A stretch of 64,000 nucleotides of DNA from an uncultured virus (IMG/VR IMGVR_UViG_3300030333_007861) (taxonomy: Duplodnaviria > Heunggongvirae > Uroviricota > Caudoviricetes). Below the pieces are notes generated by a model that did not search any database, was not told where the DNA came from, and saw only the letters and a program-made list of their open reading frames with translations. The stretch is from the IMG/VR virus record IMGVR_UViG_3300030333_007861; one strand, given 5' to 3'. This document shows, in pieces, positions 1-64,000 of the stretch (position 1 is the stretch's first letter; every line of letters starts with the position of its first letter). Both the position numbers and the translations under genes were made by a program.

Positions 1-2
1 AC

Positions 3-122
3 GCTCACCCTCGACAGACCTCTGCCCCGACAGGGGCTACTGAGGCTGACCCTGATGATGACCCCACCCTCTGGGGTGCTCACCCTATTGGGTTGCTCGC
101 ACCACGGAGGGGTCATCAGTGA
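3..122 (+). CDS. 3' end of a truncated upstream hypothetical protein (AHPRQTSAP...RRGHQ*)
   Basis: Open frame from the window edge to TGA 120-122, which overlaps ATG 122 of the next gene (TGATG coupling). Confidence 0.6.
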   Translation, partial: AHPRQTSAPTGATEADPDDDPTLWGAHPIGLLAPRRGHQ

Positions 123-1903
123 TGTTCCCTGACACCATTCTCAAAGGTGAAGGGGTCGAATTCGTTGACCCTGAAACTGATGAGGTCCATCGTGTAAGAT
201 TTGCTGATGAGGATAATCCCTTTCTTAATGACTATTCTCATTTCCATCTCCATCCTGAGACAGGAGAGCCTATTCAGGGAATAGTCGGGCGCTGGCCAAT
301 GGAGGGAGTTGCTCATAAATTAGCACTTGATATAATGAGAGCGAATGGAATACCGCAAGACATGTGGCACGATGGTCAAACATATCGTCCCTATTTGACA
401 CTGGCACACCAACTCATTAATGCGGCAGTCAGTGACTTCAACAGTAAAATGCGTAAACATAGTGCTACCCATGCTTTACCCCTCCCTTTCGAAGATGGTA
501 AATTACACCCTGAGTGGGCTAAGAACCATTTCGCCCCTTATTTGAAAGATAATATACCACTGCATGAAAGGCCGACGCGGTTAGAATCTGGCGGCATACA
601 CACTTTGCATATGAATAACGCCCCTCATCCTAAGCGTGGTCATTTCCCAGAAAGTGCGACCTTACCTTTCTTTAGAGAACTTCGTGAGCGAATCAATAAA
701 GCGGCAGCGTATATGTTCGGTGACGCGAAGGCCATACCTTCAGCACTTGGTGGTGACCCCCATGTGGAGCCTCACCATTTCTTATTAGACGCGAACGGGA
801 ACACTTTCTTCGATAGAAAGCGTACTGCTGCACAAGGCGCAATTGATAGTTTCGCGCAAGGTAAAAGAAGTGCAGACATCGAACTCGCCCCTCAGCATCT
901 TTTACAAATAGTACCGAATGAGTTCTTTTCTTCTCAGGCGCATCACCTTTCAGGTGGCCCTAAAGCGATAGAGAGAGGAGTGAAGGCAGGTCTTGATAGA
1001 GAACAGACCGCTGCTATTGTGGGAACCCCACTGGGTGAATTAGTTGCTGCTTCCAGAGCACCTGATAAGAACCCAGCAAGGAGTCGCTTCACAAAAGTAC
1101 TTCGTCAATTCCAAGATATGGGAGATATGGGGGAAGGTGGGGAGAATAGAGACCGTTTAGCCCGTATGATGGGAAGGATACGCAGTCATTCTGGTTGGGG
1201 AGGAGGTAAAGGTATGTTCAATGCGGCGAAAGAACTCACTGCTACAATGTTAGTCTTGCGTGAAATGGGAGCGTCTTTGAATATGGACCGAACGCAGGTA
1301 ACTCCGAAAGTATATGGGAGTATGGAGAAATTCTTACAGCACTATGGGCCTGATGATGTTGAAACTCTAACGGTCTCCCCTACTGAAGAAGAGCCTGAAC
1401 GAAAAGTGGAACAACAAAACGTGTTCAATGTAGCACAGCAAGCACCACATGTCGTTTTTCAACAACACGCGCCAATGGATGTGCCCCGTGTAGAGCCACG
1501 AGTAATGGCACCACCAGTGGTTCAGGAGCAACCACCGGTTCAGGAGCAACCACCACCGGTTCAGGCGCAACTACCTACAAGGCAAGTGAGGGTAGTACCT
1601 CCTGAGGAAGAGCAGACGCCACTTTCTGATGTGGACGCGGGTGGTTTTCGAATTATAAGGGGTGCGACCGATTCACTGTATAATATCATGGAGAGGCTTC
1701 AGGTCAGTGAAGCCCAATTGGATGATATGCTTATGAAATCTTTACCTAATTCAAAAGATGTCTCTTCGCTCGCTTCTCATTACAATATCACTGAGCAAGA
1801 TGTTCGTGCAGTTCAACATGGTGCAGGTGATTGGGAAAAATTAGCGAAAGCATTACATCTATCATATGATGTGGTTCGTGCGATTAAGGTGGCCTCTCGA
1901 TGA
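119..1903 (+). CDS. Hypothetical protein, putative virion/head-associated (start probably ATG 122)
   Basis: 594-aa ORF coupled to both neighbours; P/Q-rich linker; no recognisable catalytic motif. Confidence 0.75.
   Translation: MMFPDTILKGEGVEFVDPETDEVHRVRFADEDNPFLNDYSHFHLHPETGEPIQGIVGRWPMEGVAHKLALDIMRANGIPQDMWHDGQTYRPYLTLAHQLINAAVSDFNSKMRKHSATHALPLPFEDGKLHPEWAKNHFAPYLKDNIPLHERPTRLESGGIHTLHMNNAPHPKRGHFPESATLPFFRELRERINKAAAYMFGDAKAIPSALGGDPHVEPHHFLLDANGNTFFDRKRTAAQGAIDSFAQGKRSADIELAPQHLLQIVPNEFFSSQAHHLSGGPKAIERGVKAGLDREQTAAIVGTPLGELVAASRAPDKNPARSRFTKVLRQFQDMGDMGEGGENRDRLARMMGRIRSHSGWGGGKGMFNAAKELTATMLVLREMGASLNMDRTQVTPKVYGSMEKFLQHYGPDDVETLTVSPTEEEPERKVEQQNVFNVAQQAPHVVFQQHAPMDVPRVEPRVMAPPVVQEQPPVQEQPPPVQAQLPTRQVRVVPPEEEQTPLSDVDAGGFRIIRGATDSLYNIMERLQVSEAQLDDMLMKSLPNSKDVSSLASHYNITEQDVRAVQHGAGDWEKLAKALHLSYDVVRAIKVASR
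1505..1572 (+). repeat. Short in-frame repeats (ggttcaggagcaaccacc; PPVQEQ)
   Basis: Three imperfect copies visible. Confidence 0.75.
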
Positions 1904-3540
1904 CTGACGTGACTTGGGAAGATTATGAAGTTGCGTGTATAGCACGCGGGGAATTGGATGCCACTGTCGATTTCCTTCTCAAAATGGATGCTGCTGAAGA
2001 CGTCTGGGAATATGTACTCTTCAATAATGATTCAGAACTTATTTCGAAAGCGAATCAATCATTCGATGTTATAGAGAAACAAAATACTGAGCAAATGCAG
2101 CAACAACAGCAACAACAACAGCAACTGCAACAACAGCAACCGCAAACAGTGCAGGACATGGCACAAATGCCAGCCGGTGCTACAACTCAATACAATATTC
2201 GCCCTGCTGCTGGCCAGCCCCCAGCATTTCATACTCCCCATTCCCCTCATACTTGGAGAGGCAGAATGGCGCGCCGACAGATGGCCCGTCAAATGGGTCA
2301 AGAGAGAAAGCCCGGTGAAGGATATGAAATTGGGGGTGTGGATGTTGGGCGTGGGATACGTGGGAGAATGGGAGACGCTTGGCGTGGTCTGACCCAAAAG
2401 CCGAGAGAAGCGATGGGGAGGTTCCGAGAAGGAGTTAGGGGAGTGAGAGATGAACGCGCTCAACGGGCCCATGATAAGTCCACTGAGAGAATGAGGCGGC
2501 GCGGCCTTCTACCTGATGCTGCTGCTCCACCTGATGCTGCTGCTCCACCTGATGCTGCTGCTCCACCTGATGCTGCACCTGTTACATCTGATGCTGCACC
2601 TGTTACATCTGATGCTCGTGGACATAGGTTTCACGACCCTTGGATGGGTGCTGAATTAGAGGGACTCTCTGAGGATGAAATCTTCGACAGAATAAATAGT
2701 ATGTCAGATGAAGACAAAGTAAAATGGCTAAAACAACTACAAGTAGTAAATCCACAAGGAGAAGTAGTACCACGAGGAGAAACAGGAGCACCACCATCTG
2801 ATGTTAATCAAGATGCTCTGAATGCAGCAATGGATAACATCAAGGGTTTAGGTCAAACTGCCACTGAGGTTAAACCACCTCGAATTGAGGAACCTAAAGT
2901 ACCGCCAGTTGAAGAAGTAAAGGAGCCTGAAGAAAAGGAGACTGATTTCATTACAGAAGCACTCAATGCCGTGTACAAACCCGGCAAGTCTCGTAAAGCC
3001 AGAGAGGCGCAAATGAGAGAGGGTGACTTTGGGGGAGTCATGCCGGAGGGTATGACACGTGAAGGTCTTGACCAATATATGGGAGGATTCGGGATTAGAC
3101 ACACTAACAGGCAGAAGATAGCAGACATGCTTGCTGAGAGATGGAACTTATCACCCGCAGAGGCAGAAGAAATGGCAGAGGAAGCGGTCAATAATGAAAC
3201 TGCAAATGATGGCCTTGGTGCTGCCCTTGATTCGTTGTCGGCGGGGAGGGCTGATTCTCCTGCAGCACAAGGTGGTGGTGGGATGGCTGACCCTTCCGAA
3301 TTACTATTCGAGCGAGTGCAACAACAGAAGGACATTCGTGAAGGTAGAATGGACCCTAATGATTTAACACCTGTAGGAGAGATGGGATTAGACCCTGATA
3401 CTGAGAAGACAATGCAAATGTTTGACAAGGTACAAGCAGAGAAAAGGAAAAGAATGGGAAGGGAAGGAAACGTCGAAACTTCAGCAGACCCTCTTAGCCT
3501 CGCATGGAATCATCTTAGTCTATTGAAGCGCAGGGTCTGA
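1900..3540 (+). CDS. Hypothetical low-complexity protein (polyQ, PDAAAP repeats) with C-terminal DPLSLAWNHLSLLK tag
   Basis: 546-aa ORF with ATGA overlap, immediately upstream of the terminase. Confidence 0.75.
   Translation: MTDVTWEDYEVACIARGELDATVDFLLKMDAAEDVWEYVLFNNDSELISKANQSFDVIEKQNTEQMQQQQQQQQQLQQQQPQTVQDMAQMPAGATTQYNIRPAAGQPPAFHTPHSPHTWRGRMARRQMARQMGQERKPGEGYEIGGVDVGRGIRGRMGDAWRGLTQKPREAMGRFREGVRGVRDERAQRAHDKSTERMRRRGLLPDAAAPPDAAAPPDAAAPPDAAPVTSDAAPVTSDARGHRFHDPWMGAELEGLSEDEIFDRINSMSDEDKVKWLKQLQVVNPQGEVVPRGETGAPPSDVNQDALNAAMDNIKGLGQTATEVKPPRIEEPKVPPVEEVKEPEEKETDFITEALNAVYKPGKSRKAREAQMREGDFGGVMPEGMTREGLDQYMGGFGIRHTNRQKIADMLAERWNLSPAEAEEMAEEAVNNETANDGLGAALDSLSAGRADSPAAQGGGGMADPSELLFERVQQQKDIREGRMDPNDLTPVGEMGLDPDTEKTMQMFDKVQAEKRKRMGREGNVETSADPLSLAWNHLSLLKRRV
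2512..2616 (+). repeat. Tandem repeats: 3x18 bp (cctgatgctgctgctcca) then 2x21 bp ((c/t)ctgatgctgcacctgttaca)
   Basis: Read directly; in frame (PDAAAP / DAAPVTS). Confidence 0.9.
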
Positions 3541-3551
3541 GGTGGTGACCT

Positions 3552-4949
3552 CTGCAACAGGTTTCTCCTGATGTCATCCAAGATATCGATTGGGCGATGT
3601 GTAAGAAGGATTTCCAATTCTTCTTTGAGCAGATTCTCGAATTTCAACTGGCAGGGCATCATAAGAGATGGTTCGAAAATCTCACCACGCATAAGAGATA
3701 CTGTGTGAAAGCAGCGCGTGACCATGGGAAATCAACGCTGTTCCTCGCATATGTATTATGGAAAGTAATCTTCAATAAGAAGACAGACGCTATGATTTTC
3801 AGTCACAGTCTACATCAATCCATTGCCCATATGCGTACTTTGAACGACCTCATTGACGGGGTACCTATGTTCAGAGAATTAAAGGCGCATGACTCTTGGT
3901 CGAAGACTTTCTTCGGTTTCAAGAATGGTAGTCGCATCAGCGCTAAATCAGTTGGTGGGGCTGTACGTGGCGCTCACCCTGACCTCATTCTATGTGATGA
4001 CATTTTATGGGGTACTACAGATACTGAACTCTCACGTGTCGCGTCTTGGTTCTATGAAGTCTTGACTCCTACTCTGCATCACACTGCACAATTATGCATA
4101 GTGGGAACACCATTCACACCGACTGATTTGTACACAGAATTGGAACGTAGAGATGGGTACCTTGTCGAGACTTATCCTGCCATCAATGAGAAAGGGGTAG
4201 CGCTTTGGCCAGAGCGATGGTCTTTGGAAGCGCTTGATGAAAGAAGGAAGGATATGCCTGCTATTGCTTTCACACGTGAATATCTCTGTGAGCCGATGGA
4301 CGATATGTCCAGTTTATTCCCTTCCACTATACTACAAGCGGCCAAGAATCGTGATTTGATTCTCTCTGAGCGCTCTACTGGAGACCCAGATGACCAGTAT
4401 TTCGTGGGTTGGGACCCTGCAATATCATCTGATAGGCAGGCTGATTATACTGTGATGGTTGTTCTGCGCCGCCCCTCTTCTAATCCTGAGCAATTGGAAC
4501 TCGTTCATGTCCTTAGAAGAAAGGGTATGGACTTTCGCGCCCAGATAAATGAGATTCAGAGAATCAATTCCCGTTTTGGTCCTGAAGTCATTGAACTTGA
4601 ATCGAATCATTTTCAGCGTGTATTCGCCACTGAATTACGCGCTGATACAGATTTACCGGTTAAGACTTTCATATCAACTAAACAGAGGAGGGAATCCTTA
4701 CTCATGGGTCTGGTTATGAGATTCGAGAATGGGCAACTCATTCTCCCATGGGGTGATGAGCGCTCTCGGGATGTGACCAGTACTTTAGAGCGTGAACTTC
4801 TGATGTTCGGTATGTCTAAGCGTGGTCGATTGCAGAGCATTGCGAGGCACGATGACTTTGCCATGGCGCTCGCACTCGCTCATTGGGGCACGACAGAATT
4901 CCGTGAGCGTGTTATCGACCTTGATGATTTGATGGAGGGATTGATTTGA
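3552..4949 (+). CDS. terL: Terminase large subunit (start CTG 3552 or ATG 3597)
   Basis: Walker A AARDHGKS, Walker B LILCDD, coupling motif VGTP, RNase H-like nuclease motifs GWDPA and HDDFAMA. Confidence 0.95.
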   Translation: MQQVSPDVIQDIDWAMCKKDFQFFFEQILEFQLAGHHKRWFENLTTHKRYCVKAARDHGKSTLFLAYVLWKVIFNKKTDAMIFSHSLHQSIAHMRTLNDLIDGVPMFRELKAHDSWSKTFFGFKNGSRISAKSVGGAVRGAHPDLILCDDILWGTTDTELSRVASWFYEVLTPTLHHTAQLCIVGTPFTPTDLYTELERRDGYLVETYPAINEKGVALWPERWSLEALDERRKDMPAIAFTREYLCEPMDDMSSLFPSTILQAAKNRDLILSERSTGDPDDQYFVGWDPAISSDRQADYTVMVVLRRPSSNPEQLELVHVLRRKGMDFRAQINEIQRINSRFGPEVIELESNHFQRVFATELRADTDLPVKTFISTKQRRESLLMGLVMRFENGQLILPWGDERSRDVTSTLERELLMFGMSKRGRLQSIARHDDFAMALALAHWGTTEFRERVIDLDDLMEGLI

Positions 4950-4956
4950 GTATTAA

Positions 4957-6441
4957 TTGGTTGGAGGATATAGAATGACATGGGGGAGTATGCTTGTTGG
5001 TGATGATTACGATGTTGTCATCAAGACTGATGAGACTGACCCTGACCGACTTTGGGTCATTAAGCAATTAGCGCAGCACCCTTTACTTAAACAGGGTGCT
5101 ATAGCAAGCCCCTCTTTCGGTGACGCGCCGACGACTGGGACTAATGAAGGGAGCAACATCCTTCCGGGAGGGCAACCTGAATTAGAGGACCCAAAGAAGA
5201 AAAGAGAAAGGGAAGACCAAATACGTCAAGTGATGGGTAATATCAAAAATTCTTCAGATGGGTGGTTCGAGACCTATATGGGCAACACTGCTGAAGGGCT
5301 TGTGAAGAATCTCCGTATGCAACGTAGAGTGAATAAAGAGATGAAGGAAGATATCGACCATGCTATAGATGCAATTCGTATCATGAAGCGTTTAGAAGTC
5401 GAAGAGACACTCAAAGGTATTCCGTGGACACATGGGCATATAGAGGCTGTCAAATCCCTCGGTGTATCAGAGCGGGATTTGAAGAGTCTCAGAAAATTCG
5501 GAGAAGCGCGAGAAGTTTCTCTACGCCAAGCATGTCAACAATGGGAGGAGGCCAATGGTCTCATCACGAAATTATCCCAAGTCAGTGGTGATTGGGATGA
5601 AGAACAAAGGAATCTATGGGTTGATGCTATACAGAAGAGGAAAGATGCGAGGAAGTCGTGGAAGAACACCCTTCATCAGACAGATAATCTACAGAAAAGA
5701 GAGGCTATGTGGCTGACTAAGGCAGTCCAACTTATGGAAGAGAAAGGACCTATGGATTCGCGCTCAATTCTCCATCATCTCACAGTAGATGATGCTCGTA
5801 ATACTGGTTTGAGTAGTTCTAAACTCGGAGCCTTATTGAAAACATATGGGCCTGAATATGATATAGTGAAGTCAGGGAAGAGATGGGACCTTGACGATGT
5901 AATACCGGGGCTTCTACTCAAAGACCCATGGGCTTACGCTGCTGGGTTCTTAGATGCTGATGGTTATATCACCATCACGAAAAGAGGAGAGCCACGTGCT
6001 GGAATCATAGCCACTGGTGAGAGGGGGAAGTGGCACTGTGAACAGTTACACAAGAATCTTGAATGTGGCATTCTACAACTTGATTTGAAAGTACACAAGA
6101 ATAGTACACGAAGTCAACACCGCCTTCAGTTCTACTCAGCGAAGGATTTACGCACCCTCTTGAAAGGTATCCGTCCCCACCTTCGTATGAAAAAGGGGCA
6201 AGCGGATGCAGTCCTTGAACTATTAACATTGAGGGGGCGCGATGGCGACCTTATCAGTAAACGCCGAGATGAATTATATCGTGTAGTTAAATGGGAGAAT
6301 TGGAAAGACGACCCTGTTAAGAAGGAAGAACTTCTCAGGGAGTGGAATGTTGATGAAGGGGAGGTCTCTTCGTGGGTTCAACGTGACCCTGACGTCATCC
6401 AACTTATCGATGACGCGTCGCGATTAATGGAGGCGATTTGA
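4957..6441 (+). CDS. Protein with C-terminal LAGLIDADG endonuclease-like domain (start likely ATG 4975)
   Basis: YAAGFLDADGYI motif followed by typical ...L.P.L..KK.QA..(V/L)LE segment; N-terminal part helical/coiled-coil. Confidence 0.8.
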   Translation: MVGGYRMTWGSMLVGDDYDVVIKTDETDPDRLWVIKQLAQHPLLKQGAIASPSFGDAPTTGTNEGSNILPGGQPELEDPKKKREREDQIRQVMGNIKNSSDGWFETYMGNTAEGLVKNLRMQRRVNKEMKEDIDHAIDAIRIMKRLEVEETLKGIPWTHGHIEAVKSLGVSERDLKSLRKFGEAREVSLRQACQQWEEANGLITKLSQVSGDWDEEQRNLWVDAIQKRKDARKSWKNTLHQTDNLQKREAMWLTKAVQLMEEKGPMDSRSILHHLTVDDARNTGLSSSKLGALLKTYGPEYDIVKSGKRWDLDDVIPGLLLKDPWAYAAGFLDADGYITITKRGEPRAGIIATGERGKWHCEQLHKNLECGILQLDLKVHKNSTRSQHRLQFYSAKDLRTLLKGIRPHLRMKKGQADAVLELLTLRGRDGDLISKRRDELYRVVKWENWKDDPVKKEELLREWNVDEGEVSSWVQRDPDVIQLIDDASRLMEAI

Positions 6442-8288
6442 TGGTAGAAAGACAATCCAGAATTGGGCGTTTCGTCTCTCGTCTGACGAAGCCTTTCCGT
6501 TCACGTTCTACTCCTGAGCCCATCATGCCTCTTTGGAAATCTGGCATACAAGAGCCGGTACTTGTCCAAGGAGTCAGCATACCTGCCCTTTACGCTACTG
6601 TTCAGGAAAGTATCATTCTCCGCACCACTATCAATACACTCTGTCAGGAGATTTTCAGGCGCGGTTACTATATCCAGAAGAAATTCCATAAGAAATGTAA
6701 GAATTGTGATGAGGAATATCAACATGATACTGTTGAGACTTGTAGTATCTGTGGCATGGATGAGTTTGATAGCCCCAATGCTGACGAGGTGCTCTATCTG
6801 AGGTATCTATTACAGCAGAAGAATAGTATGGACCAATCATTCATGGATGTCATGCGTGAAGTGGAATGGGACCTTGACATCGTTGATGATGCATTCATTG
6901 TCCTTGTGAAAGACTACTATCTCGATAAGGAGAGTGGTGAGATACGCTTCTATCGTGTTAGGGAAATGCTTCGAGGGGACCCCACATTCTTCCGTATTGT
7001 GGCAGATAAGAAGGGAGTGAGGGGAGGGCGATATCTCATCTGCCCAATACACAGGGGCCGCACATATCCCCATGGTCAGGGCAACGATACTTGTGAAGAT
7101 TGTAAATTACCATTGCAGGACGTACACTTTGTCAATACTGCAGGGAGTGGGAAGACCCAGTATTATATTGACGGGGAAGTTATGCATATCAGTAAATACA
7201 ACCCATCTAAACTCTATGGTAGAAGCCCTGTGGCTACTATGTGGAGACAAGCCACTACTCTTGCAGCCATGGATAATTACATGTATCTCGCTTATCAGAA
7301 ACGTAGGATTCCGAGAGGCGTACTTGCTATATCTACAGATAATATTCAATCCACTGCTGCTTTTTGGAAAGGAGCAGAAGAAAAAATGGAAAGGGACCCT
7401 CACTATATCCCGAAGGTAGGTGTTGAAAGTCAAAGTGGGCGCGGGAGAGTAGAGTTCGTCCGTTTCATGGACACCCTTGATGAGATGCAATACGCTCAGG
7501 TTCGTGATGAACTTCGTATGCGTATTGCAGCGTTCTATGGAGTGTCTAATATTTTCATGATGGATGCAGGGAAGGGTGGAGGTCTCAACAATGAAGGTAT
7601 GCAGATTCTCGTGACCAACAGGGCAGTGGAATTCGGACAGAAACTCTACGCTCGTGAATTATTCCCGCGTTTCCTTGAGCAGTTAAACATCAATGATTGG
7701 GAACTCACTCTCTATCCAAACGAGGAAGAGGACGATGTTACTCGTCTTCGGAGAGATGAGATGGAAGTGAATATTGCTCAAAGAATGCAAGCACTTGGGT
7801 TCCAAGCAGAACTTACAGAAGATGCTGGGAGAGATATCAGATTCGTTTACACCAAATTACCACCACAACCTCAACCCCCTGCCGGTGGGCCTGCAGGGGG
7901 ACCTCCAATGATGGGCGGCGCACCTCCTCCCATGACGGGCGGCGCCCCGCCGATGATGCCAATGAGAGGGAATGTCCCTCCTCCCGCTGGCGGAGGCGGG
8001 GCACCTATGCCCGGTAGGGCTATGCCTGTGGGCGGGGGAGTCCCTCCCGGGGGCGCCCCTATCATGACAATGGAGAAGTCAACGAATATGGGTCTTGGTG
8101 AATCCGAAGGGTTGCGTGATAGAGGTCCTGCGCCTGTCAGTTCAGAAACTGCAGCATCAGGTGCACCGAAATCCAAGAAGAACCAGCGTGGACATAAGAA
8201 GACCCCAATGGAGCAAGCGCTCGATGCTATAGATGCGGCGAAAGACCCTGCTAATAAGAACGGTAAAGATTCTAACCTCCCGCGATAG
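6438..8288 (+). CDS. Portal protein with two Cys-rich insertions and a Pro/Gly-rich tail
   Basis: Position after terL; portal-like motifs DLDIVDDAF, EVMHI...LYGRSP, IPRG, IAAFYGV. Confidence 0.88.
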   Translation: MMVERQSRIGRFVSRLTKPFRSRSTPEPIMPLWKSGIQEPVLVQGVSIPALYATVQESIILRTTINTLCQEIFRRGYYIQKKFHKKCKNCDEEYQHDTVETCSICGMDEFDSPNADEVLYLRYLLQQKNSMDQSFMDVMREVEWDLDIVDDAFIVLVKDYYLDKESGEIRFYRVREMLRGDPTFFRIVADKKGVRGGRYLICPIHRGRTYPHGQGNDTCEDCKLPLQDVHFVNTAGSGKTQYYIDGEVMHISKYNPSKLYGRSPVATMWRQATTLAAMDNYMYLAYQKRRIPRGVLAISTDNIQSTAAFWKGAEEKMERDPHYIPKVGVESQSGRGRVEFVRFMDTLDEMQYAQVRDELRMRIAAFYGVSNIFMMDAGKGGGLNNEGMQILVTNRAVEFGQKLYARELFPRFLEQLNINDWELTLYPNEEEDDVTRLRRDEMEVNIAQRMQALGFQAELTEDAGRDIRFVYTKLPPQPQPPAGGPAGGPPMMGGAPPPMTGGAPPMMPMRGNVPPPAGGGGAPMPGRAMPVGGGVPPGGAPIMTMEKSTNMGLGESEGLRDRGPAPVSSETAASGAPKSKKNQRGHKKTPMEQALDAIDAAKDPANKNGKDSNLPR

Positions 8289-8317
8289 TTTCAAGTCAAG
8301 ATGCCTTATCCGAGGTC

Positions 8318-8692
8318 ATGATGAGTGCCCAGAATCTGCTCAGTAAGATGGACCCAATGGTACGTAAGTTAGAGACTGAATTAGAGTCATTCAAAGACGC
8401 TCTCTCCAAAAACGACCTTGTTTCAGCACAGCAGCACCTCAAAGGTATTGCCCAGACCAGTGACTTCCTTGCTGAGGATGTGACTGAGATATACAAATCT
8501 GAAACCAGAGAGGCTTCCAGTATGGGTCCTAATGACATATATGCTGGAGGTGTACCAGTCATGCAGTTCAGAGAACAAGGTGTGATTCAGAAAGGAGAAG
8601 AGCGCCCCGCTGGATATATCGGACCTGATGGAGTCATGAGCAACTGGAAACCACAGTCCGGCTATGGACAGAGGGTTGGTCCTAATGAGTGA
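8318..8692 (+). CDS. Hypothetical head-region protein
   Basis: 124-aa ORF, GAGGT RBS upstream. Confidence 0.7.
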   Translation: MMSAQNLLSKMDPMVRKLETELESFKDALSKNDLVSAQQHLKGIAQTSDFLAEDVTEIYKSETREASSMGPNDIYAGGVPVMQFREQGVIQKGEERPAGYIGPDGVMSNWKPQSGYGQRVGPNE

Positions 8693-9014
8693 TGATGTTA
8701 CAACTCTCGTGTCCGCGCTCATTACTAAGATGGAGCGAATGGATGCCCAGATTGATGTTCTTCGTAAAGAGGTAGCCAATCCTGATATTATTCTGAAGAG
8801 GGCCGGATTGGTCCATGCTCGTTCCCCTACTGCTACTGATGTATGGGGGGACCCATTACGTGGTGATATCGATGAAGTTATTACAAAGGCTGTTGGGGAA
8901 GTAGGTGACTCACCTATCACAATGCCCAATACTAATGAAGAATGGAACGAGATGTCTTGGGATGATATCCATGTCATGGCTGAACAAGCCGCAGGAACTG
9001 AAGGAAGGAATTGA
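8685..9014 (+). CDS. Hypothetical head-region protein, possible small scaffolding protein
   Basis: N-terminal coiled coil; C-terminal MSWDDIH motif shared with the protease/scaffold C-terminus; ATG 8685 preferred over track start 8664. Confidence 0.7.
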   Translation: MSDDVTTLVSALITKMERMDAQIDVLRKEVANPDIILKRAGLVHARSPTATDVWGDPLRGDIDEVITKAVGEVGDSPITMPNTNEEWNEMSWDDIHVMAEQAAGTEGRN

Positions 9015-9670
9015 AGATGAAACCAATGCGAGTAGGGGCGGGTGAATACGCGCCAGATTTAGATGATTTAATGGATAAGGCCAACGACATGTTGGAGAAG
9101 TTAGAACGTGATGATAGCCACATGCAAGACGTTCGCGGGGTAGAAGCCGTTCGACCATCGCATTATTGGACGAATCAAGATTTACCAGAAGACAACATTG
9201 AATCTGTAAGTAAGAAGTCACCTTCTGCTGAGAATGTCAATCTCTTAGATGCTAATCCCCATCAGACAGGCTCTACTGTTAGAGTGCATGAAAACAATGC
9301 TGGTGGCCCANNNNNNNNNNCAGCACATCCTACAGAGGCTCTCACGAAGTCCATTAAAGGGATTCTGAAGGCAGACAAATGCCCTACTTGTGGGAGTAAA
9401 TTAGAGAAGGCCGGGGCCGTATGTAAAGATGTAGAGTGTGCTGAAAAGATGTCAAAAGGCCCTCTTGATGCACTAATGGGTGGTGGAGACGAACCACCTA
9501 TGGATGATGATTCCCCCATGTCCCCTATGGACGATGATGACTCATCAGATGAGAGCGCGGAAGGGCTTGCTTCACGTATCAAGAGCATGGTAGACAAACT
9601 TGCTGATATGAACGATGATGAAGATGAGGATGAACCACCTGAAATGTCGTCACCTGAAGAGGACATGTGA
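9011..9670 (+). CDS. Hypothetical acidic protein with CxxC...C motif (spans N gap 9311-9320)
   Basis: ORF open on both sides of the gap; continuity across the gap is not certain. Confidence 0.55.
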   Translation: MKMKPMRVGAGEYAPDLDDLMDKANDMLEKLERDDSHMQDVRGVEAVRPSHYWTNQDLPEDNIESVSKKSPSAENVNLLDANPHQTGSTVRVHENNAGGPXXXXAHPTEALTKSIKGILKADKCPTCGSKLEKAGAVCKDVECAEKMSKGPLDALMGGGDEPPMDDDSPMSPMDDDDSSDESAEGLASRIKSMVDKLADMNDDEDEDEPPEMSSPEEDM

Positions 9671-9682
9671 GGTGGTGGTCAT

Positions 9683-12600
9683 GTGGACTCTGAAGAGGCG
9701 CAAGACATCTACAAAAGAGCGATAGTCTCATTCATCAAACATGATGATGAAGATAGTGCTGCTGAACTCTATTTCGCTGTGAGGAATCTCACAGCACATG
9801 GGCACGAAGTTCTACATAATGATGAGCAGATTCTTCTCCGTGCCCAAGATATCTTAGAGGGGTGTGGAGTAGAGGATGATTTAATCAGAAAGAAAATAAG
9901 GACCGCTAAAGAAGGCGATGTCGGCTCTCTTTCTTACATACCTAAATATGTGACCGCTCGGCAAGGCAGGACACATAATCCACATCAAAGTATGGAAATG
10001 GTAGATACTCATCGAGATTTAACCCCTATTTCATTAAATATTGATGGTGAGCCTTTCGCATTAGGGAGAAGGGAATGGAATATCATCAAAGAGTCAGAAG
10101 ATGAATCTTTACGATTAGACGCATTACGCGCATTATTCTCCTATCGTCCAGAATCTGACAGAATTATTGAACCTGAGATTACGATTCAAGGGATAGGTAA
10201 AACAAGAGGAGAGAAGGCTCGCTCTCATGAGAATGTGCCCCATCCTCTGGAACATATCGGATGGTTTCGTAGTGAACCTTATGGGCAAGGGAGAGAGACG
10301 AGTGGCATTGAGCGTTTAACAAGAGCGCTGTATTCCAATGAGGACTCATTACCTGAGATAGATAGACGCAGATTCACCCATGCTGATGAATACAAATCTT
10401 ATCCTCAGCAAAGAATACTTGGGGAATATGGGAGTGGGTCATTACCACAAGGGCGATTACGTCAGATTGGGTTAGAGGATTGGGAAGCAGAATGGAAGAA
10501 AAGATTCGATGGTGAGCCCGATGAGAGAGACTTCATCGACCATACCATACTTCGTAATGAGGGGGTCCCCTCATCTACTATATGGTCCATGCTGTATGAT
10601 AAAGATGGGAAAGGGGGCAGCAGTGAGCGATTCAAAGCATCAATGGGCATGGTTGATTCCGAAAAGGGTATGAGGTTAGGACTTCTACCTGCATTGTTAG
10701 GATTGGAAGGATTACCACAAAAGCAGGCTCTTGATATTCTTGGTTGGTTTATGGATGGCGGAGAGGGGGAAGTCCCGGGATTTGAGAAAATACAAGGCGC
10801 TGAAGGGCTTTTCACAAGAATGTTTAGAGAAAGACTCAGTGTCTTACATCATAATCTAACTGATGACCTTCTGCATAACGGTTCTCACATACCGCATTTA
10901 GATAGTGGTGTGAGGCCCGGTGGTGAAGATATAGACCTCAGTGAACTATCACCCAGAAGGTGGGGAGAGATTCTTCATACTGTGCCATCAGACCCGAGTA
11001 TAGGTAGAGGTGAAGGTAAAAGTTTACTCACGTCTATACTAAGAGGGTCATTTCTACCTGATGTGAGAGACGGGAAAATGAAGAAGGTGACAGATAAGAG
11101 CGAAGAGCCGGTGTTGTCCCATCAACTATTGGAAGATTATGTGAAGGCTGGTCATATCACACCTGAGCAGATGGGAAGAGTGGAAGAATTGGCGCGAAAT
11201 GATTTATCTATAGGTGGGGCGAGACATACTGTCGTAGATGGATATAGTGCATTAGATTCTCCTTGGCGCCCTGTGAAGAATCACGCTAATCATGATGAGG
11301 ATATCTCAAAAGAGCCCAGTGCAGCAAAGGTAGTTCATGATACATTGAGAAATAGGAATGGTGGAGGCCATGCTTTAGGACATATGGATGTCGCCCGCTT
11401 CTTCCATGAGATGTTCCCTACTCTTTTCTTCCATCGACCCACAGATGCGCTTTTAGAAAGGGGTAAAGAGGCACCTATTGACCCAAAAACTGGAAAGACA
11501 TTAGACCCAATGGGGTGGGATGAACATGATGACGCTTCTGTAGTCTATAGTCGCCCCCATCACCCTAATGTCAATCATGAAGTCATGGGGGATGATGACC
11601 CTGATAGGTCTCTGAATTTCGGACCTTGGTTTGGTGGTTTAGCGGGGCAACGGTTTGCCACTATGGAGCGAGAGCCTTTTCCTGATACGTTTGCTCGGGT
11701 AAGACATGATACAAGAAATGTTTTCACATTCGACCCAGCCTCACATATTGATTCTAAAAGAGGTAGTAGGCGAGAAGATTGGGAGAAAGCAGGTAATTCA
11801 GACCGGAGAGATGCGGGGGAGGATAAGAGAAGGACACTACCCACTGACATAACAGGGTATACTCAGGTAAATCACACAGTTGGTTCTAAACCGTCCAGAA
11901 TAAATGATATGTTCGAGCACCATCCAGCGCACTTACACCTTCTTGATTTATTGTTTCAGATGAGTGACCCTGATAATATACATCCTGAATGGGATATCCT
12001 AAGTGGTGACTTAAGTAAGACATTGAAAGATATGATTGAGAGGCCTGAATTGTTCGAAAGTATGGATAGAGACCCTATGAGCCGCACAATTGGGCAATTA
12101 TCTCAGCGTCTTCTCCATACCGGTCTTTTGACTGAAAGTGAATATGACCCAGAAGAGGAAAACCAGTTGGCTCTTTATCGGCACGATTCCGATAATGATG
12201 TATTAGACCATGGCATGCATGTGACACAAGAAGGGGTTTTGAGAGTTTATACACAGATGCTTGAATATCTACAAGGTAAAAGGGACACACCGCCTGCTTT
12301 ACCTGACCCTTATGAAGCAATAGAATCCCAAAGTGATGGGCTACCTATCATCGCCCCGAGCATAGAACATCTTGCGAGGATACCTGAAGTGGAGAAATTA
12401 CGACCATTGCATAGGGGCCGGGGTAATATACGTGGGGAAGGATTACCACATGATGGTATTATAGATTCCATTCATGATTTGGAGGATATATCAGGGAAGA
12501 ATTCACCCTTCAGAAACCTCTTAGTCACACCAAGAGAGAAGGAAGAAATACTGAGGCAAGGACTTCCGGGCCCATTATTGGATGAAGGGACTAAAGGATA

Positions 12601-15514
12601 TGTGATAGGACCCCACCCTAACATAATCACACGGGCTTTACTTGATGAGTTATCAGCAATGGATGTTGGTGATACTGAACCTGAGCGAGTGCAAGAATAT
12701 GCTAAATTCATGAGAGGTTTGAGAAATCAGATATTGACATATAGGGAGACCGACCCCGTTGGTGGGAAAACAGAAGATAATCGAGATTACCTATCACGTG
12801 GACTCATGTCCTCTTATGATAGTATGATACCTATTGCGCGAGGCTTATCTTATCTTTTCCAGCAAGACCCTCGATTCAAAGACTCATTAGATGACGCTGA
12901 GAACCATTCTCGTATTTTAGAGGCAGCAATAGAAGGTAGTAGAACTATGTCCTCTGAAGGTAGAGAGGCCTTCGCTAAACAATTAGAAGAGGCGGGATAT
13001 GATGATGAGGAGACTTTGAAAAGAATCAGAGATGATGAAACTCGTCCTTGGTTCAACACATCCAGATTCCAATTGGATGATATTGAGCAGTCGGATAGTG
13101 TGCGATTACAGGATGCTCTTTCTATGGAGAAGGAAGAGGGTGCTTTAACTGGCGCTGATTTGATTCAACACTATATCGAAGAGCATGAAGATGATGAAAC
13201 CAAAAAGCAACACGGGTTGGATTTCCTTACCCGCATGGAAGAACATGATGGGCATCAGTCCTTCAAAGATTCTCTCTCAAAATATCATAAAGGGAATTGG
13301 ATTAGGCGTAGTAAAAAATATATCGATAGAGGTGTACCAGTCACGCAGTTCGAAGAGAGTGAGAAATATCATTCAGAGTTGGGAGCGATAGGTGACGCGA
13401 TAAAGAGAATCAAGCAGGACCAAATGAAAGAAGGCTCATTGAATTTAACTGAAGGTGTGAAACTCCCTTCTGATTTCAAACCTACTCCTACACTGATGGA
13501 TGTTCATTCAAATAAAAGACGGAAAATGCAAACGGGGAAAGCACAGAGGCGTTTTTATGAATCTCTCCCTGAATTTCTCTATTCACGTGTCGGTCTCAAT
13601 GTAGGGGTGGGTGGTGAAATAGGACATAGCAGAAAACTTAGACATAGTGGGGGTGCTACCGCCTTACCTGTCGATAGTGGCAGATTTGATTCATTCAGGC
13701 CTATGCCTATCCTTGGCTCAATAGGGTTATCACGTCAAATGGGCCAGACTGCTTACCCTAAGATAGATGTCGATTTCGGGGATGGTAGTGAGGGACCTGT
13801 CATACATCATAATCCACTTGGTTATCCCCGCCTTCAAACAAGGTTTCCACCCAATGTGATGCAAGACGTTCTTGGTAGAGAATCACCAGAACCTAAACAG
13901 ACATCATATGAAGGAGATTCCGCTGCGGTTATTGGGGCTCAGATGCAACCGGGAGAGAAAGTAGATTTGTTACGCTCTTTTGATGCACTGACTGACCTCG
14001 ACCTTCTCATTAAAGAGGAAGATGAGCGAGATAAAGGGGAATTCCTCCCAGTCAAAGCCATGCATCGTATATTTGATGTGAAGGACTTAGAACACTTGCG
14101 CGGTTTCAGTGGTGATTGGGTCGTCAGTATATGGCCTCAAGGTGAACGACTCATTCTTGAGAGAGAAGGGGATGAGGTTAAGGTGAGGGATAGTGAAGGG
14201 GGAGAACACGATTTACCTAAGAGCACATTGAAAGGAATCAAAGAATTACATGATGAGAAGGACTACATCCTTGATGGGGTGTGGGATGGTGAGCATCTTC
14301 ACATTGTAGACATCATCAAATTCGCAGATGAAGACATGGAAAACATGCCTACTAAAGATAGAGTGCGTCATGTTCGTGCCACATTTGAGGCTAATGAAGA
14401 AGTGAGTATTCCAGCCCCAGTGAATACACGAAGAACTGATGATGTGGGACTTGAAGATTCTATAGAATCTCTTTTCAAAGAGCCGAATGCGAAACAGATT
14501 CTCTTACGAGATGCCGATGCTACCTATATGATGGGGGAGACCAGACATCCGAAATGGGTATTGTTGAGCCCGATGAAGAAGTTAGATGTTCGTATTGTAG
14601 CACTTAGTGGTAAAAACGCAAGGTTGGGTGTAGGGCCAATCTTTTCAGATATCGCTGAAGAGATAGGGAATCGCTCTGTTGAATATGAAGATGAACACTA
14701 CATGGATGTTGGCTCTACCCGTCTTTCAGAGGATAAAGAAGAGGGTGATTATATCACTGTGAAGGTGGATAGTGTAACCCACTCTGAAAGGAAGGGGCAC
14801 GACATCTATCGTTTGAATGGCGCAACTTTCGACTCTGATAGTGAAGCAGGAGCAACTGATAGTGTAGAGACTCTCTCTATTATGTCTGGAGTCCCAGACG
14901 ATGTCCCACACCGTATCCGTGTCACTAAAGGGAATGTCCTCATCAATTTCCCCGCTTTGAAGACTGATGTAATTTACAAGACTGAGAATTCAGGGAATGT
15001 TTGGCTGGTGTATGAGCCTGATGCTCCTCATGATTACGCGCTGAAATTAGCAGAGTCACAGAGACCATTCTGGGAGGCACCTGCTGCTATTCTACTCAGG
15101 TCAGAGAAGGAAACTAAGAATGAGAATGAAGAAAAGGCACATGTAGAGCCAGAACCTCTGGCTAATCATAAGAAGAAACCGAAGAAGGTAGATGAGGACC
15201 AATTTTTCAAACGTGGTCTCATAACTGCTCTGGAAGTAATTGACAGGATGTTGAAAGAGAAGAGTACATTCACAGGGCCGAAAGGACTGGGTATTGATTT
15301 CGCCACACCGATAGAGTCACCAAGTGGGCCTACTGAGGTCATTAATGAATCAGGACTTCCTGATTATGACCCGATAGATGGACATGATGCTCCTAAATCT
15401 GCTAAAAAGAAGCATCTTAAGAAGTTCCCAATAAAAACAGAAAGAGATGAGGGAGCGACATTAACAACCTCTCAAGATGAGAGTTTTCTTGATTTAAGAG
15501 AGGCGCCTGTTTGA
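9683..15514 (+). CDS. 1943-aa head-module protein with C-terminal degenerate ATP-dependent DNA ligase-like (NTase+OB) domain
   Basis: GTG start after GAGGTGGTGG; ligase motif order recognisable at ~14110-14860 (WVVSIWPQGER, YILDGV, HIVDII, ILLRD..ATY..G...PKW). Confidence 0.75.
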   Translation: MDSEEAQDIYKRAIVSFIKHDDEDSAAELYFAVRNLTAHGHEVLHNDEQILLRAQDILEGCGVEDDLIRKKIRTAKEGDVGSLSYIPKYVTARQGRTHNPHQSMEMVDTHRDLTPISLNIDGEPFALGRREWNIIKESEDESLRLDALRALFSYRPESDRIIEPEITIQGIGKTRGEKARSHENVPHPLEHIGWFRSEPYGQGRETSGIERLTRALYSNEDSLPEIDRRRFTHADEYKSYPQQRILGEYGSGSLPQGRLRQIGLEDWEAEWKKRFDGEPDERDFIDHTILRNEGVPSSTIWSMLYDKDGKGGSSERFKASMGMVDSEKGMRLGLLPALLGLEGLPQKQALDILGWFMDGGEGEVPGFEKIQGAEGLFTRMFRERLSVLHHNLTDDLLHNGSHIPHLDSGVRPGGEDIDLSELSPRRWGEILHTVPSDPSIGRGEGKSLLTSILRGSFLPDVRDGKMKKVTDKSEEPVLSHQLLEDYVKAGHITPEQMGRVEELARNDLSIGGARHTVVDGYSALDSPWRPVKNHANHDEDISKEPSAAKVVHDTLRNRNGGGHALGHMDVARFFHEMFPTLFFHRPTDALLERGKEAPIDPKTGKTLDPMGWDEHDDASVVYSRPHHPNVNHEVMGDDDPDRSLNFGPWFGGLAGQRFATMEREPFPDTFARVRHDTRNVFTFDPASHIDSKRGSRREDWEKAGNSDRRDAGEDKRRTLPTDITGYTQVNHTVGSKPSRINDMFEHHPAHLHLLDLLFQMSDPDNIHPEWDILSGDLSKTLKDMIERPELFESMDRDPMSRTIGQLSQRLLHTGLLTESEYDPEEENQLALYRHDSDNDVLDHGMHVTQEGVLRVYTQMLEYLQGKRDTPPALPDPYEAIESQSDGLPIIAPSIEHLARIPEVEKLRPLHRGRGNIRGEGLPHDGIIDSIHDLEDISGKNSPFRNLLVTPREKEEILRQGLPGPLLDEGTKGYVIGPHPNIITRALLDELSAMDVGDTEPERVQEYAKFMRGLRNQILTYRETDPVGGKTEDNRDYLSRGLMSSYDSMIPIARGLSYLFQQDPRFKDSLDDAENHSRILEAAIEGSRTMSSEGREAFAKQLEEAGYDDEETLKRIRDDETRPWFNTSRFQLDDIEQSDSVRLQDALSMEKEEGALTGADLIQHYIEEHEDDETKKQHGLDFLTRMEEHDGHQSFKDSLSKYHKGNWIRRSKKYIDRGVPVTQFEESEKYHSELGAIGDAIKRIKQDQMKEGSLNLTEGVKLPSDFKPTPTLMDVHSNKRRKMQTGKAQRRFYESLPEFLYSRVGLNVGVGGEIGHSRKLRHSGGATALPVDSGRFDSFRPMPILGSIGLSRQMGQTAYPKIDVDFGDGSEGPVIHHNPLGYPRLQTRFPPNVMQDVLGRESPEPKQTSYEGDSAAVIGAQMQPGEKVDLLRSFDALTDLDLLIKEEDERDKGEFLPVKAMHRIFDVKDLEHLRGFSGDWVVSIWPQGERLILEREGDEVKVRDSEGGEHDLPKSTLKGIKELHDEKDYILDGVWDGEHLHIVDIIKFADEDMENMPTKDRVRHVRATFEANEEVSIPAPVNTRRTDDVGLEDSIESLFKEPNAKQILLRDADATYMMGETRHPKWVLLSPMKKLDVRIVALSGKNARLGVGPIFSDIAEEIGNRSVEYEDEHYMDVGSTRLSEDKEEGDYITVKVDSVTHSERKGHDIYRLNGATFDSDSEAGATDSVETLSIMSGVPDDVPHRIRVTKGNVLINFPALKTDVIYKTENSGNVWLVYEPDAPHDYALKLAESQRPFWEAPAAILLRSEKETKNENEEKAHVEPEPLANHKKKPKKVDEDQFFKRGLITALEVIDRMLKEKSTFTGPKGLGIDFATPIESPSGPTEVINESGLPDYDPIDGHDAPKSAKKKHLKKFPIKTERDEGATLTTSQDESFLDLREAPV

Positions 15515-15543
15515 TATACCATGAAGAGCGCTGAGGGAGTTCG

Positions 15544-16980
15544 ATGATGAGTCTCGCAGCACCGAGGAGTATGGACCCAGTCCTGCTCAAAGGTACTGGT
15601 GAAGACCTCATCGTTGCTGGTTACGCATCTGTCGAAATGGTTGACAAGCAGGGTGACCTTATCACCCGCTCTGCCTTGAAGGACGCCTTTGGGAAATTCA
15701 TGAAGGCGAATGGATATCGTAATGTTCAACTCGCTCATTCTAATATTCAAGTAGGGGAAGTTATCCCTGAATACAGTGATAGTAATGGGCGTCTTTGGAA
15801 ATCAGAAGTTGACGATACCGGGATGTTCGTCGTTATTCGACTACGTGGTGACATCGAGAAGGCTCGTGAAGTCGCCGCTGAAATCCGAAAGGGGAACCTA
15901 CGCTCGTTCTCTATCGGAGGGCAAGCATTTGAGCGTATCAATAAAACAGATTCCTCTCGGGGCGATTACCGCGAAATAAGCAGGATGGAACTACATGAAG
16001 TTACTATCTGCGAGAAAGGTATCAATCCAGAGGCGCAATTTCGCATATTGAAAGAAGACAAAGGTGAAAACATGAGTGACCCGATGAATGAACTACAAGA
16101 CGTACTTGAAAGACTATCCAAGAAATTGGATGATAAAGAGGCAATGGCCTACGAAGATGAAAAGAAAGATTCCCCGAAGTCTGAAGATGCAGACTCTAAA
16201 GATGACAAGGACAAAGAGAACCCTGAGAAGGGAGAAATGCCTGCAGGTCTTAGAGAGCACATGAAAGACAAGAAGGGTGATAAAGACGAATCCGATGATG
16301 ATAAGGATAACAAAGATGAGAAAAAGGATGATGATAAAATGGAAAAGAACGACATGGATGATGTCATAACGACTGACTATTTGCAGTGGCTTGAGTCCAC
16401 TGTGAAAAGCGCAGGGTATGACCCAACTGCAGCACGCGACCACTTTGATGGTGTGGAGAAAGGATACGGTAAGGGAGAAGATGGTGCTTCTCACCGAGGA
16501 CAGCCCGCTCTGGGAATTGTCGGTGAAGGTATTTCTGCTCCTAAGCCCAACTTCGGCGCTGGCGGGAAAGGTAACCAGACCGTCATCAAGACTGATGACT
16601 TCATCAACATGGAGAGTCTATCCCCATCACAAATCGAAGAAGCCTATGAAGTCTACAAGGCTGCCGCTAAAGAGCAGCATTTGAAGACCGACCTTGGTAA
16701 CTACTTCGAGACCCGTCTCCAGAAGGAGATATCTGAAGAGAATGATGAGAAGGCCCGTCAGGAATATGATTCCCGAGAGCCTCTCGCTGACCTCCAGAAG
16801 GCAGTTCTTGCTCTCGGAGAGAGGATTGATAATATCACCTCTGGGGAGTCTGAAACCTTCCAGAAGTCCGCACAGGCTTCAATCAATGTTCCTGTTCCTG
16901 ACACGAGTGAATTGGCAACCATGACGTGGGATGATGTCCACCGTCTTGCAGGCCGCGCTCTTCGGGGAGGTGACAACTGA
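15544..16980 (+). CDS. Prohead protease (HK97 family) fused to acidic scaffolding region
   Basis: VAGYASVEMVDKQGD, QLAHS, LRSFSIGG, ELHEVTIC..GINPEA; directly upstream of the capsid gene. Confidence 0.92.
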   Translation: MMSLAAPRSMDPVLLKGTGEDLIVAGYASVEMVDKQGDLITRSALKDAFGKFMKANGYRNVQLAHSNIQVGEVIPEYSDSNGRLWKSEVDDTGMFVVIRLRGDIEKAREVAAEIRKGNLRSFSIGGQAFERINKTDSSRGDYREISRMELHEVTICEKGINPEAQFRILKEDKGENMSDPMNELQDVLERLSKKLDDKEAMAYEDEKKDSPKSEDADSKDDKDKENPEKGEMPAGLREHMKDKKGDKDESDDDKDNKDEKKDDDKMEKNDMDDVITTDYLQWLESTVKSAGYDPTAARDHFDGVEKGYGKGEDGASHRGQPALGIVGEGISAPKPNFGAGGKGNQTVIKTDDFINMESLSPSQIEEAYEVYKAAAKEQHLKTDLGNYFETRLQKEISEENDEKARQEYDSREPLADLQKAVLALGERIDNITSGESETFQKSAQASINVPVPDTSELATMTWDDVHRLAGRALRGGDN

Positions 16981-18116
16981 TGGCAAGAGATTACGTTAGA
17001 ACGATTCAAGACATGGAGCGATATTACTACGGTGGAGCAGCCCTCACAGGTTATTCCTACAGTAGTGGGGACATTCTGAAAGCAGATGCCCCTCTGATGT
17101 CCACTACGGCTGGTACCTATCAGGCCATCTATGGCCGCAAAGTGTGGTCCCAACTGAACCAAGAATTCAACGCTTTCAGCATTCTACCTAAGAAGCCATG
17201 GGAGCGAAGTGGATGGAGAATCATCACCGCTAAGCCTTCCTTCACGAAGGGTGGCGGTGTTGCAGAAAACGCAACTCTCCCAGATACCACGAAGCCTGAC
17301 TTCCTCCATGTAGCAGCCAAGCCAAAGACTGTTGCTCACACCTTCGACTTGAGCGAAGTGAGCATGTTCCTGTCTGACAAGGATGACGGTCTTGGTGACG
17401 TCCGCCAAGTGCTGAAGGAAGAAATGGGTAAGCATCACGCTGACCACATCAACCGAATGCTGTTGACTGATGTCGACACACCAGCAGCCAACGATTTGGA
17501 GTCGCTTGACCGTATCACGTCCGACCCAGACAACATGACGACTGGCACTACGCACGTCAGCGCAACAACGGACCACGACATCTACTCCATCACCCGTGAT
17601 GGAAGCGTCGGTTTCCACAGCGCAGAAGTGAGTGTTGACTCAACCAGCACGAACAGGAACCTGTCTCTTGACCACATGGATACGCTCTTCCAGCAAGTCT
17701 GGACCCGTGGTGGTAATCCAAAGGTCATCCTAACAGGATACGACACCCTGATGCGTGTACAGCAACTCCTACAGAGCCAGCAGAGGTTCATGGAGTCCAA
17801 GAGGGTCACCCCAACCTACAACGGTGTTAAGGGTGTTCCCGGAATCGAGGCTGGGTTCATTGTGGCCACCTACAATGGTGTGCCCATCATCCCAACCAAG
17901 GACATGCCAAGTGATGGTATCAGCCGTCTCTACTACCTCGACACTGACTACATGTGGTTCCAGACTGCAATTCCAACCCAATACTTCGAGTCTGGTATTG
18001 AAACGGGTGACCCGTTCGCAATCAACCGACTCGGTCAAGAAGGTCTTTACCGAACAATGGGCGAAATCTGGTGCTCTTTCTTTGGAGCACAAGGGAGCGT
18101 GCGAGACCTACAGTGA
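16980..18116 (+). CDS. Major capsid protein (HK97 fold)
   Basis: Follows the protease; 378 aa; GGVAENATLP, TYNGVPII, GSVRDL motifs; strong C-ending codon bias consistent with high expression. Confidence 0.9.
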   Translation: MARDYVRTIQDMERYYYGGAALTGYSYSSGDILKADAPLMSTTAGTYQAIYGRKVWSQLNQEFNAFSILPKKPWERSGWRIITAKPSFTKGGGVAENATLPDTTKPDFLHVAAKPKTVAHTFDLSEVSMFLSDKDDGLGDVRQVLKEEMGKHHADHINRMLLTDVDTPAANDLESLDRITSDPDNMTTGTTHVSATTDHDIYSITRDGSVGFHSAEVSVDSTSTNRNLSLDHMDTLFQQVWTRGGNPKVILTGYDTLMRVQQLLQSQQRFMESKRVTPTYNGVKGVPGIEAGFIVATYNGVPIIPTKDMPSDGISRLYYLDTDYMWFQTAIPTQYFESGIETGDPFAINRLGQEGLYRTMGEIWCSFFGAQGSVRDLQ

Positions 18117-18152
18117 GGGTTGCGGAGAGAGAAAAAAAGGAGATGAAAAATT

Positions 18153-18560
18153 ATGGCAGCAGCAACACACAGAGGAATTACCTACACAAGTAGCGGAAGT
18201 GCGACTATCACAGTGGACCTTGACCTACCCCTCCAAGCAGGGGTTGACCAAGACGACACAAGTTGGTTGACATCCTATCCGGGTGCACTGACTTCATTCT
18301 CAGCGCGACAGACTGATGGAACGAACAAGATGCAACCAAGACTGGTTTGTCTAACAATAGGCGCATTAGCAGAGGCCGAGACTATCACCCTAAGTGGTGG
18401 AGCAAATGCTATCCTATCATGCATTGCACACGGAACTGACGCTACTGCGAATCTTGGTGTGTCCTTTAGCGGACTTGTTCTCACGGCTGATTGTGAAGCA
18501 ACTACTGATGGAACCACTAACGATACAAGTAACGCAACAATTTGGTTACTCGTAGCCTAA
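18153..18560 (+). CDS. Virion structural protein (possible capsid decoration)
   Basis: 135-aa T/S/A/G-rich beta-type protein after the MCP; AGGAG RBS. Confidence 0.65.
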   Translation: MAAATHRGITYTSSGSATITVDLDLPLQAGVDQDDTSWLTSYPGALTSFSARQTDGTNKMQPRLVCLTIGALAEAETITLSGGANAILSCIAHGTDATANLGVSFSGLVLTADCEATTDGTTNDTSNATIWLLVA

Positions 18561-18574
18561 TCGGGGTGCTCTAA

Positions 18575-18952
18575 GTGCCCACGGTTTGCTACAGAGGCCG
18601 ACAGAAGGCCGGCTTTAATGCTGGCCGTCTCGGCTTCTTCGAGTGGGGTGTACCAAAAATGGTCTCCCAAGAGTGGCTGGATGAGCGCAGGAACATCATC
18701 AGTTCTGATTTCATTATCGAAGGAGATATGTTCAATGTCCCCGGTATGGTACCAGCAGGTGCTGAAGAAACAGTAGATGAAGGAAATGATGGTATCCCAG
18801 ACGCTGGATGGGTGAAGAGAGACATTAGCGCATGGTTAGAATCTCAAGGAGAATCTGTAAAGGCTGGAGCGACAAAAAGAAGTCTCTTGAAAAGAGTAGA
18901 AGAGATAATGAATACCGACCCAGTCGGAGAAACAGAACCACAAACGGAGTGA
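18575..18952 (+). CDS. Hypothetical protein with C-terminal HeH/LEM-like helix pair
   Basis: W.K.DI..WL...G......ATK..LL pattern; GTG start with GGGGTG RBS. Confidence 0.6.
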   Translation: MPTVCYRGRQKAGFNAGRLGFFEWGVPKMVSQEWLDERRNIISSDFIIEGDMFNVPGMVPAGAEETVDEGNDGIPDAGWVKRDISAWLESQGESVKAGATKRSLLKRVEEIMNTDPVGETEPQTE

Positions 18953-18958
18953 TGAAGA

Positions 18959-19489
18959 ATGGCAGCAGGAAACACAATTGATACACGAGTGCACGTAATG
19001 GGCGACCTTTACATGATGACAGGGACCTTTACTGATGGTGGCACAGATGTGTCATATGCAGACCACCTCTCAGAAGTTTACGCAGCAGGTGGGCACGTTA
19101 CCAGTCTTTATGATACAGGTATTAAAATCAATGAGGGTGACGACATCGTTGTTGGTGAAACAGCAATGACTGTAGATACAGTCGATGCGCGACTACACTT
19201 CAATATCGGCGAGACAGTTTACACGTCCGCTGGGGCAAGAGTAGGTGCTATCACCGCTCTTGCGGCTACAACTGTTACAATCGGAGCAGGAGCAGCAGTC
19301 GCAATGAGTAACAACGACAATCTCTACAAGTTGGGACCCGACCAGAGCGCAGTGACTCTCAATGACGGTTCTCTCGCAGTGAGCATTGACACGACCAACA
19401 AATATGTCGTCTTCGGCAATGGTAATCTCGGAGCAGCGAGCACAGCCCACACTCAGGATGGGCGTTGGTGGATACTCGGTAAGCGTTGA
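18959..19489 (+). CDS. Virion structural protein
   Basis: 176-aa T/G/A-rich ORF in the structural operon. Confidence 0.65.
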   Translation: MAAGNTIDTRVHVMGDLYMMTGTFTDGGTDVSYADHLSEVYAAGGHVTSLYDTGIKINEGDDIVVGETAMTVDTVDARLHFNIGETVYTSAGARVGAITALAATTVTIGAGAAVAMSNNDNLYKLGPDQSAVTLNDGSLAVSIDTTNKYVVFGNGNLGAASTAHTQDGRWWILGKR

Positions 19490-19502
19490 GGGGTGATAGC
19501 CC

Positions 19503-19997
19503 TTGGCGCTTCCAGCAATTAACACTCAAATCTATACGTTCCCCCCTAACGGGCCGTATTACACAGGTTTGTCTGTGAAAACACAAGTTGCTATTGATGC
19601 ATCTGGCGCTGAGTCAATTGTCACGAATGATGCGGCAGACGCAAATACTGATTTTACAACTGCTAATGCTAACCTCATTCTGAATCCTAATGCTAAACAG
19701 AATAGTGCCACTAATCTCTATGTGAAAAGGTCGGATGTGTCTTTAGACGGCCCGGGATTCCTCCACATTGGGTGGGTGACTGCTACAAATGTAGGTGCTG
19801 ATGCAGAGACGTTCGCACTTCAAGAAAAGGCATCATGTACAATACCAGCCAATTGTAAATTATATTGTGACACTTATGCTCCTATGCTGAATGGTAGAGT
19901 GATTGATGTCATGGCAGGCGCTTCTGCTTCCGTAACTGATGTGAGTACGATTACATCAAGAGGTAATATAGTAGTGAGTGTTTCTTTCGCGGGTTGA
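19503..19997 (+). CDS. Virion structural protein
   Basis: TTG start after GGGGTGA RBS; 164 aa. Confidence 0.6.
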   Translation: MALPAINTQIYTFPPNGPYYTGLSVKTQVAIDASGAESIVTNDAADANTDFTTANANLILNPNAKQNSATNLYVKRSDVSLDGPGFLHIGWVTATNVGADAETFALQEKASCTIPANCKLYCDTYAPMLNGRVIDVMAGASASVTDVSTITSRGNIVVSVSFAG

Positions 19998-20006
19998 GGT
20001 GAATGA

Positions 20007-20273
20007 TTGACGCCCGAGGAAATTTACAGAATGGCGCGCCAAGGTTGGACTGAGGCCGTAGGTGACTCTGTACAAAGCGAAGATGATGACCGCCTTCGTG
20101 GTGTTATCAAAGAGCAGAATGTTCGCTCACGTAATGTGAGAGATGTTGTGAATATCGGTTCAGGTACACGCTGCACATATTGCGGAATGTTACATTTTTG
20201 TTATGTTGAGAAATGTGGCGCTTGCGCTAAACCTATGCAGTATAACATGGGGAAAACGGAGCGTGTGATATGA
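20007..20273 (+). CDS. Small Zn-finger protein
   Basis: CTYC...CGAC; TTG start after GAGGTGA. Confidence 0.65.
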   Translation: MTPEEIYRMARQGWTEAVGDSVQSEDDDRLRGVIKEQNVRSRNVRDVVNIGSGTRCTYCGMLHFCYVEKCGACAKPMQYNMGKTERVI

Positions 20274-20419
20274 ATCCAATTGATGCTGCTTGGTCTTTAT
20301 TGAAAGCCACAACATGGCTCACTCCAGACGAGGCTGACGAAATAGAGCGGAAAAGAATCGAGCAGGAAAAAGCAAGGCGTGTAGAAGAAGAACGTAAGAA
20401 AGAATTAGGAGGTGAATGA
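20270..20419 (+). CDS. 49-aa protein MNPIDAAWSLLKATT... (AWxLLK-tagged), not in the ORF track
   Basis: Hand-translated; ATGA overlap with the previous gene and fills the gap exactly. Confidence 0.75.
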   Translation: MNPIDAAWSLLKATTWLTPDEADEIERKRIEQEKARRVEEERKKELGGE

Positions 20420-22010
20420 CGTGCCGAGTGTTTTCCAGACAGGTGAGAGAGCACCTCGTCCTTTATTCCCAGACCGGCTCTATTATACCACTGCGCAGAA
20501 AGTAGCAGATATACTTCAGATTCCTTACCCTGACCCTGTGGATTTAACAGCAGATAGCAATACCAGCGCCACTTCTTTGAAAATCAGTCCGTCTGATTAT
20601 CGACATGTTGGTTTTGAAGTAGGTGACAGTATTGAACTCACCAGTGATACAGAACTCGGTGAAACTGTCACCATTACAGCCATTGCTCGTGACGGGACTG
20701 ATGTTGTTATTTCATGGAGTGGTGGAGTTTCTGGTGATTACGATACTGCAGATAATGCCACAGTGCAGAATCTTCAGTCTTTCACGAACGGTAAAAGGAA
20801 AGGTGTCACGAAGTCTCAAGTGGAGACTTTAATTGCGCGCACACAGGACAAGATTGACAACCTCACTAATAATTCATGGAGACCAATGCTCCAAACGGCA
20901 GAATATCTTAATTTTGATACATATAAGCCATATAGGCGTAGGTATTACACTGATTATGTAGGTACTGTGCCTCTTCTTTTCCGCAACGCTCAACAAATAC
21001 TGAGATTGGAAATATGGCAAGGTCAAGACTATCGTGAGATTGGATGTGCTGAAGTACGACTCAAAGTTCTCGATAATACTCTTCTAACTGCGGACACTGA
21101 CAAGGTGTTCTTATGTCCCGGGGGTGGTGGTGTTGCCACTCTCACGGCTGGTTCAGGCACCAGTAAGTTCTCCCCTTCATTCGACACTGTAAGCACAGCC
21201 CAGCAATTAGCCGACCTTATCAACAAGGATTTGCGTGTAGGTAAGGCTGCAACTGCTTTCTCCCCTTCATTCACATTAGAAGATGCCAGCGCGGATTCTG
21301 GAACTGTGACAGCGAATGTGCATCATGAGTTCCTTGCGAGCGCCAATGCTGATTATGGTGGCGCGCAGTTGAAGATTACCAGTATGCGTCGTGGGGACGC
21401 AGGTGAGAATGCTACCGTTGCTGTTACAGATACATCCGCTATCAGTATCACTGGTGCTAACTCATTCACTGGCACGGTTTCTTCATCAGATTCTACCACT
21501 ATTACACTCTCTGATGCCTCTTCTTTTGCCCCTTATGGCCTCATCACTATTGGTAGCACTGTAGGGTACTACACCAGTATTAGTGGTAATGTTCTCAGTG
21601 GTGTAGCCGATTTAGTAGGAGACGTGAGCGCTGCTGCTACTGCAGATGCAACAGTGAATCAAACCCGTCTCAGTATCGATTATATCGGCACCACCACAGG
21701 GGACGAGGCTCGTTTGAGAGACTGGTGGTGCGACTATGACCTTGGTATCATTTATTTCAATAATTCATATCCTTACTTTTCATGGAATGCTGTAAAAGTC
21801 TCTTACGTGTATGGAGAGAGGTATGTGGAAAAGGCTATTGAAGATATATGTACCAAACTTGTCGCTATGGACCTCATTCTTTCTGATGACCGCAGTGTCC
21901 TCATGCCAGAAGGTACACAGAATGTAGACCTTGGTTCTAAATATCAATTGTTTAAAGCGCAGGTAGCGGAAACTCTACCGCGCTATACTGAAGTAATGAC
22001 AGTGTTATGA
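20412..22010 (+). CDS. Head-tail adaptor/neck protein with inserted beta-rich modules (start probably GTG 20421)
   Basis: Y.T...VADIL, LI....DKID..T...W, VKVSY.YG....I...C..LVA resemble SPP1 gp15/HK97 gp6-type adaptors. Confidence 0.65.
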   Translation: MNDVPSVFQTGERAPRPLFPDRLYYTTAQKVADILQIPYPDPVDLTADSNTSATSLKISPSDYRHVGFEVGDSIELTSDTELGETVTITAIARDGTDVVISWSGGVSGDYDTADNATVQNLQSFTNGKRKGVTKSQVETLIARTQDKIDNLTNNSWRPMLQTAEYLNFDTYKPYRRRYYTDYVGTVPLLFRNAQQILRLEIWQGQDYREIGCAEVRLKVLDNTLLTADTDKVFLCPGGGGVATLTAGSGTSKFSPSFDTVSTAQQLADLINKDLRVGKAATAFSPSFTLEDASADSGTVTANVHHEFLASANADYGGAQLKITSMRRGDAGENATVAVTDTSAISITGANSFTGTVSSSDSTTITLSDASSFAPYGLITIGSTVGYYTSISGNVLSGVADLVGDVSAAATADATVNQTRLSIDYIGTTTGDEARLRDWWCDYDLGIIYFNNSYPYFSWNAVKVSYVYGERYVEKAIEDICTKLVAMDLILSDDRSVLMPEGTQNVDLGSKYQLFKAQVAETLPRYTEVMTVL

Positions 22011-22026
22011 TGAAGGTGTCCGAAAT

Positions 22027-22281
22027 ATGATTGATGGGAAGGCATTCACTGATGTTGTGATGATAGCCAGAAGGAATAGTATCTTCTTACCGGAGAATCG
22101 TATGTTCCTTCTCGCTAATGCCCATGCCTATGGGTATGAAGTAACAGACAAGGGAGTGATTGTAGATAAAGAAGGGACTCCTTTAGCGCCGACTCATGAA
22201 GATTATGAGACTATCATCATGAAGTCGAAAAAAGTTGTTGGTACAAGTAGTTCGATAGGGGCTGATTTAATTGGCAACTGA
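22027..22281 (+). CDS. Hypothetical protein
   Basis: 84-aa ORF filling the operon. Confidence 0.6.
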   Translation: MIDGKAFTDVVMIARRNSIFLPENRMFLLANAHAYGYEVTDKGVIVDKEGTPLAPTHEDYETIIMKSKKVVGTSSSIGADLIGN

Positions 22282-22711
22282 AGCGATACCTTTACTCAAG
22301 TCGATACTTGACACTAATTGGAATAGAGGTAATACTAATCAAAGGAAGCCAGTCATACAGGATATCACCACGATAGATGCTGGGAAAGGGAAAAGATTCG
22401 ACCTTGGGCGTAGTGATGCTATCTTCCTTTACGAAACCGCGCATAGTGAAGAACAGCCAGAATTATTCTATGATTTTGTAAATACGCGTAAAAACGTAAC
22501 AGTGGATGCCAGAACCATGGAAGGGCGCGCACAATTAGAGAAGATAGAAGATGAGATTCGGCGGGTAGTACATAGTAAAAGGAAGGGGGACGGAGAGAAT
22601 CTGGACCGACTACTCTATAAGACGCGTACTGACCTATCCGATAGAACCAAGAGGTTGCACCGTATGACCTTCCAAGTCGAAATTGTCATATTCAGTGAGG
22701 CCATCGCGTAG
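22271..22711 (+). CDS. Putative tail terminator/completion protein
   Basis: 146 aa, immediately before the major tail gene; size and position typical. Confidence 0.5.
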   Translation: MATEAIPLLKSILDTNWNRGNTNQRKPVIQDITTIDAGKGKRFDLGRSDAIFLYETAHSEEQPELFYDFVNTRKNVTVDARTMEGRAQLEKIEDEIRRVVHSKRKGDGENLDRLLYKTRTDLSDRTKRLHRMTFQVEIVIFSEAIA

Positions 22712-22728
22712 AAAAAGGGGAATGAAAT

Positions 22729-24690
22729 ATGCCATCGACTGTCTATAAAGGAGACCTCGCTGAGGTATCATTCGGCCATGAAACCGGTATCGTGCTCACC
22801 CATGGGCATTGGGGGAGTCTGGATTTCTCCATCTCCACGAGTGGTGATGTGAGCACTATCAGTGTTCTGAACGGTGCTGGGAACTTTTTCTACACAGGAT
22901 TCCTCAATTATCCTGAAGGTATGCTCGCTGGGTCTCGTCTTCGTGTGATTGGTGGAGGTAATTATAGTAGTGATGATTTCACTAAAGGGCACATCTACAC
23001 CATTGTAGATAATTATGGTACCACTATTAAAGTCACACCAGCGATGCAGAGCACAGGTGTTTCTGACACGGGTGATGTAATCATCATTGAGAGTTTAGGC
23101 ACTCCCACTCTGGACCCGGGGATGACATACTCTACCAGCGCCGCTGCCAGTGATGAAAGTGTGCTCACAGACCAGTTTGTTGGTCTTGCGGCCACCCTTA
23201 CCGTGCCAGAGACGACAGTGGAGGTTTTGCGCAGTCATGTAGTCGGTATTGGCCGAAACGTGGTAGTTCAAGAACCTCAAAAGATTGTGAACTCAGGTGG
23301 CTCTCTTGAGACCATGATGCACAGTGCTCGTTGGTTCTATTATGCTCTTGGTGCTGAGGCAGTAGTAGCGCCGTCGGCTCTTACATCTGCTGATTCTGGC
23401 ATTGTTGATGATGGGGCCGATGTTAAGGCTATTGCTGCGGGTGATACATATGTTGAGTTGGCTGCCGCAGCATCTGGAGGAATGCCATCAGTTGGGCAAT
23501 ATATCGTTATTGTCGATAACGATGCGGTTCTCACTCCTTATGAAGACGAGCCGACATCGCCAACTAAGTGGACAGGTACACAAACTCAATTCCATACCAG
23601 CATACGCACCGAGATGCGCCGGGTTATTGGTATAGACCAAACAGTCGGAACAGCACGCCGAATCTATGTTGATGACCCGTTTTGCTTCGACCATGCTGCT
23701 AAAGACGGCAGTGCTGGTATTCAACGTATTAACAAATTGGCCGTAGATGATGCTTCGACTAATGGCTCGCCTAATTTTGACACTGCAGCGGCAACTTATG
23801 GAACCATCACGAATCGCCAAAAGCGTGCAATGTGGACCGGTAGTCATATCCCTTCCTTTTCTCTCGAACAATCCTTCAGAACCCATGATGTGAATTCTTA
23901 TGGTACTGGTGGCTATGCAGGCTCACAGGCAAATAACGCTCCCGGCGCGGCTAATGACAGTAAACAACTCACTCGTGTTTTCCGCGGATGTAAAGTAAAG
24001 TCGTTTGAACTCAAGGCTGATGCGGAAGCAGCAGTTATGATGAAAGTTGATTTCGATGCCCTATTCTGCTATACAGATACTGGACGTCTTGAGAACTCCA
24101 ACAAAGGTGACCGTTACACCGCTCACCGTATGTTTGAGAACATCGCTAATGGTCCTTCAGAGAGGAAACTTGCAGGTATTGCACCAAACACCGAGAAGCC
24201 GTTCCTCTATTACAATGGGACCATTACTGCTTTCGGTATCGCCCTTGCTCAAATCACAAACTTCTCTTTAACTGGTAGTAATGGCATTCAGACGCTTTAC
24301 ACTGTACGTGGTAATCCTTTGGCGGAAAGTCGTAATTCGGCTGGAGAATCTCTTGAGCAAGTCCCATTTGCTGGGTCTCGGAATCCAAGCCTACAAGTTG
24401 AGGGTAAGGTCGAATATGAAATGACTCTTGGTATTATTGTAACCGACCCTCTCCTCTTCCATGAGTTCCGCACTAACCGTACTCATGGTTATTCAGAGCC
24501 TATCACTCTGCACCTTGTGAAGAATGGTGCAGGTTCCGACAGAGAAGAAGTATATGTCGTTATTGATGATTATATTATCTCAGAGGCCCCTCTTCAAATC
24601 CCTGAAGATAAGGGACCTATTAAGAGTGAATTGAAAATCAAACCGAAGCATGTGAAAGTCATAGCATATGACACCTTGCTCCATTCTTGA
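22729..24690 (+). CDS. Putative major tail (tube) protein with large insertions
   Basis: SFSLEQ...RVFRGCKVKSFEL...NFSL tube-like segments; upstream of the tail chaperone and tape measure. Confidence 0.6.
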   Translation: MPSTVYKGDLAEVSFGHETGIVLTHGHWGSLDFSISTSGDVSTISVLNGAGNFFYTGFLNYPEGMLAGSRLRVIGGGNYSSDDFTKGHIYTIVDNYGTTIKVTPAMQSTGVSDTGDVIIIESLGTPTLDPGMTYSTSAAASDESVLTDQFVGLAATLTVPETTVEVLRSHVVGIGRNVVVQEPQKIVNSGGSLETMMHSARWFYYALGAEAVVAPSALTSADSGIVDDGADVKAIAAGDTYVELAAAASGGMPSVGQYIVIVDNDAVLTPYEDEPTSPTKWTGTQTQFHTSIRTEMRRVIGIDQTVGTARRIYVDDPFCFDHAAKDGSAGIQRINKLAVDDASTNGSPNFDTAAATYGTITNRQKRAMWTGSHIPSFSLEQSFRTHDVNSYGTGGYAGSQANNAPGAANDSKQLTRVFRGCKVKSFELKADAEAAVMMKVDFDALFCYTDTGRLENSNKGDRYTAHRMFENIANGPSERKLAGIAPNTEKPFLYYNGTITAFGIALAQITNFSLTGSNGIQTLYTVRGNPLAESRNSAGESLEQVPFAGSRNPSLQVEGKVEYEMTLGIIVTDPLLFHEFRTNRTHGYSEPITLHLVKNGAGSDREEVYVVIDDYIISEAPLQIPEDKGPIKSELKIKPKHVKVIAYDTLLHS

Positions 24691-24699
24691 GGTGAAAAA

Positions 24700-25875
24700 A
24701 TGAACGCGTTAGATATTGCTTGGGCCATCTTAAAACTCGACCCTGAGAAATTCACACCCGAGGAAAGGCGGGAAATAGGAAGAACAGGCGGTCTACGTCG
24801 GCTACGGGGTACTGCCGGGGGTCTGGTAGGAGGTAAAGATGTCCCACTACCTACCGATGCAGCCGTTGCACGTCTAATCGCTGCTCAACGTCGTCCAGAG
24901 GGGGACATTGGTGAAGGGAAGACCCCGAAACAAACTGTATTGCCGGGGGCAGGGCCACAAGGAGCACCAAAAGCGGGGTATGGTGGCTTTAGCCCAGTAG
25001 GTGAAAAGCAGATGATGGACGACCCTAACTTAGAAGGTGAATTTAGGCCTCCTCCACGAATACCTTTACTTGAAGGGCAAGAAGCACTTGATGCGGAAGC
25101 CGCTTTATCACCAGAGCCTCCAACTCAAGATGAGCGATATGAGGAAATGGGGAGAGGTGTTAAAGAACTCATCCGTCCATTACAAAGGCAACAACGAAGG
25201 GAACAACTTGCCAGTATCTCTGATTCAGAAAAGCGGGATTTGAGAGAGCAAGCGATTAGGCAAGGGATGGATAGGATATGGCACGAGCATATAAGGGATT
25301 CAGACTGGGGAGGACGAGAGAGACCGCCCAGTGATGCCCATCGGCAACTTTTCACGCCAGAGGCTGAACGTGCAAAGCCAATCATAGAAGATTATATTCA
25401 GAGTATTAGAGATGAGATGGGAGGCGCTCCATCATCCCAAGAGATTCGTGACCAAATGAAAAACTTCCGTGATTATCTGATGCGGGGAGGACAGTCGCAT
25501 CCCTTCTACGACGAACCCGGTGATGAAAGCATCTTGGACCGACTCAATGAGGAAGGTATCCATCCCGGGGGTATAGAGCATTATCTACATCAGAAACACA
25601 TCAGGCCTTATGAAATTCAAGAGGGTCGACGCGAGAGAGCAGAGAGGAAAGTACAGGTCCAACGAAGAAAGAAGAAAGAACTCGCGGCTCAGAAACGCTT
25701 TGAGGAGGAGGACCCGCAAGCACGCTTGAGGCAACAATTCGAAAGCATGATAGAGGGTTCTGATGAAGAGCAACCTGCTCAAAAAACAGTGGGAGTGAAA
25801 AGCCAAAGACCACCTCCCCCTACAAGAGGGCAGAGGAGAGTAGGTGTGCAGCGAGAAGGTGATTCAAATGAGTAG
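24700..25875 (+). CDS. Charged, disordered hypothetical protein with N-terminal MNALDIAWAILK tag
   Basis: 391-aa ORF, GAGGTGA RBS. Confidence 0.75.
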   Translation: MNALDIAWAILKLDPEKFTPEERREIGRTGGLRRLRGTAGGLVGGKDVPLPTDAAVARLIAAQRRPEGDIGEGKTPKQTVLPGAGPQGAPKAGYGGFSPVGEKQMMDDPNLEGEFRPPPRIPLLEGQEALDAEAALSPEPPTQDERYEEMGRGVKELIRPLQRQQRREQLASISDSEKRDLREQAIRQGMDRIWHEHIRDSDWGGRERPPSDAHRQLFTPEAERAKPIIEDYIQSIRDEMGGAPSSQEIRDQMKNFRDYLMRGGQSHPFYDEPGDESILDRLNEEGIHPGGIEHYLHQKHIRPYEIQEGRRERAERKVQVQRRKKKELAAQKRFEEEDPQARLRQQFESMIEGSDEEQPAQKTVGVKSQRPPPPTRGQRRVGVQREGDSNE

Positions 25876-26302
25876 GAGATTTAGTTTACACCCGGGCTCG
25901 CCTCGTCGCCCATCAGATATTTTACAAGAAGAGGAAATGGAGGAAGAGCCAGTAGTTGCCGAAGAGGAGGTTTTCGACCCTGAAGCGGCAGCGATTGATG
26001 GGAACCCTTTCCCTGAAGAGATTGTTTCAGAAGAATCTACTGAGACTGAAGAGAATGAACCAGAATACGAATCCATGACTGTTGATGAACTGCGAGCACT
26101 TTGTCGTGCCCGAGAATTACCAGTCAGTGGTACTAAGGCGGAACTCATTGCCCGCCTGAAAGATGAAGAAGCCCCCTCGGAAGAGGCAGCAGACACGTCT
26201 GAGGACGCCCCCTCGGAAGAGGCAGCGTTAAGCAGTGATGATACACCAGAGGGTGAAGTAAGTGAGTCGGGAGAAAACGGAACAGAAGAAATTAGTCAGT
26301 AA
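25868..26302 (+). CDS. Acidic SAP-domain protein
   Basis: YESMTVDELRALCRARELPVSGTKAELIARL matches the SAP consensus; ATG 25868 follows GGTGA RBS. Confidence 0.8.
   Translation: MSRRFSLHPGSPRRPSDILQEEEMEEEPVVAEEEVFDPEAAAIDGNPFPEEIVSEESTETEENEPEYESMTVDELRALCRARELPVSGTKAELIARLKDEEAPSEEAADTSEDAPSEEAALSSDDTPEGEVSESGENGTEEISQ
26171..26226 (+). repeat. 20-bp direct repeat gccccctcggaagaggcagc (APSEEAA x2)
   Basis: Copies at 26171-26190 and 26207-26226. Confidence 0.85.
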
Positions 26303-26648
26303 TGTGAATAGCCTATTAGTTGGTACCGCCGCAGAAATGCATGAGATACCGGTAGGTGATGAATGCATCAGAGTGTGGGTCAAACCAATCACTTTTCTCC
26401 AGACACAACGTGCTATCAAAGAAGTCGTGAATATTAACGCCACAAGTGGTGAAGTAGGAATCGACCTTGAGGGATATTGGAAACATATGTTCACAACATG
26501 TATTGAGCGTACTGAGCCAGAGATGGGTAAAGCACAGATGCTCAACCTTCAACCTGAGATTCTACAAAAGATATCTGCATTGTTACCTCAACCACAGGAC
26601 CTGATGTCAGGCCCTTTAGTGGGTGGGGAGGAGACATCGAGCGAATAA
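26262..26648 (+). CDS. Tail assembly chaperone (gpG-like)
   Basis: Size and position between the tail tube and tape measure; slippery site near the 3' end. Confidence 0.7.
   Translation: MSREKTEQKKLVSNVNSLLVGTAAEMHEIPVGDECIRVWVKPITFLQTQRAIKEVVNINATSGEVGIDLEGYWKHMFTTCIERTEPEMGKAQMLNLQPEILQKISALLPQPQDLMSGPLVGGEETSSE
26612..26618 (+). promoter_or_regulatory. -1 ribosomal frameshift heptamer C CCT TTA
   Basis: X XXY YYZ in the correct phase; the -1 frame is open to TAA 26914. Confidence 0.8.
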
Positions 26649-26656
26649 CTGAATTC

Positions 26657-26914
26657 ATGCGAGGTAAACACCAAGATGATGTTACCCTCGTAGTAGACGC
26701 GGGGGTATATATGGTGATGAAGCATTACAGTCTCAGTCTCCGCGATATCGACTCCCTGTCCATGGATGAATTCGGACAGATGTTCTCTTGGGCAGTGTCT
26801 GCCAAAAAGATAGAGGCAGAAGAAATGGACAAAGCGGTCGATGGTGCTAAGAGTGGAACGCGCGTAGCGGGAACAGACGTGGGGGGACCCATGCCGCATA
26901 GTGAAGGGTGGTAA
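26657..26914 (+). CDS. Tail assembly chaperone C-terminal part (gpT-like), probably expressed by frameshift
   Basis: Lies in the -1 frame of the upstream gene; DIDSLSMDEF-type motif. Confidence 0.7.
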   Translation: MRGKHQDDVTLVVDAGVYMVMKHYSLSLRDIDSLSMDEFGQMFSWAVSAKKIEAEEMDKAVDGAKSGTRVAGTDVGGPMPHSEGW

Positions 26915-26916
26915 GA

Positions 26917-28677
26917 ATGGCTGACGCTGCTGAAAGTACAAAGCAGATGGGGGAGTTGGAAGCACAACTTCAGAGTATGGCTGAGGCAATAGGTAAACTA
27001 ACCAAGGAACAGGTTATTCTCACCAGTGGTACAGAGAAGTGGAGAAATCAGACAGGCTTACTTCAGAAACAGAAGAATAAATTTCGTAGTATGATGAGCA
27101 CAGGATTCGTAGGGGCATTGATGAAAACTCACAATACTGTGAAGAATCTCAATAAGGGGATGGTAGAATATGAAATGCAAACAGAAGAAGGTAAGAAGAC
27201 TCTCCTGAATTCTATGCCTGCCTATAGCGGCTTTTTCGTTAAAATGATGCAAGGTACGAGAATTCAGCGCGCTATGACCGATGTCACTGCAGGTGCTAAT
27301 GCAGTGTTTGGGGACCAATCAAAGATAGTGAATAGAGTAGGTATGAGAGTGACTCGATTGGCCACAGCAGTCGGTGGTTTATTCGGATTCCTTATTGTAG
27401 CGGCAATTGGTATAGGATTATTTGTCACGGCTATGGATGGTGCTAACACTCCATTATTATCAGCCACTGAAAATATGGGCATTTTACATAGTGCTGTAGA
27501 AGGTCTTGTTTTCGCACTTACTGGTGAAGGGGAAGGTACATTCTTAGATGTTATAATTGCCGCTGTTATTATCGCCGCCCCTCTTTTCTTGATACTTGGC
27601 TCTACTATAGCCGCAGTAGCAGCAGGGGCAATAATTGCGCTTGGTGTTTTTCACACGTTAAGAGATGCAGGAGTGGGGATGAAAACAGCAGTGACTATCG
27701 CTATTTCTGCTTTCGTAGTTCTCACTGTGACACTTTTGAATTTAGGTGCTGTAGGTACAGCGCTGGTAGGAGGAGCAGTCACTGGTATTGGTGCAACAAT
27801 TGCTGTCTTCGTAGTTGGTGTGGGCTCTATTATAGGAGGTATAGCATTAGTCGTTGCAGGTATGAGTAGAGCAGTGACGTGGTGGAAATCGATATTGATG
27901 ATAGCATTAGGGGCATTCCTGATTTTTATCGGTGCTATAATTCTCGGTGTTTCTGCGCCGATTGCTGCTATTGTCGCAGTAGTTGTTTTCATTTTAGCCT
28001 TAGTAGTCCGTTTCAGAGTCGAGATAGTCGCATTCTTCATGGGATTGTTCGATTTTATTGTTAAGTGGGGTGTTCGCTTAGTGGTTGGAGTGGCAACATT
28101 CATTGGTAATCTTATCGGAGTCATATTGTTACCTATCACTGTTGTAATCGCCGTGATAAGTGGTATTGTAGGCGGGCTTATTGCTGGCGTTGTTACTATG
28201 TTCACCAGTTTCTGGAATGATGTCGTGAGAGGAGCAGGCTCAATCCCAGACAGATTCAGGAGATGGGGTAAAAATATCAAAGATGCAGTAGTAGGTGTTT
28301 TCGTAGATACTTTCAATTGGGTTGTTAGGAAATATAATGCGTTCGCAGAATTCATGAGTTTCGAGATACCAGAGTGGGTACCATTAGTGGGTGGTAAAGA
28401 GTTCAAATTACCAACAGTTCCAGAAATTGCTCTGGCTAAAGGTGGAATTGTTAAAACACCTACGCGCGCCCTCATTGGAGAGGCAGGCCCAGAAGCAGTC
28501 ATACCATTGAATCGTATGAAAGAGATGGGAGGACTGGGTACTACCATCAATGTAAATATAGATGTGAGTGGTGTCACAGACCGTTCAGATAAGCGCGCAC
28601 TTGCACGTGAAATCAGTGACCTCATTGCTCAAGAAATGAGGCGTAATGGTGGAGCCCCAACAAGAGGTAGATTCTGA
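26917..28677 (+). CDS. Tape measure protein with hydrophobic segments
   Basis: A/G/I/V-rich helical repeats; C-terminal LAKGGIV..PT.ALIGEAGPEAVIPL typical of tape measure C-termini. Confidence 0.85.
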   Translation: MADAAESTKQMGELEAQLQSMAEAIGKLTKEQVILTSGTEKWRNQTGLLQKQKNKFRSMMSTGFVGALMKTHNTVKNLNKGMVEYEMQTEEGKKTLLNSMPAYSGFFVKMMQGTRIQRAMTDVTAGANAVFGDQSKIVNRVGMRVTRLATAVGGLFGFLIVAAIGIGLFVTAMDGANTPLLSATENMGILHSAVEGLVFALTGEGEGTFLDVIIAAVIIAAPLFLILGSTIAAVAAGAIIALGVFHTLRDAGVGMKTAVTIAISAFVVLTVTLLNLGAVGTALVGGAVTGIGATIAVFVVGVGSIIGGIALVVAGMSRAVTWWKSILMIALGAFLIFIGAIILGVSAPIAAIVAVVVFILALVVRFRVEIVAFFMGLFDFIVKWGVRLVVGVATFIGNLIGVILLPITVVIAVISGIVGGLIAGVVTMFTSFWNDVVRGAGSIPDRFRRWGKNIKDAVVGVFVDTFNWVVRKYNAFAEFMSFEIPEWVPLVGGKEFKLPTVPEIALAKGGIVKTPTRALIGEAGPEAVIPLNRMKEMGGLGTTINVNIDVSGVTDRSDKRALAREISDLIAQEMRRNGGAPTRGRF

Positions 28678-29897
28678 TGGCGACCGGCATTCGTTTAATT
28701 ACACGTGTTGGTAACATCATCAATATCGATGCTACTGATTTCACAATGGATTTCAAGAGAGGAGTTGCTTCTATACCAGTCCCTGCAACAGGTGAGCGTG
28801 TAGCGGCAGATATGAATCTCGTAACTGCCAGTATTCGACTCAACGCTATATTGAGAGATGATGATTGCACAGGCTCAGATACTGATGGTGTAGCCGCTTC
28901 AGCAACTTTAGATTTTGGTTCTAAAGGTGCGGCTATGAGTGAGACTGAAGATGAGCCCGAATTTACCTATATGGTGGGTGATGTGTCTGGAGGTGTAACT
29001 GTCTCAGACCTTAACGATAAAACATTCAGTATCCGAACAAAATATCTTGTTGATAATACAACAACCACTGTCATAACCGTGAAGTTCGATAATACTACAT
29101 CCAGTCACTCAGTAAGTGGTATGATTCTCACAGTAGGTATAAGCGGAATTACAACCGGTCAAGAGTTAGCGGGCCGTGTCTATGCTGCAATGACAAGTCA
29201 TAGTGGTACATTCGGCTCACAGATTTCGAATGGTACTCCGAACAACACTTTCAGTGGCGCATTCACAATCACTCAAGGTACCGGGGCCTTGACTCAACTG
29301 ACAGGTGGCTCAAGCACTCTCATCACTCTCACTCAGAAAGATAAGGGGATATCTGGCAATACAGATATTAAAGTCTGGACAGATGATAATGAGGCCGGTG
29401 TGCCCCCCTTCAAACATGATGATTTCAGTGGAGGCCAGACTCATACATGTAAATCTGCAGGTGATAAAGCGCAAGACCTCATCGCAAATGTAGCAAATAG
29501 CAATGTGATGGGTGCTGTAGGTGAAGTATTCCAAGTAGGTGGTTTCAGTCTTGAGAAAGTCACGAACATAAAAGCACTCAATACAGGTACAGATGATTAC
29601 ATCATAGGTATCCAAATCCCCTATAATTCATTAATACAGGCTACATTGGGCGCTACTGGTGACCCGCAACAGGGCTATGCTACTCGTAATCATCTCATCG
29701 TGACAGGGATGACTGGAAGTACTCAACAAGGTAGTGAAGGTAATTCTAATGCTACAGGCATCAAATTTGATGTGAAAGACCCTATGACTGGTATTCGTGG
29801 TACCGTAGTTGGTCTCACTCTCGCTTATGATGCTGGGAATACGACTTATGATGCTACTATTGATTTCGCGCCGATTGACTTGATTGCTGGGGTATGA
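28677..29897 (+). CDS. Putative distal tail (Dit-like) protein with inserted module
   Basis: Directly after the tape measure (TGATG coupling); 406 aa. Confidence 0.55.
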   Translation: MATGIRLITRVGNIINIDATDFTMDFKRGVASIPVPATGERVAADMNLVTASIRLNAILRDDDCTGSDTDGVAASATLDFGSKGAAMSETEDEPEFTYMVGDVSGGVTVSDLNDKTFSIRTKYLVDNTTTTVITVKFDNTTSSHSVSGMILTVGISGITTGQELAGRVYAAMTSHSGTFGSQISNGTPNNTFSGAFTITQGTGALTQLTGGSSTLITLTQKDKGISGNTDIKVWTDDNEAGVPPFKHDDFSGGQTHTCKSAGDKAQDLIANVANSNVMGAVGEVFQVGGFSLEKVTNIKALNTGTDDYIIGIQIPYNSLIQATLGATGDPQQGYATRNHLIVTGMTGSTQQGSEGNSNATGIKFDVKDPMTGIRGTVVGLTLAYDAGNTTYDATIDFAPIDLIAGV

Positions 29898-32800
29898 TAT
29901 GACACTTGTAGGTAAGACCAGTCATGCGCTGTTTTTCAACGGTGTAAATGATAGTGTTATCTGCCCACAGAATAATTTTGCATACACTGGCCTAAAAATA
30001 CCGGGAGGGCAACGCTCTTCACAATCTATCATAGGCCCGGGAGATGGACATCGTGAACCAGATAATGCTACCGGTTTTGTTCTGGAATCTTTCACAGTTG
30101 AGGCATGGATAACCCCAGATTGTGGGGGAGTGGTGGCGGTTAAAGATGACCTTTTCGAACTCCGTGTAGGTCAAGTACATGCCCCCGGGCCTGCATCTTT
30201 CACTGTACATATCAGAAACGAAGGCGGTGGTAAGAAGAGCGTCACTTGTAAAACAGCAGAAGGTAATACTGGTATTCTTTACCCTACACATTCAGGTTCA
30301 TTCATTACATCAGATAACGATTTGTCTAAGAATACACGAGAATTACTCCACGTAGTAGGTATTTTTTCAGGAGAATACGTCCTTCTTTATGTCAATGGGG
30401 ACCTTGTAGCATCAGAAGAGGTCACTAAAGGCTCTCGTGCTAAGAACAATAGCCATGATTTCTATATTGGTGGGCGCGGAGGACAATTCCGCGGCACAAT
30501 CGAAAGTGTACATTGGCGTCGCGGTTTCAACGAAAGTGGTATTCGCCCACAACCTGTTACGCGCGGTGAAGATACTCTCGGATTATGGCGGTTTGAGGAA
30601 CCTGTGGAAGTCGACTCTAATATATTCCATATCAAGTCTAACGCCAGTGCCGATGCGACAACTCTCACTTTAGATACCACACAAGTACAGACTCTTTATC
30701 AGGCAATTTCTGGGAAGAGTGACACATTCAGTGGTACATACACTGTGCCTTCACTTGGTAATTATCAAGTTTTGAACACAGTGCATAGTGGGGGTGCCCA
30801 AACTATCAGTATTGCACACACAACTCATAACTTACTCATCAACCCCACAAGCACAGATATCAATACTGCTGAGCCGAATAATAAACCACCTGAGCGTGTC
30901 CGCCTTCTATCTCTGAGTGATGCAGGTACAGTAACTGTGAATAGTGTACATCTTGATTTTGACACTACTACAGACACAGGTGCGCGTGGTATATTACATG
31001 GTAGAACCGCTTTCGATGCCACAAATAATCTTGCGAATGATAGTACAATGGTTCTCATTAAATCAGACCTCCTAATTGATAGTGGGACAGGTAAGCCACT
31101 ACAACCACCCGGTCTTGGCTCCCAAGCCATTGATAGAACAGGGGGTATGGTCATAGATGAGAGTAGAAATGGGAATCATGGTTTCATTTTCTCTCGTAGA
31201 ATCAGTGTGAACAATAGTAATAATCCATATACAGTATCCAGCGCTAATTGGTCAGTAGATGACCGTTATCAGAGTGGGCACACTGGGAGACATCTTTACA
31301 CTCATATCACTGGCCACCCATATCTGAAATTCTTCCCTACACCTACAGAAGAGGAAGTCACACGAACCATGGACGGGCTCGCTGACGATATCATTGTGCA
31401 ATTCGATGGTCAAAGTTCAGGAATCAAAGAGCAAGTCCCTATTAATGCTCAAGTGTCATTATTCCGGCGCGCCTTCACAGGTAATTGTGCGTCCACAGTA
31501 ACATCGAGTAGTGCAACTGCAGTGATAAGAAATGGTCTGACTTCTTTAGACCCCGATAGAGATTCTATCATCGCTATTGGTGGGAGCGGTTTTGATATCC
31601 GCCCCTTCTTATTGAAAGGGCACGGTGTAGATAATATCAGTAATACTGATGACGTTTACAATCTCCATCTCACTCCTGAAACTGAGTCACGTGTGGCTAT
31701 GTTAGAAACAGGCGATTCAGACTTCCCTTATGTAGAAGTTCATTATAACGCCGTTGACCTTACTGGCGACACAATGGGCACATCAGGCCCTTGTCTTATT
31801 GTAGAGAAGACTGTACCTGCTGGTGGCTGCCTCATCAATGCAAAGAGAGTAGCGAGCACTATCTCTTCTACTATATCCAGTGGTAGGACATTACATGCCC
31901 CCGGTGGTATAGTGATATTCGATGAGAAAGAAGTGGGGAATGCGAGTGAAGTATTAACATCTCATAGAATGGTGGGTGATAATACTGGTGGTAAACAATA
32001 TGAAATAGAATTGGACACAAGTAGATTACCCAGTAATTATACTCCTCAATCTGCCACCGATGTCCCCCAATCTGGACCAATCGGTGTTGAATTAAGTATA
32101 GAAGAGCCTACTCATCCTTCTGTGTACCACCACGCTGTTTTTCAGGCTCCTGTTAAAGGTAAGAGTAACCCGCCAGAAACAACTGATAAGTTCTTCAGGA
32201 GAGCGCCTGCGAGTGGTAATAGGGGAAGTGTGGCTCAGTCCACAAACGCATTCGAAGTATTCGACATTATTGATAATGTGAAACAAGGTAATGAATATCT
32301 TTTCATCCTTCAACCAAGTAAGCGCAATAGAACAATGCAACTGTCTAAAGTTGTAAGTAAATCAGAAGACCATTCGGACCCTTCTTTCATGAGTTTAGAA
32401 TATCTTCAATGTAGAGGTAAAGTATCAAACATCAAAGTAACACAAAGCGATGTTGGTAGATTTGTCATTCTCAAAGCGAGAGGGTTGATGGAAGATGTGG
32501 CTTCAGTAGAAGCACAATTCACCGGAGATGGTTCCCCTGATTCTCACCTAATTAAAGAGTTGAAAAGCGATGGTCCAGTGGTTACTGTAACATTAGGTGG
32601 GCCGGGGCAAGGAGCAGTCAATACTAAACCTACATGGGACCCCAGCCCTATATCTCGTTTAGGATGGTCTACTCGTAGAGATTGCGTTGTTAAAATCAGC
32701 AATGTGAATAGTGGTGTAGCACCTTGTGAAATCGATATAGTTCCACTGAATAATGAGTCATCGGCTTTAGCATCTTGGGGGAGTTATTGTTTCCCACCAC

Positions 32801-35800
32801 GAGGTAGAATATACTTAGAGAGCGGGGCGAATGCTGAATATCATAAAGTCACGAGTGATGGTTTTGAACTATATGGCACCACTGGTGCACTCGGTACTGG
32901 GATATTCATCAATGCTGATGGGTCTGAAGAAGACAGATTTTCTGACTGGATTGCTGTTTCAGATAATGAGATAAGTGAAGGTGAATTGATATCCCTTGAC
33001 CCATTATTCAATGAGGCTTCAGTATGTAATGATGGCACCACTATCAATGACCGACTCTTCCAATCAATAGGAAGTGTCACTCACGATTACCAGTTAGGGA
33101 CGCAATACGCATCTACCAGAGCATTAGTGGAAATACCACTTTTCCCTGACCAGTTCTTTGAAAATAGAGATGCTGGTATTTTCCCCGGCCCTGATAATAG
33201 TATGAAAATTCATCTTGATGCTACTCTCACTGCTCATACTTGGGCACCTAATCCTGTAGGGAGAAGATGTAGCGATTTACCCCCAGCAGACCGAGAAGTA
33301 ATGGGCTCTTATCATAGAAGGTGGGTAGATAATGATGATAGACAAGGGATGAGAGTAACGCGTGTAGATATCGCTCAGTATCGACTTTACATAGATAATA
33401 TGGACAGAATGCCTGATTCTGCTTGGGTGAAAGGACTTGTGCGGTATGGTGAACACGATGTGAGGATGAGGAGAGTCTTCCGAGGTAATGGTGAATGGGC
33501 ACTAATTCAAGAAGTGGATAGAACAAATGGGTGGATAGAATTCCCGCAAGGTAAAACGAGTGCAGATTTTCTACAAGGGCTTGATACTGGCGAGGTTCTC
33601 TACTTCTCTTCCTCGTTTCCCCACGATGTACCTCCACCAATACGTGATGATGATTTCGCTCTATCAGCAAATAGAGAGTTCCGTCGGCCTTTTTATTATG
33701 ACCGCGCGAATATACAAACCCAAGGCGGGAATATCGATTATGGGCTCAGACAATATGTCAGCGCTGTTGAATTCAAGGCTGGGCCAAAAGAAAATCCACA
33801 TTGTGGTAGAATAGAATCAGGAGGGGCAGTACTCACATTATTAGAACATCTTGGGAGTAATATATATCGATTTGAAGGTGATATGCCTCTTGCTGCGATA
33901 CCTTCTGGTCATATTTACGAAGCGATACATGAAAATGGGGAATCTTATGCTGTCACTTATGTATCTTCCACCAATCTTGATAGAATCACCGTCGTTCCAT
34001 ATACTGGGTTGAGTGGAAGCACTGCTATCACTTCAGTATTAGGGAAACTTACACTCAAAGCATTGACGAAAGGCTCTGCCTCTACTTTTGAATATTACAT
34101 AGAGGATTCAACTGTCAATCAAACATGGGGTAATGGATATTCCCCCGGAGGGCTTCGTTACGGAGATACTGTTTGGATGAATATGCATTACACTAATCCC
34201 CATGCTGTTGAAGGCCTATTCTGTAAGAGTCGTGGAGTACTTAATGAATTCTTAGTATGGAATGGCTTCAATGGTGGGAGAGGGGAAGTTGGGTATCAAC
34301 CACGCGATAGCATCCCCTTGGAGAATTTTCTTATTGGGGATACTTGCACAGAGACAGCGAAAAATTTTGCTCAACATGTGAATAAAACCATTGCTGTTAA
34401 TTGGGAGGAAATGGGATATTCAACAAGTGCTCCTGTTGTTGCTTTTATTGACCCTTATCTTAGTACAGAGGGGCATGCCCGTGTGCTTCTGTATGATGTT
34501 GTTCATGACCGTGAATTCATAGCATTCCATGATTTGTATATGCAAGTACAATCCAGTACAATGACTCCTCAAGTCAGCGGATTGGATGTGGCTTCTGGCT
34601 TCAAAAGTCAGATAAAGACAAGTACTGGTAGTTATGGGACTACGGCCTCCACTACCCATAATAGTGGTGCTGGTACTAATATCGGTGGAGTTGTACAAAG
34701 TGCTATCATAGATGGTAAAGTCGATGGGAATCGTTCAAGATTCATTGAGGGAGCATATGCTCATAAATCATGGTTCTTAATCGATTCTGATAGCACTGTT
34801 GGTCATCCCTCATCAAGTCAAGATGTGAGATATAGAGGTAATAATGCACACGTAGATTATGGTAAAAGCGCTGTGACTATTTCTTTCGCAGATGCTGATG
34901 GTACAGTAGATAAAACAGTAGTTCTTGTCTCACCTGATGGTACATCGAAAACATATACTGCCAAGGCTTCAAGTAGCGCGTCATCGTTAGAATTCGATGT
35001 TACAAGTACAACTGCTGATGCAAAAGCATTGGCTTTGAAAGAGGCCATAGAACACGCAAATGGCCATAGTGGGAAGATTACAGTAAGGCTCTCTTCAGAC
35101 GATAGAGGAAGTGGTGATAATGTACTCGAACTTACTCCTCAAGCCAGTGCTGGAGGGTTATCAGAAATAACGGTAGCCTCAAATTTACCTGATGCTGTTC
35201 TTTTCAAGACTCCACATGAAGGGATATCTGAAAGGAATGAAGATAGCGTTTGTTCTATACCGAGCGCTATAACAAAACATGGTGATTTCCTTCTCAGTGC
35301 AGAATCTTCACTTATACAGAGCAGTGGTGCTACTCGTTATCGTTTCGCATCGACATTCTTTGATACCCCTGATGGTACACGTGCCATTCCTGCGTTCCTA
35401 TGTTTGAAAGGTAAGAGAACAAATACTCTGGATTTGAGTGCTCACTCTGCAAGCGTTGCTACAGGCACTGAAGTCAGATTGAATAGTCTTCCCCAATGGA
35501 CAGAACTTGATTTCGTTCGCCGCCTCCCTATCGACCTTGGTGAAGTAGGAGTGGTAGAAGGAGTCACAGATATAGAAGCCGCGGCCAGAGAAGTTGTGCG
35601 TCTCATTAATCAGGCAGGTGCACCTAATGGTAGGAGTAATTTAAGAAGACCCTCTGACCAATACCCGGGTGAAGGAGAAAGATTCGGTATTACACAAAGA
35701 GGTAATAATACAGCATTAGGGTCTGATACTTCACAACCAATAGACCCTACTTCTTCTCATCACCATGCTGACTTTTCAGTCACTGGTAGTACACATGACC

Positions 35801-38800
35801 CTGCGCCATTCTGGGATGATACTGCTTTCACATCATTTGACCGAGGTACCCACATGGGCTATCTCCGCGCCCATTTAGGGAGAGTGGTGACAGACAGTGA
35901 TGGGAATGAAGGATTCAGTGTAGTTATACACAGTACAATACCGGGAGCCTCGGGTCGCAATTTCTGTGCTTGGTTAGATAATAGCAAGGGCCAAAGCCTA
36001 TATCGCCCACAATTCCTTATTGGTCATGGTGGGAGATTCCGCAACTTTTGGTGCTTACCAAATGAGTCAATGGGTGAAAATATGCACCCTGCTCCTATGC
36101 CTATCAATAAAGATGGGCGTCCTTTTGCCCCTATCACAAGTTTACATGAGTTAGTACCACCTGATGAGGAAATAGATGGTTTTCTCAGTAACACGCATGT
36201 GGGTTACGATTCTGGAGTAAATAGCAGTTCTAATAATAGTGGTGTAACAGATGCGCTAAGTGAAATATCAACAGGGCGCTCTTCGAACACTGTTAATGAT
36301 GAATCATATGAGAAACAAGGGATATCTGATGTTGCCGTTGAAGGGCTCAGAATAGGGACCAGAGCATCAGCGAGAATGAATTTTGGTGGTATTGTAGCAG
36401 CAGGCATCCCCGGTTGGGCCCCTGATGCTGGTAAATGGGGATTCGGTCCTGAAAATAACGAGGGGCGTTTCGCTAAAATATATTCAGTGGCCGGACCTAC
36501 CGAGTATTCTGCTTATGTGCCCAGTGATGATGTGAAAACAACAGCGATAGGCGACTCTTCATTATATGGAATACGTTTCGTGGACCATAATGGAAAAAGT
36601 CACACCATTCGACTTATTTATCGTCAGGAAGGAGAATCATTCTCTAATGATAGAACTATTTTACCACCCAGTTTAGAAAATGAGATTATCATTTTCTTCG
36701 ATGACCGTGATATAGCGCAAGGTGGTTTTACTCTCGGTAAACATATGAGAGGGAGCGCCTATCCTATCGGGCCCTATGCTAATGGTATAGACGCACCATC
36801 ATGGAAAGGGAACTTATGGAGAGGTGTGCGTGCTGAAGAAAATGCATACGCAGTATCTGTCTCTGTATCTTCCAGTGATGTACTCACAATAAGTAATCTC
36901 TGGAATGATGTACCTACATCCAGTAGTCTGGATGCATTAGGGTGGTTAGGTTTCCCAGATAGTGGTACTCTTCTCATCAGTCCATCTGATGGTGCTTCAG
37001 GTACCAGTAGTACTCACGTTCTACATTATACTGGAAGAACTCATAATCGAGCAAGTGGTACACATGAATTTCATGGTATAACTGGTGGGACTCTTTCAAC
37101 TATCTTCGATGCCGCATCTAAGAAAGGGCCGACAAGTAGAGGAGATAGTATTTCACCAGTGCTTCTCAGCCCTGCTCTCAATCAAACCACTATTCTCACT
37201 GATGAAGTCATTGCTGCCGCTGTAGAATTTGCTATGAGTATCACTCCGGGTGGTAAAGCACAGTCTTTTGATTGTAGTGAAATGTATGCAAGTAATCGTA
37301 AGAAGTTCAAAGACATCATGGGCGATGGTGCAAAAACTGCTATTCGTGTCAAGACACTGAATGATAAAACAAAAGTGATGCCATTACATACCCTTTTCGA
37401 AGTAGAGAGATTGACAGATTGGGGATTATATGCTGGATGTATTACCTCAGCAGCATCTGACGGGGGAGGCACTCCCCCTGCTGATAATAATCATTTAGGA
37501 GGGCTCAGTCGTGCTGAAATTGATGGAGGCATGCGTCTTGATGTAGGATATCTCCCAAGGAATATTCTCAATATACGTACTAAATATAGTGGAACGAACG
37601 CTAATACAGCCACTCCTCTATTGGTTGACTCTAATAATAATGCAGTTGATGTCTCAGATTGGAAGAGGCATCTTAGAGGAGAACTCTTCACAAGATATGC
37701 TGGGGACCATATACTCCCTTCGATTGATGGGCCTATTACACGAGTCCATAGTATAGATACCAGTGTAAGTGGCTATAAAACAGTCAAAATATATACTGAT
37801 TACACCATGTTCACATTTGGACCATTAGGTAGATATGAAGCATGGAGGAAAAATCAACTTAGCGCGACCGCTGCAGATTTCAATAATTCCGTCGACCTCT
37901 CATTTGTGGAGAAGAGAGTCATCTGGTTCGATGATGAAAGGTGGGCTTTAGCGCAGCCTTTATCGGATTATAATGCAGTAGATGACCACTATTTCGGTAT
38001 CATAAACACTGAAGCGAAAGACAGTCTGAGTGTAGCCGCAGATGATTATGTATGGTATTGGGGTAGAGGGGAAGAGGCGCGTATCTTCGACGGTGTAAGA
38101 ATCGCTGGTAATACATACGGTGAACCCATCACTTATTTCCGTGGGGCTAAAGACAGCCCAGACCACAGTGTACCACTATATTTTGGTGGAGGTTTCAGTG
38201 GAGTTGTACTTGACATCAATGACGGCACACCTAATGATTACACAAGTGTGATGAGCCATCCTTATTCAAGTGGGCCTACAGGCTGCGCTGGTCTCCAAAA
38301 TGTAGGAGAGAATATGGGTTCCTATGCTTTGATTGATACTACTGCTATCATGGCAATGTTCCCCGGTACTCATGTACTTGACCAACATCGGGGTGAAGGA
38401 GGCCCTCCATTCGCTAATGTAGATGCCATTCTACCAACAGATATCTCCTCTGATACCGATACTCATGACCCCAGTGATACTCTTACTAAGGCCAGTGTTT
38501 ATGGTAATGTGAAAGTAACTAAACCTATACCTGTCGTATTACGTTTCGCGCATCCTTATGCTCGATATGATGATTCTTCAAATGAAGTAGCATATGTTAT
38601 CTTTGGTCCCGGGCAATCTGTCCCAAAGCATTGGAGTGGTGAGAATGCAGCAAACGCTGCTGCATCTACAGAGCCATCAGCGAAGTGGAATGTGAATGAA
38701 GTATTGTACACTTTTGCATATGCAGCATCTGGTGGTGATGGTGGTGCATTTTATCGAGGAACTCCTTCAGGGAAATATCTCCCAAACGAAATGAGTAATG

Positions 38801-41800
38801 GGAATTCTTCTCTTGGTGGAGCAGATGCTTGGTTACCAAAATCACATGCATATCAAGTAGCGAATGTATATCCTTTCAATGTCTTACGTCATTGGGAACC
38901 TGCTTATGGTGCCCCTAACAGTAATTTCAATCTCACATCTGCCGTCCAAGGGTCTCTCATCACTAATCATTTCGGTTCTGATGGAGCAACAGCCGGTAGC
39001 GTTTACAGTCATCCTTTCTCATTCTATGATTTTACTCAGATATCAATGCATGGTGATACAGATGATGCTCTTAGTTGGAGGGTCATGTTCCATATGGATG
39101 GTGGGTCACCCCCGGGAGGGAATTGGTTCGATAATGCTGTACGTAAAAATCCCCCACATCCTACGAATAGTAATACCATTACAGGGCAGAGAACAACGAA
39201 TATAGCCTCCAGTGCTGCTACTCACTCTATACAATTAGGGACTAATGCTACAATGTTCCGTATAGGTTCTTTGGCACTCACAGAGTATGATTACGATTTG
39301 AGTGAGTCAAATACTCCAAGAGATGTTTTCGTGGTTGATGCTTCACGTTGTCAGAACAGTGAAGAGTTGGCCACTATCATATCTGCGGCTATCAATAATT
39401 GGCCGGGGGAAGGTAATCTAAAAGCCATCGGAGGTACTTTCTTACCTTCTTTCCAAGACGCTACACGCCAAGACCGATATTCTTGGACTAAAGTAGGTAG
39501 TGTGGCCTCGGACAATTACAAGATACACGGGAATTCTACTAATGGTCATTCTTATCTTGGGATAACACCAAGCGGTGATGGTTCCCCGGGTAAATTACCT
39601 GAAAGCCTGCCCGCTTTCGGTTGGGTAAGACTTGTGAGAACAAGTGGTAGCACTGACCCAGTTAGTCTGTATGGGTTCTATTACGGATATAATGCAAGCG
39701 AAAATGAAATCTATCTCTCTAATAATTTCAGAAGTACATTATCTGGCTCGGCTGTGAGATATCTGGAAGACCCTACTGGTAGTGGGACGGGTGCACTTTC
39801 AGCCAACAATACTGACCCTTATGATGTCTATGTATGGACCCAAACGGGGAATCACCGTTGGTCGAATGGGGCGCCTGAAACTATTTCTGGAGAAGGCAAT
39901 TATTCAGCATCTACCGCTACACCCCCTCGCAATACAATATTGGATGCACTTGCTGGTACCCAAGTCCATTTCAGTGGATATGTAGACGCTGTAGATAGGA
40001 CACGCCCTGTAGGTTCAATAGGTTGGCATGGTGAAAGATATTCCTATCTGAACAGTCTGAAAGTAGACAGAGCGGATGGTGAACATGGTGTAGCAGCCGG
40101 GCTGGGCGCATGGCATCCCGGACTTGGTTTCAATCCTTACGGGCCTTCAGCGCAATGCCATTCTCTCAATTCTCCTTTCTATGTTCTCACTAAATCAACT
40201 ACGGGTTCCGACCCTGTTATTGAAAGATATACTTACGCTCAGAATGGTTCATCTTGCCCTACTGGTTTACATGCACGTCATTATGTTGCTGTGTCTTATG
40301 AAGGAGAACTCCCTATTATAGCAAAGGCTGACCGTGAAGGCATAGTTCTGGCTGGAGATATGCTGGATAAAAAGTGGGGAGGGGGTACTGGTGGTACCAT
40401 TGTAGTATCTCATAATTCTCGACACAACAATGACCGTTTTGTTGCCGAGGCCAATGGTGGGCCCCACGTAGATGCGCAAGTTGCCTATGCAGATACCAAT
40501 GGGAGTCTTGGGTTTGACACAGTATTCTCTCCACCAATAAATGCTTATGATGGATATGCTTCGGGCACTGGGTCTGTAACAATCGCAGCAGGTAAACCCA
40601 GCGCCACTCAAACTATTACTATTATATCTACCCAAGGTGTATCGATACAATATACAGCAGTGTCAGGAACAGCAAACGCGGCATTGAATCAATTCAGTGT
40701 CGATAATAATAATGACGATGTTGCTAATTCTTTAGAGACAGCAATTGAACATGCGAATGGACATAATGGCGCAATTCTTGTCTCTCGTATCTCAAATGTA
40801 TTAACGCTCACACAAGCGTATGCAGGTACCGCAGGTAATACTACAATCTCTTCCACATTGTCAAATACTACAGTGAGTAATTTCACTGGTGGAACAAACA
40901 ACGCAGCATGGGCTTCAAGCGCTGCTGCTGGAACTGCCCCAATGGAATCATGTCTATTCCCCACTGGGGATTTGTTCTTCGATAAAGGTATGAATCCGGG
41001 AGTGTCTCACTATCCCGATGATGCCCTTTTCTCATTAAGTGAAGGGAAAGCGTCAGCCAAGATTGTATGTGTAAGTGGGACTCCTGCTAATTATGATGGT
41101 GGCGCTATTGTCATCACAGATTCTGCAGGCACAGTCAGAACTTACACATGGGATGATGATGCTGCCCCTACAGATACTGCGGTTGTGGGTTCAGGAACAG
41201 TGCGAGATGTAAGAATACAAGGAGACACTACAGGTACTCTGATTGCTGGCCGTCTCAAAGCGGCAATTGAACATTCAGATGGTCATAATGGCACTGTCGG
41301 TGTATCACAATTAGGAGGAACCTTAGTTCTCTCTCAATCAACTGCAGGTACTGCAGGGAACCAAACAATCACAAAAAGCGGTGGTGGGGCAACAGCCACT
41401 GTAAATATAGCAGCAGGTAAGCCCAGCGCTACTCAAACCATCGTAATGGTTTCTACAGATGATACAAGCGTAACATACACCGCTGTCTCAGGTACAGCAG
41501 ATGCTGGATTAAATCAATTCAGTATAGATAATAACAATGATGATGTGGCTGCCTCCTTAGAGGCGGCAATAGAACACGCTAATGGACATAATGGGAAGAT
41601 ACTCGTATCGCGCTCAAGTAATATATTGACATTAACACAAGCGACTGCGGGGAGTGCAGGTAATAATACAATCTCCTCATCTCTTTCAAATACAACAGTA
41701 AGTGGGTTCGCCAGTGGATTCATGGGTGACGATGTCGTTACAATCACTGGGTTCGCTGGTGCAGATACAACCAAGGTTCTCTGTAGCACTGATAATAATA

Positions 41801-44800
41801 TAGCACTCAATTTAGATGCACATGATAACGCATTCGATTATTGGAGAAGTAAGAGTGCTGCACGTAATTTCTTCTCACAACACGTTGTATGGAAAAGGAT
41901 GGATGGTGGTAATGTTTGCTTACCAGCACAGAACGCACGAGGTTTAGGTGCCGTGCCTTGGGTTTATCGGAAAGTATCTTCCTCGTATGTGAAATTCGGT
42001 GAAACAGTTTATGGAAATGTGAGATTCTCTTTCGAGTCTACGAATAAAGCAATGTATCCAATTATACAAGCGCAGGAATTATCCCATCCACAATTCGCAG
42101 AAAGATTCCCACACGAAATAAAGAATGCCTTAGATATACCAAATGAGGAATCTCAGTTTGAAGAGATTGAAGTTATAGACGATACCGGTCAAATACACAC
42201 ATTAGAGGGAGGCTCACCTTTCGGTACCGTCATTAGAGATTATGAACTCACATCTAATCGTGATGTAGGAGGGCTCGCACCGGCTTTATCTGGTAGTGGA
42301 GACTCCCCTAATCTCAAAATTCAACTCCCTGATGCTGATAGTATTCCGGGAGATATACTGGTACGTTCTGGGTTCGACAGACTTCAAGCGTATCAGCACG
42401 AGACTATGGGGACAGGAGGCCTACAACGACCATCATTACCAGACAGTGTCGTTCAATCTAATTTCGATAGCACGAATACTAATCCCAGTACTGGCCCCTT
42501 CTGGGAAAATGAGGGATGGGAAAGAATTGACCCAAGACCAAATAATTTCCCAGATGGGCGCGTAGGAGATATGGATAATGAGAACCCGCTTGCTACTTCC
42601 TATGAGCCTCATGACCGTGCTCTATACTTCCATGTAGTTAGACAGGGATATACTTACACAGAAAGAGAGCCGTTGTATATCAGTAGTCTTGGTGTCATCA
42701 CTCACGACGAGCACACTTTCGTATCTTATTCTGGGACTGTATTGACAGCAGACAGTGCTGTGGATAGCACTGTGTGGAAACAAGACGCTACTCCCGACGG
42801 GAGATATTTCTTAGTTGTGAATGGCCATGTTGTATCTTACACTAACGTAAGTGGCTCTACATTCACAGGTTGTGTTTTCCCACCCGACTTTTCTGCTTCT
42901 TCAGGAGACACTATCAAATTATCATTCTATGTCCCAGCAGGTTCTACTCGGCACTTCGCAGCGCGAAGATTGAGAGACCATGCTGAAGTGAGTGGGGAAA
43001 GTCCCGATAAGAAGCCCATTACATGGAGTAGTGTAGGTAATACTACTTGTCCTTCTACTGTTATTCGCTCAGACCGTTTAACACCTATGCCTATCCCGAG
43101 AATGGGACACCATTATGTCACGCCGACTATGGCGATGATGCCGGGGCATCTTGCTCATCCTCTCTATCAAAGGATTTACTCGTCAGCATTTGGATGTGCA
43201 ACTACCAGTATAGACAGTGTCGAGCAAGATGAAGGATATACTACTTTAGATAATAGTAGAACATTCCATGCTGACGGTACAGACGGATTGATGAATAACA
43301 AGAAAGGAGTGGGCATTAATCCTTTAATGTGGTTCTCTTCTCTTACATCGGCACATAAACCATCAGATATACATGGGGGCGCTTTCACTCTCTTGACTGA
43401 AACGAAAATGAGGTTTGATGGATATGGTATAGCAAGTACGGATACAGTCAATTCAACAGGTGGTCATAGAATCCGTCTTGAGAAAGGCACTAATTACGCG
43501 CTGCATTGGAATTTCCCTGACCCATTAGAGGCAGGAGCATATCAAATAGTCATCCAGCCTAATCTTTTCGCTCAACAATTTATGGGTAATAATGCGAATG
43601 AGTCATTCGGCGCCACAGGGAAACCCACAGGTACTGTATATCCTACTCTCACAGACCAACAAGTCAACACTGTAATTGCTTTACAGGCAGACGGTGCTAC
43701 TGGATTCGACCTCATTTTGGCTGAAGCCACTATGGCTGATATACGAGGTTGTGAGATAATCATCAATGAGGTCATGCTTGATATTGACCCAGCACCCGGT
43801 CAACAATTCACCTCAGTACCTACATTAGGATTGTATAATGCATTCGGTGTCAACGAGGGAACATCTGGCGCTTTCACTCGTAGGTCTCTACCTTACCGTC
43901 CGAATATGTTCAGGAAAGCAACACCGGGTTACACATTAACAGTCCCATGGTGGGCACCAGCCATCAAATCATCTACAGTTTACGCTACCAACCCATGGAG
44001 AAAATTAGAACATTATCTCCCTGATGACTACTATCATTTCTGTAGAAGCACGCTTGGTGCTGTAGGTAGCCAAATAACACTTGCAGGATATCCTACATAT
44101 TACATTGACCCGTATATCCATACTTACAGTAGTCTTACCCCCACATGTACTTTCAAGAAGACCACAACTGCTGAAACCTCAGCAGGTTCATCAGCAGACG
44201 GGGTTATCGCTGTAGATAACAATGACCTCTTCCCTCTTGTAGGGAGAGATTATTGGAACCATAAATTAGTCATTACAGATAGTTCCGGTCGTGAGCACAC
44301 TGCTACATATACGAATAGAGGATATAGTAGTGGAACAGCGCTGACTAATACCTCACGATTCACAGGAGTCTCAGGTAATGCTGCTTTCTGGTCTGCACTT
44401 AGTGATGGGACAACAATTCGATTGAGTGGTGCCTATGGTACATTGTCACCCGGTGAAGTCTATACAAAGTCAGATAGGAGTATAGCCACACGTAACTTAC
44501 CCCAATTATTAGCAGGGACAAGAGACACGAACAGTCTACATTCACCAGATGCTTATCTTTGCGCGTGGCACTATAATCTTGGACGACCAATGACATATTA
44601 TTCAGATTCACGTACCAATATTGGCGATGCAGCAGTTGATAAAAGCCCTTACAATCACTTACCTGAACATTTCGAGACTGTTCATTATCACGAATTCGTT
44701 TACACGATGAGTGATGGGCCATTCGATTTCCGAGCCCGCCACTGGTCTCAAGCAGGTGGTACGATAGTTGACCCTGATTCATTCAATGTCTCATATCCTC

Positions 44801-46965
44801 CACAAGCGCGAAATGATACACAATCATCAGCGAAGAAATATCACTTTGGGGCATTCTGGCCCGGTGGTTCAAGATTCGGTGCTCAGATGTCTACTCTTAC
44901 GTTGTGGGGCACCGCCGCTCCGGGATGGGGTAAGTATTGGGATAATAGAAGCATCTACAGAGATACTGGTTCTAATGGCACTTCCATGGGTACGGTCGAT
45001 AGTGAAACATTGAGTGACCCAGTCACTGGTAGTGATAATATCAGTAGAAATAGAGGCTTTGGTTATAGATTCGGGATACGTCAACCATTCAATCGACCAC
45101 GTTGGGCTATCTGGTCTACGACATCTTTAGTTGACCCTTACTCCAACATACATGCTGGGTATAAGCCCGGCCCATTCGTGCAGAATGATAGCCAGACTAC
45201 ATCCACTTTCATAGAAGGTAGTAGTAGTAGTAATTCAGGTATTCACTCTACATCCACTGCGACCACTTCTACGTCTTATGTGGGTGTCCTTGAGCGCATC
45301 ACCAACGCAAGTGCTATGGTGGGCTCAGACCTTAAAATACAACAAGTGCGTTATAGTCAAGGGCGTAGGATGACAAGACCTTATGGCTGTGCTGTCAGAA
45401 ACTTCGTCAATACTGATACAGTCTTGAGACATCACCAAGGAGATAGAATAGCAGGTATAATGAGCACTGTTTCTAAACAGCGCAGAAATCTGGCTTTGGC
45501 TATCAGCCACTATGTGATAGATTGGTGGGGTAATACAACAGGTGAGGATGTGAGAAGATTCCCGTTGAGAGGGTTCGGTATAAGACCTGCTTGGGACCCA
45601 GAAGACGCGTATCGTGCTACAGATAGGACGAAGTCAGCCCAAACATTTGACGACCCTGCAAGGCATAAACCATCACGGGCAGAATTAGATTTCTTTGACC
45701 CTGCCACCGCCAAACGTATAGGTGATAGAGGTGATGGTAGAGGTGTACGCTGGCCTACAGTTTTCAACGAAGATGTTCTACAAAGTGTTGATACTGTAAT
45801 GAATCCAACAGGGCACGTTCTTTCACATCATACATCAGAACCAGTATTCGGTAAAGGCCTCATAAGACCGAGTAATTCAGACCTCGCCTCAGATGAATTG
45901 AAGAGAGGTATCAGTAACAGATTAGGAGTGTCTTCAGATGACGGATTACTCAAACCTGAAGGTATGGCGGGCTCTAACATAGAGCGCGCAAAAGATACTT
46001 TTGTCCCTGCTAATGAATTCATCCAAGAGCCGATTTCAAGACTATCCCCTCGTATCGGATTAGATACTATGACCGTGAGTGAATTCAATGATGGTCTGTC
46101 TTCTGAATACGTGGCTATGGCTACAGAGGCCCACAGTCTTCACACTGACAGAGCAATAGGTAGAAGGTACATCATGGCTGCGGGAATCAAAACAGATACT
46201 CGTGCAGTTGCCGATTATGATTTAACGTCATTAGATTTCACTTCTTCATTCAAACAAGTCATGAGACTGAATATGACTCATGGATTATGGCCAATGGGAG
46301 GGACTCTGATACTGGACTTGTTGAATTACATGGAACCTATCAGTGACGCTGGGTGGGGTTCTTCATCTGGGGGGAGTGCTAATCCATATCAGACCAGTAG
46401 TCACAACCCTCTTGCGAGTAGTGGCACCAGAACGAATACCACTGACAAACTGCTCCGTCTGCTTGTGAAGCCCGTGCGTGTTTTAGACCATCGCCATATT
46501 GAGATATTCAGAGACACAAGTCATGCATTATCAGGCACCGCTGCTGGTAGATATGGAGTATTCACATATAGTGCGCCGAATGCAAGAGCGTCCAGTGGTA
46601 GATTTGTGAGAAGCACTAATCCTGCTCCTGATAATCCACCTTATGCTCCTACCTATTTATTCGCAACTTCAGATTATACAACCCCTACAAGTAGTGGGCC
46701 TGTTATTCCCGGTACTGAGGCAAGTGGTTTCTCTGAAAGCCTTAAACAAACAGTTGCGAGAATTATTGTTTCCTCTAATACTCTACAACATTTCAGAGCA
46801 GATGCTGCTCGGAGACAATCAAGAAGGTCAGGAGATGAGGATGTTATCCGAAATGATTACTCAGTACAGCCACGATTCACACAAAGTGTCTATCCCGGCT
46901 CTTATCAGAATACATCGACTCACACAAATGAGTCATCCCATAGCGATAATCAGGTGTCATCATGA
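29884..46965 (+). CDS. Giant (5693 aa) tail/baseplate protein with N-terminal LamG/concanavalin-like domain (start probably ATG 29899)
   Basis: ALFFNGVND...FTVEAWI...LYVNG...FYIGG...F.G.I...LWRFEE LamG pattern; uninterrupted 17-kb ORF with repeated beta modules. Confidence 0.8.
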   Translation: MLGYDMTLVGKTSHALFFNGVNDSVICPQNNFAYTGLKIPGGQRSSQSIIGPGDGHREPDNATGFVLESFTVEAWITPDCGGVVAVKDDLFELRVGQVHAPGPASFTVHIRNEGGGKKSVTCKTAEGNTGILYPTHSGSFITSDNDLSKNTRELLHVVGIFSGEYVLLYVNGDLVASEEVTKGSRAKNNSHDFYIGGRGGQFRGTIESVHWRRGFNESGIRPQPVTRGEDTLGLWRFEEPVEVDSNIFHIKSNASADATTLTLDTTQVQTLYQAISGKSDTFSGTYTVPSLGNYQVLNTVHSGGAQTISIAHTTHNLLINPTSTDINTAEPNNKPPERVRLLSLSDAGTVTVNSVHLDFDTTTDTGARGILHGRTAFDATNNLANDSTMVLIKSDLLIDSGTGKPLQPPGLGSQAIDRTGGMVIDESRNGNHGFIFSRRISVNNSNNPYTVSSANWSVDDRYQSGHTGRHLYTHITGHPYLKFFPTPTEEEVTRTMDGLADDIIVQFDGQSSGIKEQVPINAQVSLFRRAFTGNCASTVTSSSATAVIRNGLTSLDPDRDSIIAIGGSGFDIRPFLLKGHGVDNISNTDDVYNLHLTPETESRVAMLETGDSDFPYVEVHYNAVDLTGDTMGTSGPCLIVEKTVPAGGCLINAKRVASTISSTISSGRTLHAPGGIVIFDEKEVGNASEVLTSHRMVGDNTGGKQYEIELDTSRLPSNYTPQSATDVPQSGPIGVELSIEEPTHPSVYHHAVFQAPVKGKSNPPETTDKFFRRAPASGNRGSVAQSTNAFEVFDIIDNVKQGNEYLFILQPSKRNRTMQLSKVVSKSEDHSDPSFMSLEYLQCRGKVSNIKVTQSDVGRFVILKARGLMEDVASVEAQFTGDGSPDSHLIKELKSDGPVVTVTLGGPGQGAVNTKPTWDPSPISRLGWSTRRDCVVKISNVNSGVAPCEIDIVPLNNESSALASWGSYCFPPRGRIYLESGANAEYHKVTSDGFELYGTTGALGTGIFINADGSEEDRFSDWIAVSDNEISEGELISLDPLFNEASVCNDGTTINDRLFQSIGSVTHDYQLGTQYASTRALVEIPLFPDQFFENRDAGIFPGPDNSMKIHLDATLTAHTWAPNPVGRRCSDLPPADREVMGSYHRRWVDNDDRQGMRVTRVDIAQYRLYIDNMDRMPDSAWVKGLVRYGEHDVRMRRVFRGNGEWALIQEVDRTNGWIEFPQGKTSADFLQGLDTGEVLYFSSSFPHDVPPPIRDDDFALSANREFRRPFYYDRANIQTQGGNIDYGLRQYVSAVEFKAGPKENPHCGRIESGGAVLTLLEHLGSNIYRFEGDMPLAAIPSGHIYEAIHENGESYAVTYVSSTNLDRITVVPYTGLSGSTAITSVLGKLTLKALTKGSASTFEYYIEDSTVNQTWGNGYSPGGLRYGDTVWMNMHYTNPHAVEGLFCKSRGVLNEFLVWNGFNGGRGEVGYQPRDSIPLENFLIGDTCTETAKNFAQHVNKTIAVNWEEMGYSTSAPVVAFIDPYLSTEGHARVLLYDVVHDREFIAFHDLYMQVQSSTMTPQVSGLDVASGFKSQIKTSTGSYGTTASTTHNSGAGTNIGGVVQSAIIDGKVDGNRSRFIEGAYAHKSWFLIDSDSTVGHPSSSQDVRYRGNNAHVDYGKSAVTISFADADGTVDKTVVLVSPDGTSKTYTAKASSSASSLEFDVTSTTADAKALALKEAIEHANGHSGKITVRLSSDDRGSGDNVLELTPQASAGGLSEITVASNLPDAVLFKTPHEGISERNEDSVCSIPSAITKHGDFLLSAESSLIQSSGATRYRFASTFFDTPDGTRAIPAFLCLKGKRTNTLDLSAHSASVATGTEVRLNSLPQWTELDFVRRLPIDLGEVGVVEGVTDIEAAAREVVRLINQAGAPNGRSNLRRPSDQYPGEGERFGITQRGNNTALGSDTSQPIDPTSSHHHADFSVTGSTHDPAPFWDDTAFTSFDRGTHMGYLRAHLGRVVTDSDGNEGFSVVIHSTIPGASGRNFCAWLDNSKGQSLYRPQFLIGHGGRFRNFWCLPNESMGENMHPAPMPINKDGRPFAPITSLHELVPPDEEIDGFLSNTHVGYDSGVNSSSNNSGVTDALSEISTGRSSNTVNDESYEKQGISDVAVEGLRIGTRASARMNFGGIVAAGIPGWAPDAGKWGFGPENNEGRFAKIYSVAGPTEYSAYVPSDDVKTTAIGDSSLYGIRFVDHNGKSHTIRLIYRQEGESFSNDRTILPPSLENEIIIFFDDRDIAQGGFTLGKHMRGSAYPIGPYANGIDAPSWKGNLWRGVRAEENAYAVSVSVSSSDVLTISNLWNDVPTSSSLDALGWLGFPDSGTLLISPSDGASGTSSTHVLHYTGRTHNRASGTHEFHGITGGTLSTIFDAASKKGPTSRGDSISPVLLSPALNQTTILTDEVIAAAVEFAMSITPGGKAQSFDCSEMYASNRKKFKDIMGDGAKTAIRVKTLNDKTKVMPLHTLFEVERLTDWGLYAGCITSAASDGGGTPPADNNHLGGLSRAEIDGGMRLDVGYLPRNILNIRTKYSGTNANTATPLLVDSNNNAVDVSDWKRHLRGELFTRYAGDHILPSIDGPITRVHSIDTSVSGYKTVKIYTDYTMFTFGPLGRYEAWRKNQLSATAADFNNSVDLSFVEKRVIWFDDERWALAQPLSDYNAVDDHYFGIINTEAKDSLSVAADDYVWYWGRGEEARIFDGVRIAGNTYGEPITYFRGAKDSPDHSVPLYFGGGFSGVVLDINDGTPNDYTSVMSHPYSSGPTGCAGLQNVGENMGSYALIDTTAIMAMFPGTHVLDQHRGEGGPPFANVDAILPTDISSDTDTHDPSDTLTKASVYGNVKVTKPIPVVLRFAHPYARYDDSSNEVAYVIFGPGQSVPKHWSGENAANAAASTEPSAKWNVNEVLYTFAYAASGGDGGAFYRGTPSGKYLPNEMSNGNSSLGGADAWLPKSHAYQVANVYPFNVLRHWEPAYGAPNSNFNLTSAVQGSLITNHFGSDGATAGSVYSHPFSFYDFTQISMHGDTDDALSWRVMFHMDGGSPPGGNWFDNAVRKNPPHPTNSNTITGQRTTNIASSAATHSIQLGTNATMFRIGSLALTEYDYDLSESNTPRDVFVVDASRCQNSEELATIISAAINNWPGEGNLKAIGGTFLPSFQDATRQDRYSWTKVGSVASDNYKIHGNSTNGHSYLGITPSGDGSPGKLPESLPAFGWVRLVRTSGSTDPVSLYGFYYGYNASENEIYLSNNFRSTLSGSAVRYLEDPTGSGTGALSANNTDPYDVYVWTQTGNHRWSNGAPETISGEGNYSASTATPPRNTILDALAGTQVHFSGYVDAVDRTRPVGSIGWHGERYSYLNSLKVDRADGEHGVAAGLGAWHPGLGFNPYGPSAQCHSLNSPFYVLTKSTTGSDPVIERYTYAQNGSSCPTGLHARHYVAVSYEGELPIIAKADREGIVLAGDMLDKKWGGGTGGTIVVSHNSRHNNDRFVAEANGGPHVDAQVAYADTNGSLGFDTVFSPPINAYDGYASGTGSVTIAAGKPSATQTITIISTQGVSIQYTAVSGTANAALNQFSVDNNNDDVANSLETAIEHANGHNGAILVSRISNVLTLTQAYAGTAGNTTISSTLSNTTVSNFTGGTNNAAWASSAAAGTAPMESCLFPTGDLFFDKGMNPGVSHYPDDALFSLSEGKASAKIVCVSGTPANYDGGAIVITDSAGTVRTYTWDDDAAPTDTAVVGSGTVRDVRIQGDTTGTLIAGRLKAAIEHSDGHNGTVGVSQLGGTLVLSQSTAGTAGNQTITKSGGGATATVNIAAGKPSATQTIVMVSTDDTSVTYTAVSGTADAGLNQFSIDNNNDDVAASLEAAIEHANGHNGKILVSRSSNILTLTQATAGSAGNNTISSSLSNTTVSGFASGFMGDDVVTITGFAGADTTKVLCSTDNNIALNLDAHDNAFDYWRSKSAARNFFSQHVVWKRMDGGNVCLPAQNARGLGAVPWVYRKVSSSYVKFGETVYGNVRFSFESTNKAMYPIIQAQELSHPQFAERFPHEIKNALDIPNEESQFEEIEVIDDTGQIHTLEGGSPFGTVIRDYELTSNRDVGGLAPALSGSGDSPNLKIQLPDADSIPGDILVRSGFDRLQAYQHETMGTGGLQRPSLPDSVVQSNFDSTNTNPSTGPFWENEGWERIDPRPNNFPDGRVGDMDNENPLATSYEPHDRALYFHVVRQGYTYTEREPLYISSLGVITHDEHTFVSYSGTVLTADSAVDSTVWKQDATPDGRYFLVVNGHVVSYTNVSGSTFTGCVFPPDFSASSGDTIKLSFYVPAGSTRHFAARRLRDHAEVSGESPDKKPITWSSVGNTTCPSTVIRSDRLTPMPIPRMGHHYVTPTMAMMPGHLAHPLYQRIYSSAFGCATTSIDSVEQDEGYTTLDNSRTFHADGTDGLMNNKKGVGINPLMWFSSLTSAHKPSDIHGGAFTLLTETKMRFDGYGIASTDTVNSTGGHRIRLEKGTNYALHWNFPDPLEAGAYQIVIQPNLFAQQFMGNNANESFGATGKPTGTVYPTLTDQQVNTVIALQADGATGFDLILAEATMADIRGCEIIINEVMLDIDPAPGQQFTSVPTLGLYNAFGVNEGTSGAFTRRSLPYRPNMFRKATPGYTLTVPWWAPAIKSSTVYATNPWRKLEHYLPDDYYHFCRSTLGAVGSQITLAGYPTYYIDPYIHTYSSLTPTCTFKKTTTAETSAGSSADGVIAVDNNDLFPLVGRDYWNHKLVITDSSGREHTATYTNRGYSSGTALTNTSRFTGVSGNAAFWSALSDGTTIRLSGAYGTLSPGEVYTKSDRSIATRNLPQLLAGTRDTNSLHSPDAYLCAWHYNLGRPMTYYSDSRTNIGDAAVDKSPYNHLPEHFETVHYHEFVYTMSDGPFDFRARHWSQAGGTIVDPDSFNVSYPPQARNDTQSSAKKYHFGAFWPGGSRFGAQMSTLTLWGTAAPGWGKYWDNRSIYRDTGSNGTSMGTVDSETLSDPVTGSDNISRNRGFGYRFGIRQPFNRPRWAIWSTTSLVDPYSNIHAGYKPGPFVQNDSQTTSTFIEGSSSSNSGIHSTSTATTSTSYVGVLERITNASAMVGSDLKIQQVRYSQGRRMTRPYGCAVRNFVNTDTVLRHHQGDRIAGIMSTVSKQRRNLALAISHYVIDWWGNTTGEDVRRFPLRGFGIRPAWDPEDAYRATDRTKSAQTFDDPARHKPSRAELDFFDPATAKRIGDRGDGRGVRWPTVFNEDVLQSVDTVMNPTGHVLSHHTSEPVFGKGLIRPSNSDLASDELKRGISNRLGVSSDDGLLKPEGMAGSNIERAKDTFVPANEFIQEPISRLSPRIGLDTMTVSEFNDGLSSEYVAMATEAHSLHTDRAIGRRYIMAAGIKTDTRAVADYDLTSLDFTSSFKQVMRLNMTHGLWPMGGTLILDLLNYMEPISDAGWGSSSGGSANPYQTSSHNPLASSGTRTNTTDKLLRLLVKPVRVLDHRHIEIFRDTSHALSGTAAGRYGVFTYSAPNARASSGRFVRSTNPAPDNPPYAPTYLFATSDYTTPTSSGPVIPGTEASGFSESLKQTVARIIVSSNTLQHFRADAARRQSRRSGDEDVIRNDYSVQPRFTQSVYPGSYQNTSTHTNESSHSDNQVSS

Positions 46966-48743
46966 CGTATAGTATAGCAGAGACAGCGAGGACTATTGTC
47001 GAGCCCGGCACGGGCAGGGATGACAATATCAGAAGCGCAGTAGGGAGCATCACAGAGGCGCCAAAATTTGTAGATAATGCTGTCCACCACGCAGTATATG
47101 ATAGAGAGAGTCACACTTCTGGAAGATACCTATCTTTGTCGCGCTTTACAACGAGTGACTTCCAAACAACAAGGGGAGGGAGATACCGATTAATTGAGGA
47201 AGAAAGCGCTGGCCGCGTCACATATCCTGACCGCGCCGGAATTAAAGACGACACAAGTGTATTTTTCAGAGATGGTGTATTGAGTGCAGATTCTACACCA
47301 CCCATGTTACTTTTTGCTGACGACGACCCCTCTGTACGTATCCGCCCTGACCGTGTAGAGGCTGCTAATTTTGGAAATAGATTCATTTTCCAGAACATGC
47401 AAGGTAAAACCCTTGTTGAGAAAGGATTCGAGGCGGAGCATGTTTACACAGGTCAATTAACAAGCGTAGGTCTTCGAACCACTGACCTTGTCCCTCGAAT
47501 CTTGAAAGACCACTTGCATAATTTCAACAGTGTGAGTGTGGGTTTGCCCTTCTCAGGTCCCAGAGCAGGCACAATCAGTTCCCATAAAGGCGCTGATGTT
47601 TCCCGCCACTCAATGAATTTCCTCGCTCAAGATTTCAAATCAGTCGCAGTCCCCAGTGCAATTCGATTCGTGGCACGTCACGACCATTATGCAATCTTCT
47701 TTGATAAATTCGGTAATTTCATCTACGCTCCTGATATCTTCTATGCGACAGATAGGAAAACAGGACCAAATAGAGGTGAAGGTTCAGTAGAAGTAGACCC
47801 AGTTGTGGATGTGGCAAATCGAATAGTTGTGAGAGGGAGTAGTGTAGCAATAAATGATATCATTGAGGCTATTGTCGACGATGCTGAATTACAAAAGAAA
47901 CATGGTGCTGTGAAATCTACCACCGTATCTGACCCCACAGCGGGTACGAAAGCAGGTGCGAGAAAAACAGCCGCTCAACTTCTACGCCTGAATAGAAAAG
48001 CGCAAGAAGCAATCAAGAGCGAAGACCATGCTCAGGTATGGGATATAGGCCCGGGGGATGTAGTTGACTATGAGAATCCTACTACCGGGAACCAAACAAG
48101 ACGAGCAGTAGTAGAAGTAAATCATAGATTGAGAGATGGTAGAAGTAATCTCATGTTACTATCATATGAGAAGGGTATAGAAGGAGTCCTTATGGCATTC
48201 GAAGATGCGAGCGCATTCAACTCAGAAATGGACGCTTCTGATAACACTCAGCAAAGAATCACGTTAGAGAAGTCAGGAGTCGGGAGAGCAAATATCCGCG
48301 TATTTGGTGAGGTCATACGAAGAAATGTATTAAGTAATCTTTCAAGAAACAATAGTGCCGTGACAGGTATAACCATGACAAACAGTGGTAATGATATCCA
48401 CGCTGGTCTCCTTTTGGGACATAGGGGGTATAACGCAGGTGATTCCTCAGCACGTAGTTCTGTAGGTACTGGATTGACTCCCCGATTGACAGGAGGGTCT
48501 TTCTCGTCTACAACTATCACTGTGTCTTCAACTACAGGATTCCCAAGTACTGGCCATTTACTAATCAATGAATCTATACACGCCTCATATACAGGAACTA
48601 CATCCACTACTTTCACAGGAGTTACTGTGAGAGCGCCGAATGGTGCCACTATCGGCTCAAGCGGATTATCTATTCGCCTTCTTCGCCCCCGCTCTCATGA
48701 AATGCGTAAAGTGAAAGGTGGACTTCGTAGGAGGAGAATCTAA
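46962..48743 (+). CDS. Putative baseplate hub (Tal-like) protein
   Basis: FFDKFGNF, VANRIVVRG, IGPGDVV hub-like segments; position in the tail module. Confidence 0.55.
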   Translation: MTYSIAETARTIVEPGTGRDDNIRSAVGSITEAPKFVDNAVHHAVYDRESHTSGRYLSLSRFTTSDFQTTRGGRYRLIEEESAGRVTYPDRAGIKDDTSVFFRDGVLSADSTPPMLLFADDDPSVRIRPDRVEAANFGNRFIFQNMQGKTLVEKGFEAEHVYTGQLTSVGLRTTDLVPRILKDHLHNFNSVSVGLPFSGPRAGTISSHKGADVSRHSMNFLAQDFKSVAVPSAIRFVARHDHYAIFFDKFGNFIYAPDIFYATDRKTGPNRGEGSVEVDPVVDVANRIVVRGSSVAINDIIEAIVDDAELQKKHGAVKSTTVSDPTAGTKAGARKTAAQLLRLNRKAQEAIKSEDHAQVWDIGPGDVVDYENPTTGNQTRRAVVEVNHRLRDGRSNLMLLSYEKGIEGVLMAFEDASAFNSEMDASDNTQQRITLEKSGVGRANIRVFGEVIRRNVLSNLSRNNSAVTGITMTNSGNDIHAGLLLGHRGYNAGDSSARSSVGTGLTPRLTGGSFSSTTITVSSTTGFPSTGHLLINESIHASYTGTTSTTFTGVTVRAPNGATIGSSGLSIRLLRPRSHEMRKVKGGLRRRRI

Positions 48744-49090
48744 TGCCGATGTTAAATGCCATAAAGAGAAGACTTGTAGAACATCTTGCCTCGTTAGTGA
48801 ATGAATTACATATTGGTACAGATGGCACTGCTGCATCTGCCGATGATGGAGGTGCGAGGACAATAGCGTCCGTGACCCCTACTGTTCGTATTATTGACGA
48901 CACAAGCATTCTCGTCGAAGGTTCTTTCAGTACAAGCCATGTGTTTAATGATAATGTGCAAGAGGTCTATCTTCAGTATAAAGACCCGAGCACTGGTGAA
49001 TTCATTCCTGTATATCGCGCAGACATCCAACCTTTCACTAAAGACGCGCAAAATGAAGTCATCTTCTCATTTGTATTGGAGGTTGAATAA
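48743..49090 (+). CDS. Small tail/baseplate protein
   Basis: 115 aa; IGTDGT, VQEV.L and FTKD...I.F pattern seen in tail tip proteins. Confidence 0.55.
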   Translation: MPMLNAIKRRLVEHLASLVNELHIGTDGTAASADDGGARTIASVTPTVRIIDDTSILVEGSFSTSHVFNDNVQEVYLQYKDPSTGEFIPVYRADIQPFTKDAQNEVIFSFVLEVE

Positions 49091-52000
49091 TGACTGACCC
49101 ACTAAGCGGACACACAGCAGCGCAGAATACACTTGGAGCCGATGGGCTTCGTGATGGTGACGCTCTTTCATCACCAACAATGACCAATCTCCTTCAAGGA
49201 GTGCATGGGAATGGTATCCTTCGATTGGAAGATACTGTTCTTGGCTCTACCAGAAATGCAGTGAATAGTCAACCCGGGGCAGTGAGTAGGGCAAGTGCAT
49301 ATACACTTACAATACAAGGAGGATATGTTGTTCTGGATGGTCAGATATACGAGTTCGCAAATGGTCCGGGTAACACAGTCACAATGACAATAGGTAATTC
49401 TTCTCATGGTTCAGGAACCGCTTTAGCGGCATCTGGTGAGCAATCCCTCTATACTATCTACGTGGGCTCTCAAGGAGGTCAATCAAGAACTTATCATGCA
49501 GGTGGGGCCGCTGTAGCCACAGGTCAAGGATTGTACCCAAGTCTTCCTTCCCAATATCTGGTAGATTATGACACTGGTACATCACAAGTGAATGCGCAAG
49601 TTGTGGTGCTCGCCACAGTGCGTTGCGAATACAAAAGCAGTGGTGGGGGCAATCATAAGGTAGATGTGATTGAGATAAATGACAAGCGCACTTTCATTCG
49701 TAATAACCCTCTTTACATGACCCCACTTACAAGTGGAGCACTTACCACAGATGATGGTGGTGTGACAAGTCAAGTACGGCGAAATGCTACAGATGGTGTT
49801 CAATCCGCTGCTGATTTACGCGCTCTTATGGCCAGTAGTGAAACAGGAGATATTGGCACAGTGACGGCCAGTGGCTCAGCCACATTACTTGACGTTTCTG
49901 CTCTTTGGTCTTCTACTGGTAAGAGTGGGACCAGTCTCGGGTTTGGGCCCGGAGACGGTTTAGATAGAGCCGGTAATAGAATGGGAGATGAATTATTTTA
50001 TGCGGGTCAGGAAAACAGCGCTACAGGAACAGTGAGTAGGCGTCTTTTCGGTATGGGAGTATCTGCCCCGAGTTCTGCTATATCGTCAGATGCTTCTTAC
50101 ACAATCACTTCTTACGGTGACGCTTTCTATATGCTGAGCCCAAACGCTGGAGTAACTGTGACACTTAACCCTGAGAAGAGCGGGAGTAACTACCTTTTCC
50201 CAGAAGGGCATATTGTCGAAGTATGTAATGATGGTGATGGTACCATTGAGTTCGATGATTATGGGACAGCATCGGCCACTATAACAGTAGATAATACTGG
50301 AGCGCCCCCTCCGGGTGTCCAGTATATTGGTCAAGGGGACACCATTCAATTAATCTCTACCGCGGGCACTACTGTCACTCTAACAATGGGGGGTCAGGCA
50401 GACTCTACCACTTCAGCCACCACGAGTGGGACCACTCTTGATGCGAAAACACTGGCCTCTGGTAGTTATGCTACCTCTGCGCTTCATGCCACAGCACAAG
50501 CAGTGGAGATTGCGACTGCTATCAATCACCATACAGAATTCACTGCTACCAATTCCAGCAATGTCATCACAGTTACACAGGTCAACCCCGGAAGTTCTGG
50601 TAATACAACTATTACAATAACAGAAATTGGAGCGACTGGTTTCTCCAAAACTAATTTCACTGGTGGTGGGGGTATGGGTGAACTTGTCACTGCTGGGAAG
50701 CGCGCGACTTTCATCTATGAAGGGAGCGTATGGGTTCGCTGTGACTATCAAGCAGCCATCTCTGCTTTGATGACCTCGTTCCAATTAGAGGATGGTGATG
50801 GCACTGAAGTCACAATCAACGACGGTAAAGAAGTAAAATTCGTTGAAGGTGGTGGTGTAGATATCAATTGGACAGACACATCGGATGGAAGTGACTCTGA
50901 CCCATATGATATGACATTCACGTTAGACGTTCATGGTCTCACAGAAGAGGCGATAGCATCTGGTGATTATATCGCATTTTCTGATGAAGGCACTACTGAC
51001 GACCCTACCAGAAGGGAAAGTATAGATGACATCGCTACACTATTTGCAGGTGCTGGTCTAACTGCCTCTTCTGCTGTTATGGCAGTGGGTGCTGGGAATC
51101 TCATAGACGTACAAGCCAATCAAGTAGATGTGGATTTGAGTGAGGCAGCCGCTGCTGTTATGGCAGAGGCAGATGAATTTGTCTTCCTCGATAATGATGA
51201 CAGTAGCGCTGCTAAGAGAGAATCCTTGTCAGACTTACTTGACACGATAGCAGGGACAGTTGGCACTACTGGTTTAGATAGGTCTGGGGCCACATTGGTT
51301 GTTTCAGACCTACACCCCGTTGGTGTCAGTGGTGCTGCTAATCAATTACTTACAGATGATGGGGATGGCACAGTTACTTCTGAAGCCAATCTAACATTCG
51401 ATGGTAGTAACTTACATGTTACTACTTCAGTTTCTAATAGTGCGAGCGTAATTTTTGAAAATACTCACACTGATACTAATGCTGGTCCAATTTTACAATT
51501 GTTTAGGAACCCATCAGATGATGCCGTAACCAGCGGAGATTTGATTGGTAGAGTTGAATTCAAGGGACACTTCTTCGATGGTGCCGACTATGACCAAACA
51601 AAGATTTGGGCCGCTATTAACGCAGAAATAGAGCATTATCAAGGAGATGGGTCGGTGAGATTTGATGTTTTAAGAAATGGTACAGAGACTACCTATCTCA
51701 AAGTAAATGGTAATACACAAGATATTATATTCAACGAAGGAGCAACTTCTGATTTCGATTTCCGTGTGGAAGGCAATAGTGACCCAAATCTATTATTTAC
51801 TGACGGGACAGCAGATGCAGTTGGCATTGGTACAGATGCCCCTAATCAAAAACTCACAGTTGAAGGAACAATAAGTCTCAAAGAACAAGCAGACGCTAAC
51901 GCCGATACTGCGGCGTATGGACAGATTTGGGTCAACACCGCTACACCGAACGAACTCTACTTTACCACAGATGCTGGTGACGACATACAATTAACTTCAG

Positions 52001-53307
52001 GAACATCCATTGCTGGTGGTGGAGGTGCTTCTGCGCTCAACGACCTTTCTGATGTATCTTACTCAAGTGGCGATTTGACTATCAGCAGCCTTGATACAGT
52101 CACATTTGCTAATGGTGGAGATGCAGCATTAAAGGTTGCAGCAACAAGTTCTGGGACCGATGGTAGAGATTTAACAATAGAAGCAGGTTCAGCACCAACG
52201 GGTTCAGCGAACCAAAGCGGTGGAGATTTAATCCTAAAAGCAGGCGGTGGTGATGGTACTGGAACGTCTATAATGACGTTCAATACCAAAGTAAGTGGAA
52301 CAGATGCTGTAGCAGAAAGAATGAGAATTCATACAAACGGCTTTGTTGGTATTGCTGAAAACGCCCCCGATGCTCCACTACACGTTAAATATTCATCAAC
52401 AAGTGATGCAGACCCGGCATTAATATTAGAAAGCACAGCCACAAGTGGAGTAAATTCTCCTGATATCAAACTCTACAGAAATAGTTCAAGTCCCGCAGAT
52501 AATGATTACTTGGGGAATTTGATTTTCACTGGTAATAATTTACATGCGAGCGACGGCTCAGTAGTAGATACAGATATTGAATACGCCCGTATAGAGAGTA
52601 GGATTTATGATGTCACAGATGGTACTGAAGATGGCGCTCTTATATTTTCAACTAAAGTTGCTGGCTCAAATAGTAGTACAATGTACATCAAAGATGGAAG
52701 GGTAGGTATAGGAACTGAAGTACCTGATGGTGAACTTCATATTTCAGGCGCAGGCCATCAACTTCTGACTATTGAGAGAGAAGCCAATAATAACGGCTAT
52801 GGTACAGGAATACATTTCCAATTGGGCGATTCTGCCTCGTCTACTGCTGGGCACGATTATGCTGCAATATATGGTGGTATAGAAGATAATACAAATGGTA
52901 GTGAAGATGGTCAACTTGTTTTCCAAACTTCTACTAATGGAACAAATACCACTAAGATGTTCATTAATTCAGTTGGTAATGTGGGAATTGGTACAGATGC
53001 TCCCAATCAACCACTTACAATTGAAGGCACAATGAGTATGAAAGAGCAAGCAAATGCGAATGCAGATGTCGCTGCTTATGGTCAATTGTGGATTAAGAGT
53101 GATACTCCCAACGGCCTGATGTTCACAGACGATGCTGGTAATGATGTAGCCATTGCTGCTGGTGCTAAACTCATGTCAGGTACTGGTCTCTATACAGATA
53201 GTAGTAGCGGGGGTTATTGGACTGGTCCGGGTGTCCCAACTACTGTTGATGATGCGATAAATCGTATTGCGGCAGTCGTCGTGGCTCAACATGGTCAAAT
53301 TGGTTGA
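49090..53307 (+). CDS. Tail fibre / receptor-binding protein
   Basis: 1405 aa; repeated G.VGIGT..P...L.(V/I) beta-helix units; acidic T/D/G-rich. Confidence 0.8.
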   Translation: MTDPLSGHTAAQNTLGADGLRDGDALSSPTMTNLLQGVHGNGILRLEDTVLGSTRNAVNSQPGAVSRASAYTLTIQGGYVVLDGQIYEFANGPGNTVTMTIGNSSHGSGTALAASGEQSLYTIYVGSQGGQSRTYHAGGAAVATGQGLYPSLPSQYLVDYDTGTSQVNAQVVVLATVRCEYKSSGGGNHKVDVIEINDKRTFIRNNPLYMTPLTSGALTTDDGGVTSQVRRNATDGVQSAADLRALMASSETGDIGTVTASGSATLLDVSALWSSTGKSGTSLGFGPGDGLDRAGNRMGDELFYAGQENSATGTVSRRLFGMGVSAPSSAISSDASYTITSYGDAFYMLSPNAGVTVTLNPEKSGSNYLFPEGHIVEVCNDGDGTIEFDDYGTASATITVDNTGAPPPGVQYIGQGDTIQLISTAGTTVTLTMGGQADSTTSATTSGTTLDAKTLASGSYATSALHATAQAVEIATAINHHTEFTATNSSNVITVTQVNPGSSGNTTITITEIGATGFSKTNFTGGGGMGELVTAGKRATFIYEGSVWVRCDYQAAISALMTSFQLEDGDGTEVTINDGKEVKFVEGGGVDINWTDTSDGSDSDPYDMTFTLDVHGLTEEAIASGDYIAFSDEGTTDDPTRRESIDDIATLFAGAGLTASSAVMAVGAGNLIDVQANQVDVDLSEAAAAVMAEADEFVFLDNDDSSAAKRESLSDLLDTIAGTVGTTGLDRSGATLVVSDLHPVGVSGAANQLLTDDGDGTVTSEANLTFDGSNLHVTTSVSNSASVIFENTHTDTNAGPILQLFRNPSDDAVTSGDLIGRVEFKGHFFDGADYDQTKIWAAINAEIEHYQGDGSVRFDVLRNGTETTYLKVNGNTQDIIFNEGATSDFDFRVEGNSDPNLLFTDGTADAVGIGTDAPNQKLTVEGTISLKEQADANADTAAYGQIWVNTATPNELYFTTDAGDDIQLTSGTSIAGGGGASALNDLSDVSYSSGDLTISSLDTVTFANGGDAALKVAATSSGTDGRDLTIEAGSAPTGSANQSGGDLILKAGGGDGTGTSIMTFNTKVSGTDAVAERMRIHTNGFVGIAENAPDAPLHVKYSSTSDADPALILESTATSGVNSPDIKLYRNSSSPADNDYLGNLIFTGNNLHASDGSVVDTDIEYARIESRIYDVTDGTEDGALIFSTKVAGSNSSTMYIKDGRVGIGTEVPDGELHISGAGHQLLTIEREANNNGYGTGIHFQLGDSASSTAGHDYAAIYGGIEDNTNGSEDGQLVFQTSTNGTNTTKMFINSVGNVGIGTDAPNQPLTIEGTMSMKEQANANADVAAYGQLWIKSDTPNGLMFTDDAGNDVAIAAGAKLMSGTGLYTDSSSGGYWTGPGVPTTVDDAINRIAAVVVAQHGQIG

Positions 53308-53319
53308 TGGAGAAGTAAC

Positions 53320-53448
53320 ATGAGCGATATACGTGCTATTCTCGCTTTCATGTTCTTCTTCTTACCTTTGGTTATGATGTTCTTTTACTTCTATCTTGCA
53401 CGCAAATTCGATAGGATTATTGAAGAAGCATATCGTGAGGGAAATTGA
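53320..53448 (+). CDS. 42-aa single-TM membrane protein
   Basis: Hand-translated MSDIRAILAFMFFFLPLVMMFFYFYLARK...; GGAG RBS; TGATG-coupled to the next gene. Confidence 0.65.
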   Translation: MSDIRAILAFMFFFLPLVMMFFYFYLARKFDRIIEEAYREGN

Positions 53449-53615
53449 TGGAGTTCCTTCAAGTTCTGGTGATAGTTGCTTTAGTGTTGTTTGCGTTATA
53501 CGTGGCTCTAATGCGGCATATTGAGCGATGGTTAGACAATGTTTTCCAGAATGTAGGCCTTTCTAAAGGCGAGATTCAAGACATGGCTTGGACCCGTCTC
53601 CACAATAAGAAGTGA
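53448..53615 (+). CDS. 55-aa single-TM membrane protein
   Basis: Hand-translated MEFLQVLVIVALVLFALYVALMRH... Confidence 0.65.
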   Translation: MEFLQVLVIVALVLFALYVALMRHIERWLDNVFQNVGLSKGEIQDMAWTRLHNKK

Positions 53616-53619
53616 GGAT

Positions 53620-53829
53620 ATGGGTGAAATCCTCGACCGACTCAAGCAACACTGCCCTTCTTGTGAAGAGCGAGTGCTTGCGCGCCGTATCGAGGGACGA
53701 TATGTAAATGAGAGAAATACACGTATTCTCATTTGGGAATGTATTGATTGTGGAACATTGTGGCAAAAAACGCGTAGGAAGATTGAGAAAGAGAAGCCTC
53801 TTGCGGCTAATGAAGCGTGGGGATTATGA
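53620..53829 (+). CDS. Zn-ribbon protein
   Basis: CPSC...WECIDCG.LW. Confidence 0.75.
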   Translation: MGEILDRLKQHCPSCEERVLARRIEGRYVNERNTRILIWECIDCGTLWQKTRRKIEKEKPLAANEAWGL

Positions 53830-53960
53830 AAGGCAAATCGAAGAAGACCGGAGTGGTAATGGTCATCTCAGTAGGTGGTAAGCCCCCGAAGAAGCCTGAG
53901 AAAACTGCGGACACGAAGAAAGGCGAGGCTATGAATATCGCCTTCAATGTACTGAAGTGA
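53826..53960 (+). CDS. 44-aa Lys-rich protein ending in the tag-like EAMNIAFNVLK
   Basis: Hand-translated; ATGA overlap with the previous gene. Confidence 0.65.
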   Translation: MKGKSKKTGVVMVISVGGKPPKKPEKTADTKKGEAMNIAFNVLK

Positions 53961-53964
53961 GTAC

Positions 53965-54108
53965 ATGTCTTCTCGTAGAAAAGTCCTTGTGAAAGCCTAC
54001 GGTGATAGGTGTGCTTATTGTAATAGATATGAGGGTGATAGTAGAGGGTGTGGCATGCATAAGAATATGTCAGTGAATTCTTCTTGCCCTATGTGGAATA
54101 AAGTGTGA
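53965..54108 (+). CDS. 47-aa Cys-rich protein (VLVKA...CAYC..C..H...C)
   Basis: Hand-translated ORF. Confidence 0.6.
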   Translation: MSSRRKVLVKAYGDRCAYCNRYEGDSRGCGMHKNMSVNSSCPMWNKV

Positions 54109-54307
54109 GTGTGGCATTATCGAGGCAATTATTCCACAATATTATCAATAAACTTGTATTCTTAACATTCAATAATAAGAAAGCCTTGCGCCTAATTGTG
54201 GAAGACGTCCCTGACGAGGTTCTCAAAGTAGTCGCACCGCATGAAATCACTGTGCAGGTGCTTGCTTAGACCCCAAGTTTCATTTTCTATTTGCGCCTCG
54301 CTATAGT

Positions 54308-54496
54308 GTGAGCGCGCGCCATAGCCCTGTGGACCTCGCCCTTCTATTCCTCAAAGGGTTCCCTGCAAAATTTGCAGGTAATTGTTCTAAGTGCAAGCAG
54401 TGGTTCCCTGTTGGTACAGACATAGTGCCTGACGGTAAAGGTGGGTTCAAGCACGCCGGATGTCGCGTCCGAACTGAATTTGGGGAGGTCTGGTAA
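54308..54496 (+). CDS. Small Zn-finger protein with PVDLALLFLK tag
   Basis: CSKC...HAGC; TAATG-coupled to the next gene. Confidence 0.65.
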   Translation: MSARHSPVDLALLFLKGFPAKFAGNCSKCKQWFPVGTDIVPDGKGGFKHAGCRVRTEFGEVW

Positions 54497-54813
54497 TGCT
54501 CCCAATGAACCTCGCTTGGCGGTTGCTCAAGGAGAAGAAGCCTGACCCACGCCTGAAAGCAGCAGGAGTGAGTGGGTATAACAAACCGAAGCGCACGCCA
54601 AAACATCCAAAGAAATCACATGTGGTTGTAGCAAGGTCAGGTGGTAAGGTCAAAACAATTCGATTCGGTGAACAGGGTGCAGATACTGTAACTGAGGATA
54701 AACCAAAAGGTAAGCGAGCAAAGAAGCGAGCGTCATTCAAAGCACGTCATGCTAAGAATATTAAACGTGGCCCCATGAGTGCTGCGTATTGGGCGGATAA
54801 GGTGAAGTGGTAA
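54496..54813 (+). CDS. Basic protein with PMNLAWRLLK tag (resembles DUF5754-type small viral proteins)
   Basis: KTIRFGEQGA...SFKARH...SAAYWA...W pattern; family assignment from memory only. Confidence 0.7.
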   Translation: MLPMNLAWRLLKEKKPDPRLKAAGVSGYNKPKRTPKHPKKSHVVVARSGGKVKTIRFGEQGADTVTEDKPKGKRAKKRASFKARHAKNIKRGPMSAAYWADKVKW

Positions 54814-55184
54814 TCATGAACCCAATGGACCTCTCTTGGCGGTTGCTCAAAAAACAATATGTGCCTGAATGGCATCTCAAGCAACGATTCCCTAAAGGGA
54901 AACCTATTACGGAGGTGAAGCCATGGAAGAGAATGCCTCGCCCCCCGAAGGCGAGAACAACACACGGCTTTCAAGGTGAACCTATACCTACAAATGAAGA
55001 AATACTCGATAACCCACCTGTTGCTGTCCCTGATGTAACTGAACATACTGATGAGGAATGGCGGAAGAAGATTCGGATGAGAATGGCGGATGACGAGAAT
55101 GCAGAAGTCGTTCCCGAGTTTAGCCCTGAATTTCAAAGGTTCTGGACAGGCGAACCAATGGACCTCTCTTGGCGGTTGCTCAAA
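54501..55184 (+). repeat. Three ~30-bp direct repeats ccaatggacctctcttggcggttgctcaa (54501, 54821, 55154), plus a degenerate copy at ~54325
   Basis: Copies 2 and 3 are identical over 30 bp; copy 1 has 2 mismatches. Confidence 0.95.
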
Positions 55185-55520
55185 GACCGCCAGTCCCCTG
55201 AAGCGTTTAGACACAAGAAAGAGTATGATACTCAGTATGAATCCAGCCCGTCCCGTCATAAATATCGCGCAGAGTTAGCCAGAGAGCGCCGAAAGAAAGG
55301 GGTCATGGGACACGGTGGTGCTGACATGAGTCACACACGGCAGCACACCATAGTCCCAGAGGACCCTCATTCTAACCGCGCTCGTCACTTCAAAGAGCGT
55401 GGCACTCTAAAGGCAGAGGAGCCGATTGAGCGCGAAACTCTTAGAGAAGTGAAGGCACTTCGACGCGATGTCAAGAAGGTCATTCCTCCTCGTCATACTC
55501 CCCAGAAGAAAGATTCGTGA
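54816..55520 (+). CDS. Tagged polyprotein-like ORF with two PMDLSWRLLK tags; second module basic with an HNH-like DMSH...NRAR segment
   Basis: ORF 54807-55520 in the track; ATG 54816 preferred. Confidence 0.7.
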   Translation: MNPMDLSWRLLKKQYVPEWHLKQRFPKGKPITEVKPWKRMPRPPKARTTHGFQGEPIPTNEEILDNPPVAVPDVTEHTDEEWRKKIRMRMADDENAEVVPEFSPEFQRFWTGEPMDLSWRLLKDRQSPEAFRHKKEYDTQYESSPSRHKYRAELARERRKKGVMGHGGADMSHTRQHTIVPEDPHSNRARHFKERGTLKAEEPIERETLREVKALRRDVKKVIPPRHTPQKKDS

Positions 55521-55595
55521 ACCACGAAGTGAAGAACTGAAGACTCCATAATCCAACATCGAGTATGACAAGGAAGACGACTACATCCCATACAC

Positions 55596-57098
55596 TCATT
55601 GTCCCTTCCTCGCAATGATATCATCAATGCGTAGAACAGCCGTAGCAACCTCTGTGGCTGATGTAATGACCTGCTTTACGAGTTCACGAGGCTCCCAGAT
55701 TGCACGCTCGCCAGTATCACATACAGAACCTATTCCATTATCATCGATGTAGAGCCCGTAACTATCTGGGCATGAACGAAGTTCCATCACTACATCAAGT
55801 GGGTCCATACCTGCATTAGCAGCAATGGCGGCAGGGATAATTTCCAGTGAATCAGCATAGGCCTCCAAGCACATTCGCTCCCGGGCACTAAGACCGCTTT
55901 CACCAGTGGCGTAATTCCTCACACCTATGGCAGATTTCGATAGAGAGGCTCCCCCGCCCGGCAGCGCTGCCATATTATTGTGATATAAGGCAGTGACACC
56001 AATGGCGTCATCAAAAGCGCGCTCATATTCATCAAGAGTCTGTCGTGTTGCTCCTCTCACAACCAGTGTGACTACAGTTGATGATGGTACACTCACAGTG
56101 ACATAATCGAGGTCACCAATACGTTGGCTATCCACCACTGACTTATGTTCGGTGTTCTGGTATGCATCTGTGACATCAATAAGCCGGTGATATACTGGAT
56201 GGCCGGTAATGTGAGAGAGTGCAGTCATATCTGAATCTTGCAGTCTTGATACTACAGCAATTTTCTGAGATGATAGATATTTAACAATGGCTTCATGGAC
56301 ACCGTCTCTGACAAACAGAATGCCGACTCCAAGGTCCACGATACGTTGTGCTGCCGCACTTAGCATGGTCAATTCTTGTTGTTGTATGGCTTGTATTTGA
56401 GTAGGGTCAGTGAATTGCATCTGCACATCTTGCATATTGAATCCATCCAAGCCACCATCAAGCATCAGAATACGGCCCTCAGTATCATGTTCCACATCAG
56501 TCGAGAATCCTTTACTTAATACCAGACCACTATGGATGTAAGAATCATCTATGGAACCACCAGACTGTGAAAGGACACGGATGTTGTCAAGGTCCCCCCT
56601 CACAGAATAAACAACTTCTTGACACAAAGATGACGCCTTTTCCAAATGGCTTTCGGCAGCCTTACCTCTCAGTGCTGTTCTCGCCACATCATGAGGGTCT
56701 ATCTCAGAGTCCCCTTCAGGTAAATTATCTAAGGCGATTGCACACGCCTCATTGAAAGCACGCACAATGGTTCTGGGATGAATCCCCCTCATCAGTAACC
56801 CTTCACTAAGAGCCAACAACTGCCCTGCAAGAACCACTACACTTGTCGTGCCGTCTTTACATTCCGCTTCTTGCGTCTTACTTGCTTCAACCATCATTTT
56901 CGCGCCGGGATGTACAGCATCTAATTCTCGCAGAATAGTGACACCATCATTTGTGATAATGGTGTCCCCTGTTTCATTCACGAGACATTTATCCATTCCC
57001 GCAGGTCCTAATGTAGACCTCACTGTTTCAGCGACATTCACCGCTGCTCGTATGTTACTCAATTGGGCTTCTCTTCCAGTTTTTCTTTCTTCTGTCAT
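55596..57098 (-). CDS. ths: Thermosome (group II chaperonin) subunit
   Basis: STLGPAGMDK, ITNDGVTIL, DGTTS, VRGAT, PGGGA, VLRIDD motifs; ATG 57098 follows GGAGG. Confidence 0.95.
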   Translation of the reverse strand: MTEERKTGREAQLSNIRAAVNVAETVRSTLGPAGMDKCLVNETGDTIITNDGVTILRELDAVHPGAKMMVEASKTQEAECKDGTTSVVVLAGQLLALSEGLLMRGIHPRTIVRAFNEACAIALDNLPEGDSEIDPHDVARTALRGKAAESHLEKASSLCQEVVYSVRGDLDNIRVLSQSGGSIDDSYIHSGLVLSKGFSTDVEHDTEGRILMLDGGLDGFNMQDVQMQFTDPTQIQAIQQQELTMLSAAAQRIVDLGVGILFVRDGVHEAIVKYLSSQKIAVVSRLQDSDMTALSHITGHPVYHRLIDVTDAYQNTEHKSVVDSQRIGDLDYVTVSVPSSTVVTLVVRGATRQTLDEYERAFDDAIGVTALYHNNMAALPGGGASLSKSAIGVRNYATGESGLSARERMCLEAYADSLEIIPAAIAANAGMDPLDVVMELRSCPDSYGLYIDDNGIGSVCDTGERAIWEPRELVKQVITSATEVATAVLRIDDIIARKGQ

Positions 57099-57112
57099 TT
57101 TTTTTCCTCCAT

Positions 57113-57736
57113 TTACCAAAGTACCTCGATATCATCGATGATGCCAGTGGATATGTTACGTGACTTTATCATACCATGTTCTCTACCATGGTTGAATAGT
57201 TCAAGATTCATCTTACAATCTTCAAGACAATATTTGGCTACCTCAGCATGCCTTCCTTCTCTCCACGCGACAGGCGCATCGGCGGAGCCCATGGACTCCT
57301 TACCTTCACCCAGAGTCGCTTTACATACATCATCCAAGGGCACACCGTATCCTGTCAATTGACGAAGTACTCTCGCTGTGTCAATCAGGAGTTCCTTCGA
57401 TTTACCCAAAAGGACACCTGCATAATGGCAGTCTAATGCATCGCGCAAAATAGGGAGGTCGAAACCACAGATGTTGTGACCTATGATTTTCCCGCCTTTC
57501 TTTATGTGATTCTCAAGATGTTCTCCGAGAACTTTAGGATGTAATGGGTGCCATGTACTATCAGTGATATCTATCTCCTGTTTAGAGAAAAGATGCCCTT
57601 CCTCACCATCCCAAGTAGCCACGATGACCGGGTCGAAAAGATGGGTCTTGTCCCATCCACCTATTTCATAAGAGAAATTCGATGTCTCAATATCTAATAC
57701 CATGATGTCACTCAATTCGTACCCTCCTGAACCCAC
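57113..57736 (-). CDS. RNase H-like DEDD 3'-5' exonuclease (start probably near 57715)
   Basis: VLDIET, GHNICGFDLPIL, YCLED exo I-III motifs. Confidence 0.85.
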   Translation of the reverse strand: MGSGGYELSDIMVLDIETSNFSYEIGGWDKTHLFDPVIVATWDGEEGHLFSKQEIDITDSTWHPLHPKVLGEHLENHIKKGGKIIGHNICGFDLPILRDALDCHYAGVLLGKSKELLIDTARVLRQLTGYGVPLDDVCKATLGEGKESMGSADAPVAWREGRHAEVAKYCLEDCKMNLELFNHGREHGMIKSRNISTGIIDDIEVLW

Positions 57737-59175
57737 CTCACGTGGGGGCGTCCGGCTACCTTCGTCTCTTTGAAGAGGTTCTTTGCCTTTCTGTAGTGAT
57801 TGTACACTACTGGCTCACTTCTATCTTGCTGTCTTGCATAGACCTTCAGAAGTTCTTTCTTCATGACCCATCCATCACCTTTGTTCTCACCAAGGTCCAC
57901 ACTCTTACAAGCGTCAACGGCCTTCCTCCAAGCATCAGCCTGTGCTATCTTCTCTGCCTTAGCCGCACCCAATTCAAGGTCGCTCTCAAGCCAGATGATG
58001 AGTCTCTCGTAGATATCATACAATATTTCCATTGACATCTCGATATGCTCACCAGTGATGACCCATGGCTCTGCAGGATTATAGTCATCATCTTCGCGCT
58101 CATTCAATTTCTCAACGATGAGAAGATGAGTAGCCATGATATTGAGATAGTTCTCGATATTGGGCATGAAGGAGAGAACCACGTCTCCTAACTTGTTATC
58201 CATGCCAGCAACGAGATGGTAGAATTCCTCAACAGCCGCTTCTACAGTAGGGTCGAAGTCGCGAGATTTGTTGAAAAGGTAAAGAGCGGATTCTCGCACA
58301 AGACGTTCCCTTTCTTCACGCTCTTCTTTGATATCCTCATCGAACTCTGACCACATTGTCGCATTCAAAGTAGGTGAGCAAGCAAAGAGATGTTCCCTCA
58401 CCATTGATTCAACACTGATGAAATGTTCAGCGAGTTCTTCTGTTGTAGATACGCCTTGCATAGTGTCTTGCCATAGTCCTCTCATACGACGCTTGGAAGT
58501 CTCCATTCTCATATCGTTAGTCCAAGGGCTGTAGAATAACAGGACTCTTTGGAACAGCCCTTTAGTGAGCACATATTCTTTCACACCAGATGGTGGGAAG
58601 GTAGTTATCCAAAATGAGACGCGCGACTCAGTTTCAATCTTACCGTCTTTCATGTGCTTAGTCAATGTGTTACTGTGACTCCCTACAGGGTTCATTGCTT
58701 GCTGCAGGTATAGAATCACTTCTTGGAAGAATTGCTTCGGGTTCGGCTGTAGTAGAATGCTCCCTTCATCGAAGTTCAGAAGTTTCTTCCCATTCAGCAA
58801 GCCCGGTTGTTCTTCACTCACGTAATTCCCATCTTCGTCCTTGTATTGTTTGAAGGAACCAATCAGTCCAGCATCTGTGCCAGAAGTGAAGATGTCAGCA
58901 TCTATTCCAGCATGTCGTGCTACTTCACCAGTGAATTCCCACGCTATCGATTTTCCAGTTCGTGTTGGCTGTATCCAGAACACATGTACCCGAGGGTCGA
59001 GATATGAAGCCCAAACAGGGATTCTCACATAATCAACCAACATCTGTCCTTGTAGATAGAAGAACGAAAGAAGACCTGCCATCTCGTTAAAGAATGACGT
59101 CTGTCTAAATCGCTCAACATATTCCTTCAATATCGGGTATCGTTCCATTGCCGTGTACTCTTTCCATTTTCTCAT
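57712..59175 (-). CDS. MCM-like AAA+ replicative helicase
   Basis: Walker A PTRTGKS, GT.AGLIG, PGLL, Walker B LNFDE, Arg finger GLFQR. Confidence 0.75.
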   Translation of the reverse strand: MRKWKEYTAMERYPILKEYVERFRQTSFFNEMAGLLSFFYLQGQMLVDYVRIPVWASYLDPRVHVFWIQPTRTGKSIAWEFTGEVARHAGIDADIFTSGTDAGLIGSFKQYKDEDGNYVSEEQPGLLNGKKLLNFDEGSILLQPNPKQFFQEVILYLQQAMNPVGSHSNTLTKHMKDGKIETESRVSFWITTFPPSGVKEYVLTKGLFQRVLLFYSPWTNDMRMETSKRRMRGLWQDTMQGVSTTEELAEHFISVESMVREHLFACSPTLNATMWSEFDEDIKEEREERERLVRESALYLFNKSRDFDPTVEAAVEEFYHLVAGMDNKLGDVVLSFMPNIENYLNIMATHLLIVEKLNEREDDDYNPAEPWVITGEHIEMSMEILYDIYERLIIWLESDLELGAAKAEKIAQADAWRKAVDACKSVDLGENKGDGWVMKKELLKVYARQQDRSEPVVYNHYRKAKNLFKETKVAGRPHVRWVQEGTN

Positions 59176-59264
59176 CTTATCACCTTTCTTACTTTCTTGC
59201 CATCTTTCTCACATAAAAGAAGTCTATGAACTTCTCGGTGACCCCAGATGGCGGAGGGTGTGGT

Positions 59265-59954
59265 TCAGCGCTCCACCCTGACCGGTTCTTCGCTGGTCAA
59301 GGCTTCGATTACTCGGTTCCGAAGAACCTTCCCCATGCGAGGCACATCACGAAGACATGTCCCGCACGCTACTTCCTCAACGGAACCACATGCGTCGAGT
59401 ATAGCATCAACCATATCAGGACCAATGCCCGGTATGGTTCGGAGAATATCGAATCTCACATCATTACTTGAGACTCTCTTAACAGCCTGCGCGCCATGAC
59501 GACTCGCAGACTTGTAGGTCTTTTCATGTAGCCCCACAAGGAAATGTGAAGCCTCCATGACATTAGGGGCTCTATACACTAAACAGCCAAAGTCGGCGAC
59601 TACGCGCGCAAGTCCTCCAGCAACTTGTTTAGTGGCTGCACTGAAAGTGGTCTTCCCACCTCTCGCTTGTAATTGTTTAATGTAAGGGCCTATTTCCCCC
59701 CACACCATAATACCAAACAGGTCAGCATTGGCATCGAGATTATCCAATTGCCTCATGAGATGTCCACTTCTTAGGGACTCAAGGAAGTCACCAACTGTCT
59801 TCGCCTCAATGTACCATTCACCACATTTGTAATCGCCTACAATCAAACGCTCTTTCTTGAATGGGATGATTGGTTTGCGATTTTGAGCCCTTCTCTCAAT
59901 GGCTTCTGGTAATGAGCCTCTTTCATTACTATCTATAATGAGAGGGTTCTTCAT
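59265..59954 (-). CDS. ERCC4/XPF-family structure-specific nuclease with HhH
   Basis: IIDSNE, L.VGDY, IEAKTVGDFLES..SG.L..QL, IPGIG HhH motif. Confidence 0.88.
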   Translation of the reverse strand: MKNPLIIDSNERGSLPEAIERRAQNRKPIIPFKKERLIVGDYKCGEWYIEAKTVGDFLESLRSGHLMRQLDNLDANADLFGIMVWGEIGPYIKQLQARGGKTTFSAATKQVAGGLARVVADFGCLVYRAPNVMEASHFLVGLHEKTYKSASRHGAQAVKRVSSNDVRFDILRTIPGIGPDMVDAILDACGSVEEVACGTCLRDVPRMGKVLRNRVIEALTSEEPVRVER

Positions 59955-60175
59955 ATCCTCACCCAGATAGTATTGTGTCTTCCTCTCTTCTTGACATTAT
60001 CCATTCGACTCAATATATGCCCAACAAAATGTGTGCTGGGAATGTAATGTTTGGTTTCTCTCTCTGTTAGAATCTCAACAATTTGTCTGGATGTGAATTC
60101 TTCACCCACCTCCATTTCAGAAACCACTTGAGAAATCATATCTCTCTTCCTACTCACTCCGTATCTCCCCATCAC
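59951..60175 (-). CDS. Small winged-helix-like DNA-binding protein
   Basis: 74 aa; FTSRQIVE..., PS...VG.IL, terminal W. Confidence 0.55.
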   Translation of the reverse strand: MMGRYGVSRKRDMISQVVSEMEVGEEFTSRQIVEILTERETKHYIPSTHFVGHILSRMDNVKKRGRHNTIWVRI

Positions 60176-61260
60176 AAATCACCAGTCCCGTCCCATAACT
60201 GGCACCTACCTAAACAAAGGCCGTCCCCTTCAAGGGAAGAACAATGTTGATGATAGCCTCTATTCACAATTGAAGAGACATGATAGTTCGTCAACCCCTC
60301 ATCAAAATCTGCCCATCTCAGAGTCTTAACAAAGGAAACAATCCGCGCTATATGTTCATCTCTCATCTCTTGTGTTGTTCGTTCCACCGGTAAGAAATTA
60401 CGAAGTCGACTACCGAGATATATAGCGAGAGACTTTCTCGCATTATGAGGAGGGTTACTACCTACTTGGCAGGCTGCCTCTACCAAGCATGGTAGAATCT
60501 TCACACCTTCCATATTCACAGTATCGAAATGAATAGTTTCACCGGGTACTTTGTTGAATCGCGCCTTTTTTACCTGCTCAATAGGGAGGTCTACACCGTT
60601 ATTCCCATATTGGAAGAGCCCTTCTCGGGAATCTTCTGCCTGCTCGCATACATTATCCCATGTCCATTCTAAGAGTTCATGACTACGGAGGGGAATACTC
60701 CATCTGAGAACGTGACGTTTAGCATTGTAAGAGTTAGGGATTCGTATAAGGCGGGCCATATCGAAAGGCACAGTTGGGTCCATGCAAGTCAAATCAAGGT
60801 CGGCTTTCCATTCATTGATGACTTTCTTACCGGCTGTTTTTATGAGTGAAACTTCACTCCCCGTCGCCGGTCTATGTATTTTAGAGAGTCGAATCCAAAC
60901 ATGGAAACCATTCCCACTGAACCATATTCCGTGATGGATATCTTTGGACATCAGCATCTTGTGGAGTCTTCTGACTTGCTCCAGAACTTTATCTCCCGGA
61001 GCGTCCATAACATTACCGCGCACTCTTTCCTTCCGGTCGAAATCCAGAATGAAATGGCGCACGATGGCAGTGTTATATTCTCCTCTTTTACCACTTGGCT
61101 TCACTGCCCGGAAACCATAAACTGAAGTGTAAGCACATTGAGAGTTCTTCAGGTTAGACCAGTATTTTTCCAAGTCCCTACTGTTATGAACCACCTTCCT
61201 GAATAATCCTACTTCTCTTGGGAAATCAAAATCGAGAAGCCTTTCTCCCATCAGAACCAC
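60172..61260 (-). CDS. Archaeo-eukaryotic primase, PriS-PriL fusion
   Basis: LDFD, FSGNGFH, RLIRIPNS; C-terminal LPCL...HC...C...C Fe-S-type motif. Confidence 0.88.
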   Translation of the reverse strand: MVLMGERLLDFDFPREVGLFRKVVHNSRDLEKYWSNLKNSQCAYTSVYGFRAVKPSGKRGEYNTAIVRHFILDFDRKERVRGNVMDAPGDKVLEQVRRLHKMLMSKDIHHGIWFSGNGFHVWIRLSKIHRPATGSEVSLIKTAGKKVINEWKADLDLTCMDPTVPFDMARLIRIPNSYNAKRHVLRWSIPLRSHELLEWTWDNVCEQAEDSREGLFQYGNNGVDLPIEQVKKARFNKVPGETIHFDTVNMEGVKILPCLVEAACQVGSNPPHNARKSLAIYLGSRLRNFLPVERTTQEMRDEHIARIVSFVKTLRWADFDEGLTNYHVSSIVNRGYHQHCSSLEGDGLCLGRCQLWDGTGDL

Positions 61261-61589
61261 TCATCCAATGTAGTCTGCTTCCCTGTGATATCATTACCTG
61301 TGTTCACATCAAAGAATTCATCAAGCCTCGTTTGTCTACTGGGAGACTCCGCTTCTTCAGCATTCCACCAATCTACCCACTTCTTCAGGTTTCTCCACAA
61401 CTCAATGATATCTATCTCATTAACGAACCATGAATTATCGAGGCGGATATCAATACCCCTCCTACCTGACTTCTCTATCACAAAGCCACGCTCTGGGGAT
61501 TTACCTCCCCATTCAACATAGATTTTAGCGCCATTGATTCTTTCCTGTAGAGCCTCTTGTAGTAGATATGTTATCGCGTTTCTTTTCAT
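61251..61589 (-). CDS. Hypothetical protein with two C-terminal PIP-box motifs
   Basis: QTRLDEFF and QTTLDEWF. Confidence 0.7.
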   Translation of the reverse strand: MKRNAITYLLQEALQERINGAKIYVEWGGKSPERGFVIEKSGRRGIDIRLDNSWFVNEIDIIELWRNLKKWVDWWNAEEAESPSRQTRLDEFFDVNTGNDITGKQTTLDEWF

Positions 61590-62509
61590 TCGTCACCACT
61601 CCTGTATTGAGGACACCATTGCATATATTCACAGCGTGCGCATTTGAAACCTTCACGGTTAGGGTCAGCCATCTTGAAAGACTCTTCCAAATACATCTTC
61701 ACAAGGTCTCCCAGACGTTTCATCATAGCCCGCTCACTCACACGCTTGCATTTCTCATATGATACATGGTCAGCGGCACTATACCTCCAACCCCAGTGAG
61801 TCACTGCACGGTCCAGATTCTTTTCCTGTAATTCCTGAAGGTCACTATTCTCAATGAGCATCTTATAGAATGCCATCTCCATTCTCATCTCTGATAATTT
61901 GTATCTCTCATCCCATTTCCCTGTCTTCAGTTCCATCAAAGCCAGCCCCCCATCATCATCGAGGAAGACGCGGTCAATGATACCGACTAATTGTACAGGT
62001 ACTCCTTCTACCTCTATTCTCGGTGTCAAGATTACTTCATTTGCCACAGGTAGGAAATTCTCAACTGTGGTGTGGGTAAGTCGGGAGGCTTCATGCGCTA
62101 AGAGCCATTGTATATTATGGTTGTAGTCTCTTTCATACAATGGCTCTGCCCGGCTACGCTCATCTCTATTGTTCATAATCTGCTCTGTGGAAGGTAACCA
62201 ATTCTTCAGGGCCCCTTTGACTAAACGCATATCTCCGTTCTTCGCTCTTGCTTGTAGTTCTGGTAGTTCATCTGGTTTCGCGTTGTCGTAAAAGTATTCC
62301 AGAGCATAGTGCACATCGTTTCCAATGACGAGCCATGAGTTGAGTTCAGTCTCCACCTCTGGGTGGTTCTTATTGAGCCACATTTGCTGAGCACACCATT
62401 TAGTACTCACCAATGTAGACTTACTGATACGGATGATAGTATCATCCATTTCAGGAGTCCAACCATATGATGAGCCATCACTGTATATTCTCGGCCCTGT
62501 ATCGCTCAA
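61586..62509 (-). CDS. Cas4-like PD-(D/E)XK nuclease
   Basis: ISKS..WC, G..VH, GIIDR, MELKTG, C-terminal CARC....WC. Confidence 0.85.
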   Translation of the reverse strand: MSDTGPRIYSDGSSYGWTPEMDDTIIRISKSTLVSTKWCAQQMWLNKNHPEVETELNSWLVIGNDVHYALEYFYDNAKPDELPELQARAKNGDMRLVKGALKNWLPSTEQIMNNRDERSRAEPLYERDYNHNIQWLLAHEASRLTHTTVENFLPVANEVILTPRIEVEGVPVQLVGIIDRVFLDDDGGLALMELKTGKWDERYKLSEMRMEMAFYKMLIENSDLQELQEKNLDRAVTHWGWRYSAADHVSYEKCKRVSERAMMKRLGDLVKMYLEESFKMADPNREGFKCARCEYMQWCPQYRSGDE

Positions 62510-62693
62510 GTTCTTCTACCTCCTCTTTGAGTTTCTCGACATAGACTGCCGCATCAAGGAGTTCGTCTTGTAGATGTTGTAACCACTCTTGTAAAGAGAG
62601 GTCACCTCTTTCCATACTCACCCCGTATGTGTCCAGTCCTTTCTCTGCGCGCTTTTCAATGCGGTCAACAACACGCTTTTCAAATTTAGACAT
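62478..62693 (-). CDS. Small all-alpha protein, possible nucleotide pyrophosphatase-like
   Basis: R..KG...YG....R...WL.HLQDELLDA..Y pattern. Confidence 0.55.
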   Translation of the reverse strand: MSKFEKRVVDRIEKRAEKGLDTYGVSMERGDLSLQEWLQHLQDELLDAAVYVEKLKEEVEELERYRAENIQ

Positions 62694-62778
62694 CGAAAGT
62701 CAAACCCCATTCAGTCAGCGTCGTTTGTGTCGTCCCGTTCTCTATTTCCATATTCCATTCTGTCAGTTTTCTTTGCAT
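62686..62778 (-). CDS. 30-aa tandem PIP-box microprotein MQRKLTEWNMEIENGTTQTTLTEWGLTFDV
   Basis: Hand-translated; GGTGA RBS overlapping the polB stop; stop overlaps the next start region. Confidence 0.7.
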   Translation of the reverse strand: MQRKLTEWNMEIENGTTQTTLTEWGLTFDV

Positions 62779-62783
62779 TTTTT

Positions 62784-64000
62784 TCACCACCATCCGTAGT
62801 TCTTCGGTCTTGGTGCCCCGAGTGCTCCCTCAAGGTCCCATTCGAGTGTGTCGTACACACTCTTCAGTTTCGCTTTCACCATCTTCTGAAGGATGGTTTC
62901 AGCATCGAGTTCGAAACCTTCTATATCAGAAGGCTCACGGAACCCGACAATGTCAGTCACCTCCATACCTGAAGGTGTTGATGACACGTAAGTCCATTTG
63001 ACAGAGTCCCCCTTCTTGAAGGGGTCATCTCCCATGTTTCTGTTGTAGTAATCGGCGGCTTTACTGCCACCGCTCAATGTTTTGTAATCTCTCAGATTCA
63101 TTCCTAAACGTGTAGAGAGAGATACACGTTTGATGTCAATGACACCTTCACGTAAGTCCTTAGAAAGGGGGAGAAGGACTTCAGATACTTCGCCTTCTGA
63201 CGCCCCATTCAAGACCATTTCAAATACCAGCCTCTGTACTTCTTTAGAGAGGGGTGCAGTATTGCTCGCCTTTAGGCCGAACCCTGCTACTTTCATCTTC
63301 CCTTCTTCTTCAACAGGCCATTCGATGCGACCAACATAGCGATTCTTTTTCGCTAATAACCAGTANNNNNNNNNNACATTCGTATCCACGCTCAGAAGAG
63401 ACCTTGTCTAATAATCGTATGCATCTTCTACCCTCACTTGTGATGGTATGAGCGATGTCTGCGTCAGCCCAACCATATCCAATGTGTGCAGTCATACCAT
63501 AAAGGGAAGCCATGACTCTCTTTACAGCAGACTGGGTTGTGTTCCAAGCATCTCTTTCTTCGACACTCTTAGCATGCTTCATGTTCTCTTTACAGATTGC
63601 GCGATATTCGAAAAGATAGTCGACCACTTTAGGTAGAAGCCCTTTCTCTCTCTGGTCCCAGTAAGACCCATTCTCCAATTGAGTAATACCTTCCCCGGGC
63701 CCATCACGTTTTGTTTCATAGGATAAATTATGCCCAACGATAAGAGAAGGGTATAGTCCCTTGTAATCGATAATGGCAACTCCCTCATGGAGACCAGTCA
63801 CACAATTCAACCCTACTTCTGCGCCTTTCAATTTCTGGTCATCAGATGCACGGAAACGCGATGCTGCCTTACGTTGTGTTCTACGTGATAGAAGCCCGCG
63901 TGCAAAGTTCGTGACGTTACAGGCTGACTGTAGACTGACCCCACAGAGACGAACCATCTCTACATAGAAGTCTGTCACGTTTCGCGCCTCGTCAATACCA
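62784..64000 (-). CDS. polB: Family B DNA polymerase, C-terminal part (5'-truncated by the window; N gap 63366-63375)
   Basis: DYKGLYPS (region II), K...ASLYG (III), KKNRY and VAGF; the region I catalytic motif falls in the gap. Confidence 0.93.

Follow-up and report, generated by a model that had tools for sequence, protein, structure and literature searches.

Small genes of a marine archaeal virus are gained, lost and transferred at copies of a short in-frame repeat, as judged by comparing related viral sequences. The DNA analysed, a stretch of 64,000 nucleotides from an uncultured virus, is called the window here. The explanation favoured, with moderate confidence, is that one sequence of 30-38 bp would have a dual role, as a DNA exchange arm and as a peptide signal for head loading and cutting.

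The tag array and its genome setting

By gene content the window belongs with group-A-like magroviruses, which are tailed viruses infecting marine Poseidoniales archaea. Group A magroviruses are described in PMC5434244, and their halovirus-like head module, replication block and thermosome are present in the window. Terminase, portal, S78 prohead protease, HK97-fold capsid protein and tail genes were identified on the capsid strand by Pfam/PHROG profile search, and thermosome, ERCC4 and PD-(D/E)XK nuclease genes lie on the opposite strand. PolB and primase were named by eye from their translations, and a full-length PolB was confirmed in the relative G007. The capsid protein is of the SU10 type, is encoded beside Peptidase_S78 and is nearest to haloviruses, with HCTV-5, HVTV-1 and HCTV-1 as best cultured matches (34% identity). 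Between the terminase and portal genes a conserved gene (4957-6441), found in most records tiled, has a C-terminal domain with a LAGLIDADG-like motif, recognized by eye, and a match to PHROG 5046. Magroviruses are abundant and the majority of their genes are without assigned function.

The cassette island is located between the tail-fibre genes and the thermosome. The sequence-only reading had placed near-identical 30-bp repeats at about 54501, 54821 and 55154 and a degenerate copy near 54325, and all four were recovered. Three 35-nt copies (repeat family D1) start at 54496, 54816 and 55149, spaced by 320 and 333 bp. Aligned in register over 30 bp, the copies at 54822 and 55155 do not differ (30/30); against these the copy at 54502 scores 27/30 and the degenerate one at 54326 scores 19-20/30. 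Within 53001-56000 the longest exact repeat was 30 nt, compared to at most 14 nt in 100 triplet shuffles. Each copy was also correctly described as encoding a peptide followed by an unrelated module. The tags read, in order, PVDLALLFLK, PMNLAWRLLK, PMDLSWRLLK and PMDLSWRLLK, and the consensus encoded by the 30-bp repeat is P-Φ-D/E-x-A-W-x-Φ-L-K, ten residues in length. The last tag (55155), the third near-identical copy, sits in frame within ORF 54816-55520, for which ATG 54816 is a likelier start than GTG 54807. Three tags had been overlooked, a C-terminal one at 53928 and two more at 20276 and 24706. The features are collected in Table 1.

Table 1. Tagged genes and related features of the window, with positions counted from its first letter.
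Feature	Position	Strand	Description
Prohead protease (Peptidase_S78) fused to scaffold	15544..16980	+	Conserved ΦΦK at K16 and K170 around the catalytic domain; candidate tag cutter
HK97-fold major capsid protein	16980..18116	+	Invariant L33-K34-A35 after a short propeptide-like N-terminus
Small ORF, head-neck region	20271..20417	+	N-terminal degenerate tag 20276-20305
391-aa ORF after the tail tube gene	24700..25875	+	N-terminal degenerate tag 24706-24735
47-aa basic ORF	53817..53960	+	C-terminal tag 53928-53957, AMNIAFNVLK, then stop
Module A	54308..54496	+	Degenerate tag 54326-54355 and putative Zn-binding cargo (phrog_1581)
ORF B	54496..54813	+	Tag 2 (54502-54531) and basic cargo B (54532-54810; phrog_7595, DUF5754-like)
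Mobile 320-bp unit	54502..54821	+	Tag 2, cargo B and stop, up to tag 3
Polyprotein, first half	54816..55520	+	Tag 3 (54822-54851) and P/E-rich cargo C (54852-55154)
Polyprotein, second half	54816..55520	+	Tag 4 (55155-55184), basic cargo D (55185-55412; phrog_6437) and tail
Viral thermosome	55596..57119	-	Conserved right flank of the cassette island; group A magrovirus marker

Gain and loss of a cassette

The relative L038 is 98-99% identical to the window over most of the flanking DNA and is without the unit between tags 2 and 3. Its empty site keeps one tag with substitutions of its own. L181 and L182, which may stem from one campaign, have the same empty haplotype. Contigs of two studies lack DNA between the repeats, in line with the deletions that the sequence-only reading had proposed to look for: in run X2 position 54441 is joined to 54821, and in run X9, which belongs to a different study and year, a joint of 54500 with 54821 omits exactly 320 bp, and 24 letters at this joint fit either side. 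A collapse during assembly was rejected as the cause of the empty site, as the L038 junction has letters found in neither window copy and contigs of run X1 tile the window form (contigs 1, 5 and 7 without differences, contig 3 bridging the gap with 3 differences). Run X1 is possibly the sample from which the window was obtained. A joint from 54850 to 55152 in X1, with only 29 letters on one side, was set aside as repeat mapping. The L038 haplotype begins to diverge about 120 bp to the left of tag 2, which was counted against exchange at the tags.

The unit beginning with tag 2 and closing with tag 3 (54502-54850) was also found in distant viruses, at 92% identity in L008 and 85% in G011, with unrelated flanks. 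L025 matches the right part of this unit at 90%, likewise with unrelated flanks. In the comparison with G011, no other DNA of the window matches as well as the unit (capsid gene 78.6%), and the other long matches between the window and L008 are at 67-72%.

Cargo identity, number and order all vary at the orthologous locus, another point on which a check had been suggested. Sequence of at least 1.5 kb was available at 51 of 67 thermosome loci; tags were present in 34 of these 51, cargo D in 34, cargo A in 4, cargo B in 1 and cargo C in 1, a near-identical relative. Since B occurs at just one of the 51 loci, its gain by the lineage of the window is the simpler reading. A second variable site adjoins the cassette island at 52100-53310, where the 3' part of a 1405-aa tail-fibre-like gene is replaced or rearranged in L038.

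Distribution of the tag in magroviruses

A position matrix for the tag was run on 16 records, namely 15 of 23 virus records (mostly the longest were chosen) and the window. It gave 193 matches, compared to 1 in reversed ORFs. Each record holds 2-22 tags spread over several islands, 187 of the 193 tags are on the capsid-gene strand, and by their place in the protein 97 are internal, 80 N-terminal and 16 C-terminal. After removal of two near-duplicate records, tags were found on the late (capsid) strand in 92/369 variable and 0/273 core genes, and on the other strand in 3/328 variable and 0/139 core genes; core genes were thus tagged in 0/412 cases. A membrane helix was predicted for none of the 92 tagged variable late genes and for 35 of the 277 untagged ones (p 4e-5). 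Only 25% of the variable late genes are tagged, and this untagged majority was counted against the main explanation. The proposal that the repeat is a peptide label is supported at the level of a protein signal by the excess of matches over reversed ORFs, by this gene-class bias and by a peptide that is kept while its codons are nearly free (see below).

The 163 modules following a tag fall into 115 families, 88 of which are singletons. Pfam names were obtained for few of 108 tagged proteins, mainly DUF5872, DUF6321 and Zn fingers and one NUDIX. Very large proteins with a single terminal tag, of 3038 aa in G008 (5778-14897) and 1587 aa in G012 (9282-14042), are candidate large internal virion proteins. 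No publication on the tag was found by title or abstract, and no mention of it was met in passages of papers on magroviruses and archaeal viruses. A search by title or abstract gave no paper on magrovirus metaproteomes. A host-chromosome origin of the repeat found no support, with 0 exact matches of one degenerate repeat pattern in a prokaryote genome collection.

The tag is predicted to form an amphipathic helix, with a mean hydrophobic moment of 0.53 at 100 degrees compared to 0.31-0.38 at strand angles. Such a helix would suit docking in general, and the tag could be a docking or stability signal in the infected cell, involving the thermosome, a host factor or a degradation system, and not the virion; exchange would be unchanged. 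The virus does encode a thermosome, and C-terminal tags exist. This alternative is nevertheless considered unlikely, given that the tags keep to the capsid-gene strand, are located amid genes for head and tail and are missing from membrane proteins, and that the tag end matches conserved lysine sites of the protease and the capsid protein.

Lysine sites and the proposed head loading and cutting

The motif ΦΦK was present to either side of the protease domain in 13/13 sequences, and likewise at K34 of the capsid protein in 13/13. It was enriched 1.9-3.2-fold in head proteins compared to 0.82-fold in replication proteins, homologues not being independent in these counts, and it occurred 0 times in the terminase with 7.8 expected. 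The control motif ΦΦR was also above expectation in some protein sets. HVTV-1, the nearest cultured relative (34% capsid identity), has a lysine at the same three places, the protease flanks and the capsid protein, but no tag in 41 kb scanned. A cut behind lysine is described for HK97, where gp5 is cut at K103/S104 (passages of PMC10275583).

Proline follows the tag lysine in 0/146 cases, compared to 9-19 cases for every one of the seven positions thereafter; this agrees with a cut site, and also with the end of a helix. The residue after the tag lysine is varied (A 53, G 38, E 36, M 24; n=279). Among 279 distinct tags, 22 have at most six residues behind them; cutting there frees nothing, and these tags are counted against the cutting reading. 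Core head proteins carry ΦΦK but lack the A-W half, and none of them reaches the score of a full tag. In view of this and of the C-terminal tags, the first half of the tag is read as an address and the second half as a cut site. From these patterns it is judged probable that tagged modules are loaded into the head, and equally probable that they would be cut after the tag lysine.

The tag might instead be a mere protease linker for the splitting of polyproteins, with no address. Half of the tags are indeed internal (97/193), ΦΦK is common to the protease's own flanks and proline is lacking after the lysine. However, ΦΦK by itself is enough in the core head proteins, conservation of the additional A-W half is strong, and many tags are either C-terminal (22/279) or at the N-termini of single modules (80/193), which makes the linker distinctly unlikely.

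An origin of the tag as a copy of the scaffold tail was rejected, since the conserved tail of 13 protease-scaffolds is a different motif. The product of 8664-9014 shares an N-terminal coiled coil and a C-terminal W-D/E-D/E-[IV]-H motif with the tail of the protease-scaffold and looks like a second scaffold-like protein.

The sliding-clamp-binding box has the form Q-x-x-L-x-x-F or Q-x-x-L-F. Motifs resembling it were found right after the tag lysine in 22/238 cases (tags in L001-L182) compared to 26/1891 windows elsewhere, with patterns chosen after seeing the data and homologues not independent. Cutting after the tag lysine could expose such a clamp-binding end.

Breakpoints and codon usage

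In cargo zones, 14/50 alignment ends lay on tags in both partners, compared to 4.2% of the bases (p 1e-8). At 138 loci, 44/209 breakpoint sites were at tags (4.6% expected) and 33/209 at internal tags (2.7% expected), with the caveat that BLAST ends are pulled into shared tags and that related genomes are not independent counts. Stop codons showed no excess (56/209 breakpoint sites, 25.4% expected). Unrelated upstream segments, more than one in number, precede 16/27 multi-member cargo families. Exchange at the tags is thus regarded as very probable. With the empty-site haplotypes, the tag-to-tag unit in distant viruses and this enrichment of breakpoints, the suggestion that the repeat is a homology anchor for cassette swapping is supported. 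In G007 (3693-4249, L129) a 233-bp internal duplication of 96% identity has its ends at tags; the resulting protein contains two DnaJ-type Zn-finger modules.

A tag subclass picked by peptide alone comprised 42 tags from 12 genomes. Synonymous codons were shared at 0.57 between genomes, compared to 0.29 expected, 0.53 for capsid orthologues and 0.40 for thermosomes; within genomes the value was 0.60. The rare arginine codon CGG was used in 23/37 arginine codons of the subclass (6% expected), and the DNA of the subclass is conserved over about 38 bp, stopping right after the lysine codon. The other 143 tags had a codon identity of 0.37, compared to 0.33 expected, the peptide being kept with nearly free codons. 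With codons fixed in the subclass and near expectation elsewhere, the peptide is taken to be selected everywhere and one form of it to be homogenised as DNA as well. Recent duplication or recombination had been proposed from the identity at synonymous sites. The codon identity is real, but a recent local duplication is too narrow an account, as the same codons are kept across distant magroviruses, and the tag is therefore considered to be homogenised across the lineage.

Modules might also be moved by illegitimate recombination, with selection keeping the joints at tags and DNA homology of minor importance. The breakpoint counts leave room for this, as degenerate tags carry many breakpoints (47/76), not significantly fewer than near-identical tags (19/23, p=0.08). 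It is nevertheless held to be highly unlikely in view of the subclass codons fixed across 12 genomes with their excess of CGG, the end of DNA conservation right after the lysine codon, and the X9 joint with its exact skip and 24 letters fitting both sides.

Fold-back of the repeat DNA did not go beyond that of shuffles (z -0.6 to 0.57, four folds). No integrase or recombinase family was found in 76/101 ORFs scanned of the complete record G007, and no dedicated tyrosine recombinase among 36 ORFs scanned of the window, which is a fragment. A scan for bacterial promoters gave no sigma-70-type site on the + strand. General homologous recombination is the likely route of exchange because neither a hairpin nor, in the G007 ORFs scanned, a recombinase was found. 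That the repeat is a site-specific recombination site or a mobile-element footprint of the integron attC type, with an incidental peptide, is hardly credible: the fixed DNA of one subclass and the cassette-like gain and loss would suit it, but there is no fold-back beyond shuffles, no integrase or recombinase family in the G007 ORFs scanned and no exact match in the prokaryote genome collection, and most tags keep only the peptide.

The cargo modules

Cargoes A, B and D match uncharacterised phage families, namely phrog_1581 (E 1.8e-7), phrog_7595 (E 7e-35) and phrog_6437 (E 5e-15), and no Pfam match at E<=0.01 was obtained for the window cargoes. The labels given earlier to three modules stand in part. 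The Zn finger of A has its CxxC...HxxC pattern, but not a Pfam match at that threshold. The DUF5754-like label of B is a fair lead from an Atlas neighbour (score 0.95) with this family on 47% of its members, again lacking a Pfam match. The HNH-like label of D has a weaker neighbour (0.93), with HNH_3 on 32% of members; it was not confirmed by Pfam, with no HNH match among 18 aligned members, nor by a fold search (Foldseek), with 0 PDB matches for a low-confidence model (pLDDT 66, relevant part <50).

In L049, cargo A follows a canonical tag, and the 3' end of module A differs between haplotypes. Cargo B has at least 592 homologues in viral contigs; the best 80 of these were untagged by the matrix, and most of the 80 start within a few residues of the end of the window's tag. 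One homologue, L183, has a related W-x-x-V-L-K leader. Cultured roseophages and cyanophages have B and D as well. In P0001, cargo D and its tail form a tagged protein of their own, and the window polyprotein is therefore a fusion at a tag. Magrovirus cargo D ends in a conserved G-T-L-K (window 55401-55412) beyond which the sequences diverge, possibly another lysine cut site. Tagged cargo-D genes on the strand opposite to the capsid gene (G004 5809-7251 and G011 85140-85740) suggest inverted insertions.

Proposed mechanism

In the dual-role explanation, recombination between tag copies would insert, delete or fuse the DNA lying between two tags, both inside a single genome and between magroviruses that infect the same cell. 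As the arm keeps the reading frame, whole tag-cargo genes or tag-cargo-tag-cargo polyproteins would result from crossovers. The P-Φ-D/E-x-A-W half of the amphipathic helix may dock soluble late proteins into the assembling prohead, and the ΦΦK end may be cut by the S78 head protease, which would use the same kind of site in its own chain and in the capsid protein. Individual modules would thereby be released within the head; they could condense DNA in the case of basic ones such as B and D or, if injected, act in the host.

More tentatively, the tags could form a lineage-wide, recombinase-free cassette system for virion cargo, with an arm of 30-38 bp that is kept nearly constant across distant viruses by the exchange itself and read in frame as a loading and cutting signal. 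Captured genes, including small ones common with cyanophages and roseophages, would become swappable, fusible and deliverable to the archaeal host. If this is true, a ten-residue rule predicts which magrovirus proteins enter the virion and where they are cut, and candidates for injected effectors of an uncultured marine archaeon could be listed by searching with it. Part of magrovirus mosaicism would also be explained, because the signal is coding sequence and recombination arm at once, so that every exchange would give a functional protein complete with its address. The tag would in addition be a compact loading tag for HK97-type shells.

Comparison with known systems

In integrons, gene cassettes form arrays of single-ORF units set off by repeats, with variable number and order. 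The magrovirus cassettes are likewise repeat-bounded single-ORF units of variable number and order, but no integrase, in the ORFs scanned, and no attC-like hairpin were found and the repeat is protein-coding. As in HK97, the S78 protease adjoins an HK97-fold capsid protein, and a conserved lysine followed by a small residue is found at the end of the propeptide and around the protease domain. In contrast to the magroviruses, the HK97 passages of PMC10275583 show no tagged accessory cargo.

In passages of PMC3012670 and PMC9958956, the T4 capsid targeting sequence (CTS) directs a variety of internal proteins into the core of the prohead, and the protease gp21 removes it. The magrovirus tag resembles the CTS as there described in being a conserved peptide of about ten residues on diverse, variable, non-core proteins and absent from core proteins, and its ΦΦK end, common to the protease flanks and capsid K34, may likewise be a site of the head protease. 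The cargo is, like T4 internal proteins, highly variable between relatives. T4 has a T4-type head and a gp21-type protease, which cuts after Glu, whereas magroviruses have Peptidase_S78, an SU10-type capsid protein and a tag ending in lysine. The CTS is N-terminal, in contrast to a tag that is also internal (97/193) and C-terminal (16/193). Packaging is proven for T4, whereas for magroviruses it is judged probable. No sequence likeness between CTS and tag is claimed; the magrovirus host is archaeal and each record holds 2-22 tags.

For the PeSL cassettes of RB49 and phi1, passages of PMC2839356 report recombination between repeats that shuffles small ORFs, with mini-circles shown, and describe the proposal of Repoila et al. 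(1994) of repeat-mediated shuffling of small ORFs at T-even IP loci. As in these loci, short conserved repeats flank small variable ORFs, without a known dedicated recombinase. One ORF is lost or gained between repeats and a single chimeric repeat is left, in the same way as filled and empty sites occur in close magrovirus relatives. The PeSL/IP arms as described lie between genes and consist of promoter and stem-loop elements of roughly 100 bp, whereas the magrovirus arm is 30-38 bp of coding DNA, in frame and without a stem-loop, so that polyproteins can also arise when modules are fused by exchange. In its way of working the magrovirus system resembles the T4 CTS and the shuffled T-even IP loci combined, but it belongs to neither and is not homologous to them. 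It differs from both in that the tag, a coding sequence, also serves as the arm of exchange and links modules in polyproteins.
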